The notes under the pieces are model-generated. The model searched no databases, had not been told where the DNA came from, and saw only the letters and a list, made by a program, of their open reading frames with translations. From a virus: a stretch of 64,000 nucleotides of DNA. The DNA lies in the IMG/VR virus record IMGVR_UViG_3300009987_000001, positions 1-64,000 of that record; one strand, given 5' to 3'. Shown here in pieces: positions 1 to 64,000 of this stretch (the stretch's first letter is position 1; each line of letters opens with the position of its first letter). The position numbers were made by a program, and so were the translations under genes.

Positions 1-1791
1 CGGCGATCCGACATTGAAGAACGCCAGGCGCACATACGCCTCGATCTCTTCACCATCGAAGCTCGTACCGATCTGGTCCTCGAACACAAAGCCGAGCCCG
101 TCTTCGTCATCCGTCAAGAAGTACGTCCGCTCCCTACCGGTCTCATCCTCGCTGTTGTAGATGCGGTCGACCGTGATCGGATAACTCAGAAACCCGAACT
201 CGCGTTCGTTGTTTCGCCCTTCCAGGTTCGCCGTGCCTGCCTGTGGCACGTACATCACAAGTGCGCTCTGATCATTGAAGTAGACACGATACTGGTTCAT
301 ACGCCGGCTGATCACAGATGCCGTCGTGCGTTGGCTCTGAGCAATCGCCAGGTCCTGTACAGGCTGCGACACGGTTGCGCCTGCGAAGTCACCGAACGAC
401 TGCACACGCGCCAGGCTCGTCACGCCCAGGTCGTCTAGACCGTACACCGTGTCGATCTGCTGAACCGTGTCGAGCTTGCCGCCTGTCTTTTCCGAGATCA
501 GTCGCAGCTCCCAGTCATCAGGGTTCGTGCCATACAGACCTTTCGTGAACAGATCAGTCGTGACCACAAGGACGTTGCCGGTCACACTCGTCAATCCAGT
601 CATCTCTCGTCCGATACCGAACTCGGCAGCGCCCAAGAATCCATTCAACACCAACGGCTCGCCGGCAACCGAGTGAACCATCCGGCCTCCCGTGAACCCA
701 AGGAACAAGTATCCGCGGTGCTCGGCGATCAGAAACGGCAGATTCGTTTCCGGCTGATCCTCCATCTCAACAAGCGGTAGGAGGATCGGAGAGACGATAT
801 GGTCTTCGTCGATCTCGAACGCAGGTCCAACACCGTTCACGCCATACGTACGGTACGTGCTCGCACCGCCGAAGAAGTTGTGATTGATGAAGCGATACCG
901 ACCGCCTGCAGGAAATGCGAACTGCGCATTCACGCTGGCAGAGTCGGCAAACTTCGTTGTCACCACTCGCAGATTCTCGTTGTTGATGAAGTTCCCGCTG
1001 ACGCTGCGCAGTACGAGATACCCTGCCGAGTCGTTGGTACCTGTCGCACCGGAATGCTCGATCACGCGGTGAACGATCGCAGTCGCGCCGCTCGTCTGCC
1101 CGTTGATCGTGGTGCCCTCGGCCGGCAGATCTTGCATCGTGCCGCCTCCGCCACCATCGAAGAAGATGTATTGAGTCATCGTGATGCCGGTAGTCACCCA
1201 GCCGCTCGAGCTCGCGCGGTACAGGATGGCCTGGTACGCACTGTCATCGTCATCGCGAATCGCGTACACGTCGTCCTCACGCCGCCACGCGCCGCGCACG
1301 GGCCCGGTACCCGGCACTACGCCGATGTCGGCTCGGTACTCATCCTGCGCAGCCAGCAAGAATTCGTCTTCGGTGTCGTTGTCTGGCGCACCCGAAAGTA
1401 CGGGCGCATCCAAAAAAGTGGCTGTGCCACCGTTGATCGCCTCATCGACGAACGTACCGGTGACCTTAGTAAACGCGATCCAGTTACCGCTTTTGGCAAC
1501 GACAGTGCCTGTCGCGCCAGAGACTACGCCGGTGATCGTGTCACCTTCATCAATGCTGCTGGCGTCGGCGAGCTCGCCGCCATAGAAAGTCGCATCGCTC
1601 GGGCGCGGGCGGCCGTCGAAGCGCTCGAAGCCTTCGCAGCGCTGATAACCACCACCAAAGAACGGGTAGAAGTTCACCATCGCCAACGCACGGCCGGGCG
1701 GCAGAAACAACGGCGGCGAGGTGAGATCGAGTCCGCCTGCTAGCGGGTAGAAGCGGACTCGAGTTTGAGCCGTGGGGATACGGCTCGGCAT
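1..1791 (-). CDS. Large virion structural protein, N-terminal 597 codons (3' end outside window); possibly T7 gp12-like tail tubular B / nozzle
   Basis: Hand translation of the minus strand from ATG 1791-1789 (MPSRIPTAQTRVRFYPLAGGLDLTSPPLFLPPG...) stays open to base 1. It is absent from the ORF track because it has no stop in the window. The + ORF 799..1743 is its antisense shadow. Function is guessed from gene order only. Confidence 0.6.
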   Translation of the reverse strand, partial: MPSRIPTAQTRVRFYPLAGGLDLTSPPLFLPPGRALAMVNFYPFFGGGYQRCEGFERFDGRPRPSDATFYGGELADASSIDEGDTITGVVSGATGTVVAKSGNWIAFTKVTGTFVDEAINGGTATFLDAPVLSGAPDNDTEDEFLLAAQDEYRADIGVVPGTGPVRGAWRREDDVYAIRDDDDSAYQAILYRASSSGWVTTGITMTQYIFFDGGGGGTMQDLPAEGTTINGQTSGATAIVHRVIEHSGATGTNDSAGYLVLRSVSGNFINNENLRVVTTKFADSASVNAQFAFPAGGRYRFINHNFFGGASTYRTYGVNGVGPAFEIDEDHIVSPILLPLVEMEDQPETNLPFLIAEHRGYLFLGFTGGRMVHSVAGEPLVLNGFLGAAEFGIGREMTGLTSVTGNVLVVTTDLFTKGLYGTNPDDWELRLISEKTGGKLDTVQQIDTVYGLDDLGVTSLARVQSFGDFAGATVSQPVQDLAIAQSQRTTASVISRRMNQYRVYFNDQSALVMYVPQAGTANLEGRNNEREFGFLSYPITVDRIYNSEDETGRERTYFLTDDEDGLGFVFEDQIGTSFDGEEIEAYVRLAFFNVGSP

Positions 1792-1794
1792 CAG

Positions 1795-2484
1795 TTAATC
1801 GACCATGATTTGAATGTCAGCACCAGTGCGGTACCGAGCGTGGTCGCGATTCGGAAGCTGTTTGTTTTCGAGGCGTGCCAGATACGTGTCATAGATCTCG
1901 TCTCCCTGAATTTTCACTTCCGGCGCCGATTCGTAGTTTGCATAGAGCTGGAGCGCCCGTCCTAGAATCACTCGCCGGAAGCGGGAGGGAATCGAGGATT
2001 CGTCGGAATTCACTGCAAGCTCGTCTTCGTCGGGCCCCCTGTAATAGACAGCCCGGAACTCATCTTCTGCGTCTGGCGTGCCCTCGAAGCGCAGACTGTC
2101 ATCTGGCATCACGGTCACGCGAAACGGTGTGCCTTCGCTTTCATCGAGCAGTTCGTCTTTCACATCCTCGAACTGCTGAACGTCGATGTGTTGTTCTTGT
2201 GTGTCGCCTTCCGGCACGATCCGAAAGGTAGTGACGTCCCACATCCCGTCACCAAAGTCATCTGGTGCTGCCAGCGTGTTGTCACCTGGAGTCAAAGTGC
2301 GCCCAGTGTCCGTGCTGTAGAGGAACTTCCAGTTCAGCCATAGGTTCTGCACGTCGAGGTTGGCGTCTTTGATCCAGTTGACCAGTCTGAGATTCTGGCC
2401 CGTCTGATTCACCACACTCGTCGGCGCCGTCCCTGACGCGCCGGACTCACGATGAAGCGCTTGGACCAGTTGAAGGAAAGTCAC
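1795..2484 (-). CDS. Structural protein, possibly tail tubular A / adaptor-like (T7 gp11 position)
   Basis: 229-aa ORF tightly packed between the small head-proximal ORFs and the large structural ORF, mirroring the gp11-gp12 order. No motif-level proof. Confidence 0.4.
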   Translation of the reverse strand: MTFLQLVQALHRESGASGTAPTSVVNQTGQNLRLVNWIKDANLDVQNLWLNWKFLYSTDTGRTLTPGDNTLAAPDDFGDGMWDVTTFRIVPEGDTQEQHIDVQQFEDVKDELLDESEGTPFRVTVMPDDSLRFEGTPDAEDEFRAVYYRGPDEDELAVNSDESSIPSRFRRVILGRALQLYANYESAPEVKIQGDEIYDTYLARLENKQLPNRDHARYRTGADIQIMVD

Positions 2485-2927
2485 CCGGCGTGCTGCTCCG
2501 CTGCTTCAGCTCGTCGATTTTCCTGCCGTGCCTTCAGTACGGCTTCGGGCGTGGCCGCTTTGGCTTTCGCATTTTTCACCTGCTCCTTCAGCTCCGTGAC
2601 GGAGAGCACCTTGCGAGAAGAGCTGCCGTTAGCACGCGGGCCGCGGTCACGAACGACCACTTGCCTTTCCTCCTTCGGCTCCTCCTTCGCTTTGCGCTTC
2701 GTCGGGATCTCGACACCGAACGCAGCTTCAGCAACGAACTTCTTGCTCTTGTCGAACAGGTTCGCACCTTGCTGGTAGCGCACGTTCGGCCGCGCCAGAT
2801 CGCGCACCTGAATGTACTTCAGGCGCTCATCGAGCACCGGGATCGCCGGCACTTCCACCTTGGGCTCGTCTTTCTTCAGCTGCTGTTGCAGCGGCCGATT
2901 CAAAGATAGAGTGTTGTTCACTGCCAT
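2481..2927 (-). CDS. Hypothetical virion-module protein (Lys/Glu-rich)
   Basis: 148-aa ORF, co-directional, with a 4-nt overlap with the downstream gene. The competing + ORFs 2452..2778 and 2490..2909 have shadow-like composition. Confidence 0.6.
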   Translation of the reverse strand: MAVNNTLSLNRPLQQQLKKDEPKVEVPAIPVLDERLKYIQVRDLARPNVRYQQGANLFDKSKKFVAEAAFGVEIPTKRKAKEEPKEERQVVVRDRGPRANGSSSRKVLSVTELKEQVKNAKAKAATPEAVLKARQENRRAEAAEQHAG

Positions 2928-2928
2928 T

Positions 2929-3120
2929 TCACTTGCCTCGCTGACTGCGCGGCGATTGCACCTGTCCCATTACCGCCTCGCGATTTTCATACGTCGTGTC
3001 GACATAGAGACAGCCCGAGATTCCTTCCTCCAAGCTCTTCCCCTGCCGGAATTGCTGTTCCGTCGTCGGAGGATCAGAGTCGCTCTGTTGGAACGATTCG
3101 TAAATTCCCATTACCTTCAT
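2929..3120 (-). CDS. Hypothetical small protein
   Basis: 63-aa ORF abutting 2481..2927 (1-nt gap) in the structural operon. Confidence 0.45.
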   Translation of the reverse strand: MKVMGIYESFQQSDSDPPTTEQQFRQGKSLEEGISGCLYVDTTYENREAVMGQVQSPRSQRGK

Positions 3121-3172
3121 TCACCCTCCTTGCGGAAAGAGCTCGGCAGCGTTGCGCTGCCGAGCTGACTCG

Positions 3173-3442
3173 TTACTCCTCGACTTGGAAGGTCTTGCCG
3201 TGATGGCTGGCACTGTGCCAGGAGCGTTTCTTGATCCGCTCCGTCGGGTTGCCAGTCAACGGGTCCTTCATCGTGCAGACTTCCGGCTCGTTCTGCTGCG
3301 TGTCCATGTTGGCCTGGTACGAGCTCAGGCCGTACTCGACGCCTGCGCCCTCCTTGCCCATTTTGCCACCACCGGTGCTGATCGTGGACTGCTTACCGGC
3401 CCACGGTTGGTCAGCACCCTTACCTGCTTTCCAGCTACTCAC
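3173..3442 (-). CDS. Hypothetical small protein (Gly/Lys-rich)
   Basis: 89-aa ORF, co-directional in the structural operon. Confidence 0.45.
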   Translation of the reverse strand: MSSWKAGKGADQPWAGKQSTISTGGGKMGKEGAGVEYGLSSYQANMDTQQNEPEVCTMKDPLTGNPTERIKKRSWHSASHHGKTFQVEE

Positions 3443-3458
3443 TTCGCCCTCCTTCCGA

Positions 3459-3917
3459 TCAGTACCAGTCGATCACGACCGTTACGTGTGCCTGGCCCGT
3501 CTCCGACCCGTTGGACACTTTGATCGTCACGGTCACAGTCGACCGGCCGCCCTCGATGTCCTCCGCGTCCTCGCCGGCTCCGCCGTCGCTGTCATCGTTC
3601 TGCAGGATCAAACACTGCAGGTCGGCGACGTCCACTTCCTCATCCAGCACGAAGCCGGAATCGAAGTATTTGTTCGGGTCGGTGCCATCACCAACCTGCA
3701 CGCCGGCATCGTTGGTCGAACCAACGAAGTTCTCCGTGACTTGGTGCACCATCACATACGCGACTTTGCCGCGCTTGCCGGTGCCGCCGAACTTGTCCTT
3801 CGGTACCGAAATCAGATGCGTGAAGTCGTTCGCCGCACCGAAGTCAATCAGCCCGAGCTCGTGATGCAGACGTTCCGGCTTGTCGTAAAACGAACTCGGA
3901 CTACGCTTGTGTGCCAT
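3459..3917 (-). CDS. Hypothetical head-associated protein (decoration or accessory candidate)
   Basis: 152-aa ORF starting 18 nt after the capsid stop. It has an acidic Asp/Gly-rich C-terminal half. Confidence 0.55.
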   Translation of the reverse strand: MAHKRSPSSFYDKPERLHHELGLIDFGAANDFTHLISVPKDKFGGTGKRGKVAYVMVHQVTENFVGSTNDAGVQVGDGTDPNKYFDSGFVLDEEVDVADLQCLILQNDDSDGGAGEDAEDIEGGRSTVTVTIKVSNGSETGQAHVTVVIDWY

Positions 3918-3935
3918 AGTTTCAGTCCTCCTTGA

Positions 3936-4865
3936 TTAGGTGGCTTCCAGGCCGTCCCACACCAAAATGCGCGCCTGCGAAGCAGTGTCGTGCACGATGG
4001 AGTAGCCGAGCTGGGCATACCACGCGATACCGCGGGACCGACCGTAGTCGCCAGGCAATTTGCCGCGAATCTCTTCGGGAATTGCAAACGCCTCGATCAC
4101 CGTGTCAGCACCGAAGAAGAATCCGCGGTCGCTGAAGTTGAAGTCTGCGGCAGCGATGTTGGTCTGCTCCACGAAGCGGATGCCTTCGTAGCGCCCTTTC
4201 TCGCCGTTCATGATCACGTGCCAACCTTCCGCCGTGTACTGGTGGATCTCTTCCAGGTCGTCCTTGAAGGATCGCAGCGCGCTCGGCCGGAAGATCGACA
4301 TGTAGTTCGTGGAGTCGTACGTCGGAATGTTTCGTTCCGCCATCTCGTCCGCGATCGCCTTCACGTGATCGTTGCTGAGCTCCGCCTGGTGCGCGATATC
4401 CGGCGTGCCATCCACCGAGATGACAATGCCCGTAGCGGACGTCGCACTCACACGAATCGGACTCAGATTGAACTGGTTGTAGACCTGCCGATCGAGCGTT
4501 CGCCGCGCGTCGTTCTTCAGGACCTTGTTGATGATCTCGGTCACCGGATGCTCTGACCAGTCGTCGAGCCGCTTGGTGAACGGAACGCTGTTGCCGAACT
4601 CCGTGATCGTCAGACTGTTCTGCTCGATCGTGAAGTTGGTCTCCGGCATCACCTCGGTTTCGTCGAGCTCGCCGCCCTCGTCCGCTGTGTCGCCGTAGAT
4701 GTTCCAGTTGAACGTGTCACCGACGCCATGCCCCAACGCCTCGCGAATGTCAGCGAACTGACGGAAGCGAGTCATCGGCTGCAGCACTGCACGCAGCTTT
4801 CGAGACAGGTTGTCGGAATACATGAACCCGCCGATCGAGTCCACGCTCCAAATTTGTCCAGCCAT
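3936..4865 (-). CDS. Major capsid protein (HK97-fold type)
   Basis: 309-aa ORF directly downstream of the scaffold-like gene, with GGGAGG 8 nt upstream of the ATG. Length, composition and position are typical of a major capsid protein. Confidence 0.8.
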   Translation of the reverse strand: MAGQIWSVDSIGGFMYSDNLSRKLRAVLQPMTRFRQFADIREALGHGVGDTFNWNIYGDTADEGGELDETEVMPETNFTIEQNSLTITEFGNSVPFTKRLDDWSEHPVTEIINKVLKNDARRTLDRQVYNQFNLSPIRVSATSATGIVISVDGTPDIAHQAELSNDHVKAIADEMAERNIPTYDSTNYMSIFRPSALRSFKDDLEEIHQYTAEGWHVIMNGEKGRYEGIRFVEQTNIAAADFNFSDRGFFFGADTVIEAFAIPEEIRGKLPGDYGRSRGIAWYAQLGYSIVHDTASQARILVWDGLEAT

Positions 4866-4900
4866 GAGTTACCTCCCTGTTTGGACTTTGTTGTTATTGT

Positions 4901-6034
4901 TCAGGCTTGACCGCGCGCCTTTCGCATTTCCGCGATCACTTCTGATCTCGTCTGCGGCTTGGGCCCTTGTGGTGCCTCGTTTTTGGCGCTGCGCTGGCCT
5001 GGCAACTGACGCAAGTTCTGCTTGCGACTGTCGCGATTTTCCAGTGGTTTCTTGCCGCCTGCCGCGGGTTTCGCGATCGACTTCAGCCACTGTTGTGTCT
5101 GCTTCGCTGCCTCCTCTATGACCCTTTCAGGCGCCCAATCAGGATGCTCATTCGAGATCCGGTTGGTGCGTTGGTCAGCGGCGGCCCGCAAATTCTCGTC
5201 ATTGAAGATCTCGGGATAGTCCTTCTCGAACTTCTCGAACCCTCGCACGAGCGAGGCGTCGTACGCCTCTTGGGCCAACTGGGCACGCGTCTTGCGCACG
5301 ATCGCGTCCTCGTCGACGGGTGGAGCTGCGCTCGACCGCTTCTTGAGGAGCTTTTTCGTTGCAGCGGCGATCTCTTCTTTCGTGCCTTCCAGCACGAGTT
5401 TGGAGAATTCTTCCGCTTCCGCGTCCAGTTCTTTGTCGTCAGCGCCGGCAGACGCCGGTGGCTGTTCGCGCGCCTTGAGCTTTGCCTCGCGGGCATCGAG
5501 CTCCTGTTGGCGCGCGGTGAGGTGTTTGTTTACGTCAGCTGCCTGACGCAAACGTGCATCGGCCGCCTTGAGCTTCTGCGCGTCGCGCGTCAGCTCCTCG
5601 CGGTCGATCAACTGTTCCTGGCCGTCGACTTTGAGCTTGAACTTGACCTTGCCGCCCTCGACGACCACGTGGTCGGCGAGCAGCTTGTTCAGGTCAGGTT
5701 GGTCGCTCTCTTCGTTGTCGCCCGCGACAGCTTCCTTGCTGTCGGGTTCTTGCTCGACATCCGTGTCTGTGCCTTCGTCCTGAGCAAGCTCCGTTTGCTT
5801 ATCATCGTGGGACTCGGGCGCGACGTCCTGTTGTTCCTCTTCGGTCGTGGACTCATCCTGGATTTGTTCTTTTTGGATGAGTCCAGACGCAACTGCTTCG
5901 TCTGTGCTTGCCTTATACGCTGCTTGACGCTTGGCCGCAAGTGCCTCGATGAGGGCAATACGCGGATTGGGATTCGATTTCGGAGGCGTCGCAGTTTTTG
6001 CGGCGCCCTTTTTCTGGGTAGCCTTCAGGGGCAA
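4901..6034 (-). CDS. Scaffolding protein
   Basis: 377 aa, highly charged and Ala/Glu/Lys/Gln-rich with coiled-coil character, immediately upstream of the capsid gene. TTG start follows AAGGAGAA. Confidence 0.65.
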   Translation of the reverse strand: MPLKATQKKGAAKTATPPKSNPNPRIALIEALAAKRQAAYKASTDEAVASGLIQKEQIQDESTTEEEQQDVAPESHDDKQTELAQDEGTDTDVEQEPDSKEAVAGDNEESDQPDLNKLLADHVVVEGGKVKFKLKVDGQEQLIDREELTRDAQKLKAADARLRQAADVNKHLTARQQELDAREAKLKAREQPPASAGADDKELDAEAEEFSKLVLEGTKEEIAAATKKLLKKRSSAAPPVDEDAIVRKTRAQLAQEAYDASLVRGFEKFEKDYPEIFNDENLRAAADQRTNRISNEHPDWAPERVIEEAAKQTQQWLKSIAKPAAGGKKPLENRDSRKQNLRQLPGQRSAKNEAPQGPKPQTRSEVIAEMRKARGQA

Positions 6035-6340
6035 TTATTCTCCTTGCTCTTCTCTGTTCAGTTCTTTCTCTGCGGCGAATCCGTCCTGAATCGCCTCAGC
6101 ACAGTAGCGAATGAATGTGTTCGCTACATTCGCTTTGTGCTGTGCTTTGGTCGCGTTTTCCCGACCCTCCCTGCTTGTGAGATCACAAGCAAGGAGCTCT
6201 TCCTTCGCGTCTTCATAGTCGATTTTGGCGCGCTGGTGCAGGTAGCGACCAACGGTGGACCGCAAGAAATCCTCGACTTCGATGCCAAGGCGGGCCCTGA
6301 TGACGTAATCGTTTAGTTCTTGTTCGTAATCTACTTCCAA
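6035..6340 (-). CDS. Hypothetical protein upstream of scaffold
   Basis: Track ORF is 6035..6385. I prefer TTG 6340 (GGAG 5 nt upstream), which overlaps the stop of 6331..7401 by 10 nt. Confidence 0.5.
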   Translation of the reverse strand: MEVDYEQELNDYVIRARLGIEVEDFLRSTVGRYLHQRAKIDYEDAKEELLACDLTSREGRENATKAQHKANVANTFIRYCAEAIQDGFAAEKELNREEQGE

Positions 6341-7401
6341 TTGTACTCCACCCAAGGATACATTTTTTGCACGTTCGCATCCCAAGGATGCTGTTGGCCG
6401 GGGAAATATACCAGACGTGCGTTTGGCGGCAAGGGAGCCTCCAAACGCTCCTGCTGGCGCTTCTCCCAGCGCTCGCTGCGTCTCTGCTTTCGTGCAACGT
6501 CACGCGAGTACCGATTCGCGGTGCGCGGTGCGCGGTGTTCTGCCTTCGCCTGCTTCGCCATAAAGCGCTCGAGCGAATGGTTGCGGAGCGCACGGAACGC
6601 GTAAACGCCGTCCCGCTGCTCCCAGAAATAGTCGTCAGGTCCGAGTCGGCTGCCAATCCATGCCTGGTCCGAACCGAGGTGGTTGGTCTGCGCACGGAAC
6701 TCGTCGACCGTACCAACCACCGAGCCGTTCTGGAAATCATCCCAGATCTCCGGACGCGTGCCGGCGCGGTGGGTCACCAACGACCCGTTGCACTTCGATT
6801 GCCCGCCGTCTGGCCGCCAGATCCGGAAGTCGTTTTCGTCGGTCAGGATGTGATCGATGTTCCCGAGGATCACACAGTCCAGGTCAGACCACATCCAACG
6901 CGGGCCGAACACCTCCGATAACTCATCCGAAAACATCCTTAGTCGTCGAAAACAATTCGGCGTGTTCCCGTTCGCCGTGCCATAAGCAGGCACGGGACAC
7001 GGCCAGAGTTCGACGGGTTGGATTGACGAATCGAGTCCATCTGCGTCGTCAGTGATGCAATAAAGTTGATATGCCACGGTTGTATGTCGGGATAGCATGC
7101 TCGCAAAAACGTTGACATGTTCCGCAGTGAATTGACTTCGGTAGCCTTCTGTTTTCCACTTGAAGACGATGACATTGATTGACTCCTTCGGCACGATGTG
7201 CCCCTGCCCGTAGTCGACGATGCCGCCTCCGCGGGTGTACTGGATACTTCCGCTCTCAGCAGATTCCGCCGTCTCGAACTTCACGAATTCGGTTTCGTTT
7301 GCTGGTACGGTTGCCGTGCCGTCACAATAGTGACATGTTGGGTCGTGCAATTCGCCGTGTTTATAACAGTAAAAGTGCACGTTCAATAAACCTGATGCCA
7401 C
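6331..7401 (-). CDS. DxD-type (GT-A-like) glycosyltransferase with Cys/His-rich N-terminus
   Basis: VIVFKWKTEGYRSQFTAEHVNVF...YCITDD...WSDLDCVILGNID matches the nucleotide-diphospho-sugar transferase pattern with a DxD motif. The alternative start TTG 7386 overlaps the GT2 stop as TTGA. Confidence 0.6.
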   Translation of the reverse strand: MASGLLNVHFYCYKHGELHDPTCHYCDGTATVPANETEFVKFETAESAESGSIQYTRGGGIVDYGQGHIVPKESINVIVFKWKTEGYRSQFTAEHVNVFASMLSRHTTVAYQLYCITDDADGLDSSIQPVELWPCPVPAYGTANGNTPNCFRRLRMFSDELSEVFGPRWMWSDLDCVILGNIDHILTDENDFRIWRPDGGQSKCNGSLVTHRAGTRPEIWDDFQNGSVVGTVDEFRAQTNHLGSDQAWIGSRLGPDDYFWEQRDGVYAFRALRNHSLERFMAKQAKAEHRAPRTANRYSRDVARKQRRSERWEKRQQERLEAPLPPNARLVYFPGQQHPWDANVQKMYPWVEYNWK

Positions 7402-8084
7402 GGGAAGCGCAAAGGGTTCCTCGGCACCATGTTGTTTCTCTGTTTCTTCTGGTCGCGCCGTTTTATGTACTCCTCTTTCAGCGGTCCTTTACGGTCGATT
7501 CCACGAGTCGAACAGTCTTCAACAGTTCCGTTGAAGCCCATTGTGATAACGTCGTCCCAGTGTTGTCTGGATACTGTTTGCTCCAGTGCACGTAGGAAAA
7601 TGCCATCTCCGCCATAGCACCCACAGAAGTCCTCATCGTACCCTCCAGCACGCCAGAAAGATCGTCGCTGCACAAGGATCGTGTTGCAGTGTTGTTTCGG
7701 TGGTCGGCCATCTTCGAACATTCGCTCCATGGTGTAGTGGTGCTTCGGGTTGAAGTCCTTCAGCAAAATCGCCTGTACTGCTGCCTCGGGTACCATCACA
7801 TCCATGTCCGTCAGCAGCGCCCACTCTTCGTCACGAAGCTGTTTCATCCCGAGGTTACGCGCGCCGTGGGCATTGAACACGATGTCTTGGTCGATTCGAT
7901 ACAGCGACTTCTTGATCGTGCATGCGGCAAAGATATCCTCGGCCGGCTCAGGCGAGCAGTCGTCGATCAACACGATCTTGAGCGCTGCCTTCGTCTTTTC
8001 CGAGAACGAGTTCCAGTTCTTGACCTGCAGCTCGAGCATCGTCGGGTTGCGGTAGTACGGCATCACGAGCGTGAACTTACTCAC
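7383..8084 (-). CDS. Family 2 glycosyltransferase (GT-A fold)
   Basis: FTLVMPYYRNP...VLIDDCSPE...LLTDMDV (DxD) is the classic GT2 N-terminal signature. GTGA overlap with the upstream gene. Confidence 0.8.
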   Translation of the reverse strand: MSKFTLVMPYYRNPTMLELQVKNWNSFSEKTKAALKIVLIDDCSPEPAEDIFAACTIKKSLYRIDQDIVFNAHGARNLGMKQLRDEEWALLTDMDVMVPEAAVQAILLKDFNPKHHYTMERMFEDGRPPKQHCNTILVQRRSFWRAGGYDEDFCGCYGGDGIFLRALEQTVSRQHWDDVITMGFNGTVEDCSTRGIDRKGPLKEEYIKRRDQKKQRNNMVPRNPLRFPWHQVY

Positions 8085-8755
8085 GGATTCACCTTGTTCC
8101 TAGAGCGATCGTGCCGCGGCGGATCGCGCCACTCGCCTTTGACGAAGTTCTCAATCGAAATTCGCGGTACGCGCTCAGGTGCAATGATGCTCGTTCCTTT
8201 CGTCGCGACGACATACAAGTCACACTGCGCCATCTCGAATTGATGCGCGGCGTACTCGAACTCAGTCGACCATTCGGCCATCTTGGAAACTTTGGCGCCA
8301 CCGCCCCAAGAGTATGGCGGGTACCAATGTTTCTCGCCATTCGGACCGAGTTTGAAGTCGAAGCCGAGCATGAACACCCGCTTGGGCGCGAGCTGGTACG
8401 CCAGGTTCAGTGCGACCCTGCCGCTGTTGTTGCCCCACAGATGGCCAGGCTCGAGCGTCATCTGGCCGCGCCAGATGTCACCGAAGTACGGCACGAACTG
8501 CGGATACTCCGGCTGAACATTCTTCGCGGTGCACCGACGATAGTACGTAGTGATGCCAAGCTCGCGCATTTTGTCGATGCGGTGCTCGAGCCACAAACGA
8601 TCCATCGTCAGTGCGTAGTCGACCGGCATGTGAATTGCTGAGTCGTTGACTCCGATCACACATGCCTCGTTGATCAGATTGTTCCGAACCTTCTCCGGGA
8701 TCTTGCTGACGCTCCAACCGCCAGCGACGACCATTACGTTTACTGCGTTCTTCAA
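8081..8755 (-). CDS. DUF115/Maf-like Rossmann protein, putative glycosyltransferase
   Basis: VMVVAGGWS...VIGVNDS...DYALTMD...GNNSGRVALNLAYQLAPKRVFMLGFDF resembles the DUF115 (motility-accessory-factor) pattern as I recall it. Confidence 0.45.
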   Translation of the reverse strand: MKNAVNVMVVAGGWSVSKIPEKVRNNLINEACVIGVNDSAIHMPVDYALTMDRLWLEHRIDKMRELGITTYYRRCTAKNVQPEYPQFVPYFGDIWRGQMTLEPGHLWGNNSGRVALNLAYQLAPKRVFMLGFDFKLGPNGEKHWYPPYSWGGGAKVSKMAEWSTEFEYAAHQFEMAQCDLYVVATKGTSIIAPERVPRISIENFVKGEWRDPPRHDRSRNKVNP

Positions 8756-8756
8756 G

Positions 8757-9386
8757 TTACCTCGTCAGAATCCAATCATTGAAAGAGCGGTCGCGCAAAC
8801 GGTAGCCGTTCTTCGCGGCCCACTCGCCGACGCGCCTATCCTCACCCTTGAGAACTTCGAGACTCAGAACAGGCGAGAACTTCTTCAGTGTCTCGGTTGC
8901 GCCCGCAAGAACTTGCAACTCGTAGCGTTCGACGTCAAGAAAGATCGCGTCGCAATACTGGAGATTCAAACTGTCGATCGTTCTCATTGGCACTGTGACC
9001 TTGCCACACTGTCGACGCAGTGCCTTCGGGTCATTCGAAGGGAGCGCCGACGTGCATCCTGCGCGTTCGACCATCAACTCCAAAGTGCCTTCGGTAGGCC
9101 CGAGTGCGCACCAGTTGACATCCACGTGGCGGTACGGCTCGCTGTTCTTGTATGCGCAGTCGTACAGATACTTGACCGGCTCGAAGACATCGACCGTCGC
9201 GAAGAGTTTCGCCAAGTACAAGGCCCACATCCCGACCCAACCGCCCGCTTGAAGGCAGTAGTCGTGACCTTTAACGTAGCGCATCGCCACATCGATCGCG
9301 CCTATGCGCGACTTGGCGTGTGCGTAGTCCTTCACGTTCTCTTCGTCCGGCCAGTAGCAGCCGAGCTCCTCGTTGAACTGCATCAT
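8757..9386 (-). CDS. FkbM-family-like methyltransferase
   Basis: 209 aa. AIFLDVERYELQVLAGA resembles the FkbM K-x-D-x-E-G-x-E...L-x-G block. It sits among glycosyltransferases. Confidence 0.5.
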   Translation of the reverse strand: MMQFNEELGCYWPDEENVKDYAHAKSRIGAIDVAMRYVKGHDYCLQAGGWVGMWALYLAKLFATVDVFEPVKYLYDCAYKNSEPYRHVDVNWCALGPTEGTLELMVERAGCTSALPSNDPKALRRQCGKVTVPMRTIDSLNLQYCDAIFLDVERYELQVLAGATETLKKFSPVLSLEVLKGEDRRVGEWAAKNGYRLRDRSFNDWILTR

Positions 9387-10063
9387 TTCAAGCTCTCCTG
9401 AATTTCGCGGCCGATGCGCCAGAGCTTCCGGTTGCCAAACGCACCCAAATCATAGGCACGGATGCCGCGCGCGGCCAGTGGCGGCACCATACACGTTGCC
9501 ATCATACCGGCACAAAGCACTACAACTTCGGGCGAGTACGCCAGAATTTGCGCCTCGATCTCGTCATACATACCGAAATCGTTACGGCCGGTCGTTTTGA
9601 TGTAAAGAAGCTCGCTGGCATCCTTCATGTCTTCTGCAGTCAATGACGATCCGCTACCGACGAGCACTGTGCGCTTCTGCCACCACAACCGCTCGATCTG
9701 TGCTCGGTACCACTGCTCCTCATGCGCGATCCACGGTGCCTGGTCAGCGCGTGTGATGAAGGATGAAAAATACTGAACGTCCGGCCGGAGGAAAGGAGTC
9801 ATCTTCTTCACGAACGGTTGCCACCATTCGAACCGCGGTGATCCTGGTAGCGGGTTCGGAATGCCGATTGCCACGTTCTTCTGTGGCTTCTCTAGGATGT
9901 GAAGCAAACATCGTCTGATGCGAGGATCGTAGTCCTCGTATTTGTTGCCGACGCTACGCATCATCTTCACTTCGCCGTCGCCGTAGCGCGCCAACGATTG
10001 GCCTGTTTGCAACAAATGCCAGATGGTTTCCTTCTCGGATTGGACTTTAGGATATTCGTTCAT
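9383..10063 (-). CDS. GT-D-fold (DUF1792-like) glycosyltransferase, paralog 2
   Basis: SLARYGDGE...FSSFITRAD...TVLVGSGSS...VVLCAGMMATCMV...YDLG. Paralogous to 10070..10747. ATGA overlap with the downstream gene. Confidence 0.65.
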   Translation of the reverse strand: MNEYPKVQSEKETIWHLLQTGQSLARYGDGEVKMMRSVGNKYEDYDPRIRRCLLHILEKPQKNVAIGIPNPLPGSPRFEWWQPFVKKMTPFLRPDVQYFSSFITRADQAPWIAHEEQWYRAQIERLWWQKRTVLVGSGSSLTAEDMKDASELLYIKTTGRNDFGMYDEIEAQILAYSPEVVVLCAGMMATCMVPPLAARGIRAYDLGAFGNRKLWRIGREIQESLK

Positions 10064-10069
10064 TCGATG

Positions 10070-10747
10070 TTATTCAGACTTAACGAAGGGCTGAGTGTAT
10101 TGGCGCCAGTACATGCCGATGTGCCCAAGGTCAACTGCATGGAATCCTTTTCTAGCGAGTCTAGCAGCGAGGACAGTTGCGGTAGGTCCGGCACAGAGAA
10201 TGACTCGTCGGGTAGCTTGCAAACATTGACGTTCAAGATCGTCGATTTTTGAATAGGCGTCGCGATATGGGCACTCCACGAAGTTGACGTCTGCGTCATG
10301 TGACCGCAAGAAGTCTGGTTTGAGAGACCGCACGCCGTTGCCGACGAGCGTTACTTTCTGGCCACGCCATAACGACTCCACCTTGTCGAAATACTCAGGA
10401 GTCGCAATCCATGGCGCACTGTCGGGCCGCGAGATGAAGGCAGAAACGTACTTCACCTTCGGGTTCAGGAAGCGCGCGTATGATGGTGCGTACTTCAGCC
10501 AGGTCTGCTTGCCGGCCGGATTCATCGTCGGGATGCCCACCAGACAACTCTTCGGCGGGTCCGTCAACAAGGCAGCAATCTCAACAGTGAGCTTGGGGTC
10601 AGCAACCTGCGAAATATTCTTCCGTCCCATGACATGGTTCATCTCGCCGTCGCCGTACCGCGCAATCGACTTCCCGGCAAGGACGAGCTCGAGAGTCTCG
10701 AGCTCGCCCAGTACCTTCGGATAGACAGCTACGTTCGATTTGCCCAT
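10070..10747 (-). CDS. GT-D-fold (DUF1792-like) glycosyltransferase, paralog 1
   Basis: SIARYGDGE...VSAFISRPD...VTLVGNGVRS...VILCAGPTATVLAARLA..GFHAVDLGHI matches the DUF1792/GT-D signature from memory. Confidence 0.7.
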   Translation of the reverse strand: MGKSNVAVYPKVLGELETLELVLAGKSIARYGDGEMNHVMGRKNISQVADPKLTVEIAALLTDPPKSCLVGIPTMNPAGKQTWLKYAPSYARFLNPKVKYVSAFISRPDSAPWIATPEYFDKVESLWRGQKVTLVGNGVRSLKPDFLRSHDADVNFVECPYRDAYSKIDDLERQCLQATRRVILCAGPTATVLAARLARKGFHAVDLGHIGMYWRQYTQPFVKSE

Positions 10748-10793
10748 TGACCTTTTGTACCTTCGTCAAACGCTCCGCGCATTTCAGCGAGCA

Positions 10794-13124
10794 TTACTTT
10801 GTGGATGATTGCTTGGACTTGCTCGCTTGACCGGGTTTCTGATTCGGCTGTGCAGGCGGTTTCGGCGGTTGGCTGAGTTTGATATTCATCTCGCTCATCC
10901 GATTCGCCTCTTTCAGCGCCGTCGTATCGCGTGCTGTTCTGAGCTTGGCTTGCTCGATGCCCAGTCGTGTGTATAGCTCCTCCATCGACAGTTGCTCTTG
11001 GAGCGCGATCTTCGCGTATTCGATCTCGCGCTGCAGCTCGAGCTTCGCCTGCTCGCGCTTGTCGCGCATTTCGTTGTCCTGCTTCCGGATCTCCAGTTCC
11101 AGCATCTTGACCTGGACATCTGGCGGTGGAGGCGGCGGGCCCTTCTTCTCTTGGTCGGCCGCCAGCTCCTCATCCGTCATGAAGAACCGAGTTGAATCCT
11201 CGAACCCGAGCGCTCCAAAGATTTCATTCGCGACGTTGATCGACTTCAGTCGCGGCCCCATGTCAGGCAGAGACGACGTGTTGGCAATCGCGAATACCAG
11301 GCGCTCGACGCGCCGCATTGGATCAGTGTTTCCGATGGCGACGTTCACACGCACCAACAGGTCCTGTTCCATCAAGTCGTCCGTGACTTGATCCGATCCG
11401 TAACGAATCCAGAGATCCGAGTTCTTCGCGGCGAGCGCAAGAATCGTCTCATCGTTCTCATAATACGTGATCAGCCGGTCAACTTGGTTCAAAACTTTGT
11501 CGAGCCAAGTCACAAAAAAGATCTTGACTCCGTAGTCCTGAACTGCTCCGGCCGATCCTGCAACCTGCTGCAGCCCCTTCGCTGTCTCCGCACCGCGCGC
11601 CTTGCTTGACATCTGGCCGGTCTGACTGAATCCACCAACGAGCTCGTCAAAGTCAGTTGCAAGTCTGTCTTGCTCCTGGTATGAGCTGCCGGTCACGTCG
11701 TTGGTCGTGATCTCCTTCACGTCCTTGTCAGGATCGTTCACCATGATCCCGCCGCCAGGCACGTTGCGAACCAGCGCTTCCAGGTCAATCTGCGAGCCTC
11801 GCCGGATCATCCAGCGCTTATTCAGCGCCAGCTTGATGTTGTCGTAGCGCAGGTTGGCGACTTCGTTGATTTCCGTCTGCAGCGGCGCCGATTGCTCGAC
11901 ATCGCCGGCCGGGTGATTGCGATGCGCCTCGATCGTCGAGTACCCGACCGCGAAGGGTCGCTCGCCGCGCCGAAGATGCTGGAACTCCGGCATTTCATGC
12001 AGCGGTACTGGATCAGTCAGCACGAACTGCGTGCCGAGCGTCCACCAACCATAGTCGATTCCGCCCTCGCGCGACACGTTCAAATGCGCCCACACCGTTG
12101 TGTGCTCGTCGCTGCCGCGCTGTTGGTCCACGGGGTCCGTGCGTTGGTTGCCTTCGCGCGCCTGCTTCGTGCGCTCGTTGTCGAGATGGTACTTCCGAAC
12201 GCTCAGCACCTGAGCCAGGTTGTATTTGCGCCAGGGATTCGGCTTGCCCTCGTCCATCATGTCGAGCACGTCACCCGCATACATCGGTCGCAACCAAATG
12301 AGGTACGGGCTCGTGTTCACCGGGTCCCGCCAATCAGCCATCGGATCGAAGCCAAAGTTCTCCGGCTCGATCAGATCGACCATCGGCCGGTCGGACATGA
12401 TGTGTTTCTTCTTGCGCATGCGCGGCTTGATCTCGCCGGTAGCAGGATCAGTGTCCGCCAGCGCCGTGCCTTGGTCGTCCGTCTCGAGTTCGTCTTCCTC
12501 GAGATACTTGTATTCCCAGTACTGCGCCGAGATACACAAGCCATAGACCTTAGTGTCCTGGTACGCGCCGATGACCGTCAAGAACCACGGCATGCCGGAG
12601 AGACGATGCTCGATGACCTTCTTGCGAATCTGCGCCGAGATCACCATGCGCTCGTTCGTCTTGTCGACTGGCTGCACGTCCACGATGTCGATCGTCGAGA
12701 AAATAGCTGCGGCCGCACTTGCTTCCTGCGCCTTTACGTTGCTGCGAGTCTTGGGCCGGAACGTACGGCTGCGACGCCAGTCCTTCTTGCGGTAGTTGCT
12801 GCCAGGCGCATGCTCGCCGCGGAAGTGGGCGATGTTGCGCTCCCACTGCCGCGTGACGTTCGCTTCCATGTACGTCGTGTAGTTCGAATAGATGGTCGTT
12901 GCTTTGCGCAGCGCCCAAGAGTCGCTGTCGGATTGCGGCAGCGACTCTTGGATTACATCACCCGGCGACTTGTCAGGCGACTCGTTGCCAGCCGACCCCG
13001 CGGCCTGCGCACCCCAACCGGCGAAATCCCCTGGAGGGAGATCATCCGGATTACGACCATAGCCTCCCGACTCGCTTGGTCGTGTTTGTTTGATTGCTTC
13101 CTTGCGCTCTCCCTCATTTGCCAT
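10794..13124 (-). CDS. Portal protein with long coiled-coil, Pro/Lys-rich C-terminal extension
   Basis: 776-aa ORF between terminase and head genes. Size and position are portal-typical, and the C-terminal ~130 aa is a charged coiled coil. Confidence 0.75.
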   Translation of the reverse strand: MANEGERKEAIKQTRPSESGGYGRNPDDLPPGDFAGWGAQAAGSAGNESPDKSPGDVIQESLPQSDSDSWALRKATTIYSNYTTYMEANVTRQWERNIAHFRGEHAPGSNYRKKDWRRSRTFRPKTRSNVKAQEASAAAAIFSTIDIVDVQPVDKTNERMVISAQIRKKVIEHRLSGMPWFLTVIGAYQDTKVYGLCISAQYWEYKYLEEDELETDDQGTALADTDPATGEIKPRMRKKKHIMSDRPMVDLIEPENFGFDPMADWRDPVNTSPYLIWLRPMYAGDVLDMMDEGKPNPWRKYNLAQVLSVRKYHLDNERTKQAREGNQRTDPVDQQRGSDEHTTVWAHLNVSREGGIDYGWWTLGTQFVLTDPVPLHEMPEFQHLRRGERPFAVGYSTIEAHRNHPAGDVEQSAPLQTEINEVANLRYDNIKLALNKRWMIRRGSQIDLEALVRNVPGGGIMVNDPDKDVKEITTNDVTGSSYQEQDRLATDFDELVGGFSQTGQMSSKARGAETAKGLQQVAGSAGAVQDYGVKIFFVTWLDKVLNQVDRLITYYENDETILALAAKNSDLWIRYGSDQVTDDLMEQDLLVRVNVAIGNTDPMRRVERLVFAIANTSSLPDMGPRLKSINVANEIFGALGFEDSTRFFMTDEELAADQEKKGPPPPPPDVQVKMLELEIRKQDNEMRDKREQAKLELQREIEYAKIALQEQLSMEELYTRLGIEQAKLRTARDTTALKEANRMSEMNIKLSQPPKPPAQPNQKPGQASKSKQSSTK

Positions 13125-13547
13125 TTACGTTCGGAACCTCCCGATTAGTTTGTATCCGTCCCGGATATTTTCGGACGCCATTCGGTAGTCCATGTTGAGC
13201 TCCAACAGCGGTCGCTGCTGAAATTGCTCTGCTTCGTCCTCGCGGTTGTTCACGTACCACGCAACGCCCCAACGCTCAGCTGCTTCCGCGCGAGTACGGA
13301 ATGAGCGGCCAAAGTCATAACGACCGGCTTTTGGTTTGTCCTTCCCTCGAATCTCGAACACGGTACCCTTCGGTAGCCGCTGCTCCGCTGCACTCTTCAC
13401 TGCCTGAATCGCGCAATGCACTACATGCGTGTTGTCGTGATGGCAATCGATTGCCTCCCCGTATTCGCCGTCTTCGAGTTCGGTGATCGGCTGGAGATCC
13501 AGCCGATCAAGCATTGATGGAGTCAACTCGGCTTCTCTGAGCTTCAC
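13125..13547 (-). CDS. Hypothetical protein
   Basis: 140-aa ORF. Its stop abuts the portal ATG, and a GTGA overlap links it to the upstream gene. Confidence 0.6.
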   Translation of the reverse strand: MKLREAELTPSMLDRLDLQPITELEDGEYGEAIDCHHDNTHVVHCAIQAVKSAAEQRLPKGTVFEIRGKDKPKAGRYDFGRSFRTRAEAAERWGVAWYVNNREDEAEQFQQRPLLELNMDYRMASENIRDGYKLIGRFRT

Positions 13548-14077
13548 GCGAACACCTTCTTGACTGGCGATTCCGGGGCCGCGTCCGGCGCGATGACGTC
13601 ATCCTTCACGTTCCGCGGCAACGCTTCGATCGTGTCCAGGTTGATGCGCGGCGCACGCGTGACGCCGTGCCGCTCGAGAATCTCACCCGCACCCTTGATC
13701 GCCAGCTGCTCGAGCTCAGGCAACGTACGCGCCATGCCGTTCTTGGTCAGCGCGACGTGGTAGCCCTTCGTGATGCTGACCGACGGGCAGACGATGACCA
13801 TCATGCCGCCTTTCGCGTCGACACCCACCGCCCACCGGCGTTTGGGGTAGGTCTTGTATAGCAGCGGCCCGATCACCTCCGCGAGCGCGTACTCGAGCCG
13901 TGCCTGAGCGATGTCGTCTGTAGTTGAGAAGTCGGCAGCGTTGTAGTTCTTCAGCGGCTCTTGGCCCTTCTGCTGCCCGATCACGTAGTGCTTCGCGCGT
14001 CGGTTACGTGCTACGCCTGAGTTGTCAGCGTATCCCGGCAAAATCAATCCGTCTTTAATGTTCAGTCCTCCCACCAC
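13544..14077 (-). CDS. Hypothetical protein (start uncertain)
   Basis: The track gives 13544..14140. GTG 14077/14074 or CTG 14065 (inside GACTGA of the upstream stop) would avoid a 79-nt overlap. Confidence 0.55.
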   Translation of the reverse strand: MVGGLNIKDGLILPGYADNSGVARNRRAKHYVIGQQKGQEPLKNYNAADFSTTDDIAQARLEYALAEVIGPLLYKTYPKRRWAVGVDAKGGMMVIVCPSVSITKGYHVALTKNGMARTLPELEQLAIKGAGEILERHGVTRAPRINLDTIEALPRNVKDDVIAPDAAPESPVKKVFA

Positions 14078-14532
14078 TTTGCTTTCTTCAGATTTTCCGG
14101 CTTGTTCTGCCCGAGCAACAACGAACCGTAGTCGTGACACACGATGCGTCCTTTGATACGACCCCAGTTCTTGACCTTCAGATCAGTGAAACAACTCGGC
14201 ACTTTCGGTGCTTCGCGTCGCAGCTCATTGATCGTGACTGGTATCGTCTTCGCCTGCACCAACCAATGGCCGCTGCGAGAGATGAACTTCACTGGCGCGA
14301 ACCACACCTTCATCTTGTCCCAGTGCTCGAACTCACGCCAAACTATCGCTTCACGCGCGTTCTGAAGCATCGACGACTCGCGCGTTGCGTCGAACTCCAC
14401 CTTGATAACGCAGTCGTCATTGAATTCATAGACAACTCGAGAAACACCCTTGCCGAGCTGTTTCCCACACATGACCGTCAATGCGTCATCTTTGATGAAC
14501 TGAGCCAAACTTCGAGGATCAATCTGTTCCAT
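14062..14532 (-). CDS. Minimal protein-kinase-like protein
   Basis: From MEQIDPRSL (GGAGG 5 nt upstream). The motifs GKGVSRVVY, VIKVE, TDLKVKNWG and CHDYG occur in kinase order and spacing. Confidence 0.55.
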   Translation of the reverse strand: MEQIDPRSLAQFIKDDALTVMCGKQLGKGVSRVVYEFNDDCVIKVEFDATRESSMLQNAREAIVWREFEHWDKMKVWFAPVKFISRSGHWLVQAKTIPVTINELRREAPKVPSCFTDLKVKNWGRIKGRIVCHDYGSLLLGQNKPENLKKAKWWED

Positions 14533-14545
14533 CGTGCCTCCGGCA

Positions 14546-16048
14546 TCAGTAGATGTCTTCCGGCTCGAACGACCCTTCGTTGTCGTCCGGTTCGAATGAC
14601 CGCTGCGTGATGTCGCCAAGAGGTTCAGCGAACGTCAGAGCAATGGCGTCCGCCTCGTCTGGTGACTTCAAGTCGCGCTTTTTCATGTCCTGCTTTCGCT
14701 CTAAGCGCAACCGTTCCTTGTCATCGAAGAAGTACTGCACCTGAATCAATCCTTCGTACAGATCCACCTCATCGGGGATATCTGCACCGTGCAGCCAATC
14801 GCGCATATCCACCCACATCTCTGCGCGTTTATCGGCGTGTCGTTCCGGTTCTCGTGCCTTTTCGCCGCCGTTGACTTCAATGATGTCATACCCAAGCATC
14901 CGAAGTCTATCGACGACTCCGGCGCCTACACCAACGACGTCAACAAAGATAGCAACTGGTTTGTATTTTCGAATCGCCACCGACACCTTGTGCGCGAACG
15001 ACATGAGATCCAAACCAGAGAACGTTTGGATCTCCAGGATCTTGCGTCCTTGCCGGACACAGATCGCAGACTTGTCGTCGCCGTACCGCGCGACATCCAC
15101 GCCGATGACGATCGGCATGAGGATATGTGCCTCGAGCGGCAGCTCGCGATGAATGGCGTTCGTCGCGAGCTCGGTGCTGATGAACTGCAGCGATGCCGAC
15201 CGCGGAAACAGGCCGCGCACGCGCACACGCACGGGGTCGGTATCCTCGCCGCCGTAAGCGTCGATCATCTCCTGGATCTCTTGCTTGTTCGTCCGCTTCG
15301 CTGTGCGGCTGTCGATCGACTTCGGCTTCCAGCGCTTGCGGTCCCTATGGAAGCAAGCATGGAATCGACCCTCGTTGCGTGTCGGGTTGCCGAACACCAA
15401 CCACAGTGTCGCGCCGTCGGTCATTGCGCCTTCCGTCACTTCCCAAATCTTGTCGGGAATACCGGAGGCTTCGTCGAAAATGATCAGCTTGAACTCAGAG
15501 TGCAACCCCTGGAACGCATCAGAGTTGTGTTCGCTGTTCGGAGTTGCCGAGATGTACCACGTGCTCGAGTGCCGCTTGTCCGCGTGCTCGAACTTAGTCG
15601 CTGTCCAGGTGAACCAATGCTTGTTGATCGCACGCTTGTGCCACAGGGACAGCTCGCGCCACGTCTTCGTGTTGAGCTGCGCCATGGTGTTCGCAGTGAC
15701 GGCGCCGTTAAGGCCGTGCCGGGTCGACATCGCCCAGATGATGATCCACGCCACGAGCGCTGTTTTCCCGATGCCGTGGCCGGACGCAATGGCTCGCCGC
15801 ACGTTCGCAGTCGGGTCTTTGCGAATCGCCTTGCCGAGCTCGATCAGGTAGTCACGCTGCCACTTGTCTGGCCCTTCTGGCCAATCGGCGAGCTCGCCTT
15901 GCCCCCACTCGAAAGCCCACATTACATAGCCGTAGGGGTCGTCGAAGAAGTCTTCGACGTCCGAGATCAGTTCATTCTCGAACTGCTCGTCTGTTAGTCC
16001 TTGGGGTTCCTCATTTTGAGGGGTCGTCCAACCAGTCGTCTTCGGCAT
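14546..16048 (-). CDS. terL: Terminase large subunit
   Basis: Walker A ASGHGIGKT, Walker B LIIFDEAS and a C-terminal nuclease-type acidic region. I chose start MPKTTGW (16048) so that the overlap with terS is short. Confidence 0.85.
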   Translation of the reverse strand: MPKTTGWTTPQNEEPQGLTDEQFENELISDVEDFFDDPYGYVMWAFEWGQGELADWPEGPDKWQRDYLIELGKAIRKDPTANVRRAIASGHGIGKTALVAWIIIWAMSTRHGLNGAVTANTMAQLNTKTWRELSLWHKRAINKHWFTWTATKFEHADKRHSSTWYISATPNSEHNSDAFQGLHSEFKLIIFDEASGIPDKIWEVTEGAMTDGATLWLVFGNPTRNEGRFHACFHRDRKRWKPKSIDSRTAKRTNKQEIQEMIDAYGGEDTDPVRVRVRGLFPRSASLQFISTELATNAIHRELPLEAHILMPIVIGVDVARYGDDKSAICVRQGRKILEIQTFSGLDLMSFAHKVSVAIRKYKPVAIFVDVVGVGAGVVDRLRMLGYDIIEVNGGEKAREPERHADKRAEMWVDMRDWLHGADIPDEVDLYEGLIQVQYFFDDKERLRLERKQDMKKRDLKSPDEADAIALTFAEPLGDITQRSFEPDDNEGSFEPEDIY

Positions 16049-16871
16049 CAGCACCTTGTGCCGCGGGCACTTCTTCGTATTGTGCTTCGAGCACCGGCCT
16101 TGTTTCGCTGGCGACCTTGCGTCGCCGCCGCGCTGCGGCCAGGCGCTCGGCATGGTTCAAGTTCAGCTCGACGTTCACGTTGTTCTGAACGTTCTGCTGC
16201 ACGTTGACTGTGGAGGTGCGATCCGACGTACGCTCGCGGTACTTCACCGGGTTCGCGGCGCCTGCCAGCTGCATACGGGCTTTGATCTGGAGTTCAGAAC
16301 GCCTGACCGCGGCAGAGTTTCCCTTGCCTTCCCAGTCCTCGTCTCGAGATCTGTCGTTCGAGATCTCGATCACCTCGTCGGCGAAGTGTTCGGCCCGCAT
16401 CTGCAGCGCGAGCTCGTACTCGTCCTTCACCTCGGGGTCGCGCAGCGCCAGGCGCAGGAAGCTGTTGCGATCCTTGCCGACCGATTCACACGCTGTACGC
16501 ACGCTGTGCGAGCCGTCCGCGATCTTGTTGCAGATCTCGGTGATGATGCTGCGCGGCCAGTTGATGCGACCGCCCTCGATCTTCGCCGCGTTCCACGCCT
16601 CACGCATCTTCGGCTCGGTGCGCAGCGCGCCGTCCACCGTTGCCGGCGAAATGCTCAGCGTTTTGATTGCCTCTTCGGGGTCGCTACCGAGCGCAATCGC
16701 GCCGAGGAGCCGCGTCCAGTTGTCGGGATTCAACGGCTCGAGCGGCGGCGCAGCGAGCGCTACCTCGAGCGCCTTTTGCTGCTTGGCTGCCAGTTGTTCT
16801 TTTGTGGGGCGCCCGCCACCTTTACGAACCGCAGGTTTGCGATTGGTCTTCGGTTCGTATGGCTTCTTCAG
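16011..16871 (-). CDS. terS: Terminase small subunit, probable CTG start
   Basis: C-terminal AAVRRSELQIKARMQLAGAANPVKYRERT is terS-like. The frame is open and protein-like (KKPYEPKTNRKPAVRKGGGRPTKEQLAAKQQ) for 46 codons upstream of the first canonical start (TTG 16733), back to CTG 16871. Confidence 0.6.
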   Translation of the reverse strand: MKKPYEPKTNRKPAVRKGGGRPTKEQLAAKQQKALEVALAAPPLEPLNPDNWTRLLGAIALGSDPEEAIKTLSISPATVDGALRTEPKMREAWNAAKIEGGRINWPRSIITEICNKIADGSHSVRTACESVGKDRNSFLRLALRDPEVKDEYELALQMRAEHFADEVIEISNDRSRDEDWEGKGNSAAVRRSELQIKARMQLAGAANPVKYRERTSDRTSTVNVQQNVQNNVNVELNLNHAERLAAARRRRKVASETRPVLEAQYEEVPAAQGADAEDDWLDDPSK

Positions 16872-17032
16872 TCAGCGAGTCCTCGGAACGGGTTGTGGTT
16901 CGGCCGCTCATACTTCTCGCTGCCGCGCGGCCCGCGATACGCGACGCGAATCGGTTCAGCCCCGGCGACAGCGAAGACGAGTGCGCGGATCTGGATCTTT
17001 CGCTTGCGTGGTCGGCGAATTCGATCTGCCAT
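16868..17032 (-). CDS. Small basic protein (54 aa), first gene of the packaging operon
   Basis: ATG 17032 is preceded by AAGGAGG (5-nt spacer). MADRIRRPRKRKIQIRALVF...FRGLAD. Its stop overlaps the terS CTG. It is below the 60-aa track cutoff. Confidence 0.5.
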   Translation of the reverse strand: MADRIRRPRKRKIQIRALVFAVAGAEPIRVAYRGPRGSEKYERPNHNPFRGLAD

Positions 17033-17265
17033 CTGTCCTCCTTATGCAAAGAAATGGAGCAGTGATCTTGCGATCACTGCTCCGCAGCTCGGTCCTTTCT
17101 CGCCTTGATTGGTAGTTGCTTTGTTGGCTTGAGGCGTGTGACCGCAGAACCGAATATACGCCGTTCGAAGATCTCTGCAAGGGGGCGGTGAGGGCCAGGA
17201 TTCGATACCTGGATCGCCGTGATTTAGGCCACGTGACTTGCTTTTAGTCGAACCTCACCAGTTGA

Positions 17266-17403
17266 TCAGAGCGGAGTGACGATCTCGTTGCCCAGGGGAT
17301 GACTCAGGCGTCCGTCAGTCGTCGGAGGCGAAGGCGGCACCGGCTCTTCGGTCGTGGCCGCATCGAACAAAAGCATCTGGAAGAACAGAATCAGAAACGT
17401 CAT
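17266..17403 (-). CDS. Possible 45-aa peptide with hydrophobic N-terminus
   Basis: AAGGAG lies 6 nt upstream of ATG 17403. MTFLILFFQMLLFDAATTEEPVPPSPPTTDG... Below the track cutoff. Confidence 0.3.
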   Translation of the reverse strand: MTFLILFFQMLLFDAATTEEPVPPSPPTTDGRLSHPLGNEIVTPL

Positions 17404-17424
17404 GTTTGCACTCCTTGTGTTGGG

Positions 17425-17465
17425 CTTTAAACAGCACGGTATCGGCGATACCGCGGTGTTTAAAG
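17425..17465. repeat. 41-nt inverted repeat (19-position stem, 2 mismatches, GGC loop)
   Basis: CTTTAAACAGCACGGTATCG-G-CGATACCGCGGTGTTTAAAG lies between the TrxR-like gene and the packaging operon. No U tract. It shares GTGTTTAAA with 19506-19536. Confidence 0.5.
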
Positions 17466-17647
17466 CGCGCTCACTCCGCTGGCCAGTCTCGTCACTACCG
17501 GCTTAGACGGATTTCATACGGAGCGAGCGCCTCTAAAATCTAGCCCTACTCCGGGGATCCCCGTCAATGGCTGTTAACCGGGGACCCCCGTTTCGGGGCT
17601 CTCACATCAACCCTCAAGGCGCTCAATTCTCAAGGGTCAAAACAAGC

Positions 17648-18856
17648 CTACACCCTTGCGAGGTACTTGTGAAGACTTGACACGACGGCCGCTCCTTCCC
17701 CTGCCGCCGTGGTCACGCGCTTCATGCTGTCGGCCCGGACATCACCGATCGCGAACACGCCCGGCATCGACGTCTGGAACAGCAGTTCTGCCGCTTCGCC
17801 AAAGTGTTGCGCTCGATGGCCCGTCAACACGAACCCGTCGTTGTCGCGGTCGATCGAGTTCGGCAGCCAGCCCGTGTTCGGTTCGGCGCCGAGCATCACG
17901 AACAAATGCCCTGCCGGCTCAGCGCCATTCAGACAGAAGCAGTTGTCTGGTTCCGTCTTCCGTTGCCAGTACACATGAGTCAGCTCACCGCATGCGCCAA
18001 CAAGCCTCGTGATGTTCGCCTGCTCGATCACGGTCACTGAGCTGTCCTTCCGGATGCGCTCGCTCAGGTAGCTCGACATCGAATCTTCGATCTGCTTGCC
18101 TCGCACGATCATCGTGACCTTGCAGCCGAGCCGGCACAAGAACAGAGCGGCCTGGCCAGCACTGTTGCCGGCACCGACGATAACGGCCGGTCGGCTACGG
18201 CACAGCTGCCCCTCCATCGGCGTTGCCGCGTAGTGGATGTTCGTGTTCTCGTACTCGGACCATCCAGGTACGTCGAGCTTGCGATACTTCGCGCCAGTGG
18301 CGATCACCACGGCTTTCGCCAGGAAGAAATTGTCCTCGAGCTGTATCACGTAGTGGTTGACGCCGCTGCCGAAAATGCCTTTGGCACACTCACCAATGGC
18401 AAACTTGGCGCCGAACTTCCTAGCCTGGGCGGCAGCTCGAGCGGCAAGTTGCCCGCCGCTGAGACCGGTCGGGAAACCCATATAGTTCTCGATGCGCGTG
18501 CTGGAGCCCGCCTGGCCGCCAGGGCCGAACTCATCGACGATAACCGAGGTTAAACCTTCGCTCGCCGCGAAGATGCCTGCAGCGAGTCCTGCGGGCCCTG
18601 CGCCGATGATTGCAACGTCCTGCACTTGACCATCGAACAGGCCGGTCGAATCGTTGGCTGGCGTCGGCATCAGGCCGAGCTCGCGTGCCACTGCTGCGAT
18701 GGTCGGCCGGACGATCATGTTCCGGTCGATGTATATGCGCGGCTGCGCCTCCTTGTCGCAGTCGTGGTTTCGGCGGTAGTGGAAGTTGTTCTGAGTCAGA
18801 AAACGCTGCAGCCGCAACACCTCGGCGGTGTCGCAACCCTCGATCATGATGTCCAT
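17648..18856 (-). CDS. Thioredoxin-reductase-like FAD/NAD(P) oxidoreductase lacking the CxxC redox pair
   Basis: VAIIGAGPAGLAAG (FAD), VIVGAGNSAGQAALFL (NADPH) and GVFAIGDV (FAD) are present. YAATPMEGQLC replaces the CATCDG site. There is an ~80-aa N-terminal glutaredoxin-like extension. Confidence 0.8.
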   Translation of the reverse strand: MDIMIEGCDTAEVLRLQRFLTQNNFHYRRNHDCDKEAQPRIYIDRNMIVRPTIAAVARELGLMPTPANDSTGLFDGQVQDVAIIGAGPAGLAAGIFAASEGLTSVIVDEFGPGGQAGSSTRIENYMGFPTGLSGGQLAARAAAQARKFGAKFAIGECAKGIFGSGVNHYVIQLEDNFFLAKAVVIATGAKYRKLDVPGWSEYENTNIHYAATPMEGQLCRSRPAVIVGAGNSAGQAALFLCRLGCKVTMIVRGKQIEDSMSSYLSERIRKDSSVTVIEQANITRLVGACGELTHVYWQRKTEPDNCFCLNGAEPAGHLFVMLGAEPNTGWLPNSIDRDNDGFVLTGHRAQHFGEAAELLFQTSMPGVFAIGDVRADSMKRVTTAAGEGAAVVSSLHKYLARV

Positions 18857-18875
18857 GTGAGCTCCTGTTGATGTG

Positions 18876-18950
18876 TGGGGTGCCTGCCGGGGTTCGAACC
18901 CGGTCCGCTGGATTCACAGTCCAGAAACCTCCCGATCGGTCTCCAGGCAC
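18876..18950 (-). tRNA. tRNA-His (anticodon GTG), CCA encoded, no encoded G-1
   Basis: Manual cloverleaf: acceptor GTGCCTG/CAGGCAC, D stem GACC/GGTT, anticodon stem CTGGA/TCCAG with loop CTGTGAA, T arm CCGGG-TTCGAAC-CCCGG, discriminator C, then CCA. Confidence 0.8.
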
Positions 18951-19487
18951 AGACTTGAGCATGCCAGAGCTGTGAGAGTTTTTCCACGTGTACGCGCGAG
19001 GAGCGCCCACCGGAAAATTTCCTGCCGCGCTTTCGCAAGGTACCGGTACCGCTCGCTTTTTCCGTCAGACGAAGAGGGGCCCCTCACGTGCGCGCGTAGA
19101 AAAATTCCGCTGCTTTTTGTGGTGACTAAGGAATAGATCGCGCGGGCCTAAAGCCCCGAAATCTTTTCAGCTCGCCGTGAAGTATGAGGCTCATTTTGGC
19201 GGCGGAGATCGGATTCGGCGCAGCGCCAGGGAGCCAGATTGGCGCATAACGTGGAAATTGTTAAATGCCCGGTATGTCATAAGTCATTGATATCCCTCGA
19301 GATTACGAGGACAGCGCAGATTATTTCGAGCTCACTGCGACAAAACAACAGCAAATCTGATGCCGGCCGATCTCGGCCAGTGCTGTCAATCCATAAGTCG
19401 CCGCTTATGTATCAGTTCACGCGCGTGTAGTGCTCTCCTCCGCGTTTCGTTTGCCATAAATCGCAAGAAACACCGGAGCACAGCGAT

Positions 19488-19507
19488 ACTGAACCGATCG
19501 GTTCAGT
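19488..19507. promoter_or_regulatory. Perfect 20-bp palindrome (operator candidate)
   Basis: ACTGAACCGATCGGTTCAGT in the divergent intergenic region. Confidence 0.4.
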
Positions 19508-19539
19508 GTTTAAGATCCTCAACACAAGTGTTTAAAAGA

Positions 19540-19567
19540 TTGCAACATATAACTGGCCAGTTATGAA
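19540..19567 (+). promoter_or_regulatory. Candidate sigma70-type early promoter with a palindromic operator in the spacer
   Basis: TTGCAA (19540-45), a 16-nt spacer, then TATGAA (19562-67). The spacer contains the perfect 16-bp palindrome ATAACTGGCCAGTTAT (19549-64). It lies ~115 nt upstream of the first early ATG. Confidence 0.4.
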
Positions 19568-19682
19568 TCAGCGAATCCCCTCACACAGAAAGGCATTTCC
19601 GATGGATATTTTTTGCCTTGCCACGCATTATGTAAGCGCCGATTGAGGACTATCCCCTATTGACATCTTTGGAGTTTGCGAA

Positions 19683-20291
19683 ATGAGCGATATTGAGTTG
19701 ACCACTGCCGGTAAGGCCCGAGCGCTGCAGGCGATCGAAGCAGTACATCAGGCATATGTGGCTAAGGACGGGTTGCGCGCCGCTCGCGAGCACTACGCAA
19801 AACAGCATGCAGGGACCTGCGCACACATTTACAGCCTCGCAAAATGGGCATGTGCGCATACCGAGACGCTGCCCAGTGCAGTTGTCACGTTCGTTGCCCT
19901 TTGCGCACATGCCGAGACTGAATACAAAGCCAAGCTCGGATTAACTGAGGATAAATTCGCGAAGGAGCTTGCCGCATGGCGCGTATTCAAATCGCAGATA
20001 AAGTGCTCGATGCAGCTAGGGCTATCACCTGCCAAACACTCCACACTGCACCAGCTCAAACAAGCCAGGGACGCTAAGGCCGCTCGACGCAAGCGCGCAC
20101 TCCGGCCTAAGACCGTGCACCGCATGCTTGCTGGCTCATTACATGCTGAGGTTGCCGAGCCGCTCGAAGCGCTGATATTGGCTGCGCAGAACGTGCCGCG
20201 CACATCTCGCGTTGCGAGCGTAGTCAAGCGTGCGCTACGCGAAGTAACAGTGATGGAAAAGCGTGCGAAATCAGAGTTGCGCGCTGCATAG
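19683..20291 (+). CDS. Early protein, function unknown
   Basis: 202-aa ORF with GGAG 9 nt upstream. First gene of the rightward block. The minus ORF 19829..20308 is a shadow. Confidence 0.65.
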   Translation: MSDIELTTAGKARALQAIEAVHQAYVAKDGLRAAREHYAKQHAGTCAHIYSLAKWACAHTETLPSAVVTFVALCAHAETEYKAKLGLTEDKFAKELAAWRVFKSQIKCSMQLGLSPAKHSTLHQLKQARDAKAARRKRALRPKTVHRMLAGSLHAEVAEPLEALILAAQNVPRTSRVASVVKRALREVTVMEKRAKSELRAA

Positions 20292-20300
20292 CGATAAACC

Positions 20301-20323
20301 GCTTGCATTTGTTGAACAAATAA
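20301..20323 (+). repeat. 23-bp motif CTTGCATTTGTTGAACAAATAAT, copy 1
   Basis: Identical to 23963-23985. Contains the palindrome ATTTGT-TGA-ACAAAT and TTGCAT. Confidence 0.6.
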
Positions 20324-20373
20324 TAATAAGCTCGCTCCTGTTCCGGCAATTCCGCCAAACAGGAGCGAGCAAG

Positions 20374-20604
20374 ATGGAAATCACGATTAGGGAACTGCAG
20401 GACATCTGCGAGAACGCAGACGCTCCGCGCGTTGTCATCGCACTGGCCGAGATCGGCCTCTTTGCCCAAGTCACAGTTGGTCTTAACCAGCTCCTTTCGG
20501 ATGCTGAGCGGCAGCTATTGCGGACTCTCGCTGGCGATGCCTTTGGTGGCTGGAATACTGCCCGAGCAATCGCGGCTTTGATTCTGCTCAAGCATTGCTC
20601 GTGA
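20374..20604 (+). CDS. Early protein, function unknown
   Basis: MEITIRELQD... with AGGAG 8 nt upstream. The track ORF 20263..20604 begins earlier, in non-coding-looking sequence. Confidence 0.6.
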   Translation: MEITIRELQDICENADAPRVVIALAEIGLFAQVTVGLNQLLSDAERQLLRTLAGDAFGGWNTARAIAALILLKHCS

Positions 20605-20651
20605 GGCTTGCGCGTTGCCTACTGGCCACCAGTGGGCAATTCGGAATCCTC
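20603..20651 (+). repeat. Intercistronic long-hairpin element, copy 1
   Basis: GAGGCTTGCGCG / TTGCCTACTGG-CCA-CCAGTGGGCAA (one T.G) / TTCGGAATCCTC. It starts on the TGA of 20374..20604. Confidence 0.85.
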
Positions 20652-20675
20652 ATACGTCAACCGGAGAAACACCAA

Positions 20676-21275
20676 ATGAACATCACCTCACACATGATCT
20701 ACTCGTTAGGCTTGGACGTTTTCTTTTCTGACCGCGGTCTAGACGGCATGTATTTCATTGCTGGTGGGCAAGTACACGTCAAGTGCAGTGGCGGTTACAC
20801 CCTTAGCGAAATCGAGTACATCCGCAAGGATATGCTCGCTATCCAAAAGGCTTACGACTCGGGTGCGTTTGCCGGTGGATTCAATTCGGACGAAGAGTGC
20901 GACGCCGCTACCTCGTTTGCTCGCGAGGCAGAGCAAGACGTCTGCGACGAGTACGGCGCGAATTCGCCCGAAGCGCTTGCAGTAAGCGAGGCGCGCAACG
21001 CAGTCTTTGAGGCGCAGTACAAACCCAAGGCAACCGACAATGGATTGAGCTGGTCGGAATTGCTCGCACAAGTGCGTGCTTTGGGGCTTACGCTCCGGCG
21101 AAATGATGACGAATACCGGCTCAACGCCAAAGGCGCGAAGGAAGCTAGCGCGTATTACACAAACGATCGCGAAGACGTGCTTAGCACTGCGCTGTGTTGG
21201 GGCGATGTTTGCAAAGCTCGCAACGTCGCACGTCGCACGGGCCAGCTTACTGACTGGTCGACCGTGGCACGCTGA
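20676..21275 (+). CDS. Early protein, function unknown
   Basis: MNITSHMIYS... begins 25 nt after element 1 with GGAG upstream. The track ORF 20595 start would read through the element. Confidence 0.6.
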   Translation: MNITSHMIYSLGLDVFFSDRGLDGMYFIAGGQVHVKCSGGYTLSEIEYIRKDMLAIQKAYDSGAFAGGFNSDEECDAATSFAREAEQDVCDEYGANSPEALAVSEARNAVFEAQYKPKATDNGLSWSELLAQVRALGLTLRRNDDEYRLNAKGAKEASAYYTNDREDVLSTALCWGDVCKARNVARRTGQLTDWSTVAR

Positions 21276-21317
21276 GGTTTGCGCGCTGCCCAGCGTGCTG
21301 GGCAGTTCGGAATCCTC
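21274..21317 (+). repeat. Intercistronic long-hairpin element, copy 2
   Basis: GAGGTTTGCGCG / CTGCCCAG-CGTG-CTGGGCAG / TTCGGAATCCTC. The stem sequence differs from copy 1 but pairing is kept. Confidence 0.85.
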
Positions 21318-21337
21318 ACAACACGGAAGCCACAACC

Positions 21338-22573
21338 ATGACAACAACCGCTCGGTATTACACCACCATCGCAGGGCAGCCAGTGCCGCTGCAGGGAGTG
21401 ACTTTCATCACTCCCGAGCAAGCAGATGCATGCGACAACCTGCAAGCCTCGGAATCAATTCGTCGCGTCATGCACAACGGTACTCTCGCAGTGGGCACAG
21501 TAGAGTCAGTGGGTGGTTTGTTCGAGGCTGATCGATGCATCGCCTACAGCAACACACCCTCACGTCACAAGTGCGATGCTCGCTGTATGAACGCAGTGGG
21601 CAATCAGTGTGAGTGTTCTTGCGGAGGTATGAATCACGGGAAAGGCGGATTCTCGGCGCTGGATTGGACCGCGCTTGAAGAAGTGCTGAGCGAGGAAGAT
21701 AGCGACGCAGCCGATTTTGGCACTGTACGTGCCGCTAAGCCTGCCGTGGCGCTAATCGAGCCTGCCGCGCAACTGGGCATGGGTGTCGACCGCAGCGTCG
21801 CTACGATCGCCAAATATCGCTGCAACAATTGCGGCGGTTCGGGTCGCTGGAAACCAACGCCATGGCATGCCCGTTCATGGCCCTGCAATAAGTGCCACGG
21901 TAAAGGCTTGCTCAAGACTGATCCCGCAGTGCTCCAAAAACGTCGCGAGGACAAAGCGCGCAAACAGATGCAGGCACGTGAGGAATATCGCGCCGCGCAC
22001 GCTGATGTGTTCGCTTGGCTCGATTCACAAGCGAGTAAACACAGCCAGTTTGCTGAATCCTTGCTCGCTGCGTTCCTCAAATGGGGAACGCTCACTGAAG
22101 GACAGATTGCCGCGGTTCGCCGATCGCTGGTACGTGATGCTGAGCATGCAGCTAAGGCTAAGGTTGTCGATGCTGTCGTTACCGGTGGCGGATTCGATCG
22201 CATGATTGACGCGTTCAAAGCTGCCAAAGCCAGCGGCTTGAAGTATCCGAAGTTTCAGGTTGGCAGTTACGTATTCCAACCTGCAACAGCCAACTCGAAG
22301 TACCCTAACGCGATCTTCGTCAAGGGTGGTCGCAGTTTCCAGAGTGCCTATTACGGGCGCATTGAAGCTAATGGAGACTTCTTTGCCGCTCGCGAGTGCA
22401 CCAGCGAGCATCGAGCCGCTATCCTCGAAATCTGCAAGGATCCGTTCGCTGCTGCCGTCATGCACGGCAAGCAAACCGGCTCGTGTAGCTGCTGTGGCCG
22501 CACTCTGGAGAACGAAGAGAGTGTACGGCTAGGCATCGGTCCAATTTGTCGCGGCAAGTGGGGATTAGGCTAA
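21338..22573 (+). CDS. Zinc-finger protein with DnaJ-type CxxCxGxG repeats and a DUF6011-like C-terminus
   Basis: CNNCGGSGRW...CNKCHGKG, and a C-terminal GSCSCCGRTLENEESVRLGIGPICRGKWG (C..CGR.L....S...GIGP.C as I recall for DUF6011). Confidence 0.6.
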   Translation: MTTTARYYTTIAGQPVPLQGVTFITPEQADACDNLQASESIRRVMHNGTLAVGTVESVGGLFEADRCIAYSNTPSRHKCDARCMNAVGNQCECSCGGMNHGKGGFSALDWTALEEVLSEEDSDAADFGTVRAAKPAVALIEPAAQLGMGVDRSVATIAKYRCNNCGGSGRWKPTPWHARSWPCNKCHGKGLLKTDPAVLQKRREDKARKQMQAREEYRAAHADVFAWLDSQASKHSQFAESLLAAFLKWGTLTEGQIAAVRRSLVRDAEHAAKAKVVDAVVTGGGFDRMIDAFKAAKASGLKYPKFQVGSYVFQPATANSKYPNAIFVKGGRSFQSAYYGRIEANGDFFAARECTSEHRAAILEICKDPFAAAVMHGKQTGSCSCCGRTLENEESVRLGIGPICRGKWGLG

Positions 22574-22620
22574 GAGGCTTGCGCGTTGCCCACTGCATCA
22601 GTGGGCAATTCGGAATCCTC
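22574..22620 (+). repeat. Intercistronic long-hairpin element, copy 3
   Basis: GAGGCTTGCGCG / TTGCCCACTG-CAT-CAGTGGGCAA / TTCGGAATCCTC. The whole 47 nt folds as a 22-position stem with 3 mismatches and one G.U pair. Confidence 0.85.
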
Positions 22621-22642
22621 ACAACGGACAAGGAGTGCAAAG

Positions 22643-22918
22643 ATGAATTACCAAATGGCGATATATGCCGCGCAAGTCCTACTGTGTGACATGCGAGGAA
22701 ATCCTCAACCCGTGAAAAGCCGCATCGTCCGCAAGATGCGAGGGGGGAGCCAAGCGCAAAAGCGCTTGAAACTGCGAGACGGCAGCGGCTGTTACTCTCG
22801 GGCCGCTATGCGTGCGTATGGCATGCTTGGACAGTTCATTCCGCGTACTCCGGAAGCTATAGCCAACGCTATGGCTAAGTTGCGGCGTCTAAATGGTCCA
22901 GTAAATAGAGTCTGGTAG
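22643..22918 (+). CDS. Early protein, function unknown
   Basis: MNYQMAIYAAQ... with GGAG 8 nt upstream, 22 nt after element 3. Confidence 0.55.
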   Translation: MNYQMAIYAAQVLLCDMRGNPQPVKSRIVRKMRGGSQAQKRLKLRDGSGCYSRAAMRAYGMLGQFIPRTPEAIANAMAKLRRLNGPVNRVW

Positions 22919-22966
22919 AGGCTTGCGCGTTGCCCGCTGGCACCAGTGGGCAATTCGGAATCCTCC
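22918..22966 (+). repeat. Intercistronic long-hairpin element, copy 4
   Basis: GAGGCTTGCGCG / TTGCCCGCTGG-CAC-CCAGTGGGCAA (one G.T) / TTCGGAATCCTC. Overlaps the TAG stop. Confidence 0.85.
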
Positions 22967-22989
22967 GCAACACAGTGAGTGCTCTAAAA

Positions 22990-23403
22990 ATGGAAAAGCC
23001 TCTTTACGCTGCGATTGCCGAGCTTGTGGCTGCTCGGGACAACTGCAAGGAATCAGCCAAGCGTGACGCCACTGGACACTACAGGCATCAGATGCAGCTG
23101 CACGAGCAGCGGTTGCTTGCGCTGGTAACGAACCACATGCCTAGCGGTGCAGGGTTCGACAACGCAACCACAATCGAGCTTGATAGATGCAGCCGCAACA
23201 TGCTCGTGTTCACTGTGCGTTTCCACCACATGAACGAACAAGGGTCTTACGATGGCTGGACTACGCACACAGTGCGCGTAACGCCAGACATGGTGTCAGA
23301 CATACAACTCTCGATTAGTGGTCGCAACAGAAACGACGTCAAGGAGCATATACACCAAGCATTCGACATCGCATTGCGGGCAACCGCCACTTGGATTTAC
23401 TAG
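22990..23403 (+). CDS. Early protein, function unknown
   Basis: MEKPLYAAIAEL..., preceded by the conserved leader CAGTGAGTGCTC. Confidence 0.55.
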   Translation: MEKPLYAAIAELVAARDNCKESAKRDATGHYRHQMQLHEQRLLALVTNHMPSGAGFDNATTIELDRCSRNMLVFTVRFHHMNEQGSYDGWTTHTVRVTPDMVSDIQLSISGRNRNDVKEHIHQAFDIALRATATWIY

Positions 23404-23415
23404 AGGGCTGAACTA

Positions 23416-23613
23416 ATGTTGCAACGTCAAGAATTTATGGCAAAAGTAAAAGCTTTCTCGCAGAATCACGCGAGCGAGCACCGAATATTGGTGGATGAAT
23501 ACGACGCAGTGTATGTGTATGACAGTGTTGCGAAGCATTACACGGTCCTGCACGGCCTGAGTGTGGCGCAACAGCGCAGACTCCGTGTGATCGCTCAAAA
23601 ACGCCGCAAGTAA
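23416..23613 (+). CDS. Early small protein, function unknown
   Basis: 65-aa ORF followed 2 nt later by element 5. Confidence 0.5.
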   Translation: MLQRQEFMAKVKAFSQNHASEHRILVDEYDAVYVYDSVAKHYTVLHGLSVAQQRRLRVIAQKRRK

Positions 23614-23615
23614 TC

Positions 23616-23662
23616 GAGGCTTGCATGTTGCCCACTGACTCAGTGGGCAATCTGGAATCCTC
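23616..23662 (+). repeat. Intercistronic long-hairpin element, copy 5 (diverged flanks)
   Basis: GAGGCTTGCATG / TTGCCCACTG-ACT-CAGTGGGCAA / TCTGGAATCCTC. Confidence 0.8.
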
Positions 23663-23680
23663 CGCAACTTAGAGAGTGCC

Positions 23681-23833
23681 ATGTGCCATGAAATTTGTGA
23701 CTACTGCAAGCAGCCTGTACTCCCTGGCGAGCCGCGCCACGCAATCACCGGCCGGCATTGGGAGTGCCAACGCCGATATGAAAACGAGCTTGCGCAACGC
23801 AACGACAAGCCAAAAGAAGACAAAGCGCGGTAG
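23681..23833 (+). CDS. Possible 50-aa Cys-rich (zinc-ribbon-like) protein
   Basis: ATG 23681 follows the GAGAGTGCC leader seen before other early ATGs. MCHEICDYCKQPVLPGEPRHAITGRHWECQRRYENE... The frame differs from track ORF 23676..23984. Confidence 0.45.
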   Translation: MCHEICDYCKQPVLPGEPRHAITGRHWECQRRYENELAQRNDKPKEDKAR

Positions 23834-23984
23834 GCCGCGTCGCTACGCTAAAGGCAGCACGCGATTGCCGGTGACCATCGAACCGCACGTACTTGCAGCT
23901 TGGAAGAGAGCAGGCGGAACTGACTTGGCTGGCGACATCGCTGCAGCCTTCGCCGAAAAGTTCTTGCATTTGTTGAACAAATAA
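23778..23984 (+). CDS. Small basic protein, possible RHH-type DNA binder (start uncertain)
   Basis: The C-terminal two-thirds of track ORF 23676..23984 (KRGRPRRYAKGSTRLPVTIEPHVLAAWKRAGG...) looks coding. The N-terminal third looks like the out-of-frame image of 23681..23833. Confidence 0.45.
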   Translation: MKTSLRNATTSQKKTKRGRPRRYAKGSTRLPVTIEPHVLAAWKRAGGTDLAGDIAAAFAEKFLHLLNK

Positions 23985-23985
23985 T
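23963..23985 (+). repeat. 23-bp motif CTTGCATTTGTTGAACAAATAAT, copy 2
   Basis: Identical to 20301-20323. Here it overlaps the last codons and stop of 23778..23984. Confidence 0.6.
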
Positions 23986-24021
23986 CCAGACTTCAATTCC
24001 CTAGCTTATAGAGTGCATCGT

Positions 24022-24942
24022 ATGAAAACACTTCCTGCCACGATTGTCCCGTATCGAATCGACACCTCCACGGCAAAAGGTACTGCAGCGTACAAGGAAC
24101 TACAAGACAGGCTCTTGGCTCGCGGGTTCCGTCCGATGAATGTGAATCTGGACGGCAACTACTCGCAGACGACGGCTGATAGCCATAAGTTCGTAGAGAC
24201 AATCGACGCAATCACTAAAGCCGGTGGTCGCGTCGAGATCGAGACGAAACACTTGTTTGCTGATCAGTGGAATACTGCGCCACAGCCAGAGTACGGCTCA
24301 GATAAGGGACTGCGAATTCATCAATGGTGCCGGTTCGAGTATCGCAATCGACACATGCAACACGGGTATTATGTGGAACTGTCTCCCGAGTTGTCTGAGC
24401 TCGTGAGTAAGACTTTGGTGTGTGGCTATTGCGGCACACAGTACGCGCCAGGTACGCCTCGCTCGGCTAGCCATCCCGTTCAGTTCTGTGAAAGCTGCAT
24501 CGGTAGTCCGTATCTCAAGCAATCAGATCTGTATCTGACTCGCCTGCGACCAGTGTCCGCAGAAAGGATCCGCAACGATCGACCGCCGCTCAGCACGGAA
24601 GAATCCGCTGTGCTGGTTCCTGCCTTCGCTCAACGGTTGGCAAAGGCTAATGTGATCTTGGTTGCGAAGAAGAAAGCGCAGATTGAAAGGAACTTCGAAC
24701 TTGCCAGCGAGGAACGCACGGCTGCGCATTGGATACTCGATCACTTTGGACCTGCACTGCTCGACAACTACATTTTTTACAGTCACAAAGAACCGCCCAA
24801 AGCACGTCATTGCTTCGGTTGGCGAATACCGTTGAGTAATGACGAAGTGTCGTTTGTACTCGATAAAATCAGCGAGTTCCCTTACGCGTATCAGCTCAAG
24901 ACTGAATCGCGCGGAGTGTTGGAAAGCTACAGCGAGGCATGA
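24022..24942 (+). CDS. Early protein with a CxxC...CxxC cluster, function unknown
   Basis: ATG 24022 is preceded by the GAGTGC leader (the track starts at GTG 24013). VCGYCGTQY...FCESCIGSPY. Confidence 0.6.
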   Translation: MKTLPATIVPYRIDTSTAKGTAAYKELQDRLLARGFRPMNVNLDGNYSQTTADSHKFVETIDAITKAGGRVEIETKHLFADQWNTAPQPEYGSDKGLRIHQWCRFEYRNRHMQHGYYVELSPELSELVSKTLVCGYCGTQYAPGTPRSASHPVQFCESCIGSPYLKQSDLYLTRLRPVSAERIRNDRPPLSTEESAVLVPAFAQRLAKANVILVAKKKAQIERNFELASEERTAAHWILDHFGPALLDNYIFYSHKEPPKARHCFGWRIPLSNDEVSFVLDKISEFPYAYQLKTESRGVLESYSEA

Positions 24943-24988
24943 GGCTTGCGCGTTGCCTAGCTGTGTAGCTGGGCAATTCGGAATCCTT
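24941..24988 (+). repeat. Intercistronic long-hairpin element, copy 6
   Basis: GAGGCTTGCGCG / TTGCCTAGCT-GTGT-AGCTGGGCAA (one T.G) / TTCGGAATCCTT. Confidence 0.85.
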
Positions 24989-25008
24989 AGCCACTAGACG
25001 GAGGACTA

Positions 25009-25224
25009 ATGAACGTTCGAAAGGGTATGCAAGTCAAAGCGCACTTGCCGCGCGGCGGCCATATCACCGGTAAGGTGATGCGGATCGACCGGTCATCGAA
25101 CTTTGCTCGCGCCTATGGAGCGCAAGCGACGCTCGACACTGGTTATACGGTGGGCGTCGGTGATGTGTTCGAAATCATCGACGCCATCGATAAGCGAGTC
25201 ACCGAAGAGAGCAAGCAGGCATGA
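25009..25224 (+). CDS. Early small protein, function unknown
   Basis: 71-aa ORF with GGAGG 5 nt upstream. Confidence 0.6.
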   Translation: MNVRKGMQVKAHLPRGGHITGKVMRIDRSSNFARAYGAQATLDTGYTVGVGDVFEIIDAIDKRVTEESKQA

Positions 25225-25469
25225 GAAACATAGCTGCAGCGCTAAGCGCGTCGCGCATGAACGTGTCATACGACAAAGCCAGGATGCTTTACCACGGCGG
25301 TTACATCAGTGAGCTGGAGTGGCGATGGTTTGCTTTCTTCTGGGAGTGGTACTGCTTCCGCCACACTGACCGGCAGGAACGCGCGTGGCGCAAGCTCGGT
25401 ACCGAGGGTATGGAACGACGCTATGCACGCGTACGCGCGTTGCGAGATCGCCTAGCCCGTAGTAATTGA
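25221..25469 (+). CDS. Early small protein (Trp-rich), function unknown
   Basis: 82-aa ORF with an ATGA overlap with 25009..25224. Confidence 0.6.
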   Translation: MRNIAAALSASRMNVSYDKARMLYHGGYISELEWRWFAFFWEWYCFRHTDRQERAWRKLGTEGMERRYARVRALRDRLARSN

Positions 25470-25512
25470 GGCTTGCGCGCTGCGTCCGTGTCGGGCGCAG
25501 TTCGGAATCCTT
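25468..25512 (+). repeat. Intercistronic long-hairpin element, copy 7
   Basis: GAGGCTTGCGCG / CTGCGTCCG-TGT-CGGGCGCAG (one T.G; the stem sequence is unrelated to copy 3) / TTCGGAATCCTT. Confidence 0.85.
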
Positions 25513-25535
25513 AACCAACAGTGAGTGCTCTATTT

Positions 25536-25928
25536 ATGCAACTCAAAGTGATAGCTTGCGGTCATATCGACGATGACAGCTCTGCTGGCAAAGCAATAGA
25601 CCCTGCCACCGGATCACGAATCTGCAAGCGCTGCGCTGCCAGAAGAGAACGGCAGTACATGATCACAACCGGCCTTGCTGGCTTGTATCTCACGACTCCT
25701 ACGGTCCCTGCCGATCAGGCGCGCAGCACGGACTATCACGTGACTGACTGGCTAGGCGGCCTTAGCTTCCCGGTGTTCAACTACAAACACTCCAAACAAG
25801 GGGGCGGGTTCGGAGCGCAACGCGAGGACTTTGATTTTGTCGGTCCTGATGGCTTCATCTGGCACGGTATCGTGCGAGGGGATATGCAGTTTGCGCGCTG
25901 CAAGCGTACCAAGCGCAAGAGCAAGTGA
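25536..25928 (+). CDS. Early protein, function unknown
   Basis: MQLKVIACGH..., preceded by CAGTGAGTGCTC. The track start GTG 25521 is less likely. Confidence 0.55.
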   Translation: MQLKVIACGHIDDDSSAGKAIDPATGSRICKRCAARRERQYMITTGLAGLYLTTPTVPADQARSTDYHVTDWLGGLSFPVFNYKHSKQGGGFGAQREDFDFVGPDGFIWHGIVRGDMQFARCKRTKRKSK

Positions 25929-25940
25929 TTCGAGATCCTT
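25929..25940 (+). repeat. Hairpin-less remnant of the intercistronic element (3' flank plus leader only)
   Basis: TTCGAGATCCTTAACCAACAGTGAGTGCT matches the 3' flank and leader of copy 7. The 5' box and stem are absent. Confidence 0.6.
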
Positions 25941-25962
25941 AACCAACAGTGAGTGCTTCGAT

Positions 25963-26346
25963 ATGGAACTGCCAAAACATTTCACAGTGATGAATAACGG
26001 CGATCTCGAGCGATGGATGCCGCACATTGGACCGATCGCAACCAAGCTCGTGCGACCGGGTTATGCTGTCACGCATCCGAGGATCACAAACACCCACGAA
26101 TTGCGTGCGACATTGCGTAACGGCAGCGTGAGCACTTGGGGTAGCTACACGCTGATGTTTCTGTGCACCGATGGTGGAGCGCTGTGTTTCGACTGTGCCC
26201 GAGAGAACTATCGCGAGATCTCCGCATCAATTCGATATGGGTACAGGGATGGCTGGCGCGTAGCTGCCGTCATCTCAGAGTCAGATTGTGTCGACCCTGT
26301 TTCGTGCGATCACTGCAACAAGGTAGTGATTCACTCTGCAGAGTGA
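25963..26346 (+). CDS. Early protein (Cys-rich C-terminal half), function unknown
   Basis: MELPKHFTVMNNG..., preceded by GAGTGC. LCFDCAREN...CDHCNK. Confidence 0.55.
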   Translation: MELPKHFTVMNNGDLERWMPHIGPIATKLVRPGYAVTHPRITNTHELRATLRNGSVSTWGSYTLMFLCTDGGALCFDCARENYREISASIRYGYRDGWRVAAVISESDCVDPVSCDHCNKVVIHSAE

Positions 26347-26392
26347 GGCTTGCGCGTTGCCCACTGGCGCCAGTGGGCAATTCGGAATCCTA
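26345..26392 (+). repeat. Intercistronic long-hairpin element, copy 8
   Basis: GAGGCTTGCGCG / TTGCCCACTG-GCGC-CAGTGGGCAA / TTCGGAATCCTA. Confidence 0.85.
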
Positions 26393-26408
26393 ACGCATAG
26401 GGTGTGCA

Positions 26409-26552
26409 ATGAAGATCGTTGTGTATAGAGATGACGGAACTGTCATAGACAGTTTCGAAGGTGTGTTTGCAACCGACGCCAGGCCAGAGTCACTCTTCTG
26501 GCAGGCGATGCTCTCTTGGCTGCTAAAGACTGTAAAACGAGGTGAAAAATGA
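26409..26552 (+). CDS. Possible 47-aa early protein
   Basis: ATG lies 17 nt after element 8. MKIVVYRDDGTVIDSFEGVF... Its stop overlaps the next ATG as ATGA. Below the track cutoff. Confidence 0.45.
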   Translation: MKIVVYRDDGTVIDSFEGVFATDARPESLFWQAMLSWLLKTVKRGEK

Positions 26553-26824
26553 TCAGTGTTGACGCCGCAAAGACTCGACTCGAGCTCGAGGGAGGCGCGC
26601 GTATCGGCGCCATCATGCGCCGCGCAGACGAGACTGCAGCTGATGCTGTCATGTCTGTGATCGCGGCTCAAAAACAAGTGTGGACGCGCGACGAATGGAC
26701 AACCGGATCCATCGCGCCATACGCGACGCTGAATGGCTGCTCGCACCTGATGACGTCATCACCATTCGCGAGCGCTCGCAGGAGGACGGCTAGGAGGCGC
26801 GAGGGTCGGCCGTTACCTAGGTAG
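26549..26824 (+). CDS. Hypothetical early protein (3' end doubtful)
   Basis: The N-terminal ~50 aa look coding, but the Arg-rich tail runs into the 26801-26836 palindrome. An alternative 32-aa ORF 26695..26793 (MDNRIHRAIRDAEWLLAPDDVITIRERSQEDG) stops just before the palindrome. Confidence 0.35.
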   Translation: MISVDAAKTRLELEGGARIGAIMRRADETAADAVMSVIAAQKQVWTRDEWTTGSIAPYATLNGCSHLMTSSPFASARRRTARRREGRPLPR

Positions 26825-26836
26825 CGGTCGACCCTC
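26801..26836 (+). terminator. 36-nt near-perfect palindrome / strong stem-loop closing the early operon
   Basis: GAGGGTCGGCCGTTACCTAGGTAGCGGTCGACCCTC. All 18 mirror positions pair (two G.T on the + strand). No U tract. Confidence 0.4.
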
Positions 26837-26873
26837 GATCGCGTCCCTGGCGCGTGCTCCGTTCGCCTGGCAC
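26836..26873 (+). repeat. 38-nt direct repeat, copy 1
   Basis: CGATCGCGTCCCTGGCGCGTGCTCCGTTCGCCTGGCAC. About 30 of 38 positions are identical to 26957-26994. Confidence 0.6.
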
Positions 26874-26956
26874 ATAACCTAGCGTGTGCCCTGGCTTCCT
26901 ATAACGCGATTAGAGACGACCTCACCGCTACTGGCACCTACCCAGCGGGTTAGACC

Positions 26957-26994
26957 CGATCGCATCCCTGGCGCCTCCAGGTTTCGTCTGGCAC
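26957..26994 (+). repeat. 38-nt direct repeat, copy 2
   Basis: CGATCGCATCCCTGGCGCCTCCAGGTTTCGTCTGGCAC. A third CCCTGGCGC occurs near 27042. Confidence 0.6.
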
Positions 26995-27328
26995 GATTCC
27001 CGGCCATGACACACCAAAACACCAGATTGATACACCGAGCCCTGGCGCTCGATGACACGCCGCTCGAGCAGACGGTCCCGTTTACCGCACCCCACACACG
27101 CTGGTGGATGTGGACCAAATGCGAGCTTTCAGATGTTTTTCAAAGCCTTACGATCGAATCGGATTCCGGGGTGGATTTTGACCAAACCCACCACACCCCT
27201 CTACTAAGTGACGAATTTCCCTGCCGCTTCAGCGAGTTGAGTGAGTGGTAAAAATGGGACGTCGAAATAACCACACCCGCGACTTTTCTCAATGAAATCA
27301 AATCCAAACCTGTTGTTTTTCGATCCAG

Positions 27329-27345
27329 GGTGGATTAGGTGGATT
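27329..27345 (+). repeat. Iteron pair GGTGGATT-A-GGTGGATT
   Basis: Tandem copies at 27329-36 and 27338-45. A further copy lies at 27170-77. Confidence 0.6.
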
Positions 27346-27449
27346 TGTGGCTGGCATCCATATACAGGGGAAGATTTTTTCTCTCCTGTATATCCATACA
27401 TAGAAAAAAAAATCTTCTCTACGTAAGAAGGGGATCCAGGTTTCCACCT

Positions 27450-27466
27450 AATCCACCTAATCCACC
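27450..27466 (-). repeat. Iteron pair in inverse orientation (AATCCACC-T-AATCCACC)
   Basis: Copies at 27450-57 and 27459-66, a partial TTTCCACC at 27441-48, and another AATCCACC at 27769-76. Confidence 0.6.
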
Positions 27467-27507
27467 ATTGACACGCGTAACTACCATGTTTTTTATAGCG
27501 ATTCATC

Positions 27508-27516
27508 TGTGGATAA
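27508..27516 (-). promoter_or_regulatory. Consensus DnaA box (TTATCCACA on the minus strand)
   Basis: TGTGGATAA at 27508-27516. Weaker matches are TTATCCAGC (~27555) and ATATCCATA (~27390). Confidence 0.55.
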
Positions 27517-27587
27517 CTTTTTTTCGATTGTTGGAACATATTCCGGCAGGTATTTTATCCAGCAGTTGATTTCATTGAAGAAAAAGG

Positions 27588-27611
27588 GGTGGAAAGTTGG
27601 GTGGAAAGTTG
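27588..27611 (+). repeat. Tandem 12-bp repeat GGTGGAAAGTTG x2
   Basis: 27588-27599 and 27600-27611, followed by GATTTG. An iteron variant. Confidence 0.6.
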
Positions 27612-27737
27612 GATTTGTCCTACAGTCGATTTTCTTTACACTCCGCAACTGCGTCACACTTTCGACAAAAAGTTGCTTCCTTGTCGGTTTAACCGCAGTT
27701 AAAGTGCGCGGCGGGTCAACCACAAACGGAGCACGAT

Positions 27738-28736
27738 ATGTGCGCACCATCTGAGAATCTTTCCACCAAATCCACCCCAGTCGCAGAGTGGGTCAGCCTT
27801 CAGGGACGAGTCGGCGAGACAGGTTATGTCCGTCCGGGCGAGCCTTGGTTCTTTGGTACTGGCGTATTGAGACCGCTCGTGCCTCACCAGGTCAGTCTCG
27901 AACTCGACTCCTGCAACATGATTCGCATCGATTCAGACGTCACGCTCGAGCCTTACGTTCGCATCTATAAAGGCGTCACAGTCAAGCGCGGCGCGTTTAT
28001 TGGCAGTAGCACCACTCTCTTCACAGGCGCATTCATTGGTCAGGGTGCGCACATCGGCTTGACATGTCACATAGGCCGGGGAGCGAGAATTCCTCCCGGC
28101 ACTTTCATTCCGAGCTACTCAACTGTGCCAGCCCGCACGACCTGGGTCCAAATGCTCGGCAGAGAGCGTCGCGGCTACCCGGTACTTCTCGCGCGTGTGG
28201 CAGTGACACAGGAAGAGATCGGTGAAATGCATGTTGACGAGCGCCGCCTATTGCGCTCCGACGGCGAAGGAACCCACCACTACTATGTGATCTCGGCCGG
28301 ATGCCGGCTGATGACGTTACCGCAAGCACTGCAGCACTGGGGTGACGACTACAACGGTGCACCGCGCGACGCTCGCTTCATGCGAGTGATCCTCCGGAAC
28401 ATCGGCGAGATACTGTATGAACTCGAGGGCGAGTTCTACGACACCAATCTGATGCTGTCGATTCGGCGACCGCATCACCTACCGCAAGTGCTGTCATTTG
28501 ACGGATCGCCGCCCGAACCGCTCGTGAGAGTTTCGGGACTCGAAGTGTTGGCACCTCCGATCATCGCCTCCGCCCCCAGAGTCTCAAGCGAAGCCGGCCC
28601 GGAGCTTGCAGCAGTCGACTGCCCGGCACCCGAGTGCACGCCCACCGTCGAGATCGAAGACCAGATGCAAGAGAGCATCCGGAACAATCGATTCAACGAA
28701 GAGCTCGACACCAAACTCGAACAGCTCGGCTGCTGA
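27738..28736 (+). CDS. Left-handed beta-helix (hexapeptide-repeat) protein with a C-terminal AGCR..T..QAL.HWG motif
   Basis: Six consecutive hexads IGSSTT LFTGAF IGQGAH IGLTCH IGRGAR IPPGTF. The start is uncertain: ATG 27918 (MIRIDSD) would avoid the iteron at 27761-76. Confidence 0.55.
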   Translation: MCAPSENLSTKSTPVAEWVSLQGRVGETGYVRPGEPWFFGTGVLRPLVPHQVSLELDSCNMIRIDSDVTLEPYVRIYKGVTVKRGAFIGSSTTLFTGAFIGQGAHIGLTCHIGRGARIPPGTFIPSYSTVPARTTWVQMLGRERRGYPVLLARVAVTQEEIGEMHVDERRLLRSDGEGTHHYYVISAGCRLMTLPQALQHWGDDYNGAPRDARFMRVILRNIGEILYELEGEFYDTNLMLSIRRPHHLPQVLSFDGSPPEPLVRVSGLEVLAPPIIASAPRVSSEAGPELAAVDCPAPECTPTVEIEDQMQESIRNNRFNEELDTKLEQLGC

Positions 28737-28767
28737 TTCACACCATCCTCGTCCTTGCCCCTCGTGT

Positions 28768-28791
28768 TGCCTCCTACATATGTAGGAGGCA
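28768..28791. promoter_or_regulatory. Perfect 24-bp palindrome
   Basis: TGCCTCCTACATATGTAGGAGGCA lies between 27738..28736 and 28828..30159. No U tract. Confidence 0.4.
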
Positions 28792-28827
28792 CACATTCGC
28801 ACAACCACACCATAGGAGACATACACG

Positions 28828-30159
28828 ATGCCTGAAACCGCAATACGCAACCATCAACTGGAAGCCTACGCAGCAGCGACACCGCCACAGCAACCGAAAG
28901 GGCCAGCACAACGTATTACGCGCTGGCGATTCACGAGCCGGCCTAACAACCCTTCCAATGTCCTGCGCATCTTGAGCGAAGCCACTCAAGATGGTGCCGA
29001 CATGGTGACCATCAGAGTCAACGGCAACACCGCATGGCCTAACAGTTGCTGGCTTCGAGCTCGGCATCCGACGTTGCGCTCCACTCGCCAGCTCGGGCCC
29101 TGGTACCGGTATGACATTGCCAAATACGACCAGCTTCGTGAATGGCTCGTGAGTCACGTCAACGCCCAGTACTGGACATACCCAAGCGCCGGCCAGCTCA
29201 AGTTCCAACCGTATCAAATCGAGGTGGAAGCAATCACCTTGCCGCGTCGCGCACGCCGTTGGGTCCCTCCCGTCGGCGAGCTGTTCACGGTGAAGGACAC
29301 GCCCACTCACCTCGTGACGAACAGCCAGCGCAAACGCGGCTTGCAAAATCCGTCGGAAGCGCATCAGCCGTTCCGGTGCATCGAGCAGACCGACGAGCTC
29401 GTTCGTTGTATTGATGCGAAGGGCATGCCGGGCGCGTTCACCTACTCGGTGAACTTTGAGAAGTACCAGGAGCCGAGCAAGCTCGACACTGTTGCACCAG
29501 CTGCAACGCCACAGCAGACAGAAGAAACAGCGCCAGCGACACAACAGGAATTCAGCGTGAGTCCTTCGAGTATCGATGCTGCACTTTTCGTGACCTGCGA
29601 CCATTGCAAGTTCCCAGCGGCGCAGCACGGCGGCAAGCAGCACAGTAAGCAGGACTTGTTCAACGTCGGTGATGTCGTGGTGAACGAGTTCACTAAGCAA
29701 CGGTATCGATGCATCGGCGGGTACACCAACAATCACCTCGGCAATGTTCACACACTCGTGGACTTCTCGCAGGAAGAGCACGACCCGAACCGCGGCACGA
29801 TACATCAGGTGTTCGTGTCTCTCGATGAGGTGCATCGAGAAAAGATGCCGGGCCTGCTCACCGCGCATACCTTGATCCGGTCGGTGCAGCCGAAGACGTT
29901 CCTGAAGCCGGTACCGAACACTCAGACGCGTTTCGCTCGTTGGATGCCAGTGCCAGGCGAACAATACCGCGTGTTCAACCATCTGAGCGGTATGATGAGC
30001 AGCGAGATAACGTTGCTCGGCTACAAGTACGTTGAGACAACGACTCAACAACGTGAGCTGATCCTCAGTTACATGTACAACGGATCGAAGCTCATCAACG
30101 AAACCAAGTTGACGAACTTCGCGAAAGCCTCATTTCTGGCGAAGGAGCCACGCACCTAG
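28828..30159 (+). CDS. Hypothetical protein (443 aa)
   Basis: Co-directional with its neighbours, AGGAG 8 nt upstream, balanced composition. The antisense ORF 28774..30051 is Arg/Leu/His/Cys-rich, typical of a shadow. Confidence 0.6.
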   Translation: MPETAIRNHQLEAYAAATPPQQPKGPAQRITRWRFTSRPNNPSNVLRILSEATQDGADMVTIRVNGNTAWPNSCWLRARHPTLRSTRQLGPWYRYDIAKYDQLREWLVSHVNAQYWTYPSAGQLKFQPYQIEVEAITLPRRARRWVPPVGELFTVKDTPTHLVTNSQRKRGLQNPSEAHQPFRCIEQTDELVRCIDAKGMPGAFTYSVNFEKYQEPSKLDTVAPAATPQQTEETAPATQQEFSVSPSSIDAALFVTCDHCKFPAAQHGGKQHSKQDLFNVGDVVVNEFTKQRYRCIGGYTNNHLGNVHTLVDFSQEEHDPNRGTIHQVFVSLDEVHREKMPGLLTAHTLIRSVQPKTFLKPVPNTQTRFARWMPVPGEQYRVFNHLSGMMSSEITLLGYKYVETTTQQRELILSYMYNGSKLINETKLTNFAKASFLAKEPRT

Positions 30160-30160
30160 C

Positions 30161-30355
30161 ATGCCCAAGACTTCCTATCATGTTCGGCACCGTAACGGTG
30201 TCACGGTCGATTGGACAGCTGATCTGAGCGCGGCACGTGCCGCTGCCAGAGTCGAGCACGCACAACTTTTCACGGTAGTGGACGGCAAGCAGTTCTTGAC
30301 GGCACTACCCTCACCTGGAGGATCGGACGATGGCAACGGCCAAGAAAGCAAGTAA
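30161..30355 (+). CDS. Hypothetical small protein
   Basis: 64-aa ORF starting 2 nt after the previous stop. Confidence 0.5.
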   Translation: MPKTSYHVRHRNGVTVDWTADLSAARAAARVEHAQLFTVVDGKQFLTALPSPGGSDDGNGQESK

Positions 30356-30767
30356 GAAGTACAGTCGCAAGGCGGAGCTCGCGGCGCAGGCAGCAGCGAT
30401 AACCCGCAAGCGCAACGCGCTAATCAAATCGCTCGCCGAGTTCACGCAGTTTCAGCTGTCGGACACAGCACGGAGAGCCATCGACCGAGAGGGCCCTGTG
30501 AGGTTCGAGGGCGGGCGCGACAAGCGCAAATTCAACTATCACGCGCAGCTCGACAGCGCTGGAACACTCTTGATTCTGGCTGGTTGCCGTGAGTTCACGG
30601 CCGGCCAGGCATTGCGACACTGGGGCGGCAAGGACTACTACCAGTACTACTCGTCGCGAAACCTTCGTAAAGCAGCGAAAGAGCGCGGAGCAGCTAACGT
30701 CGAGCGCGTACTGCGGCTGTATCGGGCGGCGCAGCGCTGGATCAAGCAGGCCGAAAAGGCGCAATGA
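30330..30767 (+). CDS. Hypothetical protein sharing the AGCR..T..QAL.HWG motif
   Basis: GGAGG 8 nt upstream. LILAGCREFTAGQALRHWGGKDYY parallels VISAGCRLMTLPQALQHWGDDYN in 27738..28736. Confidence 0.6.
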   Translation: MATAKKASKKYSRKAELAAQAAAITRKRNALIKSLAEFTQFQLSDTARRAIDREGPVRFEGGRDKRKFNYHAQLDSAGTLLILAGCREFTAGQALRHWGGKDYYQYYSSRNLRKAAKERGAANVERVLRLYRAAQRWIKQAEKAQ

Positions 30768-31030
30768 GTCTCTGCCAGACATGCAAGGGTCGTGGGCAAA
30801 CGCGCGCGACCGAGACAGTGATGGTGCGGCGTGCGGAGCCGCTGTACGTCAAGTTCGTTGACGGGCCGACGCGCAAGATCTCGATGCGCACCATCAAGCA
30901 AGGATCAGGTTGTCCGGCATGCCTCGGCACGGGACACCAGCCGACAGCCGAGGAAGCCACGAACGAGATGGCAGCACTGATGAAGGTCGTGCCGCCGAAA
31001 ACCCAGCAACGCCGCCGACAAGCGGCTTGA
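30764..31030 (+). CDS. Small DnaJ-type zinc-finger protein
   Basis: CQTCKGRG and CPACLGTG (CxxCxGxG x2). ATGA overlap with the upstream gene. Confidence 0.6.
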   Translation: MSLCQTCKGRGQTRATETVMVRRAEPLYVKFVDGPTRKISMRTIKQGSGCPACLGTGHQPTAEEATNEMAALMKVVPPKTQQRRRQAA

Positions 31031-31108
31031 CCAATCACGGCCCGGTGTTTAGTCACCGGGCCTTGGAGGACCAACTGGTGCAGCAGACGATCGAACGAGC
31101 GAGAAAAC

Positions 31109-31312
31109 GTGCCGAATCCGACTCCGGCTAAGGTTGCAATAGACAGTCGTGTCTATAAGAACGTCGGCATCAGTGTCACGTACGACACTGCTGCCGAGTA
31201 TCCGTCGCAGGCAGATGTGAGTCAGATCCTGATCGATTTCGATGGTCCAAGTCCAAATGTCGAGATCACGACAGACGGACGAATCTATGTAAGATTTCCG
31301 TTGCAACGATAA
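31109..31312 (+). CDS. Hypothetical small protein
   Basis: 67-aa ORF with a GTG start and a weak RBS. Confidence 0.4.
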   Translation: MPNPTPAKVAIDSRVYKNVGISVTYDTAAEYPSQADVSQILIDFDGPSPNVEITTDGRIYVRFPLQR

Positions 31313-31368
31313 CGCAGACTCTATAAGATTCGTCCGTCGATCTTCTCACCTCAACCTAGGAGATTCCA

Positions 31369-31932
31369 ATGTCAGATAAATCCGGAAATCAGTATCCGCG
31401 CGTCTATCTGTGGGCCGCAGTGATCGTGTTCTGTGTGCTCATGTTTGCGTCGATGTGTTCCAAAGCGGAGGCAACGCCGCAGGTCGATGAGAACGGCGGC
31501 ATGAGCGAGGCCCGCAGCGTGCGCATCGACGTCGAAGCCGGGTACACGGTATTCCGCGCATCCGCGCCGCAGGTCGGCCTGACGCTCAGCTTCGAGGATC
31601 TCGTACCGGCGCCGATCCTCGGTCGTCTCGACTTGCAGGTCGGTATCGGTTACATCGCGCCGTACGAATACAAAGGCGAGCTTGGTGAAGAGCAGCGCTA
31701 CGTCCAATCGCTACTCGTCTGGAGCTTCGGCCGCTTGGATCTCGGCGCTGGTGGCGTGTATCTCGATCACAACGACCGGATCAACGGCAGCAATGCCAAC
31801 TTCTCGCTGTTGGCTGCCGTACGCTTCGGTCAGAACAACCTTTGGAAAGCGTCGCTCCGGCACTTCTCGAACGCCGGAACCAAGATGCCCAACTTGGGCA
31901 GGGACATCTTGATCCTGACGCGCAGCTTCTGA
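31369..31932 (+). CDS. pagL: PagL-like lipid A 3-O-deacylase / acyloxyacyl hydrolase with signal anchor
   Basis: The C-terminal RHFSNAGTKMPNLGRD matches the PagL catalytic block (HYSNAGLKQPNDG in Pseudomonas PagL, from memory). N-terminal hydrophobic segment LWAAVIVFCVLMFASMC. Beta-barrel-like alternating pattern. Confidence 0.75.
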   Translation: MSDKSGNQYPRVYLWAAVIVFCVLMFASMCSKAEATPQVDENGGMSEARSVRIDVEAGYTVFRASAPQVGLTLSFEDLVPAPILGRLDLQVGIGYIAPYEYKGELGEEQRYVQSLLVWSFGRLDLGAGGVYLDHNDRINGSNANFSLLAAVRFGQNNLWKASLRHFSNAGTKMPNLGRDILILTRSF

Positions 31933-31982
31933 CAATAACGCTCAAACCAAAACCAATCGTCCTATCCATTCAAGGAGTATCC

Positions 31983-33083
31983 ATGGAACTTTTCCCTACT
32001 TTGCAGCGCGCCGTGACTTTCACGGTGAGCTGCGTCCCTGCCGTTGGTGCCGAGTATGAGGCGCAAACTGAGACATCTGAGGCAATCGATGTCGAGCAAG
32101 CGTTGCTCCTGAAGGAGCACATCGGCATCGACGTCCCGACTGTCGCGCTCAAGAGCCTGATGAGCAGGCTTCAAGGGCGCCACGTCCAGCAGCTCGAGAA
32201 ACACGGAATCCCGCGGCCGACGCTGGCCGATGGCAAGTGGTCCTATGATCCGCGTATCCTTCAGGTGCTGGATCACTGGGAGATCAAGATGAAGATCGAG
32301 ATCTTCGATGGAGAAACCGTCGAAGTCGCGCAGAACCTGAGTGCCGCTGAGTTCTTCAGCGACGCGAAGTATCCGTCCATGGCGGAGGCGTTCAACACCC
32401 TGATCAACGATCTCATCCAGCGTACCGATGCGGCGCTGCGTCGGATGCTCGACAAGCAGGACGCGCAGGCTAGACAGGGCACGTACTGGGAACTGGAAGT
32501 GACCGCCATTCCTGACTACTGCGTGCGGCCGAAGAGCGATCATCCGGTCATACAGCGAAGCGCCAAGAGCCGGCCGCTGTCTTGGGATCGCTTCCTCGAG
32601 TTCGTGAACGCCGGCTATGATCCGCTGGCCGAGCTCCTGGTGCTCACGTATCAGGATTTCTCCAAGTTAGAGTATGACTTCCACGAGAAGCACGGCCTGA
32701 CAGAGCTGCGCGTCGAGGATCGCGTTCCGACCGACGAGGAGTTCGCAGACTACGCTGCGGTGGCGTCACAGCAGCGGCTGAAGCTGCGACTGGTGGACAA
32801 CACCGGCGCTGTGTACGTGAGCAACGTGCAGTACTTCATCAAGGACGCAATTCTGCTCGGCGATAACAACTTCTTCGGCCTGCAGTACGAGCGGCTGCGC
32901 GAGGAGCTGACGCAAACAGTGGCGCTCGACAACTCGCACAACCCGACGTTCGTCGAGGCGACGCGTTACGTACCGGTTGACGAGCTGCAGAAGCGGCGTG
33001 CCGAAGCACCATCTAGCGACGGGATCAAGTTCACTTCGCTCATCCTGCCGGCATCGGCGCTGGAACACATCAAGGCGAACTAA
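31983..33083 (+). CDS. Hypothetical protein (366 aa)
   Basis: ATG 31983 with AAGGAG 6 nt upstream. The track ORF 31842 start would overlap pagL. Confidence 0.6.
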   Translation: MELFPTLQRAVTFTVSCVPAVGAEYEAQTETSEAIDVEQALLLKEHIGIDVPTVALKSLMSRLQGRHVQQLEKHGIPRPTLADGKWSYDPRILQVLDHWEIKMKIEIFDGETVEVAQNLSAAEFFSDAKYPSMAEAFNTLINDLIQRTDAALRRMLDKQDAQARQGTYWELEVTAIPDYCVRPKSDHPVIQRSAKSRPLSWDRFLEFVNAGYDPLAELLVLTYQDFSKLEYDFHEKHGLTELRVEDRVPTDEEFADYAAVASQQRLKLRLVDNTGAVYVSNVQYFIKDAILLGDNNFFGLQYERLREELTQTVALDNSHNPTFVEATRYVPVDELQKRRAEAPSSDGIKFTSLILPASALEHIKAN

Positions 33084-33085
33084 CC

Positions 33086-33496
33086 ATGAACCCCAGCATG
33101 CAGTTAAGCGTGCAGGTCGTATCGACGGGCGATGCGCCCGTCGATCTTCCGCAGCGACGAGCCACGCAGTCGTTGGACGTGCGTGAGTTGTTGACAGCTC
33201 GCATTGCCGGCATCGATATGCTGCTTGTTTCGTTCGGCGAGCTCTTGATGCAACTCGATGCGGCGAACGTCAAGATCAAGAAGGAGCACGGCGGGAAAGC
33301 GTTCGCCAGGGGCGTGCAGATCGAAATGAGCTGCACTGACCGCAAAGCCCGGCAGGTCATCGACTCTGAGTTCGTGGTCGTCAACGAAGGGAGCAAAGGC
33401 ACTGATCTCTTGGATGCCTTCACCCGTCTGCGGCAACGGCTGGCTCGGGAGATGTTGGTCCTGTTGTCCGGTCGGGCGTTGACTCAGACGGCATGA
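33086..33496 (+). CDS. Hypothetical protein
   Basis: 136-aa ORF starting 2 nt after the previous stop. Confidence 0.55.
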   Translation: MNPSMQLSVQVVSTGDAPVDLPQRRATQSLDVRELLTARIAGIDMLLVSFGELLMQLDAANVKIKKEHGGKAFARGVQIEMSCTDRKARQVIDSEFVVVNEGSKGTDLLDAFTRLRQRLAREMLVLLSGRALTQTA

Positions 33497-33846
33497 CCTG
33501 CGGTCGATCACAATGGTTGCGGGCATACGAAGCGGCAGCTGAACACGGCTCAGCTGTCGTCGAAGCCATCGCAGACGAGAAGCTTGGCTTCCGTATGCCC
33601 GCCAGCGAGGCCGTGAAAGCAGCGCAAGAGCTACTGAACGCAGCAGCGAACGCGCTGAACATGAATCTGACACTGGACGCAAGTCCGGTACCGAGTTTCC
33701 TCCGATGTCGAAGAGCAAACAGTTCAACACCGTCAATGAGCGACGTGAAGAGCGCAAGCGCAGCTTGCGTGATCAACGGCGGCAACGCCGCGACGAGAAA
33801 CATCGAGCGCTCGTGCCCAGCGAGCGAAAACAACGCCCATGAGTGA
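33493..33846 (+). CDS. Hypothetical protein (3' half doubtful)
   Basis: ATGA overlap with the upstream gene. Composition degrades after ~aa 65. An alternative basic 45-aa ORF 33705..33842 (MSKSKQFNTVNERREERKRS...) ends in an ATGA overlap with the DUF551 gene. Confidence 0.45.
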   Translation: MTCGRSQWLRAYEAAAEHGSAVVEAIADEKLGFRMPASEAVKAAQELLNAAANALNMNLTLDASPVPSFLRCRRANSSTPSMSDVKSASAACVINGGNAATRNIERSCPASENNAHE

Positions 33847-34150
33847 GTACACCGAAGGATACATTCCGGTTGAAGAACAGCTGCCAACCTACGGCGAGCG
33901 AGTGTTGCTTCTCACTCAGCGTAAGGACTGGGCCAAGTCCGAATTGCACACCACGATCGGGTTTCGAAAGTTCACCGACACGGACGGCGAGCACTACATC
34001 GATTTGGTCCGCGGCTCGAACTCAGAAGTTTCGGGCTACAGTCACAAGGTAGTGGGCTGGATGCCGCTTCCGCCGAGAAAGTTCCGGCAGAAGCGGCTCT
34101 CGATACCTGAACAGATTAAGCTGGCCAAGCAGTTGGCATCGACCGAGTAG
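33839..34150 (+). CDS. DUF551-like phage protein
   Basis: YIPVEEQLPTYGERVLLL...VVGWMPLPP fits the W/Y-x-x-V-x-x-x-LP ... W-M-P-L-P pattern I associate with DUF551. Confidence 0.55.
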   Translation: MSEYTEGYIPVEEQLPTYGERVLLLTQRKDWAKSELHTTIGFRKFTDTDGEHYIDLVRGSNSEVSGYSHKVVGWMPLPPRKFRQKRLSIPEQIKLAKQLASTE

Positions 34151-34186
34151 TTTTCAACAACGTTCTAAAACGCAAGGAGAATTTCG

Positions 34187-34681
34187 ATGGATGAGCAGTT
34201 CCTGATTCCGCAAGTGAAGAATAGCGTGTTCGACGACATCGTTGCGTCGGCGCCAGGCCGTATCCTGGTGGCAGTGGTCAGTCTGCTGCTACTGACGTCG
34301 GTGCTGCTGTTGATGGCCGGTTGTGGCAGCAAAGAGGTGTCGTTCGACACGCTCGAGTCGGCACGCCTGCAGGCCAAGGACAACGGCATCTGGAACGCGC
34401 AGAAGTTCCGTGCCACCGATCCCCGGTTCTCGGGTTGGGATATCGTGTCGCGCGGCGACAGCTCGCAGGAGCCTCGTTGCCCGCAGGGCGACGGTTGGGT
34501 GTCCATCGACCTGTTCGAGCCGAAAACGGGCGGCGCAGCGTCTCTGAAGTGCTCCACGGTGTCTGTGGCGATCGGCTGCATGACCAGCAGTGACTTCAAG
34601 AACAAGCCGTATGCGCAGGACGACGGTCACTGCCAGCCCGTCACGAAGGTTCCGTTCCCGTTGCCGAAGCTGGTGCAATGA
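34187..34681 (+). CDS. Lipoprotein (lipobox LMAGC)
   Basis: AAGGAG upstream. A hydrophobic h-region VAVVSLLLLTSVLLLMAG-C is followed by a Cys-containing soluble domain. Confidence 0.65.
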   Translation: MDEQFLIPQVKNSVFDDIVASAPGRILVAVVSLLLLTSVLLLMAGCGSKEVSFDTLESARLQAKDNGIWNAQKFRATDPRFSGWDIVSRGDSSQEPRCPQGDGWVSIDLFEPKTGGAASLKCSTVSVAIGCMTSSDFKNKPYAQDDGHCQPVTKVPFPLPKLVQ

Positions 34682-34788
34682 CCACCGTTGCCTGGCTCTT
34701 CGGAGGGTGTATGCTGTTTACTGGTGCTGTCCTTGGATGGACCCTCCGTGGTGCACGCGACTGGATCCGGACACGATTTAGCCGCTGA
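34678..34788 (+). CDS. Possible 36-aa single-pass membrane peptide
   Basis: ATGA overlap with the lipoprotein stop. MTTVAWLFGGCMLFTGAVLGWTLRGARDWIRTRFSR. It ends 15 nt before the terminator. Confidence 0.4.
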   Translation: MTTVAWLFGGCMLFTGAVLGWTLRGARDWIRTRFSR

Positions 34789-34802
34789 CCACCACACTCG
34801 AC

Positions 34803-34832
34803 AGGGGTGAGCAACCCTCACCCCTGCTTTTT
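34803..34832 (+). terminator. Rho-independent terminator
   Basis: AGGGGTGAG-CAACC-CTCACCCCT followed by GCTTTTTG. Confidence 0.75.
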
Positions 34833-34844
34833 GTGCCCTAAAAT

Positions 34845-34921
34845 GCGTCGGTAGCTCAGTCGGTTAGAGCAACCGGCTTTTAACCGGTAGGTCGTGAGTT
34901 CGAGTCTCACCCGACGCACCA
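34845..34921 (+). tRNA. tRNA-Lys (anticodon TTT), CCA encoded
   Basis: Manual cloverleaf: acceptor GCGTCGG/CCGACGC, D stem GCTC/GAGC, anticodon stem ACCGG/CCGGT with loop CTTTTAA, T arm GTGAG-TTCGAGT-CTCAC, discriminator A, then CCA. Confidence 0.9.
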
Positions 34922-34933
34922 CAAGGAACACGT

Positions 34934-35137
34934 ATGCACGTTGTGATAAAGTTTTGGGAGCCGAACGGTTCGTCGCGCCAGGAAGAGGTGTTCGACGAGC
35001 CCCGGCAATTTCAATGCTTGATGGATGTCGTGACGGTGATCTGCCGCAGCGGGATAACTCACAAGTTCCCGATGAGCACGATTGTCGAGCTCGACGTTCG
35101 AGGAGGCTCACATGTCAATGGCCAATTGGCGCAGTAG
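34934..35137 (+). CDS. Hypothetical small protein
   Basis: 67-aa ORF with AAGGAA upstream. First gene after tRNA-Lys. Confidence 0.5.
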   Translation: MHVVIKFWEPNGSSRQEEVFDEPRQFQCLMDVVTVICRSGITHKFPMSTIVELDVRGGSHVNGQLAQ

Positions 35138-35306
35138 GCAGCGCACTAAGAAGAGTTCACAAACCCCTGGGAAAACGAAGGGTGACACCTGCCAGACGAA
35201 CCCGATCAAGAAGTTCTTTGCCAGCAGTCCAAAGGCGTACAAACACCTGGACTACGATCGCTGGCACGAGAAGTTCAAGAAGGCCGCAATCGGCGGTAAC
35301 AAGTGA
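35112..35306 (+). CDS. Hypothetical small basic protein
   Basis: MSMANWRSRQRTKK... with GGAGG 5 nt upstream. The track ORF starts at 35082. Confidence 0.5.
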   Translation: MSMANWRSRQRTKKSSQTPGKTKGDTCQTNPIKKFFASSPKAYKHLDYDRWHEKFKKAAIGGNK

Positions 35307-35485
35307 GCGAGTTCCCGCTTTACCCGCTCGAGCAGCAGGTAGTCGCGGACGTTGACGCGGCATGCAAGGCCGCGGAACAGTTCATAATGAGACACGGTGG
35401 CAGCGGCACTGGCGCCAAAGCGGCCAGCCTGCTTCGAGTGTTGTTGGATGAGATCTACCGACTGCAAAGGAGAGAAAAAGGATGA
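35303..35485 (+). CDS. Hypothetical small protein
   Basis: GTGA overlap with the upstream stop. 60 aa. Confidence 0.5.
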   Translation: MSEFPLYPLEQQVVADVDAACKAAEQFIMRHGGSGTGAKAASLLRVLLDEIYRLQRREKG

Positions 35486-35694
35486 GACGTTTCCTGGCAG
35501 CGTTCGTGCTTTGGTTTCTGGTGATCGCGAGCTACTCGCCGAGCTCCAGTTATCGGCTCGACGCTGCACCTGTCGGCCCGTTCAAGTCACGCGAGGCATG
35601 CGTCAGGGCCGGCGACTTCTGGTTAAACGCCATGAAACGTAAGTTCGGCCCAGGTCTGAAGAACCTGACAGCCACTTGCGTGGCTGACACATAA
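35482..35694 (+). CDS. Small secreted or membrane-anchored protein
   Basis: ATGA overlap. N-terminal MRRFLAAFVLWFLVIASYS is signal-like. Confidence 0.5.
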   Translation: MRRFLAAFVLWFLVIASYSPSSSYRLDAAPVGPFKSREACVRAGDFWLNAMKRKFGPGLKNLTATCVADT

Positions 35695-35730
35695 CATGAA
35701 TGGCCTGGAGATAACGCGATAGACCAGAAG

Positions 35731-38436
35731 TTGTTCACGATCAGCGTCGGCGAGTCGGAGCACTACGCCGACATCAAGGAAACGCACTCCCTGACTTGGC
35801 AGGGAGTGCGCGAGTTCTTCAGCAAACCACCGATCGAGACGGATGAGAAGGGAAGCCACGGCTGGTATTGCCTTGCGAGCTATCAGAGTAACTATCGCGA
35901 CGGCGAGCACTTCCTGCAGCGCTTCGCACTCACGCTCGATTACGACAACATAACGACTTGGGACTTCGACGAGGTGCTCGAAGGTCTCCAAGCGTACGCA
36001 CACATTGCCTACACGACCTGGAGCCACACGCCGGACAAGCCACGGCTGCGCGTCGTATTGCCGCTGAGCCGGCCGGTGTCGCCGATCGAGTTCGAAGTTG
36101 TGTCGCGGTTCGTCGCAGACCAGCTCGGTAGCGGCATCGATCTCACGGCGCGCGAGTCACACAAGGCCGCGCAGTTCATGTTCCTGCCGGAGGTGAAACC
36201 GGATGACGAATCTCGTGCCAATTTCTATTCCAACATCCATGATGGACCATTCGTGGATGTCGAAAATATCCTTCAAACGAAGTTCCTGGATTGGACCGAT
36301 CGTTCTGAATGGCCTGACTATACGATCGGCCCGACTGCACAACACAAAGATAAGGCTGAGGACCCGCGACAGAAGAGGGGCATCGTCGGAGACTTTTGCC
36401 GCTGTTTTACCATCAGCGAAGCTATCGAACGCTTCGAACTCCCCTACGCGCAAGTCGACTCCGGTCGGTGGACTTTCACGCGAGGATCGCGCCCGGAGGG
36501 TGCGGTCGTTTACGATGACGACACCAAGCTCCACTCCCACCACGACAGCGATCCGGCAGCCGGCCAGCACAATGCGTTCGATCTGGTACGCCTTCATCGG
36601 TTCGGTGATCTTGACTACGGAGTCACTGATCTACGGTCGATGGACATCACCGAGTTTCCCAGCTATCGAGCAATGGCAGACTTCGCCCGAGGGCTACCCG
36701 AGGTTAAGGAGGCGTTTCGCGCTGCCGAATTTGAGGACCTTGGTCCTCTATCCGCCGAGGACGAGGCTCAGCTTGATCCCTCTGTTGCGCGAGCAACAGA
36801 AGGCAAGAAGATCACCTTCGAGCGGCTCGCGGAGCTGATCAAAGAGAATGCACACAAAGGGAAGAAACAATGCGATCTAGCCATCACTGTTATCGCTGCT
36901 GGTGCACTGTCGGCCTCGGATACGGAGATGTTAGTTTCTCTTCTCAGAGAGAACTGGTACGACAAGAAGACCGTGCCGAGCAAGAAGGCGGTGCTCGACT
37001 CGATCAAGAGCCAGGCGCGGCGCAACCGCAGCCAGGAGACGGACGAGAACGGGAACACGCCGGACCTGCAGCAGCTGTTGATCCAACAAGTGCTGGACGA
37101 GCACTACGAGAGCGGGACGTACCTGAAGCGCGTCGGCAGGCTTTTCTGGACTTATACGAATGGTGTATGGCGGCCGGTCGCGGACGAGATCGTCCAGGGC
37201 AAGTTGCAGCGCACGGTTGTGCAGTTGCGCCAAGAGCGCAAACAGGACATGGCGAAGCTCGTTGCGGCGGTTGGCGAGTCCAAGACATCGGCGATCGTGG
37301 GCGAGCTGTGGCGCCTGCTGATAGCGTTCGTAGCGGAGAAGGACGACAACAACGACCCTTTGCAGTTGCGGCAGCCGGGCGCGGCAGTGGTGAATTGTCT
37401 CAACGGGGAGATCGTATTTCACGATTCGTCCGGGAAGTCCGTGAAGCCAACGTTGACGGCACACGACCCGGCACGCTTCCTAACGAGCCAGATCCCAGTA
37501 GCGTACGACCCAGCAGCGAAGTGCCCTGAGTGGGATCGCTTCTGTAAGTTGATCTTCCCGCCCGAGCACCAGGTCGAAATGCAGCGCCATCTCGAGGAGC
37601 TCGGTGGGTATCTGATCCAGCACAGCCGCTGGCTCAAGACGTGGGTGCTGTTCCACGGTGCCAGCAATGCCGGTAAGACAACGATCGGCAACGTGTTCAA
37701 CGCGCTGCTCGACAACGCAGCGGTGCAGCGCCCTATGAGCGCGTACGCCGGCCAGAATAACCACGCGGAGGCGGGCCTGGTCGGGAAGCTCATGCTGATC
37801 GACGAAGACTTCGACAAGGGCGCAGTGCTGCCTGACGGCTGGCTGAAGAAGATCTCGGAAGAGAAGCAACTCACTGCGAACCCGAAAGGGAAGGATGAGT
37901 TCAGCTTCCGCTCGCGAGCGCTGCCGATCATCATCAGCAATCACTGGCCGCACACGCGTGACGTGTCAGACGCAATGCGTAATCGCGCGCTGGTGTTCGA
38001 TTTCTCACATGCAATTCCAGCAAAAGAGCGCAGCGATGAAAGACAGAAACGGATGCTCACGGAAGACCTGCCTGGGATTCTCGCACGATTTGTGCAAGGC
38101 TTTGATCGCTTGCGTCGTCGAGGCGATTGGTTGCATCCTGAGCCTTGTATTCTAGCGCGAGAGAAGTGGACGACGCGATCCAACACGATCGCAGCGTTCA
38201 TTGACGAGATGATCGAGAAGACGGAGGATAAGGACGACCGTATCCGTACCGCTGATCTGTGGCAGTCGTATCGCGTGTGGCAACGCGAGGCGGCAATGGG
38301 TGGATACTCGGTAGCGAAGCTCGAGTTCTTTGAACGAGTAGATAAGTTGCTGGGTGGACGCCGATCGTTGCGCGGCACGCAGGTCTACCAGTTCTGTAAA
38401 CTCAAAGCAGATGAGGATCTCGATGGCGATTCGTGA
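35731..38436 (+). CDS. AEP-type primase-polymerase fused to a D5/P4-like SF3 helicase
   Basis: N-terminal TLDYD (DxD) and YTTWSHT (SxH) are AEP motifs. The C-terminal half has Walker A HGASNAGKTT and Walker B LMLIDED. 901 aa. Confidence 0.8.
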   Translation: MFTISVGESEHYADIKETHSLTWQGVREFFSKPPIETDEKGSHGWYCLASYQSNYRDGEHFLQRFALTLDYDNITTWDFDEVLEGLQAYAHIAYTTWSHTPDKPRLRVVLPLSRPVSPIEFEVVSRFVADQLGSGIDLTARESHKAAQFMFLPEVKPDDESRANFYSNIHDGPFVDVENILQTKFLDWTDRSEWPDYTIGPTAQHKDKAEDPRQKRGIVGDFCRCFTISEAIERFELPYAQVDSGRWTFTRGSRPEGAVVYDDDTKLHSHHDSDPAAGQHNAFDLVRLHRFGDLDYGVTDLRSMDITEFPSYRAMADFARGLPEVKEAFRAAEFEDLGPLSAEDEAQLDPSVARATEGKKITFERLAELIKENAHKGKKQCDLAITVIAAGALSASDTEMLVSLLRENWYDKKTVPSKKAVLDSIKSQARRNRSQETDENGNTPDLQQLLIQQVLDEHYESGTYLKRVGRLFWTYTNGVWRPVADEIVQGKLQRTVVQLRQERKQDMAKLVAAVGESKTSAIVGELWRLLIAFVAEKDDNNDPLQLRQPGAAVVNCLNGEIVFHDSSGKSVKPTLTAHDPARFLTSQIPVAYDPAAKCPEWDRFCKLIFPPEHQVEMQRHLEELGGYLIQHSRWLKTWVLFHGASNAGKTTIGNVFNALLDNAAVQRPMSAYAGQNNHAEAGLVGKLMLIDEDFDKGAVLPDGWLKKISEEKQLTANPKGKDEFSFRSRALPIIISNHWPHTRDVSDAMRNRALVFDFSHAIPAKERSDERQKRMLTEDLPGILARFVQGFDRLRRRGDWLHPEPCILAREKWTTRSNTIAAFIDEMIEKTEDKDDRIRTADLWQSYRVWQREAAMGGYSVAKLEFFERVDKLLGGRRSLRGTQVYQFCKLKADEDLDGDS

Positions 38437-38767
38437 CGTCAAACAGGCGATGAAGGAAATGCGTGCCGCGCAAACGAAAGCGCTGCGCGCGTGGAAGAAG
38501 CATTTGGCGCCAGGCACAGCCATCAAATATTTGGATCCAGTTACCAGCGTAATTCGAAATGGAGTGGTGGACACGCATTACGGTAGCTTCCAGATGACCG
38601 TTCTGTACCGGTATCCAGGACTTCAACGCGTGCATAACGGCGACTCAGTGGCCGGTAAACGAAAGAGGTTCGAACAAAAGGGCGAGAAGCTGTTGCATCA
38701 GCCGATCGTGCGCATGCATCGTATTCACGTCGATGACGTCATCGACAACACGAAGGAGATTATTTGA
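38423..38767 (+). CDS. Hypothetical protein
   Basis: MAIRDVKQAMKEM... with a 14-nt overlap with the primase end. The track ORF starts at 38354. Confidence 0.55.
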   Translation: MAIRDVKQAMKEMRAAQTKALRAWKKHLAPGTAIKYLDPVTSVIRNGVVDTHYGSFQMTVLYRYPGLQRVHNGDSVAGKRKRFEQKGEKLLHQPIVRMHRIHVDDVIDNTKEII

Positions 38768-39354
38768 AGGGTTTCTTCACACAGATGGTCCTGGTCGACG
38801 GTGTTCCTACCGTGGCCAACACCGGCGAGTTGCTTGCTTTGGTCAACAACTCGGTGGTCTTGCGATTCTTCGGCGCGCCAGCCCGCACCAAGATCCTCCC
38901 GCTCGAACACACAATCGTCCAGTCGCTCGAGATCTTCGACTCAATTCAGGACTTGCAGTTGTTCATGCAGAAATTCAACGAGCAGAACGGGCCGGCACCT
39001 GTCAAGCAGGCACCGAAGCGCAAGCCAACCGTGATCGCTGCAGTGCCGGATCCTGAGCCGGATGTGACCGACGAAGAGCTCGAAGCGGTCGAAGAAGCGC
39101 CTGCAGAAGAGCAGCCCAATGATCCGCCTCCGCCGCGCAAGCAGACGCCTGAGCAACGCCTCGCACGCAGTACCATGTGGCGCGCTATCTGGAAGGATCC
39201 AGAAATGAGCGACACGTACGTGAGCGGCGTGCACAGCGTCAAGGACGCGAAGCGCAAGATTAATGCGACGCTCGGCACGCAGAAGGAGAGTGACTACTTG
39301 GACGTGAAGCGTGTCCTCGAGGAAGACGTACCCGAAACGGCGCTGATCATCTGA
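38764..39354 (+). CDS. Hypothetical protein with an acidic Pro-rich linker
   Basis: TTGA overlap start. 196 aa. Confidence 0.55.
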   Translation: MKGFFTQMVLVDGVPTVANTGELLALVNNSVVLRFFGAPARTKILPLEHTIVQSLEIFDSIQDLQLFMQKFNEQNGPAPVKQAPKRKPTVIAAVPDPEPDVTDEELEAVEEAPAEEQPNDPPPPRKQTPEQRLARSTMWRAIWKDPEMSDTYVSGVHSVKDAKRKINATLGTQKESDYLDVKRVLEEDVPETALII

Positions 39355-39509
39355 TGTGCCCGAGTGCGTACGCTGATCACGATGAGGATTTCTTCGTGAC
39401 TTGTGAGAACTGCGGCAACGAGCAACCGGACTTTGGTGCTAACGTCGCATGTGAGCAGTGCGGTGAGACGATGCCGTACTATGATGAAGATGGTAATTTG
39501 ATCGACTGA
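39354..39509 (+). CDS. 51-aa zinc-ribbon protein
   Basis: TGATG overlap with the upstream stop. MCPSAYADHDEDFFVTCENCGNEQ...CEQCGETMPYY (CxxC...CxxC). Below the track cutoff. Confidence 0.55.
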   Translation: MCPSAYADHDEDFFVTCENCGNEQPDFGANVACEQCGETMPYYDEDGNLID

Positions 39510-39634
39510 ATCATCGGTTGTTAACTGGACGCCAGCGGGATAGTCAACCGTACAATTTTTCCAGTTTCCTGTACGGGTGCAACGAACAGGCAGACGTAGG
39601 GCTTTACCGCTGACCGATTTACTAGGAGTCTTTT

Positions 39635-40237
39635 ATGAGTAGAGTGTTGATAGGTATTTCAGGTCCCGCTCGGGCGGGCAAGGACACGTTCGCGAACTTC
39701 GTGAAGCGTCGTCTCTATGAGAAGGAACGCTTGCAGCCGAAGCGCTATGCGTTCGCGGCGCCGATTAAATATGGCCTGAAAGCCATGTTTGGTTGGACCG
39801 AGGATCATGTCGACGGCGAGCTGAAGGATGTTCTCGACGAGCGGCTGAATATCATCCCGCGCGAAGCCATGCAGGGGCTTGGTGACTGGGGTCGTACTGA
39901 GAACCTGTGGTTGATGCTGGCCAGGGAAGTGTTCGCTCAGTCATTGCCGCACGGCCTGGTCATCAGTGATGTTCGAACTGAATTCGAAGCAGACTGGATT
40001 CGTAGTGAGGGCGGGGCGGTTGTGGTGCTGCGCAGTACGGCAGCTACGACAACCGGTGTTTTGAGCAAACGTGCGGCACAACACCGCACCGAGGTTACGC
40101 TGGCGCCGAACAGGTTGGACTACCACACCAATCCGTTCGCAGGCCCAGTGGAGTTGGAGATCGAGGCGATTCGATTTGCCGAATGGTTTTTGAAGCAACG
40201 CAAACTGAATAAGGAGTACGTAAAGAGTGTCACTTGA
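39635..40237 (+). CDS. Deoxynucleoside monophosphate kinase (T4 gp1-like)
   Basis: P-loop IGISGPARAGKDTFANFV is typical of phage dNMP kinases. AGGAG upstream. Confidence 0.7.
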   Translation: MSRVLIGISGPARAGKDTFANFVKRRLYEKERLQPKRYAFAAPIKYGLKAMFGWTEDHVDGELKDVLDERLNIIPREAMQGLGDWGRTENLWLMLAREVFAQSLPHGLVISDVRTEFEADWIRSEGGAVVVLRSTAATTTGVLSKRAAQHRTEVTLAPNRLDYHTNPFAGPVELEIEAIRFAEWFLKQRKLNKEYVKSVT

Positions 40238-40730
40238 AATTGGTGTGATGAAGATCTCGGATCAACTGGAGTTTCTCGGGCGGCAGATCGAGAAGCTGAC
40301 TGCTGTATTGAAGCAGTCAGAGCTCAAACAACCGACGGTTGCCGAGAAGCCTGCCGCTGAAGTCGACGCTGAGAAGCCCGCCAACAAGCCGGCCGCTGAG
40401 AAGAAAACACCCAGCGCGGCAGCAGCCAAAGCAAAAGCCAAAGCGAAGGAGGCAGCGGCCAAAGCCGACAAGGAAGAGAAGCAGGTCACGGAAGCGGACT
40501 TCCGTGCCACGCTGACCAAGCTGCAGCAGCACTTCACGACCATCGCGAAGACCACTGCTGAAAAGAATGGCGCGAAGGATCGCTGTCGAGTGGTGATGAA
40601 CCACTTCGGTGGTTCCAAAGCGCTCTCCGAAATCAAGCCGGAGAGCTACGCAAGCATCGTCGACTTCGCCAGCAAAGTCATGGCGGCGGAGGACAACGGC
40701 GAGGAGTTAATGGCCGAAATCGAGGGGTAG
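40227..40730 (+). CDS. Hypothetical protein with an Ala/Lys/Glu low-complexity tract
   Basis: 167-aa track ORF (GTG). The alternative ATG 40248 gives MKISDQ. The minus-strand ORFs here are shadows. Confidence 0.55.
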   Translation: MSLEIGVMKISDQLEFLGRQIEKLTAVLKQSELKQPTVAEKPAAEVDAEKPANKPAAEKKTPSAAAAKAKAKAKEAAAKADKEEKQVTEADFRATLTKLQQHFTTIAKTTAEKNGAKDRCRVVMNHFGGSKALSEIKPESYASIVDFASKVMAAEDNGEELMAEIEG

Positions 40731-40733
40731 TAT

Positions 40734-40964
40734 TTGAACGAAGTCATTCCAAACGAGGAAGAGGGCCCGTTCACCAAGAGTTGGTCTTGGGAAGTCGAGC
40801 TCAAAGATAGCGAGCGCGGTGCTGAGTTCAGGCTTGCGGTCGTTGCTGACTTCTATGACGAGGCATGCGAAGCAGCGGTCTGGGCGGCAGCAACTGAGAA
40901 GCAGCGCCCGCTGAGCAACTACACCGTGATTGGTGTCGTGCGACAGCGCAGGATCACCTACTGA
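40734..40964 (+). CDS. Hypothetical small acidic protein
   Basis: 76-aa ORF with a TTG start 3 nt after the previous stop. Confidence 0.5.
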   Translation: MNEVIPNEEEGPFTKSWSWEVELKDSERGAEFRLAVVADFYDEACEAAVWAAATEKQRPLSNYTVIGVVRQRRITY

Positions 40965-42199
40965 TCGATACAGTAGAAGACGAGCACTCACCGAAGGGCG
41001 GTTCGGCGGTTGAGCGTCTCACGCACTGTGTCGGTTCCTACACAGCGTCCCGCTCGCTGCCGAAAAGCAGCGGCGGGACAACCTTCTACGCTGCCGAGGG
41101 AACAGCAGCGCACACATTGAGCGAATGGGCACGGCTTCAGAGGAAGCCGTGCCGCGCCTTCATTGGTGATGAGATCGAGGTGGAGGGGTACACTTTCACT
41201 GTCGATGAAGAGATGGCAGATTACGTCCAGGAATTCGTCGACTGGTGCGAGAAGGAGCCAGGCGATCAATTCGTTGAAGTCCAGGTGCGGTACAACGAGT
41301 ACATGAAGAACGGCTACGGCCGGCTCGACGATGCTCGTGCAAAGAACGGCCTGGTTGTCATCACGGACCTGAAGTATGGTAAGGTGCCGGTGTTCGCAGA
41401 GAACAACTCACAGCTGCGTATCTACGCACTTGGGTTCTATCTGACCTTCGGTCACCTGTACAACATCGAAGGATTCAAGCTTCGTATTTCGCAGCCTCGT
41501 ATCGATTACGAGGGCGAGGAAGTGATCACGATCGAACAGCTCCTCGAGTGGGCCGACCGTGTGATCCGACCGACGGAAGAGAAGCTCGAGTCCGGCGTGT
41601 TGGAGTTCAATGCTGGTCCCTGGTGCCGCTACTGCCCGATCAAATTCGGGTGCGAGACACGGCAGCAGTGGATACTGTCGCAGATTCCTACTCTGGAACC
41701 TGTGGATCCTGCAACTGAGTTCGAGAACTTGGACGAGCAAGCGGCGGCGATCGTCAACGATCCGCCAAAGTTCAGCGCGGACATGCCGATCGAACGTCTC
41801 AACTTGTTGCTGCAAGCGGCGCCGGCCGTCATCAAATATTTCAAGGACATTCAGAGCTACGCGAACAGCCTGCTGAAGGTGGGTGTCGAAGAGCTCGAAC
41901 AAAATTGGAAGTTGGTGCCTGGTCGAAATGTGCGCTACTTCAAAGTACCCGACGCCGAGGTTGTTGAAGAGTTGCAGTGGCAGGGGTTGGATGATGACGA
42001 TATTTGGGAGCCGCGTAAGATACGGTCCCCGAAGCAACTCGAGAAGAAGCTGGGGAAGAAGCACTCGTTCTTCACCGACTTCGTGGACAAGAAACCAGGA
42101 AAGAAGCTGACGCTGGTACCCGTATCAGATAAGCGCCCTGGGTTGAATCGAACTCAAATCGTTGAGTTCGAGAATTTGGATGACGAAGACGAGGAGTAA
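40961..42199 (+). CDS. DUF2800-like PD-(D/E)XK (Cas4-like) nuclease, probable CTG start
   Basis: GRLDDARAKNGLVVITDLKYGKVPVFAENNSQLRIYALGF plus a C-terminal CRYCPIKFGC. The conserved-looking N-terminus (HSPKGGSAVERLTHCVGSY...FYAAEGTAAHTL) lies upstream of the first canonical start (TTG 41117). Confidence 0.65.
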   Translation: MIDTVEDEHSPKGGSAVERLTHCVGSYTASRSLPKSSGGTTFYAAEGTAAHTLSEWARLQRKPCRAFIGDEIEVEGYTFTVDEEMADYVQEFVDWCEKEPGDQFVEVQVRYNEYMKNGYGRLDDARAKNGLVVITDLKYGKVPVFAENNSQLRIYALGFYLTFGHLYNIEGFKLRISQPRIDYEGEEVITIEQLLEWADRVIRPTEEKLESGVLEFNAGPWCRYCPIKFGCETRQQWILSQIPTLEPVDPATEFENLDEQAAAIVNDPPKFSADMPIERLNLLLQAAPAVIKYFKDIQSYANSLLKVGVEELEQNWKLVPGRNVRYFKVPDAEVVEELQWQGLDDDDIWEPRKIRSPKQLEKKLGKKHSFFTDFVDKKPGKKLTLVPVSDKRPGLNRTQIVEFENLDDEDEE

Positions 42200-42207
42200 G
42201 AAGTAGT

Positions 42208-42963
42208 TTGGCAAGAAGCAAAACAGTGAACAGTGAAGTGATCGTTCTGGACGACTGGCGGACCAGCTTCGTGCAGCTCGAGACACCGAAGGAAATCGAA
42301 GCCGGCAAGGATCCCCGTTTCGGTACGACTTTCATGGCCGACCTGAAGAACGAGAAGAACAAGCCTGGCGTCAAGGCGCTGCTGTTGCAGGCGCGCAAGA
42401 TCGCGCAGGAGGCTTTTGGCGTTGACTCGTTTGCCGTCCGGCAGAAAGAGTTCGAGCTCGGTCTGACCAAGAAAGCGCCGACCGGCAAGGACGACGTGAA
42501 GTTCAACTGCTTCTTCGACGGCGCCGAGCGCAAGGCGAAGCGGCCGGAGTGGGAGAACTATTGGATCCTGACCGCGCACAACACGGTCAAGGACTACGTG
42601 AAGACCGCAGCGAACAAGAGCCTGAGTCCTGCAGCGCTGGCAGCAGCCATTGCACGGCTCGAGGCGCAGTACCGCCCGGCCATCGCGAACCGGCAAGGCG
42701 TCATCATCGAGCCAGGCGATCCGCAGTACCCGTACTCAGGCTGCTTCGTCCGCGGCAAGGTGAACCTGTGGACCAGCGAGCACGAGAAGGGCGGCCGGCA
42801 GATCATCTGCAGCATCCGTTCGATGCAGTTCTTGCGGCCAGGCCCGGCGTTCGGCCGCGCGGCGATCGACCCCGACAAGGAGTTCGAGAAGCTCGAGGAC
42901 GACCCGGAAGCGGAAGAGGCGTTCGACGAGACTGCGGCATCCGAGAACTGGGACTTGGACTAA
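42208..42963 (+). CDS. DUF2815-like protein (putative ssDNA-binding)
   Basis: Position between the DUF2800-like nuclease and PolA, and the N-terminus VIVLDDWRTSFVQLETPK, fit the DUF2815 pattern as I recall it. Confidence 0.55.
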   Translation: MARSKTVNSEVIVLDDWRTSFVQLETPKEIEAGKDPRFGTTFMADLKNEKNKPGVKALLLQARKIAQEAFGVDSFAVRQKEFELGLTKKAPTGKDDVKFNCFFDGAERKAKRPEWENYWILTAHNTVKDYVKTAANKSLSPAALAAAIARLEAQYRPAIANRQGVIIEPGDPQYPYSGCFVRGKVNLWTSEHEKGGRQIICSIRSMQFLRPGPAFGRAAIDPDKEFEKLEDDPEAEEAFDETAASENWDLD

Positions 42964-42972
42964 CAGGAGGAC

Positions 42973-42998
42973 GGGGCAGCTACGGCTGCCCCTTTTCT
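42973..42998 (+). terminator. Rho-independent terminator
   Basis: GGGGCAGC-TACG-GCTGCCCC followed by TTTTCT, 10 nt after the 42208..42963 stop. Confidence 0.7.
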
Positions 42999-43166
42999 AT
43001 GAAGTGGCACGTACTAGTTTCTGTTGATGCAACGCTTCGAGTTGAAGTCGAAGCAGATAACTCGTTCGAGGCGAAGAAGCGCGCCGAAGACAAGATCAAA
43101 GCAGTGGATGTGTATGACGAATACGTCTCGGCATCCGAGGCCAAGCCATTGGAGGACGCACTATGA
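42999..43166 (+). CDS. Possible 55-aa protein
   Basis: MKWHVLVSVDATLRVEVEADNSFEAKKRAEDKIK... Its stop overlaps the next ATG (ATGA). No RBS, because the ATG abuts the terminator. Confidence 0.4.
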   Translation: MKWHVLVSVDATLRVEVEADNSFEAKKRAEDKIKAVDVYDEYVSASEAKPLEDAL

Positions 43167-43564
43167 AAATTCTCTGGGGTGATAAAGACGGCGGCAAGGA
43201 ATCACGTGTGTGGGTGTGGGGGATCGAGAGTAAGCACGTGGGTTCTGTCCTGCTGATGTTGTTCCGCGAAGGCTCGCGCGAGGCGTTCCATTCGCATGCG
43301 TTCAATGCCTTGTCGTGGGTACTGCGCGGCAAGCTGCGTGAGACGTTCTTCATTGCCGGCGCTGCGCCACGTATTCACGTGCCTAGCTGGAAGCCGATCA
43401 AGACATACCGCGAGACGTTCCATATGGTCGAAGGACTCGCGCCGCGCACCTTGGTGTTCTCGCTGCGCGGCCCTTGGGTGGATACGTGGCGTGAGTTTCT
43501 ACCTCGGTTAAAGCAGTTCGTTACACTGACGCACGGTCGCAAGGAGGTTTATGCGTTGTCTTAA
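43163..43564 (+). CDS. Conserved-looking hypothetical protein
   Basis: 133-aa ORF. VLLMLFREGSREAFHSHAFNALSWVLRG resembles a phage family I cannot name. Confidence 0.6.
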   Translation: MKILWGDKDGGKESRVWVWGIESKHVGSVLLMLFREGSREAFHSHAFNALSWVLRGKLRETFFIAGAAPRIHVPSWKPIKTYRETFHMVEGLAPRTLVFSLRGPWVDTWREFLPRLKQFVTLTHGRKEVYALS

Positions 43565-43709
43565 GCGCTGGTTTCACGAGTGGTCGAAATGGACGTTGTT
43601 TACAGAACGTCAGGTATTTGACGATGTTGGATATCCGATCTATGTTCGGCGAACCTATAAGCGTGAATGTGCTCACTGTGGCAGACCACAATTCAAGGAT
43701 TTCGCGTGA
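43551..43709 (+). CDS. 52-aa Trp/Cys-containing small protein
   Basis: AAGGAGG 3 nt upstream of ATG 43551. MRCLKRWFHEWSKWTLF...CAHCGRPQF. Below the track cutoff. Confidence 0.55.
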   Translation: MRCLKRWFHEWSKWTLFTERQVFDDVGYPIYVRRTYKRECAHCGRPQFKDFA

Positions 43710-43936
43710 AGCCTACTTCTTTTGCCGGACAGACAGTTGTGTTCGCGAAGCATCAACGTGAATACACCCCACTTCCAGCACACATAAGCAAGGACGGAGT
43801 TGCTACCTTCTGTTGGCAGCTCACTTGGCTCGAGCGAGTCCGACTGCTGATCACTGGTAAGTTGTGGCATCAAGTGCTGACGTTCAACTCGCCGCTACAG
43901 CCGCAGAAACTCACTACTCATAAACCGGAGTTGTAA
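43706..43936 (+). CDS. Hypothetical small protein
   Basis: GTG 43706 overlaps the previous stop (GTGA). VKPTSFAGQTVVFAKHQREYTPLP... The track ORF starts at 43667. Confidence 0.5.
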   Translation: MKPTSFAGQTVVFAKHQREYTPLPAHISKDGVATFCWQLTWLERVRLLITGKLWHQVLTFNSPLQPQKLTTHKPEL

Positions 43937-44106
43937 TGTTCACCATCGTTAGTGATGACGACGGACATCAGTATGTTATCCCGTGCGAAATGCGCGCCGA
44001 GTGGGATCAACTGATCAAGGACGGCGATGTCGACTTGCCTGCTTGGGCTGATCGCGTCGAGGGCGGCCTGACCTTCTCCGAATACAAGATAGGATGTGAT
44101 GTGTGA
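43936..44106 (+). CDS. 56-aa hypothetical protein
   Basis: TAATG overlap. MFTIVSDDDGHQYVIPCEMRAEWDQLIKDG... Below the track cutoff. Confidence 0.5.
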   Translation: MFTIVSDDDGHQYVIPCEMRAEWDQLIKDGDVDLPAWADRVEGGLTFSEYKIGCDV

Positions 44107-44305
44107 CGTGTCTTTATCTTGCTCTGTTGTTATGGGCATTGATTTGGGCACTAATGGATCTGGCAACTTTTCTCAAAGAATTAGTCAACGGAATAGGGCA
44201 GGTGATACATCATGAACTATCGAATGACGTGGACCGAGTTCCAAGAAGCCAAGTGCGCTGATCGCATCTTGCACGAACCAGGATCGAAGCAATTGAGGAG
44301 GCAAG

Positions 44306-44497
44306 CTGGAAGCGACTCTCAAGCATGCGCTGCGCTACGTCCGCGACAAGCAACCAACACTGCAGCAGTTCGCTTGGGACATGGGAGTGATCGGCAAGCC
44401 GTTGTGGCTGATGATGCGCGACGTCTACGTAAAATCCGACGCCACTGGGATCCTTACTCTTACCAAGGCTGGCTTGCAAGAAATCAATAAGCGATGA
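44306..44497 (+). CDS. Small protein coupled to PolA; either CTG-initiated or the +1-frame C-terminus of ORF 44212
   Basis: The frame ending in an ATGA overlap with the PolA ATG reads (L)EATLKHALRYVRDKQPTLQQFAWDMGVIGKPLWLMMRDVYVKSDATGILTLTKAGLQEINKR. GAGGAGG lies 4 nt upstream of CTG 44306. Track ORF 44212..44490 is in another frame downstream of 44296. Confidence 0.45.
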   Translation: MEATLKHALRYVRDKQPTLQQFAWDMGVIGKPLWLMMRDVYVKSDATGILTLTKAGLQEINKR

Positions 44498-46707
44498 CTG
44501 TACTTCACTTCGACATCGAAGGCTTCTCTCCGACCGACGTTAGGAAAGTCGGGGCGTACAAGTACGCGGAGGATCCGCTAACCCGGATCACTCTCGCGTG
44601 CTTTGCGTTCGATGACGAGCCGCTGATCGCTTGGGTGCCGACGATGTGGCTGACGCCAGAGCTCGAGTGGTATCTCGAGCAACACCTGGTGCCGCGCATG
44701 CAGGAGCGGTTCCCAGGATCAACGCTGGTCATGGGTGAGCTTCTAGACAGGATTCGGCAGCACATCGAGTCTGGCGGCGAGATCCGCGCGTTCAATGCGA
44801 ACTTCGAGCGTACGGTGTGCAACGCCAATGCAGGGCAGCTAATCAACTTCCCGCGCATTAAGATCCCGCAAGTCGTATGCGTGATGGCGAAGTGCGGTGC
44901 CAACGGCGTGCCGCAGAAGTTGGAGCACGCAGCAAAGGCGTTGGGTACGCACCCGAAGGACAAGGAAGGGCACAAGGACATGATGTACCTGGCTCGGCCG
45001 CGTCGTAACGGCACGCAGCCGTTGCCGGTTGAAGAGCCAGAGCGCTATGCAAACATGGTGCTCTACTGCATGGACGACGTGATGGCGGAGCGCGCTATCG
45101 ATCACGTGCTCGAGGACTTGAGTCCGTTCGAGCAGCAGTACGTGTATGCGCTCGATCAGCGCATGAACGACCGCGGTTGGGCAATCGACCTGGAGTCGAT
45201 CGACAACATCGAAGAAGTCATCCGGCAATTCAAAGTCGAGATGTCCGACCGCTGCGTCAGCAAGACCGGGCTGAAGCCGACGCAAGTCATCAAGTTGCGT
45301 GAATGGGTGACCGCGCAAGGCTACCCGATCACCGACATGAGGGCGGTCACGGTTGCCGGCGCCGTTGCCGACAAGTCCTGTCCCGAGCACGTCAAGGAGA
45401 TCTTGGGGCTGTACTCGACATACAACATGAAGGCGGTGAGCAAGTACGCCTCCATGCGGCGTTGCGTCTGTGCGGACGGCCGGGTGCGCGGCATGTTCGT
45501 CTACTGGGGCGCCGGCCCTGGTCGCTGGACAGCGCGCCTGGTGCAGCTGCAGAACCTGATGCGCCCCCTGATCAAGGATGCCGAGACGGCAGTCGAGGCG
45601 TTCCGGGCGCGGGACCTGGGTTGGATCAGGGACCTGTACTCAGGCTTCTATCCGGACGGCACGCGCCGGCCGAACCCTATGCTCGTGGCGTCGAGCTGCG
45701 TGCGCAGCTGCCTGGTAGCGGGCCCTGGCCACGATCTCGTCTTCCCGGACTTCTCCGGCGTGGAGGCGCGCGGCGTGGCGTTCTTGTTCGATGACGAAGA
45801 CGACCTGGAGGTGTTCCGTCGGCAGGACGCCAAGACGGGCCCGGACGCCTACCGAATCGTCGCATCGGAGATCACCGGCGAACCGCCCGAGAAGATCGAC
45901 GGGTTCTGGCGACAGATCGGCAAGGTTGTGAAGCTCTCCCTGGGCGCATACCAGGGCGCTGCAGGCGCGTTCAAGAACATGGTGCCGAACTACAAGATCG
46001 ACCTGGACGCGATGACTGAGGCGCTTTGGCCGCGGTTAAAACCGGATGTCCTAGCCGAGGCGCAGGAGAGCTGGTTGAACGCGGTGCATGACCGGCGAAC
46101 GGTTGGCCTGACCGAACGCGTGTATATGGCGTGCGACTCGCTCAAGGTCATCATGCGGCGCCGCATCCCGAAGATCGTCAACGGCTGGTACACCATGGAA
46201 CGCCTGGCGATCGAAGCCGTAGAGAAGCCAGGCACGGTCACGCGACTCGAGTCCGGCAAGGCAATGTTCAAGGTGGAAGGCACCTGGCCGCACCAGTGGC
46301 TCGTGATGCGTTTGCCCAGCGGTCGACGCATCAAGTACTATCAGCCACAAGTTCGCACGACGGTTCGCAAATTCCGTAACGGCGAGAAGCGCGAATCAAA
46401 GAAGCTGGTGTACATGGGAGTGGACACCAAGACTCGCCGCTGGGGGAAGACCAGTACCTACGGCGGAAAATTAACGCAGAATTGGAACGAAGGGCATTGC
46501 AGAGATCTGCTCGTTGCGGCAAAGTTGCGACTGGAAAAGGCAGGGTACCTGCCGGTCGGCACAATCCACGATGAGCCGATCACTGAAATAGAGGTAGGCC
46601 GGGGCTCTTGGGAAGAAGCCAAAGAGCTCATGTTACAGGTCCCAGCGTTCTCACGCGGGATGCCTATCGCAGTTGAAGGCCGTAGATCCAAGAGGTACGG
46701 CAAATGA
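44494..46707 (+). CDS. Family A DNA polymerase with 3'-5' exonuclease domain
   Basis: Exo I LHFDIEGFS. Motif B-like RQIGKVVKLSLGAYQG. Motif C GTIHDEPITE. 737 aa. Confidence 0.85.
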   Translation: MTVLHFDIEGFSPTDVRKVGAYKYAEDPLTRITLACFAFDDEPLIAWVPTMWLTPELEWYLEQHLVPRMQERFPGSTLVMGELLDRIRQHIESGGEIRAFNANFERTVCNANAGQLINFPRIKIPQVVCVMAKCGANGVPQKLEHAAKALGTHPKDKEGHKDMMYLARPRRNGTQPLPVEEPERYANMVLYCMDDVMAERAIDHVLEDLSPFEQQYVYALDQRMNDRGWAIDLESIDNIEEVIRQFKVEMSDRCVSKTGLKPTQVIKLREWVTAQGYPITDMRAVTVAGAVADKSCPEHVKEILGLYSTYNMKAVSKYASMRRCVCADGRVRGMFVYWGAGPGRWTARLVQLQNLMRPLIKDAETAVEAFRARDLGWIRDLYSGFYPDGTRRPNPMLVASSCVRSCLVAGPGHDLVFPDFSGVEARGVAFLFDDEDDLEVFRRQDAKTGPDAYRIVASEITGEPPEKIDGFWRQIGKVVKLSLGAYQGAAGAFKNMVPNYKIDLDAMTEALWPRLKPDVLAEAQESWLNAVHDRRTVGLTERVYMACDSLKVIMRRRIPKIVNGWYTMERLAIEAVEKPGTVTRLESGKAMFKVEGTWPHQWLVMRLPSGRRIKYYQPQVRTTVRKFRNGEKRESKKLVYMGVDTKTRRWGKTSTYGGKLTQNWNEGHCRDLLVAAKLRLEKAGYLPVGTIHDEPITEIEVGRGSWEEAKELMLQVPAFSRGMPIAVEGRRSKRYGK

Positions 46708-47192
46708 AATCCCCTGATCACTATCAGTCCAGCACGTATGGACCAATCCCGCTCAGCCTGAAAGGGCGCGAGCTCCTATCCAAGTTGCGCGACGTCATTC
46801 ACGAACTCGTGCAGGAGGGACGCAGCAAGGTCAAGTTCGACGAGAAAAAAGCATGGGAACCGGTGTCCGAGCAGCGCGGCAACATCGCCAAGTACATGAG
46901 CGAGCTCGAAGCTAAGGTCACGCAAGCCGAGATGGAGAAGAACGGCGTGATCCACGACTACCAGGAACAAGGTAAGGAGCTGCGTGCAGCACTTTCCAAG
47001 GTTCGTGAGCTCGAAGGTAAAGTACGCGCAGTGGGCGCAGAGCGCGACACCACGCAACGTATGCTGAAGACACAGGAAGAGAACACGCGTTACTGGCAGA
47101 ACATCTACAACGCGCGGCCAGTCGGGACGCGGCTGATTGACGCCAGCGTGCGCGAGCTCTTCGAACAACTGGCAAAGAAGTTCCACGGATGA
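46704..47192 (+). CDS. Coiled-coil hypothetical protein
   Basis: ATGA overlap with PolA. 162 aa, charged and heptad-like. Confidence 0.6.
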   Translation: MKSPDHYQSSTYGPIPLSLKGRELLSKLRDVIHELVQEGRSKVKFDEKKAWEPVSEQRGNIAKYMSELEAKVTQAEMEKNGVIHDYQEQGKELRAALSKVRELEGKVRAVGAERDTTQRMLKTQEENTRYWQNIYNARPVGTRLIDASVRELFEQLAKKFHG

Positions 47193-47704
47193 AGATCCTT
47201 CACGGCCGAGATACTGCCATTAAAGTGTTCATTTACCCGAACGAGTTCTATTGCCTGGAGAACTTCTCGGCATTCAAGATCTACTGGCAAGGCATCCTTT
47301 TCGCCACCAGCGAGCAGGCATACCAATGGGAGAAATTCCCAAAACAGGACGTCGTGCGTGAGCAGATCATCAACGCGATGTCGGCACACCAAGCGTTCAA
47401 AATTGCGCAAGAGAATGATCATTTGCGCGATCCAAACTGGTTGCAACGTCGCGTGCCGGTCATGCGCGACATCTTGGCGGCGAAGCTGCGGCAGCACGAG
47501 TATGTTCGCCGCAAGCTTTTCGAGACGGGCGATCGGCTGATCGTCGAGGACTCCTGGCGTGACGACTTCTGGGGCGCTGGCGCAGACGGCACGGGACAGA
47601 ACATGCTCGGTCGACTCTGGATGCAACATCGCGAGTTGTTGCAAAAGAAGCCAGACGCGTTCGGTACGCTCGACTCAGTGTCGGAGGTGAGCAGTGGCAG
47701 ATAA
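47189..47704 (+). CDS. NADAR (YbiA/DUF1768) family protein
   Basis: LENFSAF...ATSEQAYQWEKF...RDILAAKLRQHEYVRRKLFETGDRLIVE...DDFWGAG.DGTGQNMLGRLWM aligns by eye with E. coli YbiA blocks. Confidence 0.8.
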   Translation: MKILHGRDTAIKVFIYPNEFYCLENFSAFKIYWQGILFATSEQAYQWEKFPKQDVVREQIINAMSAHQAFKIAQENDHLRDPNWLQRRVPVMRDILAAKLRQHEYVRRKLFETGDRLIVEDSWRDDFWGAGADGTGQNMLGRLWMQHRELLQKKPDAFGTLDSVSEVSSGR

Positions 47705-47915
47705 GCGACTGGAACGACTGCAGACTGTCTTCGATAGGATCATTGCACAATGCAAAGCCGATGAGGACAACCTTGACATGTACGTAGATCAAGTCGACGC
47801 AATGCTAGACGGGTTGCTGTCTGACGATGCCTTCGGCACTGAAGGACAGACCGACCCGCGCGGCGATCAGCGCAACGCGGGTAGTTTCTCGATCGATAAG
47901 AGGATCGAGGCTTGA
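47694..47915 (+). CDS. Hypothetical small acidic protein
   Basis: 73-aa ORF with a GTG start and an 11-nt overlap with the NADAR gene. Confidence 0.5.
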   Translation: MADKRLERLQTVFDRIIAQCKADEDNLDMYVDQVDAMLDGLLSDDAFGTEGQTDPRGDQRNAGSFSIDKRIEA

Positions 47916-48352
47916 GGTACGTACTCGGCTTTGCGTTCAACATGCGCGGCTATGTCGCGCTGATCAAGAAGTCCAAGCCGGACTGGCAAGCAGGTCGTTG
48001 GAACGGCATTGGTGGGAAGGTCGAACCGACTGACGCTTCCGACGCTGCAGCGATGGCTCGCGAGTTCGAGGAAGAGACTGGTGTTTGGATCGAGCCTGCT
48101 CAGTGGCGACGCGTCGGCACGATGGCCAACCCTCAAGAAGGTTGGGCCGTGGAAGTGTTCACGGCGGTGGATCCTCACGTGAGTGATGTCGACACCATGG
48201 AAGAAGAGGAAGTAAAGTTGTGGCATCCGGATGCGTTCATGTACTATTCGAATCGTAGTAGAGTCATGAACAACGTGCCGGCGCTGATCCAACTGTGCCA
48301 GATCGAGCCGGAGCGACACGGCGTACCGAAGTTCGCGCTGGTGTATCAATGA
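47912..48352 (+). CDS. Nudix hydrolase
   Basis: Nudix box GIGGKVEPTDASDAAAMAREFEEETGV (Gx5Ex7REUxEExGU). TTGA overlap start. Confidence 0.8.
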   Translation: MRYVLGFAFNMRGYVALIKKSKPDWQAGRWNGIGGKVEPTDASDAAAMAREFEEETGVWIEPAQWRRVGTMANPQEGWAVEVFTAVDPHVSDVDTMEEEEVKLWHPDAFMYYSNRSRVMNNVPALIQLCQIEPERHGVPKFALVYQ

Positions 48353-48546
48353 TCATCGAACGTCGGAGTTTCGTTTCTGGTCAGTTGCGTAGTCGCGAGA
48401 TCAACGTGACACCGGAACAGCTGCGGCGGTGGCAGAACGGCGAGTTGATCCAGCGAGCGATGCCACATTTGAGTGCTGATGATCGCGAGTTCATCATGAC
48501 AGGCGTCACGCCGGAGGAATGGAATGAAGCAGTCCCGGACGAGTGA
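48349..48546 (+). CDS. Hypothetical small protein
   Basis: MIIERRSFVSGQ... with an ATGA overlap with the Nudix stop. The track ORF starts at 48295. Confidence 0.55.
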   Translation: MIIERRSFVSGQLRSREINVTPEQLRRWQNGELIQRAMPHLSADDREFIMTGVTPEEWNEAVPDE

Positions 48547-48676
48547 GCGAGATCGTCAATTGAGGATCGAGGAGTGGGCACGTCGACACGGAGTGCGAAT
48601 TGTTAGTCTCGTGCCTTTAAAGCGAAACGTGCCAGAGATGGTGACAGAACGAAACGCCGACAAACGAACGAGTTAG
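48524..48676 (+). CDS. Possible 50-aa basic protein
   Basis: MKQSRTSERDRQLRIEEWARRHGVRIVSLVPLKRNVPEM... It fills the gap before VRR-NUC. Below the track cutoff. Confidence 0.35.
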   Translation: MKQSRTSERDRQLRIEEWARRHGVRIVSLVPLKRNVPEMVTERNADKRTS

Positions 48677-48711
48677 CAGATGCCTTCGATCACGACGTTG
48701 CGCTGCCGCGA

Positions 48712-48999
48712 GTGCAGCGGAACCTCGAGTCGAAAGTCGAAGGATGGTGTGTTGGGTGGGCGAGGCGTCGAGGATGGTATGTCCGCAAGTACGCCTCGCC
48801 AGGGAAACGAAGCGCGCCGGATCGGATCTTTGCAAAGAACGGTCTGGTGATCTTTGTAGAGTTCAAGCGCAAGGGTCAGAAGCCAACTGATAAACAGCTC
48901 GACGAGCACAAGGTGATGCGAGCTGCAGGGTTGACGGTTCTAGTGTTTGACAATCGCGACGATTTCGTCGCGTATTTTGAGAGTATTGAGGAGTGGTGA
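48712..48999 (+). CDS. VRR-NUC domain nuclease
   Basis: ESKVEGWCVGWARRRGWYVRK...GKRSAPDRIF...VIFVEFKRKGQKPTDKQ fits the VRR-NUC D...E.K core. Confidence 0.65.
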   Translation: MQRNLESKVEGWCVGWARRRGWYVRKYASPGKRSAPDRIFAKNGLVIFVEFKRKGQKPTDKQLDEHKVMRAAGLTVLVFDNRDDFVAYFESIEEW

Positions 49000-49001
49000 A
49001 C

Positions 49002-49205
49002 ATGCCGAAAGCAAAAGCAAAGACGATTTCGAAGGGTGAGTCACTGGTCGCAGCGCTGACTCATCTGGCGGCCAACCTGGGCGTGAACCAGGAGGACGAG
49101 GTGAAGACGGCCAGCGGCGCGTTGGCCCGCTACGTGCGCAAGCTCGAGAAGGAACTGGTCGAGCGCGGCGTCGCGATCAAGCAGGTCAAGGTCAAAGTCG
49201 AGTGA
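49002..49205 (+). CDS. Hypothetical small protein
   Basis: ATG 49002 lies 8 nt after GAGGAG. The track starts at GTG 48993. Confidence 0.5.
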   Translation: MPKAKAKTISKGESLVAALTHLAANLGVNQEDEVKTASGALARYVRKLEKELVERGVAIKQVKVKVE

Positions 49206-49720
49206 AGCTCGACGTTGCCGCAGCCTACCGGCAATTCGAAGGATGGCAATCTGCCATCCTTCGAGCCGAGAATAGGATGGAGCGTTGGCTAGGTAACGCG
49301 ATCGTGGCAGGGGGCGCTGTTCGCGATACGTTGCTCGGACGTCCAGTGAAGGACATCGACGTTTTCCATGATCTAGTACTGCAGAACACGAACGATCTCG
49401 AACGTGTGCTGCCACGCACGGAAGCCGAAGAGATCGAGCATCGCTACGATTCTAAGAGCGTGTGGAACTTGCCGTCGTTGAACATCGACTTCATCTATGT
49501 CGGTAGCTTCGTAGTGGATGGCGACTTCAGTGACTACATTCACGAGCACTTCCGCTGCAACTTGTCGAAGGTGTGGTACGACGCCGGCACGCTGCACTTC
49601 AGTCCTGAGTTCATTCGAGCAGTAGCGACACAGACATTGGAGTTCCGTACCGGCACGGCGCAGGACTACATCGACAAGATCTGCGCGAAGTACCCCGAGT
49701 TTGGCGTCGAGATCGTCTAG
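49202..49720 (+). CDS. Head-domain-only class II (CCA-adding / poly(A) polymerase type) nucleotidyltransferase
   Basis: AIVAGGAVRDTLLGRPVKDIDVF matches the GGxVRDxLLGxxxxDxD motif. FRCNLSKVWYD resembles a degenerate RRDxTINA block. At 172 aa it has no body or tail domains. Confidence 0.65.
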   Translation: MKLDVAAAYRQFEGWQSAILRAENRMERWLGNAIVAGGAVRDTLLGRPVKDIDVFHDLVLQNTNDLERVLPRTEAEEIEHRYDSKSVWNLPSLNIDFIYVGSFVVDGDFSDYIHEHFRCNLSKVWYDAGTLHFSPEFIRAVATQTLEFRTGTAQDYIDKICAKYPEFGVEIV

Positions 49721-50174
49721 TTCAAAGTCTCGGCAGACCATTGCCGAGACTTTCTTCCAGCACACCAAGCGCGACAAGAAGACGGGTTGCTGGATCTGGC
49801 AGCGAGCACTGCAAGGTAAAGAGGTAGCGAAAGGAGGTGGTTATCCGAGTCTCAAAGTCAACGGCAAGGTCGTCCCAGGACACCGCTACGCCTGGTATCT
49901 GTGGCATGGCCGGAAGGTGCCAAAGAATCTGCAGATCTTGCATCAGTGCCATAACACGAAATGCGTTAACCCGGTTCACATGCGCCTCGGCAAGAACGAG
50001 CGCAACCAGCGTGAAGCAGCAGAAGCAGGTCGGCGCGCGAAGAAGTTGAGTGAAGGAGCCGTGCGATCGATTCGCAAATACGGTGGCAGCGCAAGAATGC
50101 TTGCGTTGTTTTGGGAAGTGAGCGTCTCGACGATCCAAGATGTCTTGGCTCGCAGAACTTGGAGGCATATCTAA
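49701..50174 (+). CDS. HNH endonuclease
   Basis: GCWIWQ...GYPSLKVNGK...HRYAWYLWHG...LHQCHNTKCVNPVHMRLG..NERNQ. Confidence 0.75.
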   Translation: MASRSSSSKSRQTIAETFFQHTKRDKKTGCWIWQRALQGKEVAKGGGYPSLKVNGKVVPGHRYAWYLWHGRKVPKNLQILHQCHNTKCVNPVHMRLGKNERNQREAAEAGRRAKKLSEGAVRSIRKYGGSARMLALFWEVSVSTIQDVLARRTWRHI

Positions 50175-50521
50175 TGCACGGCAAGGCACTTCTGGTCATT
50201 GAACGGATCGAGAGTTGGCGCGGTCCGAAGGTCTTCAATTTCGATGTCAACGCGATCATTTTCACCTGCAGTGTACCTGGCATGGGTTGGCAGGCGCGCG
50301 AAGACATCGAAGGCTTGCTAGAGTTCGACACGTGGCAGGCACCGGACGCAGCATACAAGCTCGAAGTCGGCGAAAAGATCTGGGTGAAAGTGACGTACGA
50401 AATCGACTGCCACAAAGACTACTGGGGTGAAGTTGACTGCAACATCGAGTACTTCAAACAGAAGGTCATTCGCCGGCGCAAGCCATCGAAGGATCGTTAC
50501 ATCAGCAAGGCGGACAGATGA
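50174..50521 (+). CDS. Hypothetical protein
   Basis: MHGKALLVIERIESW... with a TAATG overlap with the HNH stop. The track ORF starts at 50111. Confidence 0.55.
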   Translation: MHGKALLVIERIESWRGPKVFNFDVNAIIFTCSVPGMGWQAREDIEGLLEFDTWQAPDAAYKLEVGEKIWVKVTYEIDCHKDYWGEVDCNIEYFKQKVIRRRKPSKDRYISKADR

Positions 50522-50727
50522 TAACCCTGAATGAAGATAGCGGCCCGGCCGACGCAAGGCACTGGCAAATTAAAGAACCCTGGGGCGGAGTACTTCGTTT
50601 GAGACTGGTGAACGACGCAGAGACTTTCTACTCAGAGCAAATCAGCATCGAAAGGACAGGAGCCGAACGCTTCGTAATCAGGGTCGGTCAAGAAGTGGTG
50701 TACGACAACCATGCTTGTCCGATCTGA
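50518..50727 (+). CDS. Hypothetical small protein
   Basis: ATGA overlap. 69 aa. Confidence 0.5.
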   Translation: MITLNEDSGPADARHWQIKEPWGGVLRLRLVNDAETFYSEQISIERTGAERFVIRVGQEVVYDNHACPI

Positions 50728-52093
50728 CATCCGCGACTACCAGTCGCGCGTCAACGTCCATCAGTTACAGAACGCGGCTTCGGCCGCGTTCGTGTTCATG
50801 GGTGCCGGGAAAACGGTATCCACCGAAACGACTTTCCTAGATCTGCTCGACGGCTTCGAGGTGCGGCGCATGCTGGTCGTCGCGCCGCTGCGTGTCGCAC
50901 GCAACGTATGGTCTGACGAGCTCAAAGAGTGGGAGCACCTTCAGCACCTGTCGATCTCGACGATCACCGGCACCGTCGAGGAGCGCATGAAGGCGCTGCG
51001 CACGCCGAGCGACATCCACACGATCAACGTCGAGAACCTGACCTGGCTCGAGGGTCAGTACTTCCAGAACGGCAAGCAGATTCGCAAATGGCCGTGGGAC
51101 CTGATCGTCCTGGACGAGTCGCAGTTGTTCAAGTCCCAGGCGAGTGAACGCTGGAAAGCAATGGCGCGTCTGCGTCGCTACGCTCGCCGGATCATCCTGC
51201 TGACCGGCACGCCAATCCCGAACGGCCTGGCCGACATGTGGGCGCAGGCGTATCTGATGGACTTCGGACGCCGCCTAGGAATCACGGAGGAGGCGTTCAG
51301 GGACCGCTGGTTCCAACCCGTGCAACAAGACCAGCACACGCTCTGGGTGCCCAAGGCGCACGCACAGCGCGAGATCGAGGACGCCATGAGCGACCTGACG
51401 ATTGCGCTCCGGGAAGAGGATCACATGTCCTTGCCAGACGTGATGACCAATTACGTCAAGGTGCGCATGAGCGCTAAGGAGCAGGCGCAGTACGAGAAGC
51501 TGGCGCGCGACTTCCTGCTCGAGCTCAACGGCCGGGTGATCACCGCGGTGAACGCTGGGGTAGCGCAAGGCAAGCTCCTGCAGCTCGCCAACGGCGCCGT
51601 GTACGACAACGATCGTGCCTGGCACACGCTGCATACCCACAAGCTCGATGCGCTCCTGGAGCTCCTCGAGTCGGTTAGGAAGCCTGCCCTGGTGGGCTAT
51701 ACGTTCCGGCATGACCTGGAACGGATCGGGAAGCTCCTGACCAAGGCCGGTAAGAACTGGTCGCTCCTGCGCAGCGACGCGAGCTTTGAAGCGTGGGCGG
51801 CGGGCCAGTACGAGATCGGCGTGCTGCACCCGGCGAGCGCCGGTCACGGCCTGAACTCGGTCTATAAGTCTGGCGCCGAGGACCTGATCTGGTTCGGCAT
51901 GACGAACAACCTGCAGCACTACCTGCAGCTCCGCGGCCGGCTGACTGGCGGGCATCGACGTGCCGGGAAAAATATTGTGATCCATCACATCATATGCGAG
52001 GATACGGAGGACATCGAAGTTAAACACCTCTTGGCGCGCAAAGATGCGACCGAGGAAGATTTTGTATCGTCGATTGCGAGGAGAGTCCGGTGA
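50711..52093 (+). CDS. SNF2-family (DEAD-like) helicase
   Basis: Walker A FMGAGKT. DExx box LIVLDESQLFKS. C-terminal helicase motifs GHGLN and QLRGR. 460 aa. Confidence 0.85.
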   Translation: MLVRSDIRDYQSRVNVHQLQNAASAAFVFMGAGKTVSTETTFLDLLDGFEVRRMLVVAPLRVARNVWSDELKEWEHLQHLSISTITGTVEERMKALRTPSDIHTINVENLTWLEGQYFQNGKQIRKWPWDLIVLDESQLFKSQASERWKAMARLRRYARRIILLTGTPIPNGLADMWAQAYLMDFGRRLGITEEAFRDRWFQPVQQDQHTLWVPKAHAQREIEDAMSDLTIALREEDHMSLPDVMTNYVKVRMSAKEQAQYEKLARDFLLELNGRVITAVNAGVAQGKLLQLANGAVYDNDRAWHTLHTHKLDALLELLESVRKPALVGYTFRHDLERIGKLLTKAGKNWSLLRSDASFEAWAAGQYEIGVLHPASAGHGLNSVYKSGAEDLIWFGMTNNLQHYLQLRGRLTGGHRRAGKNIVIHHIICEDTEDIEVKHLLARKDATEEDFVSSIARRVR

Positions 52094-52446
52094 AGAAATG
52101 GTTGAAGTTGTTGCTGCGTCCACTCGTGGAATGGTTGCATCGTCGGTGGCATGCCGCGGATGCCCGTGACAAGGAGCTGATCTACAGGTACCTCGAGTTG
52201 CGGTGGCGCAAACACGAGTGGGCTGCCGGAATCGATATCGCCAGAGCGATTGGCGTCACGCCGCCGCGTATCTATCGTCTACTCTCAGAGATGGAAGAAA
52301 AGAAGATCGTACGCTGCGAGAGACACGTCAAGAAGTTCGAGGGCGGCGGACTTCCTATCGGCGGTATCAGCATGTACTTGCCGATGTGGACTCTTTCGAG
52401 TGAAGCCGTAGTTGTGGGTTTCGTACCAAGTGAAGAGTGCAGTTAA
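52090..52446 (+). CDS. Winged-helix DNA-binding protein (MarR/ArsR-like)
   Basis: GTGA overlap start. IDIARAIGVTPPRIYRLLSEMEEKKIV is HTH-like. Last gene of the rightward block. Confidence 0.5.
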   Translation: MKKWLKLLLRPLVEWLHRRWHAADARDKELIYRYLELRWRKHEWAAGIDIARAIGVTPPRIYRLLSEMEEKKIVRCERHVKKFEGGGLPIGGISMYLPMWTLSSEAVVVGFVPSEECS

Positions 52447-52486
52447 CGAAGCCGTCACGATCCGGTGGCGGCGTGACTTTCCACGT

Positions 52487-52507
52487 CGAGCTGGTGGTGC
52501 CAGCTCG
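52487..52507. terminator. Hairpin at the convergent junction (possible bidirectional terminator)
   Basis: CGAGCTGG-TGGTG-CCAGCTCG. A second hairpin, GTCACG...CGTGAC-TTT, lies at 52454-52480. No clear U tract. Confidence 0.3.
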
Positions 52508-52526
52508 ATCGTGGATGATGAAGTGT

Positions 52527-53117
52527 TCAGGATGCTCGAGCGCGAGCGCGTTTACGGCGGACTGAACTGGGCAGTCGATTGGACCGACCATCCTTTAGCA
52601 GCGCTCTATCCAGATACGGATAGGCTAAACGCACAGAAGCGAGCTTCACGCGGCGCGGGCGCCTCAGTCGACCGTGCAAGGGATGTACGTACCACACCCC
52701 GTAAGCACGACACGCTTGCTCAAAAAGTGGCAAGGGCAGTAGTTGAAGCCAATGCAGCACCATACCGTGCACTCCGACAAAGTTGGGCCCGTGATCCTCG
52801 AGCACCACGCCGGGGTTATGCTTCTCAACAAGATGATAAAGAACAAAGTGAGCCATCTCATGAGTGAATACCGTCAGCATGGGCGTCGCTTGGGACTCAT
52901 CCAACGTTATCGTAAGTGGCGCAACGAACTCGCCACTGAACCCGCCACCAATCTTCCCGTAGTGAATCCGCACCTGCGGGACATTGAACCATTCGCAGAG
53001 AAGCTTCGCGAGCGACCGAATTGTTTTGCGGCTGAACTTGATCCGCGCGAACCCTACGAATAGATCGGACTCCATGGAGTAGACACGATGTCGCTGAGGA
53101 TCCCGCTTCGGCGACAT
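52527..53117 (-). CDS. Putative zinc metallopeptidase (HExxH)
   Basis: From MSPKRDPQRHRVYSME. Motif VFTHEMAHFVLYH. The Arg-rich C-terminal ~60 aa is of doubtful reality. The track start 53237 would overlap the holin-like gene. Confidence 0.5.
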   Translation of the reverse strand: MSPKRDPQRHRVYSMESDLFVGFARIKFSRKTIRSLAKLLCEWFNVPQVRIHYGKIGGGFSGEFVAPLTITLDESQATPMLTVFTHEMAHFVLYHLVEKHNPGVVLEDHGPNFVGVHGMVLHWLQLLPLPLFEQACRAYGVWYVHPLHGRLRRPRRVKLASVRLAYPYLDRALLKDGRSNRLPSSVRRKRARARAS

Positions 53118-53134
53118 CGTGAATACTGACGCGA

Positions 53135-53350
53135 TTAGTCCTCCACCTTGCGACCCGCAAGCCGATCGCGAATTTTGATCAGTACCCACAACCCGGCGAG
53201 CACGCCGGAGAAAACTGCGGCTGCTGCCGCACACCACTGCATCACCGGGAGCGTATTCGCGAACCAGCTCACGAACGCTCCGGACACGCTGACGATTGCA
53301 TTCAGCTCGATCTTTGGTTCCAGATCAAACCTCCTTGAGGCCATACACAC
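53135..53350 (-). CDS. Holin-like membrane protein (two predicted TM segments)
   Basis: AIVSVSGAFVSWFANTL and AAAAAVFSGVLAGLWVLI followed by a charged tail. It overlaps the endolysin stop. Start uncertain. Confidence 0.5.
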   Translation of the reverse strand: MCMASRRFDLEPKIELNAIVSVSGAFVSWFANTLPVMQWCAAAAAVFSGVLAGLWVLIKIRDRLAGRKVED

Positions 53351-53969
53351 TCCGTGCTTTTGTCCAGTAACGTGCCCGCGCTTCCTGGCCGTGCAAACCG
53401 CCGCTGACGCGCCTTGTGATGGTGTCGAAATCCTCCTTGATGTCGTCGCCTGGGTTGTCTACGGCAAGTAATGATAACTTATTCTCAGTCCAAAACCAGG
53501 CCGCGCCCATTGCGCCGAACGTCTTCGTCAGCAGCATATCCGGCACGGTAACCACCAAAGGTTCGCCAATCGATTCAGCAAATCCCTGATAATTCTTGCG
53601 CCCCGTGATCATGATCGGGCCGCGCCCGCGGAAGTTCCACGCGTCCATCGAGTCTGGCAAGTTGCCGAGCCGGTTCGAATAGACATAATCCGCCAGCCGA
53701 TGCGGCGCACGCTCATATCGCCGTGCGAACTCGATCGACTTGAATCGCGATGGCCACACTTGACGAAGCCGCTCGGCTGTGTAGCTCAAGTTCTCCTCGA
53801 GCCTGGTCAGCTCGACACTCTCGTGTGCGACCTGGGCGAGGAGTGCTGCCTTGTCGGCAGGCTCCTCGATCCAGAAGCGATCGAACGCATGATCGAACGC
53901 CGCGCCCCATGCGGCAGGGCTCTTGCATGCCGGCATGATCGTCTTGATGACGGTTTCAGTCGTTACCAT
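53325..53969 (-). CDS. Endolysin, glycoside hydrolase family 19 (chitinase-like)
   Basis: LLAQVAHESVELTRLEENLSY...FRGRGPIMITGRKNYQGF is the GH19 lysozyme signature. I chose start MVTTET (53969), which overlaps the giant ORF stop by 14 nt. The track start is 54152. Confidence 0.85.
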   Translation of the reverse strand: MVTTETVIKTIMPACKSPAAWGAAFDHAFDRFWIEEPADKAALLAQVAHESVELTRLEENLSYTAERLRQVWPSRFKSIEFARRYERAPHRLADYVYSNRLGNLPDSMDAWNFRGRGPIMITGRKNYQGFAESIGEPLVVTVPDMLLTKTFGAMGAAWFWTENKLSLLAVDNPGDDIKEDFDTITRRVSGGLHGQEARARYWTKARSVYGLKEV

Positions 53970-56900
53970 ATTTCTCCTGCAAGTATCGAAGCTTTTTCTC
54001 GACTCGGATACCGTTGACGGTTTCCTGTGTGTAGCGACTGCGTTGCCGCGCGCTGCTGATGATACTGGATGCCGAGATCGGATAGGTAGGATTGGCTTTG
54101 TTGAACGCAGCGATCTCCTTGATTGACTCCTGTACTCCAGTCGGATCGTCATTCTGCGCGGCGAGGAACAACCGGTTCATGACGTTCGCGCGCCGCTGGA
54201 CGATCTTGGTCTCTTCGTTCTTGATCGTGCGGTTCTTGTCGTACTGCTGCGTGATCTGCAGCGGCGTGAAGCCGATCGCCTGCAGGAACAGATCGCGGTT
54301 GCTGAGCTCGTCGCGGCCGATGATCTCGTCGCCGCGCTTGTTCGTTACGCCGTCGCGCGCGTAGCGCACCAGCTTCAACACGTCACTGATCGCTTTCGGT
54401 GTCATCTGCTCGAGCGCTCGATCGCCGTAGTCTTGTTCGGCCAGCTCGCTTGCCTTGAGACCTTTGAAGACCAGGCCGCCGATCGGGCCCGCCGCCTGCG
54501 ACAACCACCAACCGTACTCGTCGGTGGCGTTCATACCCATTGGTTTCTCTTGGAGCCACAGATGACCCAGGCCGACACGCGTCGACAGTGTTGCGTTGGT
54601 GGCAGTGGACAACGAGCCGTCCATGATCGCCGATGCCCAAGTGTCGCCGCCCCACTCCTCGAGCCAGGCACGCAGAGAACCCTCGGCGTCGTACGGTTCG
54701 TCATCCGTACCCAGCATCGCGTTCAGCACTGCATACCCGATCCACAAGAATGGCAGCCCGGTCAGACCTGCGTTCAAGAATGTCATCGACAACAACCCGC
54801 CGAGCCGGATTGTTGCTTTCTTTCGTTCACCGGGCGGCATCGCTTTCAGTGCGGTCGAGTTGCGGAAGTCACGCGCAAGCCGGTAGCTCATGTTCATCGA
54901 GTACTGGCGGAACAAGAACAGAACTTTCTTGCCGTCGCCTTGCATGAACCGCGGCCGGTTCGTTGACTGGTATTGGAAGTGCGAATCCCATGTGAAGTTC
55001 TCAGCCATCTCAACCGCCGCTTCTTGCGACAGTCCCTTCTCCTTTGCCATACGGAAGGCGGCCAGGAACGTCACTTCGCGGTTGGCTTGCTCCGTCTTCT
55101 GGAACAGCCACGTGATGATCTTCATCAACTGGGCGCGGCCGGTACCCATGTTCTCGCCTTGCTCGCCGAGCTCGGCCAGGTCGGTTGTCCTGGTCTGTGT
55201 GAACAAGCCGATACGCAGCGCCTCGTCGAACGCCAGCCGCTCATCACCACGCAACTTGTTCGCCAGCGGCCCACGGCTGCCGGCCCACTGTGCAGCGGCA
55301 CGCAGCAGCGCAGCGCCACTCTTGGCCAGGCCGAACTCCGCGCCAAGTGTTGGGAACGCCACCATTGCCGTCTGCGACAAGTTCACCAGCGCTGCTGCAG
55401 GCGACGTGCCGAGGTAATAAGCGAAGCCAAGCGCGGTCAGGTTGTTCGCCCAGGCCGCGTTGGTTGGGTTGCGCGCCCACTTGTGGCGCTCTTTGAATTC
55501 ATCTGAGAGCGGCACTGCCCACTTCGCTTCGCTGTCGTTGTTCTGCTCCAACGCGCGTGCTTCTGACTCCATGTTCACGAGCTCAGATTCCATGCGATGC
55601 ATGTATTCGAGCTTCGCGATCTGGTGCGCGGCATGGAACTTGTTGGTGCCGAACGAGCGCAGCGCATCCGCTGTATAGCCGAGTCGGCCCTTCCGGTGTA
55701 GGAACTGCTTGCGCAGCGACGTCTCCGGCAGTGATTGCAAATACATCTGCCAGATCTGATCACTCATATCCGGGTCAACCTGGTCAGCCAGGTCAGTGAC
55801 CTTCGCCACGAAATCAGGGTCGATCTGCTTGAGCACGCTGGCTGATTGGTTGGCTGGTTTCGTGCCGCCGTCTGTTTTGAACCCTGCCGCTTGCATCTGT
55901 CGGCGCCAGGCCGTCACTTCACTCTGACTCTCGCGACGCACGTACGAAACGACTTCACCGCTCGCGTCCTTCGCCACTGCCCAGTACTTGCCGAACCTGG
56001 CAAGCGGGAAGTACGGCCCGGCGACCTTACCGGACTCGAACTGTTTACGCAGGCTGTCCAATAGCGCCTTCTTCACTTGTCCGTTGGCGCTCGACGCGTT
56101 GATGCGTTCTTGGATTCCCTGCAGCACGCGTTGGCGGTCGGTCTGATAGCTGTCGCGCACAGCTGCGTAGATCTCCTTGCCCTCTTGGTCTAATCGATTG
56201 GCGTACTGACTCAGTGCAGTGTAGGCAGCTCGCCGTTCCGCCTCGAGCTGCCGCATGGCCGGCGTGATTCGTCCAGGCTTCTTGTTCGCGAGCGAGGACA
56301 CGTACGGGACGAGCGGATCGACTGTTGCAAGGGTTGCCGCGTGCATGAGCTCACCGAGGATACGGGCGCCTGCGCGGTTCTTTTTCGTATAGTCCATCCA
56401 CCTCTTTGCAAGCTTCTCGGTTTCCGCCATCAGTTCGTTGCGCCGTCCGTCCAACCGGTCGGCCAGGCTGAGATAGCGGCGCGTCGAGTCCATCTTTCCT
56501 TTGCTGATGAAGTCGACCAGGTTGCGTCGCGGAATCAACGCAAGCAGAGTCGAGATACGATCCTGACCAAAGTCCTTGAGCGCATCGATACGCGAACCGA
56601 TCACACCAGGATTGTAGTTCGCCTGATCCTCGGCAGTGCTGCCTAGCCTGGACAAAATGCCTTGCGGTTGCAGCGGCGCACGATCCTGTGGATTGGTTCG
56701 GAAATCAGTTGCAAAGTCCAGATCCGGTCCGAACAAGTTCGGCTTGGCTTCCTTGTTGGCTCGGGCGATCTGGCGCGCATTGGCGCGCGACATCCGCAAC
56801 AGCCGTCGCAGGTCGTTGTCGGTGTAGTCGCGAACCAAACCCACCTTTCTGAGAACCGCTCGCATCGCGTCGTAAACACGCTGCAGCAGTGACTGATCAA

Positions 56901-59900
56901 AGTCCAAGTTCTCTGATAGGTACGCGATGTACTCATCAGCCACTTTGATCTGGTATGTCGGATTGCGCAGATCCCAACCTGCCTGCTTTGCGTAATCAAG
57001 AATCCATTTGCGATTGCTGGCGGTCTTGAATACATCCAGAAAGATCTGTTCGCGCTTAGATCCGAGGAATGCGCGAAGTCCTTTGTGCGCGATGAATTCG
57101 TGCGTCGCGGTCTGGATGACACCGACCGTCCGATCGTTGTGGTTCGCTGCGATAACGTACACTTCACCGGTAGCGCCGTTATGTACGCCGCGAACACTGG
57201 TTTGCAACCCTGCGAACTCCACAGCTCTACGAATCTCAATCGGCAGGTCAGCTACGGTGGCAACTACTGTAGCGGCGTCCTTACCAAACTCAGCGTAAAA
57301 TTCTTTGAGCTGACGTTCTGCTTGTTGGACAGTAAGGCCGGCCGGGACTTCGCCTGGTTCAGCCATACTCCAACCGCTTGGTGCTTGGTCGCTATCTTCA
57401 CGGGAACGCTTTTGGTCAGTGCTTACAATCTCACGTTCACCTGTGAAAATCTCGTCTGTCTTCGACATTATCACGTCCAGAAAATTGAAACTCTCAGACA
57501 AGCCAAGCGCTTCTTTCACGAAGCGGACAAACTGCTGCCAAAGCGTCTCGGTCCGCTCCGCTTTAACGCTACGGAGAAACTCCTGAAACTTAGCGTTAGT
57601 GAAAGCTTCAGCCACAAACTCGGCGGCATCATCTTCTCTGATGCCGTAGTGCTCCCTGCCGTTTTGGTCAAGCGTCGACACGCCCTGCAGACGTGCTTTA
57701 GTCCGCACCGAGATTGTCAACGCCGTGAGCTCTTTGTAGAGAGCCGGGTTGTTGTCTATTGCGCCTGAAGTGGCTGCGTGAACTGCCTCATGCAGCAACG
57801 TGTGCAGAACAGCTCGAGCGTTCCCGTCATTGAATCTGGCAGGATTCAACCCTATACGCCTATCGACGTACCATCCCTCGGCGGTGATCTTGCCGTCAAG
57901 GAACACTTGTACATCTGAAAGCGGAAGCCCCTTGAGCTTGGTTGCCAGCTTTCTGTACGGGTCAGCAGAAGATAGCTTGCTCTCAAGGACCGAGAGCAGG
58001 TCGAACAGATTTACGCTTTGAGTCTCGGAAGAGCCCGACAAAACTTTGTCAACTTCTCGATACGCTTCGACAGTTGTTTCGTCTGAAACGGAGCTAGCAT
58101 CGCTCTTCAAGAACTTCTTGCCGTCAGGAGCCGACTGTTCCGTAGGCCGCCAGTAGTAATACAAGCGGTTCTTGTTCTCGGGATCTTGAATCGCGTTCTC
58201 GCGCTGCTCCGCGGTGAGCTCACCGTAGTTGTCGTACGGAATGAGCTCGACGCGGCCTTGCTTCGACTCCTCGATCATGAACTTGTCGAAGGCTGCCTTG
58301 TCCGGCTTGCGCCCCGCTGCACGCTCCTCGCGGTTGAACCTGGCTCGAGTCTTCTCGATCGGCATGGACGTGAGACCCTTGCGGCTCGGCAGATCTTCTC
58401 GATAGATCTCTCGCGTACGCGAGGCCATGTCACTCGGGGCCGCAGGCTTCGCATTCTCTTCGGCCTGCATGCGCTCAGCAACGCGCGTCGCAGTCTTCAT
58501 GTCCGTCTGCAGCGCTCTCGAAATCGAGAATGGGCCCGTGCTCGCGATGTCGCCTGACTCGCGCAGCTTGCGCACCGCCTTGATCGCGTCGGCCATCGGC
58601 ACGAAACCGCTGAGCAGTTGCACGTCGTCTTCGTTGACGGCTTCTTTGGTGGACTTGCGAGCCATGCTCAAGATCTCGCGCTCACCTTCCGTGTAACGCT
58701 GTGACTGTTGAGCAACGGTACTGCTAACAGATGCAGGCTGTTCACCCGCCGCTGCAGGTCCGCGCCGCTGTTGTTTCAGCGTTTTCGGTTCGCGGCTGAA
58801 GCCTGCGGTATCCTGGGCAGTAGGCGCAGCTGGACTTGCCGTCGCACCCTTGCCGTCTGGACTACGAGGCTTGCGTGGTGTCTTCGGTGTTACCGGCGCG
58901 GCGCCACCGGCTTCATCGGCCGGTAGTTGCTGTCGCTTACGCCGCTCGAGCAGTGTCTTCGGCGCAGTCTCGGTACCTACACTCGATGTCTGATCTGTTG
59001 GCGCGGCGAGCGGAGGAGATGTGGCGGACGCCGGCTGTTCGGTAGCGCCTTGCGGTACCGGCGCAACGCCCCGCGCGCGTCTTTCGGCAAGTGTTTTGGG
59101 TGCGACACCCGCGGCCGGAGGTGCTTCAGTGGCGGCAGGCTGTTGACTGGCGGCAGGCTGAACTCCGCTATCAACTTTTCCATCCGCTGCTGGAGTAGTG
59201 GATTGTTCAGGGGCGGGCGCACGGCGAGCCTCGGCGGGCGAAGACTTGCTGGCCGCAATTGCCGCACGACGTTCTTTAAGAGTTCGAAATACATTCGGTG
59301 ATGCCTCTTCGAGAGTGGTAGTCGCGTTTAGAGATCGAGTGTTCGGTTCAGTGAGCGGCTGTTCGGCACGCTGCAATTCGCGCTGCGCGTCAGCCTTACG
59401 AGTATCGTCTTGGCGTTGTCGCTCAGCTTGATCGAACGCTGCTGACTTGTCGATCGGTTGCTGTAGCTTATCAAAAGCAGCATCACGCGCAGCCTGGCCG
59501 CCCTGCAGCTCTTCTTGAATTTGCTGCTCGGCTTGTTGCGTTGCCTGCTGTACCGCTGGCTGCGTCGCTTGTGTTGCTTGCTGCGTCGACTGACGGGCGG
59601 CAATCTGCTGAGCTGCTTCTTCCTCAACCTGATTGATCGCCTCGCCGCGCTGCATCGCCTTTTTGACCGGCTTGGTGACCAGCGTATCAGTGACTTCTTG
59701 CTCGAGCTGCTCGGTAGCTTTGACCTTGTTGAAGTCCTTGTCGATGTTCGACTGCCGGCCAGCAACGTAGTCAGCAAAGCGCTTCTGTTGTTCGGTGCGC
59801 TCTGCCGCCGCAAGATCAGACGTCGCTTCGGCTTGCACCACTGCCGCCGCCATCTCTTGCTCGAGGTTGTCACCGCCGCGCTCGGCAACGGCCTGGCGTG

Positions 59901-61041
59901 CAGCGTTCTGTGCACGCTCGAGATCACGCAAGGGACTATCGCCCTCTTCCTCCGTGATCGGCTTGTCGTCCTCACCGCGGACGATCTTGCTGGTTGCAGT
60001 CGCGACATCGACCGGAGTCGTCACGAGCTCGCCAACGCCCTCCGCCAGCACCGCGCGGTTGTCTTTCTCGCCGGTGGCAACCTGCGCCAGTTTCTCGCCT
60101 GCCATGCCGCCGCCAACCTGCACGCCGGACTGGGCAGCCAGGTTACCTGCGACTCGAGCTGCAGCACCTTTGAACGGCGCCAACGGCACGCCTGCAGCAC
60201 CCATGGTTGCGGCGTCGAGCGCGGCAATCGGTCCTGCGCGCTTCGCTGCGCGCTTCTGTGCTCGCGCCATGAGCTTCTCGTCATCGACCGCAGCCTTGAG
60301 TGCATCGACGCTGAGCGTATCAACGCCTTCCTTCTCCAGGCTCTCGATCAGCGAGTTCACGTACTCGATGCGAGCTGACACAGCGCCGGATCCCGCCATG
60401 GCGCCAGGCAATCCGCCCGCCGCGCCACCAGCAATCGCGCCGGCAATCACCGGCACACTGTTCACGCCCGACCGCAGTCCGATCTCGGCGATGATTTTGA
60501 ACGGAGCGCGCTTGAATGCCTCGAAGGCCGGCACGCCGCGCTTGCTGTCCAGGAAGTCCAGTGTCTCTTCCGAGAACGGAATCTCATCGGCCTTACGTTT
60601 GAACTCGGCAGCTTGATCGAGCTCATCACCCGCACCGACGAATTGGTCGGCAACGAAGTTGTCCTTTTGCTTCGCTGTTGCCAGTGATCCTGGATCGGTC
60701 TTCTTGCGCTGTTCGACTTCGCGGCCAGGGATGACCGAACCAAATTCGTTCAGTGCCAGATCGCCCTGCTCTACATCGCGAGCCGTGGCGAGTCGATCGA
60801 TTGCGCCGCTGCCCTTGAATGACTTGCGCAGCTCGAAGTAGCCGGCACGGAGTTGATCCAAATAGCCGGCTTCCTCTTTCGGTTCGGGCTCTTCCTGCTG
60901 CACTTCGAAGCCAGGATCCAAGCCCTCGAAGTCAGTACCCGCAGCGAAAGCTTCCGCTGCGGGCTGACTTTCTTCATCGTCTAGCGGGGTCAAACCGGGG
61001 TCAAGCCCTTCAAACGGTGTACCCTCAGCAAATACTGGCAA
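53956..61041 (-). CDS. Giant (2361 aa) polyvalent internal-virion / ejection protein with PLxRFG-type domain and zincin-like motifs
   Basis: TTG start 8 nt after GAGGAG. HEAVH at 57778-57792, THEFIAH around aa 1314, YFPLARFG at 55990-56007. It has Gln/Ala and Pro/Thr/Ala low-complexity linkers, Gly/Ala hydrophobic segments and a hydrophobic C-terminal third. It lies just before the lysis genes. Confidence 0.7.
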   Translation of the reverse strand: MPVFAEGTPFEGLDPGLTPLDDEESQPAAEAFAAGTDFEGLDPGFEVQQEEPEPKEEAGYLDQLRAGYFELRKSFKGSGAIDRLATARDVEQGDLALNEFGSVIPGREVEQRKKTDPGSLATAKQKDNFVADQFVGAGDELDQAAEFKRKADEIPFSEETLDFLDSKRGVPAFEAFKRAPFKIIAEIGLRSGVNSVPVIAGAIAGGAAGGLPGAMAGSGAVSARIEYVNSLIESLEKEGVDTLSVDALKAAVDDEKLMARAQKRAAKRAGPIAALDAATMGAAGVPLAPFKGAAARVAGNLAAQSGVQVGGGMAGEKLAQVATGEKDNRAVLAEGVGELVTTPVDVATATSKIVRGEDDKPITEEEGDSPLRDLERAQNAARQAVAERGGDNLEQEMAAAVVQAEATSDLAAAERTEQQKRFADYVAGRQSNIDKDFNKVKATEQLEQEVTDTLVTKPVKKAMQRGEAINQVEEEAAQQIAARQSTQQATQATQPAVQQATQQAEQQIQEELQGGQAARDAAFDKLQQPIDKSAAFDQAERQRQDDTRKADAQRELQRAEQPLTEPNTRSLNATTTLEEASPNVFRTLKERRAAIAASKSSPAEARRAPAPEQSTTPAADGKVDSGVQPAASQQPAATEAPPAAGVAPKTLAERRARGVAPVPQGATEQPASATSPPLAAPTDQTSSVGTETAPKTLLERRKRQQLPADEAGGAAPVTPKTPRKPRSPDGKGATASPAAPTAQDTAGFSREPKTLKQQRRGPAAAGEQPASVSSTVAQQSQRYTEGEREILSMARKSTKEAVNEDDVQLLSGFVPMADAIKAVRKLRESGDIASTGPFSISRALQTDMKTATRVAERMQAEENAKPAAPSDMASRTREIYREDLPSRKGLTSMPIEKTRARFNREERAAGRKPDKAAFDKFMIEESKQGRVELIPYDNYGELTAEQRENAIQDPENKNRLYYYWRPTEQSAPDGKKFLKSDASSVSDETTVEAYREVDKVLSGSSETQSVNLFDLLSVLESKLSSADPYRKLATKLKGLPLSDVQVFLDGKITAEGWYVDRRIGLNPARFNDGNARAVLHTLLHEAVHAATSGAIDNNPALYKELTALTISVRTKARLQGVSTLDQNGREHYGIREDDAAEFVAEAFTNAKFQEFLRSVKAERTETLWQQFVRFVKEALGLSESFNFLDVIMSKTDEIFTGEREIVSTDQKRSREDSDQAPSGWSMAEPGEVPAGLTVQQAERQLKEFYAEFGKDAATVVATVADLPIEIRRAVEFAGLQTSVRGVHNGATGEVYVIAANHNDRTVGVIQTATHEFIAHKGLRAFLGSKREQIFLDVFKTASNRKWILDYAKQAGWDLRNPTYQIKVADEYIAYLSENLDFDQSLLQRVYDAMRAVLRKVGLVRDYTDNDLRRLLRMSRANARQIARANKEAKPNLFGPDLDFATDFRTNPQDRAPLQPQGILSRLGSTAEDQANYNPGVIGSRIDALKDFGQDRISTLLALIPRRNLVDFISKGKMDSTRRYLSLADRLDGRRNELMAETEKLAKRWMDYTKKNRAGARILGELMHAATLATVDPLVPYVSSLANKKPGRITPAMRQLEAERRAAYTALSQYANRLDQEGKEIYAAVRDSYQTDRQRVLQGIQERINASSANGQVKKALLDSLRKQFESGKVAGPYFPLARFGKYWAVAKDASGEVVSYVRRESQSEVTAWRRQMQAAGFKTDGGTKPANQSASVLKQIDPDFVAKVTDLADQVDPDMSDQIWQMYLQSLPETSLRKQFLHRKGRLGYTADALRSFGTNKFHAAHQIAKLEYMHRMESELVNMESEARALEQNNDSEAKWAVPLSDEFKERHKWARNPTNAAWANNLTALGFAYYLGTSPAAALVNLSQTAMVAFPTLGAEFGLAKSGAALLRAAAQWAGSRGPLANKLRGDERLAFDEALRIGLFTQTRTTDLAELGEQGENMGTGRAQLMKIITWLFQKTEQANREVTFLAAFRMAKEKGLSQEAAVEMAENFTWDSHFQYQSTNRPRFMQGDGKKVLFLFRQYSMNMSYRLARDFRNSTALKAMPPGERKKATIRLGGLLSMTFLNAGLTGLPFLWIGYAVLNAMLGTDDEPYDAEGSLRAWLEEWGGDTWASAIMDGSLSTATNATLSTRVGLGHLWLQEKPMGMNATDEYGWWLSQAAGPIGGLVFKGLKASELAEQDYGDRALEQMTPKAISDVLKLVRYARDGVTNKRGDEIIGRDELSNRDLFLQAIGFTPLQITQQYDKNRTIKNEETKIVQRRANVMNRLFLAAQNDDPTGVQESIKEIAAFNKANPTYPISASSIISSARQRSRYTQETVNGIRVEKKLRYLQEKYGND

Positions 61042-61046
61042 GTTGT

Positions 61047-61775
61047 TTACTCCTCTTCTTCGGTTTCCGCATCCGGTTGGTTGCCGTACGGGTCATTGCC
61101 TTGAGCAATGTACTTGATGTACTGCGCAGGAATGAAGCCATACAAACGCAAGAACTCTTCTGCGTTTCCTGGCTTGATGCGTTTGATCGCCTCGTTGATG
61201 ACCTGCGGCTTAGCGAAGGTCGGTTCAGCAGCCGGCTTGCCCGCCTGGTACGGCACGAAGTTCTGCCCGAGCTGCACGAACGTCTGCCCGCCGCGCGTGA
61301 CGGCAAGCGTCTCGATCTCGGAAATCACTCCGTCCTTGCCAATGGTTGACGCCTTCACAGTGCTGGTCGTGAATTTCTCTGGTTTGAACGTTCGCCGAAT
61401 GTTGCTGTCGCGCCGAGTGTCAGCGATCTTCTCCGCGCTCTTCCGGTTCTTCTCGCCTTCGCTCACCTGCACTGCACGCGTGGCCGCGCCTTCTTCCTTG
61501 CGTACTTTGAGATCTGCGTCGTTGCGCTCGCCCGCCGCCTTGTCTTGCTGTGTCTGCAAGGTGGCCTGGCCGGCCTGCCGTTGCGTCTCCAGGTCCTTGC
61601 TCGCCTGAATCTGCTTGTCTTGTTCAGCCGTGCGGTACTGTGCGTCGAGCTGGCGCAACCGAATTTCCTTCGCCTCCTCGAGCGCTGCGAAGTCTTTGCG
61701 GACTTGCACTTCTGCGTTCGCGACGAGCCCCTTGCCGAGGCCCGCCACGAGTCCTGCCGCTGCGATAGTGCCCAT
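61047..61775 (-). CDS. Internal virion protein candidate
   Basis: 242 aa with an N-terminal Gly/Ala hydrophobic segment followed by a charged coiled coil. TAATG overlap with the upstream gene. Confidence 0.55.
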   Translation of the reverse strand: MGTIAAAGLVAGLGKGLVANAEVQVRKDFAALEEAKEIRLRQLDAQYRTAEQDKQIQASKDLETQRQAGQATLQTQQDKAAGERNDADLKVRKEEGAATRAVQVSEGEKNRKSAEKIADTRRDSNIRRTFKPEKFTTSTVKASTIGKDGVISEIETLAVTRGGQTFVQLGQNFVPYQAGKPAAEPTFAKPQVINEAIKRIKPGNAEEFLRLYGFIPAQYIKYIAQGNDPYGNQPDAETEEEE

Positions 61776-62500
61776 TACGCCATCACCTCTTCTTCAGGTA
61801 TGTCATCGCCGGCTGCCACAGCTTCAGCTGCTGCCGGATCGCTTCCCTGAACCGGACTTGCTGCCGCTCCTCCGCTTGAGCCAGCGCTGGGAACCCCTTG
61901 TTGCCCTTGCTCAGGTCGTACGGACTGTTGGGAATCGTCACTGGCTTCTGAGAGCATTTGGTTGTAGTCACGTTCTGCTTGCGCCTTCTGTTCGGGTGAA
62001 ATGCTGTCCATCAACCGGCGCGCTTCGCCCGCGTCCACGTCGATGACTTGCATGACCATCTCTTGAGTAGAACCCAAGATCGCCTTCAGCTCGCCGTCAC
62101 TGAACGTCATCTGCTTCGCGCGTTCGGCGAGTTCGATCAGCATGTCCGGCACTTCCATCACCAGCTGCGGAATGACGGCAGCTTCCAAGTCCAACTTCTC
62201 GTCGATCTGTTGAATGATGAGTACGCTGGCTTTGACGATGCTGTCGACCTTCGCACCGGGCTGAAGCATATCGACCACTGTCGCACTGGTCTTGTCGTCG
62301 ACGTACATCATCTTGTAGAGCATCTTGATCGCCTCTTCGTACGACTGCTGCTCCTCGTCGCTCGCCGGTTCTTCGGACGTGACTTGACCGCCAGGTTCAG
62401 GCACGGCCGGTGCCGGCGCCTTCTCTGGTACTTCAGGCGCAGCAGGTTTCTTCTGCTGCGCCTCTTTCTTGGCTTTCGCCTTTTCGATCATGCCTGGCAT
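61775..62500 (-). CDS. Acidic internal virion protein candidate
   Basis: 241 aa, strongly acidic. TAATG overlap with the upstream gene. Confidence 0.55.
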   Translation of the reverse strand: MPGMIEKAKAKKEAQQKKPAAPEVPEKAPAPAVPEPGGQVTSEEPASDEEQQSYEEAIKMLYKMMYVDDKTSATVVDMLQPGAKVDSIVKASVLIIQQIDEKLDLEAAVIPQLVMEVPDMLIELAERAKQMTFSDGELKAILGSTQEMVMQVIDVDAGEARRLMDSISPEQKAQAERDYNQMLSEASDDSQQSVRPEQGQQGVPSAGSSGGAAASPVQGSDPAAAEAVAAGDDIPEEEVMA

Positions 62501-63327
62501 TAGTAACCCACCACGTAACGGCCATAGACGTCATCCGGGTTGCCTGGCTGCCCGCTGCTGCCACTACCCGGACGGTTGTTCATGAAGTCTGCGACCCGCT
62601 GCGCCCGGTCGATGAACCCACCGGGGATATTCAATGGCCGGTTCGCTGCGTCCTGCAGCTGTTTGATCTTCGCCGGATCGCGGAACTCCTGGTCGATCCG
62701 TTGCCGCTCGCGCCGCTCCTCCTGCAAGATGCGCTCCTGCTGCACGCCCGCTGCGACACCTTGCGCGGCCTGGCCAATCAGAGTCGCGGTTGCCGGGTTC
62801 GCCAGCGCCTTGCCGGCTACGCCCGCCGCCTTCGACAGCAATCCCGGTCCGCCTCCGGCCAGCGCTGCAGGAGGACCCACAGCAGCCGCACCGGACGCGG
62901 CGACACCTTCACCAGCCAACGCGGCGATCGGCGTGCTGGCGGGCGCAGCGGCGCCCACGGCAGCGGCTGTGTTGGCCGTCTCGGCGGCAGCGCCCGCTAC
63001 GGCACCAGCACCTTGAGCTGCGCCGCCAGCCGCTGCAGCAGCCTGTCCCGCCGCCTGGCCGCCGTTGAACAAGCCCTTCGCCGCCTTCAGCGGGCTGGCC
63101 AGCGCCGCACCGAACGCCTTCGCACCCGCCACGAACTTCGCCGCGAATCCACCGGCCGTAGACGCGAACGCGCCTGCCCCGGCGATGAGTGCCGTCCCAA
63201 GGGTGAAGATCGTCACGGCGGCGAGCAGGATCTTCCCGAACTTGCTCGACGCCAGCTTGCCCACGAAGCCGACGACCTTCTTGAACCCTTTCTTGATTCC
63301 CTTCGCTACTTTACTGAGAAACCCCAT
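62500..63327 (-). CDS. Gly/Ala-rich membrane-active internal virion protein candidate
   Basis: 275 aa. Basic amphipathic N-terminus, TM-like ILLAAVTIFTLGTALIAGAGAF, and a long GA-rich tract. The + ORFs here are shadows. Confidence 0.55.
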   Translation of the reverse strand: MGFLSKVAKGIKKGFKKVVGFVGKLASSKFGKILLAAVTIFTLGTALIAGAGAFASTAGGFAAKFVAGAKAFGAALASPLKAAKGLFNGGQAAGQAAAAAGGAAQGAGAVAGAAAETANTAAAVGAAAPASTPIAALAGEGVAASGAAAVGPPAALAGGGPGLLSKAAGVAGKALANPATATLIGQAAQGVAAGVQQERILQEERRERQRIDQEFRDPAKIKQLQDAANRPLNIPGGFIDRAQRVADFMNNRPGSGSSGQPGNPDDVYGRYVVGY

Positions 63328-63688
63328 TCTCCTCCTTTGCCTGCTCGAGCAGCGGTTTGCGCTCGCTGCGCGTGTACATCATTCCGTGCTGATTAAAACC
63401 AGCCTTGATCAGGATCATCTTCGCTGCCCACATTGGCGCGGTCATCTGCAGACCGGCGACTCGAATTGTCCTGGCGTTCTCCAGCACCCACGACCGGTAC
63501 GCCTTCAGCAATTTGTATCCTGCCCCTGGTTGCTCGGAGTACCAAAACACGATGTGACTTGCGTGCCGCTGTGACCAATACCCCGGCGCCGTCATTGCGA
63601 TCAGTACTGCTCGTGGCTCACCTTCAGGCCCGATCACTCGGGCATAGTGCTTGTTGTCTTGTCGCGCCTCGCGAAGGATGTCAGCCAT
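63311..63688 (-). CDS. Possible GNAT-like acetyltransferase-fold protein (start unresolved)
   Basis: The first canonical start after the upstream stop is ATG 63688 (MADILREARQ). The frame is open and coding-like up to 63790. IVFWYSEQPGAGYKLLKAY is a weak GNAT motif A. The track ORF is 63311..63943. Confidence 0.35.
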   Translation of the reverse strand: MADILREARQDNKHYARVIGPEGEPRAVLIAMTAPGYWSQRHASHIVFWYSEQPGAGYKLLKAYRSWVLENARTIRVAGLQMTAPMWAAKMILIKAGFNQHGMMYTRSERKPLLEQAKEENGVSQ

Positions 63689-63791
63689 CTTGCTGATGTC
63701 ATCGCGAAGCTCCGGGTACAGCTTCTTCGCTTGCTCGCGCGCTTTGCGCAGGATCCAGCTAGTGTCGGCGCTTGTTACGCGCCGAGGTACA

Positions 63792-64000
63792 CTAACGGGC
63801 GTTTGGAACGTAAATGCCTTTGTCTCCACCGGGTTTGAGGATTCCAATTTGTTTGCCGCTTGCATCGAACACCTGATAAATGCCAGCGCCACCAGGCTTT
63901 CCAGTGATCTGTTTGGTCGTTGTGCCGGGCGGCAAATTTGCATTGCCCACCGGCACGGTGCCTTGCGCGACTGGAGTGCTGCCGGGTGATGCGCCGAAGG
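63792..64000 (-). CDS. C-terminal 69 codons of a structural-module protein (5' end outside window)
   Basis: Hand translation: ...GTVPVGNANLPPGTTTKQITGKPGGAGIYQVFDASGKQIGILKPGGDKGIYVPNAR with TAG at 63794-63792. More protein-like than the overlapping N-terminal part of track ORF 63311..63943. Confidence 0.45.
   Translation of the reverse strand, partial: FGASPGSTPVAQGTVPVGNANLPPGTTTKQITGKPGGAGIYQVFDASGKQIGILKPGGDKGIYVPNAR

Follow-up and report, generated by a model that had tools for sequence, protein, structure and literature searches.

A recurrent glycosyltransferase and methyltransferase cassette beside phage head genes: a probable route to virion glycosylation

What do six putative sugar- and methyl-transferring enzymes do between the portal and scaffold genes of a phage? 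In the window (the whole stretch of 64,000 nucleotides analysed here), genes A to F lie tightly packed and co-directional on the minus strand at 6331-10747 (Table 1). A sequence-only reading had taken them for a glycosylation and methylation cassette acting on virion proteins. When genes were called independently on the source contig (ENA ERZ777005 NODE_1, 67,429 bp), the same six ORFs were recovered, differing only in that F started 7 codons later (349 aa, 6331-7380) and that the next small gene encoded 101 aa. Intergenic gaps within the cassette ranged from -19 to +6 nt, with the start of C overlapping the stop of B by 4 nt, and the gap between portal and A was 46 nt. No promoter-like site was found on the gene strand within A-F, where both terminator-like sites were weak; the single promoter-like match lay just upstream of the small gene that follows the cassette.

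Table 1. Genes of the cassette and of the flanking head module, with positions in the window
Feature	Position	Strand	Evidence
A, GT-D (DUF1792) glycosyltransferase, 225 aa	10070..10747	-	Pfam PF08759 E=1.9e-23
B, second GT-D paralogue, 226 aa	9383..10063	-	Pfam PF08759 E=9.2e-16
C, FkbM-family SAM methyltransferase, 209 aa	8757..9386	-	PF05050 35.2 bits (cut-off 22.7)
D, DUF115/MptE-fold protein (sialyltransferase/Maf-like Rossmann fold), 217-224 aa	8081..8755	-	phrog_4603 E=2.2e-16
E, GT2-family (inverting GT-A) glycosyltransferase, 233 aa	7383..8084	-	PF10111 30.9 bits (cut-off 27.3)
F, GT8-like (retaining GT-A) glycosyltransferase, 349-356 aa	6331..7401	-	phrog_1962 E=8.7e-10; no Pfam match
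Portal protein, SU10 type; upstream insertion boundary	10794..13124	-	PF23899 E=9.6e-22
Small conserved gene, 101-116 aa; downstream insertion boundary	6035..6385	-	homologues adjoin portal in L107, L128, L134 and others
Scaffold-like coiled-coil protein, 377 aa	4901..6034	-	position and composition, conserved in relatives; no Pfam match
Major capsid protein (MCP)	3936..4865	-	PF25209 E=1.2e-8; phrog_1357 E=9e-19
152-aa acidic protein after MCP, possible head accessory protein	3459..3917	-	no Pfam, PHROG or PDB match

The enzyme identities proposed from the sequence held in profile searches, PDB matches and structural models. A matched the DUF1792 structures 5v4a and 4pfx (E about 1e-19) and, under the family cut-off, TIGR03728 (SP_1767 family, E=1e-24). 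The two paralogues were 37% identical in alignment and both contained the ARYGDGE, LCAG and DLG motifs; the DxE in the RYGDGE motif of A was invariant in an alignment of 27 homologues. A second GT-D was also found in the relative L003, and a tandem GT-D::GT-D fusion was seen in P0284. C further matched TIGR01444 (61.1 bits, cut-off 37.7) and phrog_8156 (E=1.6e-22), and E, which carries DDCS and TDMD, reached 23.4 bits against PF00535 (cut-off 23.3) and matched PglI (9jma, E=2e-4). F, previously described as DxD GT-A-like, could be sharpened to GT8-like: its profile matched glycogenin in the PDB (E=0.007), and its AF2 model (core pLDDT above 90) retrieved glycogenin (1zct, E=1e-8), LgtC (1g9r), GlyE (5gvv) and Skp1-AgtA (6mw5), all GT8, in Foldseek. 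The motif WSDLDCVILGNID is present in F, and D173-x-D175 was invariant among its homologues, which are 235-290 aa long and lack its N-terminal extension of ~65 aa, a Cys/His-containing segment of low model confidence. The function of D is the least certain of the six. It matched Pfam MptE-like below threshold (E=0.006; 16.8 bits vs cut-off 34.6), and Foldseek with its AF2 model (pLDDT 94) returned the MptE HPPK 8sd5 (E=8.5e-4), the sialyltransferase ST8SiaIII (5bo9, E=7e-4) and viral MptE-like/DUF115 proteins (E down to 1.6e-11); judging from this model, D could be a pyrophosphokinase-like enzyme instead of a glycosyltransferase.

The claim that the cassette interrupts a portal-scaffold-capsid order was borne out by comparison with relatives. 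The nearest isolates infect Vibrio and E. coli, and the window MCP was 55-56% identical to the Vibrio phage MCP and 91% to that of L003. Vibrio phage 1.232.O has portal, a 108 aa gene, scaffold and MCP in that order with nothing inserted, and its NVP1232O_06 is the counterpart of 6035..6385, homologues of which stand directly after the portal in cassette-less relatives. Of the 54 loci with a related MCP (capsid genes 52-78% identical) in which portal and scaffold were both present, only one contained the cassette; in the other 53 the portal was followed by the scaffold and capsid genes, indicating that the cassette is an accessory insertion in the window phage. This junction is variable, with unrelated small ORFs there in relatives.

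The order GT-D, methyltransferase(s), DUF115-like, GT2 and GT8-like recurred in about 66 distinct viral contigs and was conserved across IMG/VR loci; it is also carried by L089, a Bradyrhizobium prophage, and by the isolated siphophages "Tetraselmis viridis virus" S20/SI1. Among 66 dereplicated groups, F was present in at least 53, E and a methyltransferase in at least 48 each, and D in at least 32. The best 148 GT-D representatives included 21 fusions of GT-D to a Methyltransf_23-type domain, four GT-D::FkbM fusions and one each of MT::GT-D, GT2::GT-D and GT-D::GT-D; L089 also had a GT-D::MT fusion. Because gene order is conserved and fusions (GT-D::methyltransferase, GT2::GT-D) recur, the parts of the cassette can be assigned to one pathway.

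The comparative data also showed that homologous cassettes travel with packaging and head genes, lying inside or beside this module at no fewer than six different junctions spread over five or more unrelated head-gene lineages (head genes assigned by Pfam). Of the 66 groups, 42 had a recognised packaging/head gene no more than 1 kb from the cassette and 49 had one within 3 kb. In 4 of the 13 groups classed as 'unrecognised', genes for head completion, gp10-like proteins or tape measures were directly downstream. The cassette occupied the portal/scaffold junction in the window, L003 and L011, the TerL/portal junction in L035, L037, L038 and L041, and the junction between HK97-type MCP and head-completion genes in L058, L066-68, L087 and isolate S20. 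It followed portal_3 and MuF in L002, L034 and L040 and a gpE-type MCP in the Bradyrhizobium prophage, adjoined a lambda-type portal in L048, where an extra F-like glycosyltransferase comes right after the gpE-type MCP, and stood upstream of divergent terminase genes and an SU10-type portal in L004, L006 and others. In the largest set (type II, 17 groups), it comes last in an operon whose other genes are small and look early (RHH, Tad2-like), and it borders the head module without lying inside.

We consider that the cassette probably serves to assemble, in the cytoplasm, a methylated oligosaccharide on proteins of the virion, probably those of the head (probability about 0.6). The six genes would form one late-expressed pathway in which a short O-methylated oligosaccharide is built from host nucleotide sugars and SAM and attached to at least one virion protein, either while the head assembles or earlier. 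The chain would be started on a protein side chain by one enzyme, for which the GT8-like F, whose fold relatives include the self- and protein-glycosylating glycogenin, GlyE and Skp1-AgtA, and the Maf-like D are candidates. E and both GT-D enzymes would extend the chain and C would add a methyl cap, whereas D may transfer a CMP-activated ulosonic acid (Kdo or nonulosonic acid). No membrane segment was predicted in any of the six proteins, and no NDP-sugar synthesis, flippase or polymerase gene was found in the about 60 window ORFs scanned. The predicted solubility of A-F fits the earlier proposal of a cytoplasmic target and host sugar nucleotides, although some relatives add a PseF/KdsB-like CMP-sugar synthetase, which precedes the cassette in L006-L008.

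We infer that the acceptor is most likely the MCP or another head protein. Recurrence with head genes favours the proposal that virion proteins receive the glycan, but names no particular recipient. The window MCP, suggested earlier, lacks the Ser/Thr-rich type of C-terminal tail that carries glycans in mycobacteriophages, and comparison with homologues from cassette-less phages showed no obvious insertion in it; 3459..3917 is not supported as a specific candidate, since it has homologues in the cassette-less loci L110, L128-131 and L136-138. No non-enzyme gene was found to travel with the cassette across lineages, so the initiating enzyme would have to recognise some generic feature or else head proteins that differ widely. 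Nor can the acceptor be read from the folds, because GT2 and GT8-like ones also serve phage DNA glycosylation and bacterial LPS building (bioRxiv 10.1101/2023.12.21.572611).

As the sequence-only reading also allowed, the soluble enzymes might instead work at the inner membrane face on lipid A-core, undecaprenyl-linked or other precursors, altering the cell surface for superinfection exclusion, for example, or to keep progeny from sticking to debris. LPS/LOS synthesis typically employs GT2, GT8 (LgtC/WaaJ-type) and Kdo/nonulosonate-type transferases, which are peripheral rather than integral membrane proteins, E carries PHROG labels of 'GtrB-like O-antigen conversion', and the cytidylyltransferase of L006-L008 points in the same direction. 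We nevertheless regard envelope remodelling as unlikely. No initiating phosphoglycosyl transferase, flippase, polymerase or ligase was found in the cassette or among the window ORFs scanned, and known conversion modules (Gtr; the phage D3 O-antigen conversion genes) lie outside head operons and include membrane proteins. Moreover, cassettes are embedded in late structural operons, including those of prophage L089 and HK97-like temperate-type genomes; in lysogens they would be silent, and in a lytic cycle their expression would start too late to alter the surface. Envelope remodelling also leaves the repeated independent placement beside head genes unexplained. This placement likewise counts against a non-virion cytoplasmic target (an RNA, a small molecule, or an immune sensor, translation factor or other host protein) reached from a merely permissive site, to which we give a low probability: permissiveness does not explain why the lineages and junctions described above all fall in the packaging/head module. 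Such a target would suit the variability of the portal/scaffold junction, the anti-defence-like early genes (Tad2-like) that precede type II cassettes and the relationship of D to the pterin pyrophosphokinase fold, and GT8-like bacterial effectors do glycosylate host proteins; inactivating modifications, however, are normally single sugars, and a multi-sugar methylated glycan would be unusual.

It is similarly improbable that the target is phage DNA, with a glycan assembled by the glycosyltransferases on its 5hmC or 5hmU bases, perhaps in step with packaging, as protection against restriction or other nucleases. The cassette often adjoins terminase and portal genes and the window encodes a dNMP kinase (39635-40237). 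Phage GT-A (GT2/TarP/JGT-like, GT8-like) and GT-B enzymes put mono- to trisaccharides on 5hmC, and their multi-glycosyltransferase clusters, which like the present cassette have GT2/TarP-like and GT8-like folds and use host sugar nucleotides, sometimes neighbour genes for terminase and structural proteins (Pyle et al., bioRxiv 10.1101/2023.12.21.572611). The defining feature of those clusters, however, is either a ThyS-like enzyme or a C5-methyltransferase together with 5mYOX (bioRxiv 10.1101/2023.12.21.572611), none of which was found with the present cassette. A Pfam or PHROGs scan of about 60 window ORFs (64 of 67.4 kb) revealed no thymidylate-synthase-like hydroxymethylase, TET/JBP dioxygenase or C5-cytosine methyltransferase, nor did such genes occur among the families within 10 kb of the cassette at 87 loci; this lack of hydroxymethyl-pyrimidine genes argues against DNA glycosylation. 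Isolate S20, whose complete genome spans 39 kb, encodes neither a polymerase nor nucleotide-metabolism enzymes, and its only DNA methyltransferase has a DPPW (N6-adenine type) motif. No DNA methyltransferase is among the cassette methyltransferases, which are of the FkbM or class I small-molecule type, and DNA-modification genes do not typically lie between the MCP and head-completion genes of temperate siphophages. GT-D, FkbM and the cassette contigs are absent from the supplementary tables of the same study, and its clusters lack GT-D, FkbM and DUF115 components (bioRxiv 10.1101/2023.12.21.572611).

Virion protein glycosylation, which we favour, has its closest phage precedent in mycobacteriophages Che8, Corndog and Myrna, where, as later papers relate, tandem phage-encoded glycosyltransferases neighbouring an O-methyltransferase draw on host sugar donors in the cytoplasm to modify subunits of the capsid and tail tube, an accessory trait that assembly does not require (Freeman 2023, via PMC11600133, PMC12363180, PMC12619734). 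The arrangement of glycosyltransferases beside a methyltransferase is shared by the present cassette, for which glycosylation is a prediction. The described acceptors are C-terminal tails, of which none was evident on the window MCP, and the hosts are Actinobacteria, whereas the present cassette occurs in proteobacterial phages and prophages such as that of Bradyrhizobium. The enzyme set also differs: tblastn with GT-D, D and F retrieved no mycobacteriophage among 50,697 phage records.

By kind of enzyme, the predicted pathway also resembles that of chlorovirus PBCV-1 (A064R and partners), whose virus-encoded cytoplasmic GT-A enzymes and methyltransferase domain put a methylated oligosaccharide on the MCP with no need for host secretory machinery. 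PBCV-1, however, is a giant virus of eukaryotes; its capsid is of the double-jelly-roll kind, its glycans are N-linked, and its system is not known to include a GT-D or DUF115 component. A and B are clear GT-D/DUF1792 homologues; their closest solved relatives, and one of those of F, belong to the cytoplasmic O-glycosylation systems for streptococcal serine-rich-repeat adhesins (Fap1 dGT1/GalT1, 4pfx; PsrP GlyE, 5gvv, sharing the GT8 fold). By analogy, both pathways would extend a glycan stepwise in the cytoplasm on a structural protein before export or assembly. Unlike the Firmicutes adhesin islands, the phage context has no GtfA/GtfB (GT4) initiator, accessory Sec system or serine-rich acceptor, and A and B score far under the TIGR03728 cut-off (87 and 55 bits vs 291). 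Maf (DUF115) enzymes glycosylate flagellin with CMP-pseudaminic or legionaminic acid in the cytoplasm before the subunit polymerises outside, and the proposed pathway would likewise act on a subunit destined to polymerise later into a structure found outside the cell. D shares the DUF115/MptE fold, and the cytidylyltransferase of some cassette relatives is PseF-like; D, however, is only a roughly 220-aa core without the Maf flanking domains, is missing from about half of the cassettes, and has no nonulosonate synthesis genes with it in the window.

A literature search found no published description of the cassette, in line with the novelty claimed for this enzyme mix, and no paper linking GT-D/DUF1792 to phages; virion glycosylation in tailed phages was found only for mycobacteriophages. 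The main new result is that the cassette recurs and is not a one-off of the window phage. Its recurrence with head genes suggests that the many unrelated phages of Gram-negative bacteria that carry it may coat their particles with a methylated sugar chain. If present, such an exposed glycan would alter the virion surface, for example its shielding, stability or adhesion.

The six genes of the cassette, A to F, lie in the late operon of the window, and the gaps between them range from -19 to +6 nt. Their coordinates and the motifs quoted for them in the sequence-only reading were correct, and genes called independently on the contig of origin (ENA ERZ777005 NODE_1, 67,429 bp) were concordant except that F was started seven codons later. 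A scan for promoters and terminators gave no internal signals above background, and no membrane segment was found in any of the six products (0/6). The surrounding genes and the other features with coordinates in the window are collected in the table.

Features of the window in and around the cassette
Feature	Position	Strand	Remarks
Small terminase, Sf6-type	16011-16733	minus	late operon
Large terminase	14546-16153	minus	late operon
Three small genes	between large terminase and portal	minus	
Portal, SU10-type	10794-13124	minus	just before cassette
Cassette A-F, six genes	6331-10747	minus	after portal
A, predicted GT-D	10070-10747	minus	
B, predicted GT-D	9383-10063	minus	
C, predicted FkbM methyltransferase	8757-9386	minus	
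D, putatively DUF115/MptE-like	8081-8755	minus	
E, predicted GT2	7383-8084	minus	
F, putatively GT8-like	6331-7401	minus	N-terminal extension at about 7190-7401
101-116 aa gene	between cassette and scaffold	minus	
Scaffold, coiled-coil	4901-6034	minus	
Major capsid protein (MCP)	3936-4865	minus	then 152-aa protein, then SU10-type adaptor
152-aa protein	3459-3917		
Thioredoxin-reductase-like gene	17648-18856	minus	just upstream of late operon
Terminator-like hairpin, strong	17083-17056		after thioredoxin-reductase-like gene
Hexapeptide-repeat protein	27738-28736	plus	332 aa, early region
Deoxynucleotide monophosphate kinase	39635-40237	plus	among replication genes
PolyA_pol-head nucleotidyltransferase, small	49202-49720	plus	among replication genes

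The thioredoxin-reductase-like gene encodes a pyridine-nucleotide disulphide oxidoreductase of 402 aa, and it is conserved at that position in relative L003. The replication genes around 39635-49720 include those for a D5-type primase-helicase, PolA, a DUF2800 nuclease, an Enc34-type SSB and SNF2. The hexapeptide-repeat protein gave weak NeuD/LpxD/GlmU-type matches and might be a sugar or acyl transferase. It was rejected as a sugar acetyltransferase of the cassette pathway because its matches were generic left-handed beta-helix ones and its gene lies 17 kb off, and no link between it and the cassette was found.

Both A and B matched the Pfam GT-D/DUF1792 family (PF08759, cut-off 27 bits), A with 83.9 bits (E=1.9e-23, profile positions 1-207 of 225) and B with 58.7 bits (E=9e-16, positions 1-199 of 225), and comparison of GT-D with PDB sequences returned 5v4a (E=3.9e-19) and 4pfx (E=5e-18). 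Residues R30, G32, D33 and E35, which include the DxE of the RYGDGE motif, were invariant across 27 aligned GT-D homologues; Zhang et al. are said to have described this DxE in 2014 as the metal-binding motif of GT-D. A shares 37% identity with B, and in NCBIfam both were nearest to SP_1767 (accessory glycosyltransferases of serine-rich adhesin loci), far under the cut-off of that model. Judged by these profiles, both are predicted GT-D/DUF1792 glycosyltransferases. C exceeded the cut-offs of PF05050 (35.2 versus 22.7 bits) and TIGR01444 (61.1 versus 37.7 bits), as expected of an FkbM-family methyltransferase. E carries IDDCS and TDMD motifs, matched PglI (9jma) in the PDB with E=2e-4, and scored 30.9 bits against PF10111 (cut-off 27.3) and a marginal 23.4 bits against PF00535 (cut-off 23.3); it is predicted, marginally over the cut-off, to be a GT2 enzyme.

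No Pfam family, including Glyco_transf_8, matched F at E<=0.01, and a 43-sequence profile of F gave a weak match to glycogenin in the PDB (E=0.007). The confidently modeled core of F matched glycogenin (1zct) and LgtC (1g9r) in Foldseek with probability 1.0, E=1e-8 and TM 0.41-0.57, and also S. pneumoniae GlyE and Skp1 AgtA with E about 1e-8; its DxD residues, D173 and D175, were invariant in the 43 sequences. The missing Pfam match, the weak profile match and the fold matches of the model together point to a GT8-like enzyme by fold rather than by sequence membership. The N-terminal ~65 codons of F form a low-confidence extension (pLDDT <50) that has a C-x2-H ... C-x2-C pattern and is absent from homologues (235-290 aa). 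A targeting module of zinc-ribbon-like type, or a small ORF fused to F, could account for this extension. D scored 16.8 bits against PF01973 (MptE-like), under the 34.6-bit cut-off, and matched phrog_4603 with E=2e-16; NCBIfam gave no match, and neither the single sequence nor a 48-sequence profile found anything meaningful among PDB sequences. The D model (pLDDT 94) weakly resembled the archaeal MptE pyrophosphokinase 8sd5 (probability 1.0 but TM 0.45) and the sialyltransferase 5bo9 (E=7e-4, TM 0.36), and matched viral MptE-like/DUF115 models more clearly (E=1.6e-11 to 1e-5, TM up to 0.72). Placed weakly and by fold comparison, D is putatively DUF115/MptE-like and is the least certain of the six identities. 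The enzyme classes that the sequence-only reading had proposed were thus recovered by sequence for A, B, C and E and by modeling for F, whereas D came only weakly close to solved structures.

The recurrence of the cassette was analyzed in 80 IMG/VR loci obtained with a GT-D alignment, together with further loci from look-ups of the encoding contigs, and dereplication at 90% GT-D identity left 66 groups. By tblastn and ORF clustering, the recurring order was GT-D, zero to three methyltransferases, D, E and F, with methyltransferases of the FkbM and Methyltransf_23/12/11/24 families and of an unannotated family with a SAM-binding-like motif. F was present in at least 53 of the 66 groups, E and a methyltransferase in at least 48 each, and D in at least 32; these counts are lower bounds, because many loci are incomplete. 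When 1.84 billion representative proteins were searched with the GT-D profile, 1,959 clusters were recovered at E<=1e-10 and 324, defined at 50% identity, at E<=1e-30. The best 148 GT-D representatives included 35 long proteins, among which local BLAST revealed 21 GT-D::Methyltransf_23-type, four GT-D::FkbM, one MT::GT-D, one GT2::GT-D and one GT-D::GT-D fusion, and a GT-D::methyltransferase fusion was also present in a Bradyrhizobium prophage locus. The conserved gene order and the recurrent fusions argue that the cassette components act in one pathway. One cassette (L042) comprised about 14 genes, including a TOD1/MUCI70-like glycosyltransferase and extra methyltransferases. In three loci (L006-L008), GT-D is immediately preceded by a cytidylyltransferase with PseF as its best match (E=6e-27) and KdsB as the next, which would fit use of a CMP-activated ulosonic acid by D.

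With head-gene lineages assigned by Pfam on cluster representatives, at least five unrelated head-gene sets were seen to have the cassette within or next to their packaging/head module, at differing junctions, which bears out the association with head genes suggested by the sequence-only reading. It occupied the SU10-type portal/scaffold junction in the window and in L003, L011, L014 and L019/20, whereas in the largest class (type II, 17 groups) it closed a series of small genes, immediately before divergent terminase genes and an SU10-type portal. In HK97-type genomes it was found at the TerL/portal junction (L035, L037, L038, L041, L052) or at the MCP/head-completion junction (L057, L058, L061, L066-69, L082, L087). 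Other cassettes lay beside lambda-type portals, as in L048, where an extra F-like glycosyltransferase directly follows a gpE-type MCP, or after a PF06381 portal and MuF (L002, L034, L040, L079). The distance from the cassette to a recognised packaging/head gene was at most 1 kb in 42 of the 66 groups and at most 3 kb in 49. In thirteen groups no such gene was recognised, but head-completion, gp10-like or tape-measure genes come right after the cassette in four of them. The type II loci L006-L008 carry, a few genes before the cassette, a Tad2-like (anti-Thoeris) gene (about 8778-9083) and RHH regulators, and in type II the cassette is possibly part of an early or middle operon.

Among 50,697 phage records, homologues of both GT-D and F occurred only in the isolated siphophages "Tetraselmis viridis virus" S20 and SI1. 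The S20 cassette comprises nine genes, bounded by an HK97-type MCP gene (plus a 188-aa gene) on one side and a head-closure gene on the other. S20 and SI1 (L088/L179; NC_020840, HQ632857, HQ632858) are ordinary tailed phages with HK97-type head genes, a tape measure, an endolysin and RecT; a green alga is recorded as their host, but they presumably infect a bacterium of the algal culture. The lambda-like prophage of Bradyrhizobium sp. JYMT SZCCT0428, located around 111-132 kb of NZ_JAFCLS010000004, has a gpA terminase, a lambda-type portal, an S49 protease and a gpE-type MCP, with the cassette about 1.5 kb downstream of the MCP gene. Pseudomonas phage D3 (L177, NC_002484) has a short D-like gene, orf7 (5827-6285), right after the major head protein gene, with a weak partial match (E=6e-4), and a methyltransferase gene, orf13 (8402-9019), amid head-tail connector genes; these may be a reduced relative of the cassette.

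The isolates nearest to the window phage were Vibrio phages (portal identity 33%), in which portal, a 108-aa gene, scaffold and MCP follow one another with nothing between. A nucleotide search with the cassette region gave zero matches in the 50,697 phage records, and the window phage is known from metagenomes only. Because an IMG/VR search with the portal protein alone returned nothing, an MCP alignment was used in its place to fetch relatives. It yielded 80 IMG/VR loci with MCPs 52-78% identical to that of the window, of which 54 include the portal as well as the scaffold; the cassette was present in one of these 54, the L011/L095 contig. The portal-scaffold gap of the cassette-less loci had a median of 845 nt and contained small basic or low-complexity ORFs. 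Unrelated small ORFs, including extremely Gly/Pro/Arg-rich low-complexity proteins of 180-220 aa, were seen at the junctions of L100-L125. The portal/scaffold junction is thus a variable spot at which the cassette is a rare accessory. The GC content of the cassette was slightly lower (55.9% versus 58.6%), and a search for flanking direct repeats as an insertion signature found none. In Vibrio phage 1.232.O (L001, MG592596; 6679-8477), the annotated MCP stops ~20 residues before the end of its homologues, and an unannotated gap of 440 nt and then a gene for an HNH nuclease come after it; an intron or homing element may interrupt this capsid gene.

From the folds, solubility, operon structure, pathway coupling and head-module linkage observed here, we consider it probable (about 0.6) that the cassette is a cytoplasmic pathway building a methylated glycan on a virion protein. 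Six soluble enzymes would be produced along with the head proteins. In the order of action that we infer, one enzyme would initiate the glycan on a virion protein, the candidates being the Maf-like D and the GT8-like F, whose fold relatives include the protein-glycosylating glycogenin, GlyE and AgtA. Extension of the chain would then fall to the GT2 and both GT-D enzymes, with host nucleotide sugars as the likely donors, and the FkbM enzyme would methylate a sugar hydroxyl. Several observations count against this model: the MCP alignment revealed neither a cassette-specific tail or insertion nor a Ser/Thr-rich tail, no non-enzyme family was found to travel with the cassette, and in the largest placement class the cassette adjoins the head operon rather than lying inside it. 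Virion glycosylation as envisaged in the sequence-only reading is partly supported, by the enzyme folds and the head-module linkage across lineages, but the 152-aa protein, one of the candidate acceptors named there, was rejected as a cassette-specific acceptor, because it also occurs in cassette-less relatives. The 152-aa protein, which had no match in Pfam, PHROG or PDB, is possibly one of several acceptors. The cassette of several HK97-like phages is closely preceded by the gene of a collagen-repeat protein (ORF cluster 17; Pfam Collagen E=4e-20), which borders on it in L042, L050 and L065 and is at most one to three small ORFs away in L056, L060, L062, L063, L071 and L077; this protein is an attractive candidate for an acceptor or head fibre.

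Glycan hypermodification of DNA by the cassette enzymes is a real alternative, since GT2/TarP-like and GT8-like phage enzymes glycosylate DNA (bioRxiv 10.1101/2023.12.21.572611), although GT-D and FkbM are missing from the tables of that study. This explanation requires a source of 5hmC or 5hmU, and none was found: ThyS-like, TET/JBP and C5-methyltransferase genes were absent from about 60 window ORFs, all but the smallest, scanned over 64 of the 67.4 kb of the contig, and no such source was among the families that co-occur with the cassette. In the complete S20 genome, genes for a polymerase or for nucleotide metabolism are absent, and the sole DNA methyltransferase bears a DPPW motif. Remodeling of the host envelope is disfavoured, because an initiating transferase, a flippase and a polymerase are absent from the cassette and the window ORFs scanned, expression would come from late structural operons, prophages included, and the recurrent position beside head genes would be left unexplained. 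We regard modification of a cytoplasmic target outside the virion as unlikely. Glycosylation of a virion protein can be extended, tentatively and at a little short of an even chance, to a horizontally mobile, phage-specific pathway that is widespread in tailed phages of Proteobacteria and decorates HK97-fold capsids of differing lineages with a variable methylated oligosaccharide. Its parts would be GT-D, GT2 and GT8-like enzymes and between one and three methyltransferases, with a DUF115-like enzyme as an option and, in some cases, a CMP-ulosonic-acid synthetase.

Virion glycosylation in mycobacteriophages involves tandem glycosyltransferase genes beside an O-methyltransferase gene, as described in three reports that cite Freeman et al. 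2023 (PMC11600133, PMC12363180, PMC12619734). The present cassette is similar in combining five phage-encoded glycosyltransferase-like genes with an FkbM gene; tblastn of A, D and F against the 50,697 phage records returned no mycobacteriophage. Our literature search found no link between DUF1792/GT-D and phages, no tailed-phage capsid glycosylation outside mycobacteriophages and no discussion of the S20/SI1 cassette. We rate the tie of phage glycosylation/methylation cassettes to structural genes as known, and this enzyme set, its presence in phages of Gram-negative hosts and its wide spread as new. The question is open to direct test, as a cultured Bradyrhizobium strain (the JYMT SZCCT0428 prophage) and the isolates TvV-S20 and TvV-SI1 carry the cassette.

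Glycans on mycobacteriophage virions blunt antibody recognition. If our reading is correct, capsid glycosylation would be a general, diversifying feature of the phage surface rather than a mycobacteriophage curiosity, and would bear on phage immunogenicity and clearance in therapy. It would also bear on virion stability and adhesion in the environment, on the interpretation of unexplained densities in cryo-EM maps of capsids and on how phages escape bacterial sensors of capsid or portal proteins. The cassette would in addition provide a compact, soluble, cytoplasmic toolkit for glyco-engineering. Phages that infect Gram-negative bacteria in soil and water would then commonly bear surface glycans, synthesised by a set of enzymes that had not been connected with phages before; the GT-D subfamily alone counts 324 clusters (50% identity, E<=1e-30).

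Follow-up and report, generated by a model that had tools for sequence, protein, structure and literature searches.

Layout of the early block

The window, a stretch of 64,000 nucleotides, represents most of the ~67.5-kb genome of a phage that encodes an exonuclease and a ssDNA-binding protein. The sole hint of a rhizobial host is an Rfam match, Atu_At1. The early block is summarized in Table 1 and begins with the gene of a 202-aa protein, followed by a probable promoter composed of TTGCAT (20303-20308), an 18-nt spacer and TAAGCT (20327-20332), with a 13-bp 5' hairpin at 20330-20370 (dG -30.1, z -8.7). The hexamers and the hairpin are kept in the related phage L049, where the spacer differs.

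Table 1. Features of the early block, with covariance-model scores of the intact elements.
Feature	Position	Strand	Context	Score (bits)
202-aa protein, no assigned function	19683..20291	+	first gene of the early block	
Probable early promoter and 5' hairpin	20302..20370	+	directly upstream of the array	
Element copy 1	20603..20651	+	after 76-aa gene, TGA 20602-20604 overlaps; 24-nt leader to ATG 20676	72.6
Element copy 2	21274..21317	+	after 199-aa gene, TGA overlaps	64.6
Element copy 3	22574..22620	+	adjoins TAA of 411-aa DUF6011 gene	73.8
Element copy 4	22918..22965	+	after 91-aa gene, 1-nt TAG overlap	74.7
Element copy 5	23616..23662	+	2 nt past TAA of 65-aa gene	65.4
Element copy 6	24941..24988	+	after 306-aa gene, TGA overlaps	70.2
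Element copy 7	25468..25512	+	after 82-aa gene, TGA overlaps	62.2
Decayed ninth copy	25890..25940	+	5' flank TTTGCGCGCTGC and 3' flank TTCGAGATCCTT kept, stem lost	
Element copy 8	26345..26392	+	after 127-aa gene, TGA overlaps; last of the array	72.8

The array comprises eight intact elements located at eight of the ~15 junctions that lie from 20.3 to 26.8 kb, namely all those with a gap of 62-71 nt. The remaining junctions are overlapping, tight or carry a promoter-like motif, and the sequence-only reading, in which every early gene was punctuated by an element, was an overstatement in this respect. Each copy starts -2 to +2 nt relative to the end of a stop codon and stops 16-24 nt short of the next ATG, the placement that reading had described; in five of the eight, the stop is a TGA built with the T preceding GAGG. 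The exact 12-mer GAGGCTTGCGCG occurs six times in the window (20603-26356), always on the + strand. A covariance model built from the window copies and run over the 64 kb returned exactly the eight, on the + strand only and with 62-75 bits, the next-best match (17.7 bits) lying within a gene and folding no better than shuffles. The strand and coordinates reported earlier were right, with the exception of the end of copy 4, which is 22965 and not 22966.

The decayed copy does not fold (z -0.2) and had been recognized as a hairpin-less remnant, although its extent was given as 25929-25940 only, leaving out the 5' flank. A 130-aa ORF from upstream runs through it and ends at TGA 25926-25928, and the leader on its 3' side, AACCAACAGTGAGTGCT, is the same as that of copy 7.

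Conserved structure and strand preference

A single structure is shared by the eight window copies (dG -25 to -29 kcal/mol, z -3.7 to -6.2), and none of 200 shuffles folded as well. The upper stem has 9-12 bp with the closing G.U included, where 8-11 bp had been proposed, and the lower stem is formed by three short helices (4+2+2 bp) parted by three symmetric 1x1 mismatches (C.U, G.G, C.U). The covariation of the upper stem and the pairing of the flanks described previously held, with 98.7% paired and both-side changes at 7 of 19 pairs (0/500 shuffles). Copy 2 has the shortest upper stem of all (9 bp) and U.U instead of C.U as its first mismatch; copy 4 contains a G.U within the upper stem and copy 6 has one as the basal pair; copy 5 presents a compensatory change in the lower helix (CG/CG to CA/UG); and copy 7 diverges most in the upper stem, where both sides of three pairs have changed.

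Four homologous elements were identified in two related phages, L011 and L049, all on the sense strand and each starting at a TGA stop, giving a set of 12 members from three genomes. In this set 96.9% of the cells are paired and 11 of the 19 pairs show both-side changes, with 0/500 shuffles on all five measures and at most 51% pairing in slid registers. The helix spans 20-23 positions in 11 of the 12 members (17-20 pairs plus the three mismatches), close to the ~22 first estimated, and its lower stem is more than irregular, given the short helices and mismatches. The latter are non-canonical in 33 of 33 cells of the 11 aligned members while their base identities vary, and L049 likewise has three, with shifted spacing. 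The basal helix changes from GAGG/CCUC to GAUC/GAUC in L011 and to GAGA/UCUC in L049, which also gained two extra pairs on both arms together. Loop and upper stem are free to vary and the sequence of the lower stem is conserved. Covariation, pairing and basal-helix swaps across the 12 members indicate that the structure is under selection. Both the presence of the family in related phages and the conservation of the mismatches themselves are additional to the sequence-only reading.

The 12 members contain 16 G.U cells against 2 A.C cells, follow the orientation of the genes and are in no case less stable on the sense strand, which in all eight window copies exceeds the complement in stability by 3-9 kcal/mol. 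The excess of G.U over A.C and the absence of members less stable on the sense strand support selection on that strand, as had been argued for the RNA level.

As sigma-70 promoters the elements were rejected for having no -35/-10, and as intrinsic terminators for having no U tract, both absences agreeing with the first description; ordinary U-tract terminators are present elsewhere in the window and in L011. It is extremely improbable that they act as hairpin promoters for an RNA polymerase of the phage, or as attenuators or terminators that lack a U tract. N4-like phages such as LUZ7 do carry conserved DNA hairpins upstream of their early genes as promoters (PMC9163698), and the present genome is N4-sized with a 2361-aa giant virion-type protein. 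That protein, however, is an LPD39/DarB-like polyvalent protein without match to the solved N4 virion RNA polymerase, the kind of enzyme that N4-like promoters need; no phage RNA polymerase was found, and no ORF resembles a T7-type polymerase in size or signature. Stems in N4-like promoters are far shorter (5-7 bp against 20 bp) and belong to the template strand, whereas the elements favour the sense strand. Eight terminators without intervening promoters would silence the operon.

Early-gene turnover between related phages

The phages bearing the elements are a small related group, uncultured, in which many early genes are set apart by a conserved RNA hairpin of ~48 nt. Between the window and L011 the elements are 75-81% identical and, with the exception of the 202-aa gene and a short block preceding it, they are the only nucleotide-similar islands of the early regions; a homologue in L011 was identified for 1 of 18 early proteins of the window. 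Between shared anchor genes, the window presents copy 2, the 411-aa gene, copy 3, the 91-aa gene, copy 4, a 137-aa gene, the 65-aa gene and copy 5, where L049 has a 63-aa gene, a single element (e1) and a 159-aa gene. The genes bracketed by the elements are unrelated between phages, and individual early genes are scattered over different relatives. Relatives at ~60% terminase identity lack the family, which is therefore not essential to such phages; in L048, with its entire early region covered, neither the elements nor the 202-aa protein are present. Rfam gave no match for the elements, even at E<=1, and none of 185,579 bacterial and archaeal genomes carries their signature, which is likewise missing from IMG/VR and from JGI metagenome contigs. 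The initial observation is confirmed as real and valid beyond this genome, and its interpretation is partly supported.

It is very improbable that the elements are selfish miniature palindromic repeats, similar to REPs or MITEs, which spread within the phage lineage. They do share with REPs and BIMEs the descriptive features of short, extragenic, multi-copy and similar imperfect palindromes in operon intergenic positions (PMC12306157), and one copy is decaying. REPs, however, number tens to hundreds per host chromosome, in both orientations and often clustered, whereas these are phage-borne and 12 of 12 have the same orientation and type of position, at the stop codons of one operon. Target-site duplications are absent, no transposase was found among the scanned proteins, none of the host genomes searched carries the signature, and compensatory evolution with conserved mismatches denotes purifying selection.

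From these comparisons we infer that the elements mark points of early-gene swapping between phages. Since a sequence of ~50 nt recurs between genes and is common to related phages, it may also act as a patch of homology for gene gain, loss and exchange, a possibility added here to the earlier interpretation; T4-type phages recombine on <50 bp of homology (PMC2839356). A close parallel is the PeSL (promoter-early stem-loop) of those phages, a conserved intergenic module of ~50-70 nt between small function-unassigned genes of a plastic early region, with module-bounded insertions, deletions and replacements between relatives (PMC2839356, PMC4122927). PeSLs differ in combining a strong sigma-70 promoter with a stem-loop terminator, and their stems are short G/C runs for which no covariation or conserved mismatches are reported.

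A primary function at the DNA level, with the elements as recombination joints delimiting early-gene cassettes open to exchange, either by plain homologous recombination as in PeSLs or by a structure-specific reaction on a folded single strand as in integron attC, would account for conserved elements flanking unrelated genes, for gene content that differs in element-bounded units, for the scatter of individual early genes among different relatives and, through duplication or conversion, for the identical leader of copy 7 and the remnant. It is nevertheless improbable. Homologous recombination needs identity and no hairpin, leaving covariation, the G.U bias and the conserved mismatches unexplained, and the strict anchoring to stop codons at a fixed distance from the ribosome-binding site indicates expression. 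In integrons, genes without promoters of their own follow a promoter in a one-way array, and the 3' end of each carries an attC site, an imperfect palindrome with conserved base and unpaired positions and a variable middle. The elements resemble attC sites in all of this but are shorter (44-50 nt), favour the top (sense) strand where attC favours the bottom one, and lack the RYYYAAC/GTTRRRY core sites; no integron integrase or other recombinase domain was found in the scanned proteins (early plus selected middle and large ones).

Possible role in the early operon

The closest known counterpart in expression is the set of early RNase III sites of T7 (R0.3, R0.5, R1, R1.1 and R1.3), folded by the same method. 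Both are paralogous hairpin families in intercistronic gaps of an early operon (62-80 nt in T7, 62-71 nt here), with an irregular helix of about two turns starting at or adjoining the stop codon (18-25 bp in T7, against 17-20 pairs plus three mismatches), a conserved base, a variable upper stem and loop, and no U tract; the resemblance in size and placement noticed at first is borne out. The sequences are unlike, CUCAAGG...CCUUUAUGAU in T7 and GAGGCUUGCGCG...UUCGGAAUCCUC in the elements, the phage, which lacks a T7-type polymerase, is not related to T7, and cleavage is proven in T7 but a prediction for the elements.

The preferred explanation, to which we assign a probability of about 0.45, slightly under even odds, is that the elements serve as a standard RNA linker between cistrons, one that RNase III probably processes as it does in T7 and that doubles as a recombination joint. 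The linker, with the element as its core, would comprise 60-70 nt: stop codon, helix of ~22 positions, short CA-rich leader, Shine-Dalgarno and start codon. Host RNA polymerase, starting from the promoter at 20303-20332, is presumed to transcribe through the array. With a ribosome at the stop codon, its mRNA channel would be occupied by the lower stem's 5' arm (12 nt), and the hairpin would form after the terminating ribosome departs. The two-turn helix would then be cleaved by a double-strand-specific endonuclease, most likely the RNase III of the host, in the sequence-conserved, mismatched lower half, ~10-12 bp below the loop. The products would be separate messages, each protected at an end by a hairpin and carrying the same short leader, and each gene could therefore be expressed independently of its neighbours. 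The geometry is substrate-like, given the variable top, the conserved lower stem, the kept mismatches and 20-23 helical positions against a cleft of ~22 bp in RNase III (PMC6212723), a figure that may not describe the enzyme of the host.

Against the RNase III reading are the symmetric 1x1 mismatches, as the internal loop of T7 R1.1 is single and asymmetric, with 4/5 nt (PMC6121014). Should the host be rhizobial, its RNase III would favour longer duplexes than that of E. coli does (PMC6121014), and a three-mismatch helix may then be a poor substrate. Moreover, RNase III reads mostly shape, and the near-invariant lower stem across phages (CUUGCG... / ...GGAAUCCUC) suggests a more sequence-specific partner.

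The same structural evidence could also be accounted for by a passive RNA insulator, a possible but rather doubtful explanation in which the uncut hairpin blocks 3'-to-5' exonucleases, thereby setting where the messages upstream end at their 3' side, and keeps Rho off; with the untranslated gap structured and closed to Rho, an operon made up of many small genes would escape polarity. The hairpins, of -25 to -31 kcal/mol and placed right after the stops, leave only 11-24 nt single-stranded ahead of the next start and fit such a barrier, and REP elements in operon intergenic positions are a known class that can stabilise the upstream message (PMC12306157). A plain barrier, however, requires neither the conserved lower-stem sequence nor three kept mismatches, and has no need for a constant helix of 20-23 positions.

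The conserved lower stem would also suit a phage-encoded factor bound to it and its mismatches, an antiterminator, translational regulator or phage-specific nuclease, since sequence and mismatches are kept in three phages beyond what shape recognition needs. This explanation is unlikely. The candidate, the 202-aa protein, matches nothing in Pfam or PHROG, and its AlphaFold model is poor (pLDDT 64) and matches no fold (all E>1). In known antitermination hairpins, lambda boxB for example, the loop is conserved, while the loops of the elements vary freely, and antitermination would require one or two sites where eight are present. The link between protein and elements is co-occurrence only, in three genomes of one sub-clade, and may reflect shared ancestry. 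The 202-aa protein is nonetheless the only early protein common to the window, L011 and L049, its gene adjoins the array upstream, and its co-occurrence with the elements fits a phage-specific factor equally well.

Position and fold of the elements

The elements are conserved hairpins of about 48 nt placed between early genes. The window contains eight copies, all on the + strand between 20603 and 26392 and all where the sequence-only reading had located them. They are scored at 62-75 bits on that strand by R1, the covariance model built from them, and the exact 12-mer GAGGCTTGCGCG is found six times, always on the + strand (20603-26356). The best unrelated match to the model in the window is weak (17.7 bits), intragenic and folds no better than shuffles (z -1.5).

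A common fold was identified in 8 of 8 copies, with dG of -25 to -29 kcal/mol and z of -3.7 to -6.2. From the base upward the lower stem comprises 4 bp (GAGG/CCUC), a C.U mismatch, 2 bp (UU/AA), a G.G mismatch, 2 bp (CG/CG) and another C.U mismatch; above it are an upper stem of 9-12 bp closed by G.U and a loop of 3-4 nt. The conserved flanks in the alignment are GAGGCUUGCGCG...UUCGGAAUCCUC. The Rfam search proposed by the sequence-only reading was run and the elements reached no family gathering score, nor E<=1 with permissive filters. The family is new to Rfam and its covariance model could seed an entry.

Each window copy starts between -2 and +2 nt from the end of a stop codon, and five of the eight form the TGA with a preceding T. 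The 16-24 nt from the element end to the next ATG hold a CA-rich leader and a Shine-Dalgarno-like GAG/GGAG. All 12 members of the family (these eight and four from related phages) are found between early ORFs of one strand, each within that -2 to +2 nt range of the stop codon and with 11-24 nt left to the next start. The flanking genes are mostly without known domains, the elements recurring between small genes of unknown function. The claim that every early gene is punctuated in this way did not hold: elements occupy 8 of about 15 junctions, namely every junction with a gap of 62-71 nt, the element-free ones being overlapping, tight or holding a promoter-like motif. A hairpin-less remnant had also been described; it is real, but instead of a fragment it is a whole decayed copy, with both flanks kept and the stem lost (z -0.2). 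The 130-aa ORF upstream now reads through it, and its leader is identical to that of copy 7.

The phage genome and its relatives

The window comprises most of a phage genome of ~67.5 kb. The region compared is 100% identical in three independent public assemblies, two of them 67.4-67.5 kb long, which therefore add no variation. Identified products are the large and the small terminase subunit, a portal of SU10 type, a family-A DNA polymerase and a primase-helicase, together with an exonuclease, an ssDNA-binding protein and a 2361-aa 'polyvalent' virion protein; the genome also has genes for two tRNAs. On the comparisons made, no cultured phage is close to it, since megablast of the element region against 50,697 phage records gave no match and DNA polymerase identity to cultured phages does not exceed 33%. 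Two gene blocks diverge, one leftward from about 18.9 kb and the other rightward from 19.7 kb. The element array lies in the first 7 kb of the rightward block, a stretch of small ORFs almost all without known domains that precedes an iteron-rich region resembling an origin, and the replication genes; from this layout the block is presumed to be early. A match to Atu_At1 (RF02496, a Rhizobiales sRNA) lies inside the replication-gene block and is a possible hint of an alphaproteobacterial host; the G+C content of 57% is likewise a host hint only.

Features of the window and of related loci (window positions unless a locus is named)
Feature	Position	Strand	Remark
tRNA-His (GTG)	18876-18950	-	
Conserved non-coding block 5' of the 202-aa gene	19125-19266		in all three phages
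Same block, L049	9269-9420		
Same block, L011	6464-6564	-	
202-aa protein	19683-20291	+	first gene of the early block
Motif CTTGCATTTGTTGAACAAATAAT, first copy	20302-20324		
TTGCAT-18 nt-TAAGCT	20303-20332		probable early promoter
50-aa Cys-rich protein	23681-23833		overlapping ORF pair (23681-23984)
98-aa ORF	23688-23984 (as called)		L049 match in C-terminal part, residues 19-88
Motif CTTGCATTTGTTGAACAAATAAT, second copy	23963-23985		
Decayed element	25890-25940		
19-bp hairpin	26800-26837		
59-nt direct repeats	26815-26873, 26936-26994		71% identical
Iteron-like repeats AATCCACC / TCCACCTAATCCACC	27176, 27324-27345, 27441-27466, 27760-27777 (within 27170-27780)	both	
AT-rich palindrome	27370-27417		
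Terminator	34802-34826		canonical, precedes tRNA-Lys
tRNA-Lys (TTT)	34845-34921	+	
Atu_At1 match	39509-39618	+	67.1 bits, gathering score 60
Weak match to the element model	40608-40658	-	
Terminator	42973-42992		
2361-aa protein	53956-61041	-	LPD39 domain; C-terminal similarity to DarB-like antirestriction and large polyvalent proteins
Irregular hairpin, L047	164-224	-	
132-aa protein, L047	2602-3000	+	
Repeated intergenic module, L006	about 330-430, 2733-2818		
Early gap with perfect hairpin, L011	3233-3335	-	

The element signature is absent from IMG/VR, from JGI metagenome contigs and from 185,579 bacterial and archaeal genomes (GTDB). Exact or degenerate matches in L001 and L012-L045 (L043 and L041 inspected) were due to chance and without structure, and the relaxed signature also gave only chance matches, the structure missing. 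Relatives bearing elements were found by phylogeny-guided sampling with the terminase and the 202-aa protein. L011, with a terminase 72% identical, has an early region with three elements (35-48 bits). L049, a 63.7-kb genome reached via the 202-aa protein, contains one in the 1.7 kb of early region covered, scored at 34 bits by R1 and at 52 bits by R2, the enlarged model. The counts of these two phages cover parts of their early regions and that of the window 64 kb of ~67.5 kb; the P0015/P0135 contig (terminase 80% identical) stood outside the element comparison. All four elements are on the sense strand and begin within a TGA stop, and the next start codon follows 11-23 nt after their end.

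The family is absent from L002 and L006-L008, reached via the 306-aa early protein, and no recognisable copies were identified in L047 and L048 (terminase ~61-62% identity). A 19-bp irregular hairpin in L047 is unrelated; it starts exactly at a TAG stop, after a homologue of the window's 137-aa gene. A hairpin in L048 has faintly similar flanks and was rejected by the models. The elements are a lineage-specific, structurally distinct family of intercistronic RNA linkers, so far from three uncultured phage genomes.

Other modules were observed in these relatives. In L006 a different one is repeated in long intergenic gaps and comprises a near-consensus promoter (CTTGTCACTGTCTAACTTTGTC[A/G]CCTA[T/G]), then a 5' hairpin and a GGAGATT ribosome-binding site, near the layout of the PeSL modules of T4-type phages. 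One early gap of L011 contains a perfect 14-bp hairpin (GCTGCTACTGCTGA...TCGGCAGTAGCAGC) and no family member, so other hairpin types fill equivalent positions. In L047 a protein with a peptide-chain release factor (RF-1) domain adjoins the terminase.

Selection on the structure and proposed processing

In the window copies pairing holds in 98.7% of cells, and both sides have changed in 7 of 19 pairs, values reached by 0 of 500 shuffles; when the register is slid, pairing falls to 29-51%. For the 12 members the figures are 96.9% and 11 of 19, with five measures each above all 500 shuffles, so that the claim of pairing kept despite sequence change stands for both sets. The elements of L011 and L049 provide independent covariation, since the basal helix that is invariant within the window changes there, from GAGG/CCUC to GAUC/GAUC in one L011 copy and to GAGA/UCUC in L049, the latter having also gained two extra base pairs on both arms together.

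In 8 of 8 window copies the sense strand is favoured over its complement by 3-9 kcal/mol, and across members it is never the less stable one. G.U cells number 16 against 2 A.C cells in the 11-member alignment, and the sense-strand selection argued for earlier is upheld by this bias and by the favoured fold. The three mismatch columns of the same alignment are non-canonical in 33 of 33 cells, with varying identities (C.U, U.U, U.C, A.G, C.C) and an invariant G.G; the L049 element likewise has three 1x1 mismatches, their spacing shifted. No loop consensus was identified across members. Very probably, the elements are a sense-strand RNA structure under selection.

The early gaps of T7, folded by the same method, contain irregular helices of 18-25 bp in gaps of 62-80 nt, starting at the stop codon. 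Their base is conserved (CUCAAGG...CCUUUAUGAU) and their tops vary; the elements likewise have a conserved lower half and a variable upper half. Size and placement match, as the sequence-only reading had proposed: both are intercistronic in a multi-gene early unit (a predicted transcription unit here), and the two-turn irregular helix of T7 type (~20-25 bp) has its equivalent in the 20-23 helix positions of 11 of the 12 members. RNase III holds about 22 bp (PMC6212723). Differences are found in the T7 core, without counterpart in the element flanks and thus without sequence homology, and in the three symmetric 1x1 mismatches, whereas T7 R1.1 has an asymmetric internal loop of 4 nt/5 nt at the scissile site (PMC6121014).

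No promoters lie between the genes, and the array is therefore most simply one transcript. Just upstream of it is the promoter-like TTGCAT-18 nt-TAAGCT, probably the early promoter, conserved in L049 with a different spacer; in both phages a 13-bp hairpin follows where the 5' end is predicted. The array would be read from this promoter, and a host double-strand-specific endonuclease, most likely RNase III, would cut the folded linker in its conserved lower half, leaving separate messages, each with a standard short leader and protected at its ends by hairpins. A ribosome on the stop codon would, given its known footprint, cover the 12-nt 5' arm of the lower stem, the full substrate being present only after termination. 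Cleavage is proposed because the design equals that of the T7 early RNase III sites, a two-turn imperfect helix between stop and start. The whole statement, that the elements are linkers processed by RNase III, is tentative, with a probability of roughly 0.45; RNase III specifically as the processor is held with moderate confidence. If true, an uncultured phage lineage unrelated to T7 reached the same early-operon solution, one transcript cut by a repeated structured signal into independent hairpin-capped messages, with an anatomy of its own, the lower half of the two-turn helix holding three conserved 1x1 mismatches. The elements would then be a compact natural test case of what makes a short hairpin a processing site, and a candidate part for gene insulation in synthetic operons.

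Element placement and stability would be accounted for by a passive barrier against exonucleases and Rho; this is unlikely, as the conserved lower-stem sequence and the mismatches are left unexplained. Lower-stem conservation would fit recognition by a phage-specific factor, and, of the early proteins, the 202-aa one alone is shared by all three genomes with elements and is missing from L048, which has none. However, the co-occurrence sample is one sub-clade, and the protein is without domain or fold match (none in Pfam or PHROGs, nothing below E=1 in Foldseek against PDB) and has a poor AlphaFold model (pLDDT 64), so that such a factor is distinctly unlikely. No further homologous loci of this protein were found in IMG/VR or GTDB.

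A role as transcription signals is scarcely credible. No sigma-70 hexamer pair was identified at any element by the promoter scan, and the CA-rich leaders that follow the stem contain no T run, the terminator scan picking no element; the earlier observation of no usable -35/-10 and no U tract is in agreement. Terminators with a GC stem and a U tract are found at operon ends, in L011 as well. A hairpin promoter of N4 type was rejected on the nature of the giant protein, which is no polymerase but LPD39/DarB-like, with no match in PDB sequences and no similarity to the solved N4 polymerase; for its first ~1500 residues PHROGs, Pfam and PDB sequences all gave no match. There is no other polymerase-sized ORF, and the fold is favoured on the non-template strand.

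REP elements are linked to a RAYT transposase in many cases. They are extragenic, palindromic, short, similar and multi-copy (PMC12306157), features shared by the elements described here. REP are dispersed through the bacterial chromosome, whereas these are confined to one phage operon in one orientation, and the absence of the signature from the 185,579 genomes excluded a host REP-type repeat. A selfish repeat is extremely improbable, the elements having a single orientation, one kind of site and no target duplications, with no transposase domain in the subset of window proteins scanned.

Exchange of early genes and probable control regions nearby

The 202-aa first gene is the only one of 18 window early proteins with an L011 homologue. 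By nucleotide BLAST of the two early regions, the elements are the sole similar islands (75-81%) besides this gene and a short upstream block. Window and L049 share two anchors, the 199-aa gene and the 50/98-aa pair, between which the contents differ: c2-411aa-c3-91aa-c4-137aa-65aa-c5 in the window (c, copy) and 63aa-e1-159aa in L049 (e1, its element). Homologues of individual window genes are scattered across different distant relatives. The elements are more conserved than the genes between them, which makes the early region look like a row of standard sockets for unrelated genes.

This pattern is as proposed for PeSLs, the module here being an RNA structure and not a promoter. In T4-type phages small genes are shuffled by recombination between repeated intergenic PeSL modules, for which less than 50 bp of homology is enough (PMC2839356, PMC4122927). 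Like PeSLs, the elements recur between small genes, and indels among related phages are bounded by them. PeSLs have a sigma-70-type early promoter, whereas the elements have none (promoter scan; no conserved hexamer pair with 16-18 nt spacing), and the PeSL stem-loop is a terminator. The elements have a stem-loop as well, without a U tract, in a genome with canonical terminators elsewhere. The elements would work like a T7 early RNase III site and evolve like a PeSL, and belong to neither because they have no T7 sequence or asymmetric loop and no PeSL-defining promoter.

The phage with this exchange pattern carries exonuclease and ssDNA-binding protein genes. We read any recombination role as a consequence of a repeated conserved linker: DNA-level recombination sites as the primary function are markedly improbable, because homology-driven exchange leaves the covariation, the G.U bias and the conserved mismatches unexplained. 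Very improbable too is a dedicated cassette-exchange system of a virulent phage, where the elements would be structure- and strand-specific recombination sites, attC-like in function and unrelated in sequence. Their folded single strands would be recognised by a phage factor, possibly the 202-aa protein, with promoterless early genes captured, excised and swapped as units and the conserved mismatches as strand and register marks. Integron attC sites have an adjacent integron integrase and RYYYAAC/GTTRRRY core sites, and fold and recombine as the bottom strand. No integrase domain was identified in the early and neighbouring proteins scanned, the core motifs are absent from the element alignment and, unlike attC, the elements favour the top strand by the G.U count.

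Several features surround the array. The non-coding block 5' of the 202-aa gene contains a 20-nt invariant core, AAGTATGAGGCTCATTTTGG, with the palindrome ATGAG-G-CTCAT, and a second conserved stretch, GCGCATAAC..GGAAATTGTTAAAT; the divergent early and late blocks are probably both controlled from here. The 23-nt motif CTTGCATTTGTTGAACAAATAAT, with the palindrome ATTTGTT-G-AACAAAT, occurs twice. Its first copy supplies the probable early promoter with -35 and spacer; the second, placed right before the 306-aa gene and overlapping the stop codon of the 98-aa gene, has no convincing -10 and could be an operator or a second promoter. The 50-aa and 98-aa ORFs overlap in different frames and are both conserved in L049 (36% and 47% identity), which suggests a real overlapping gene pair, the called start of the second being provisional.

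Directly downstream of the array, the iteron-like repeats flank an AT-rich palindrome in a region that looks like a replication origin. A 19-bp hairpin spans the stop of the 91-aa gene, and the 59-nt direct repeats each end in TCCCTGGCGC...CTGGCAC, where TGGCAC is similar, as a resemblance only, to the -24 element of sigma-54 promoters.
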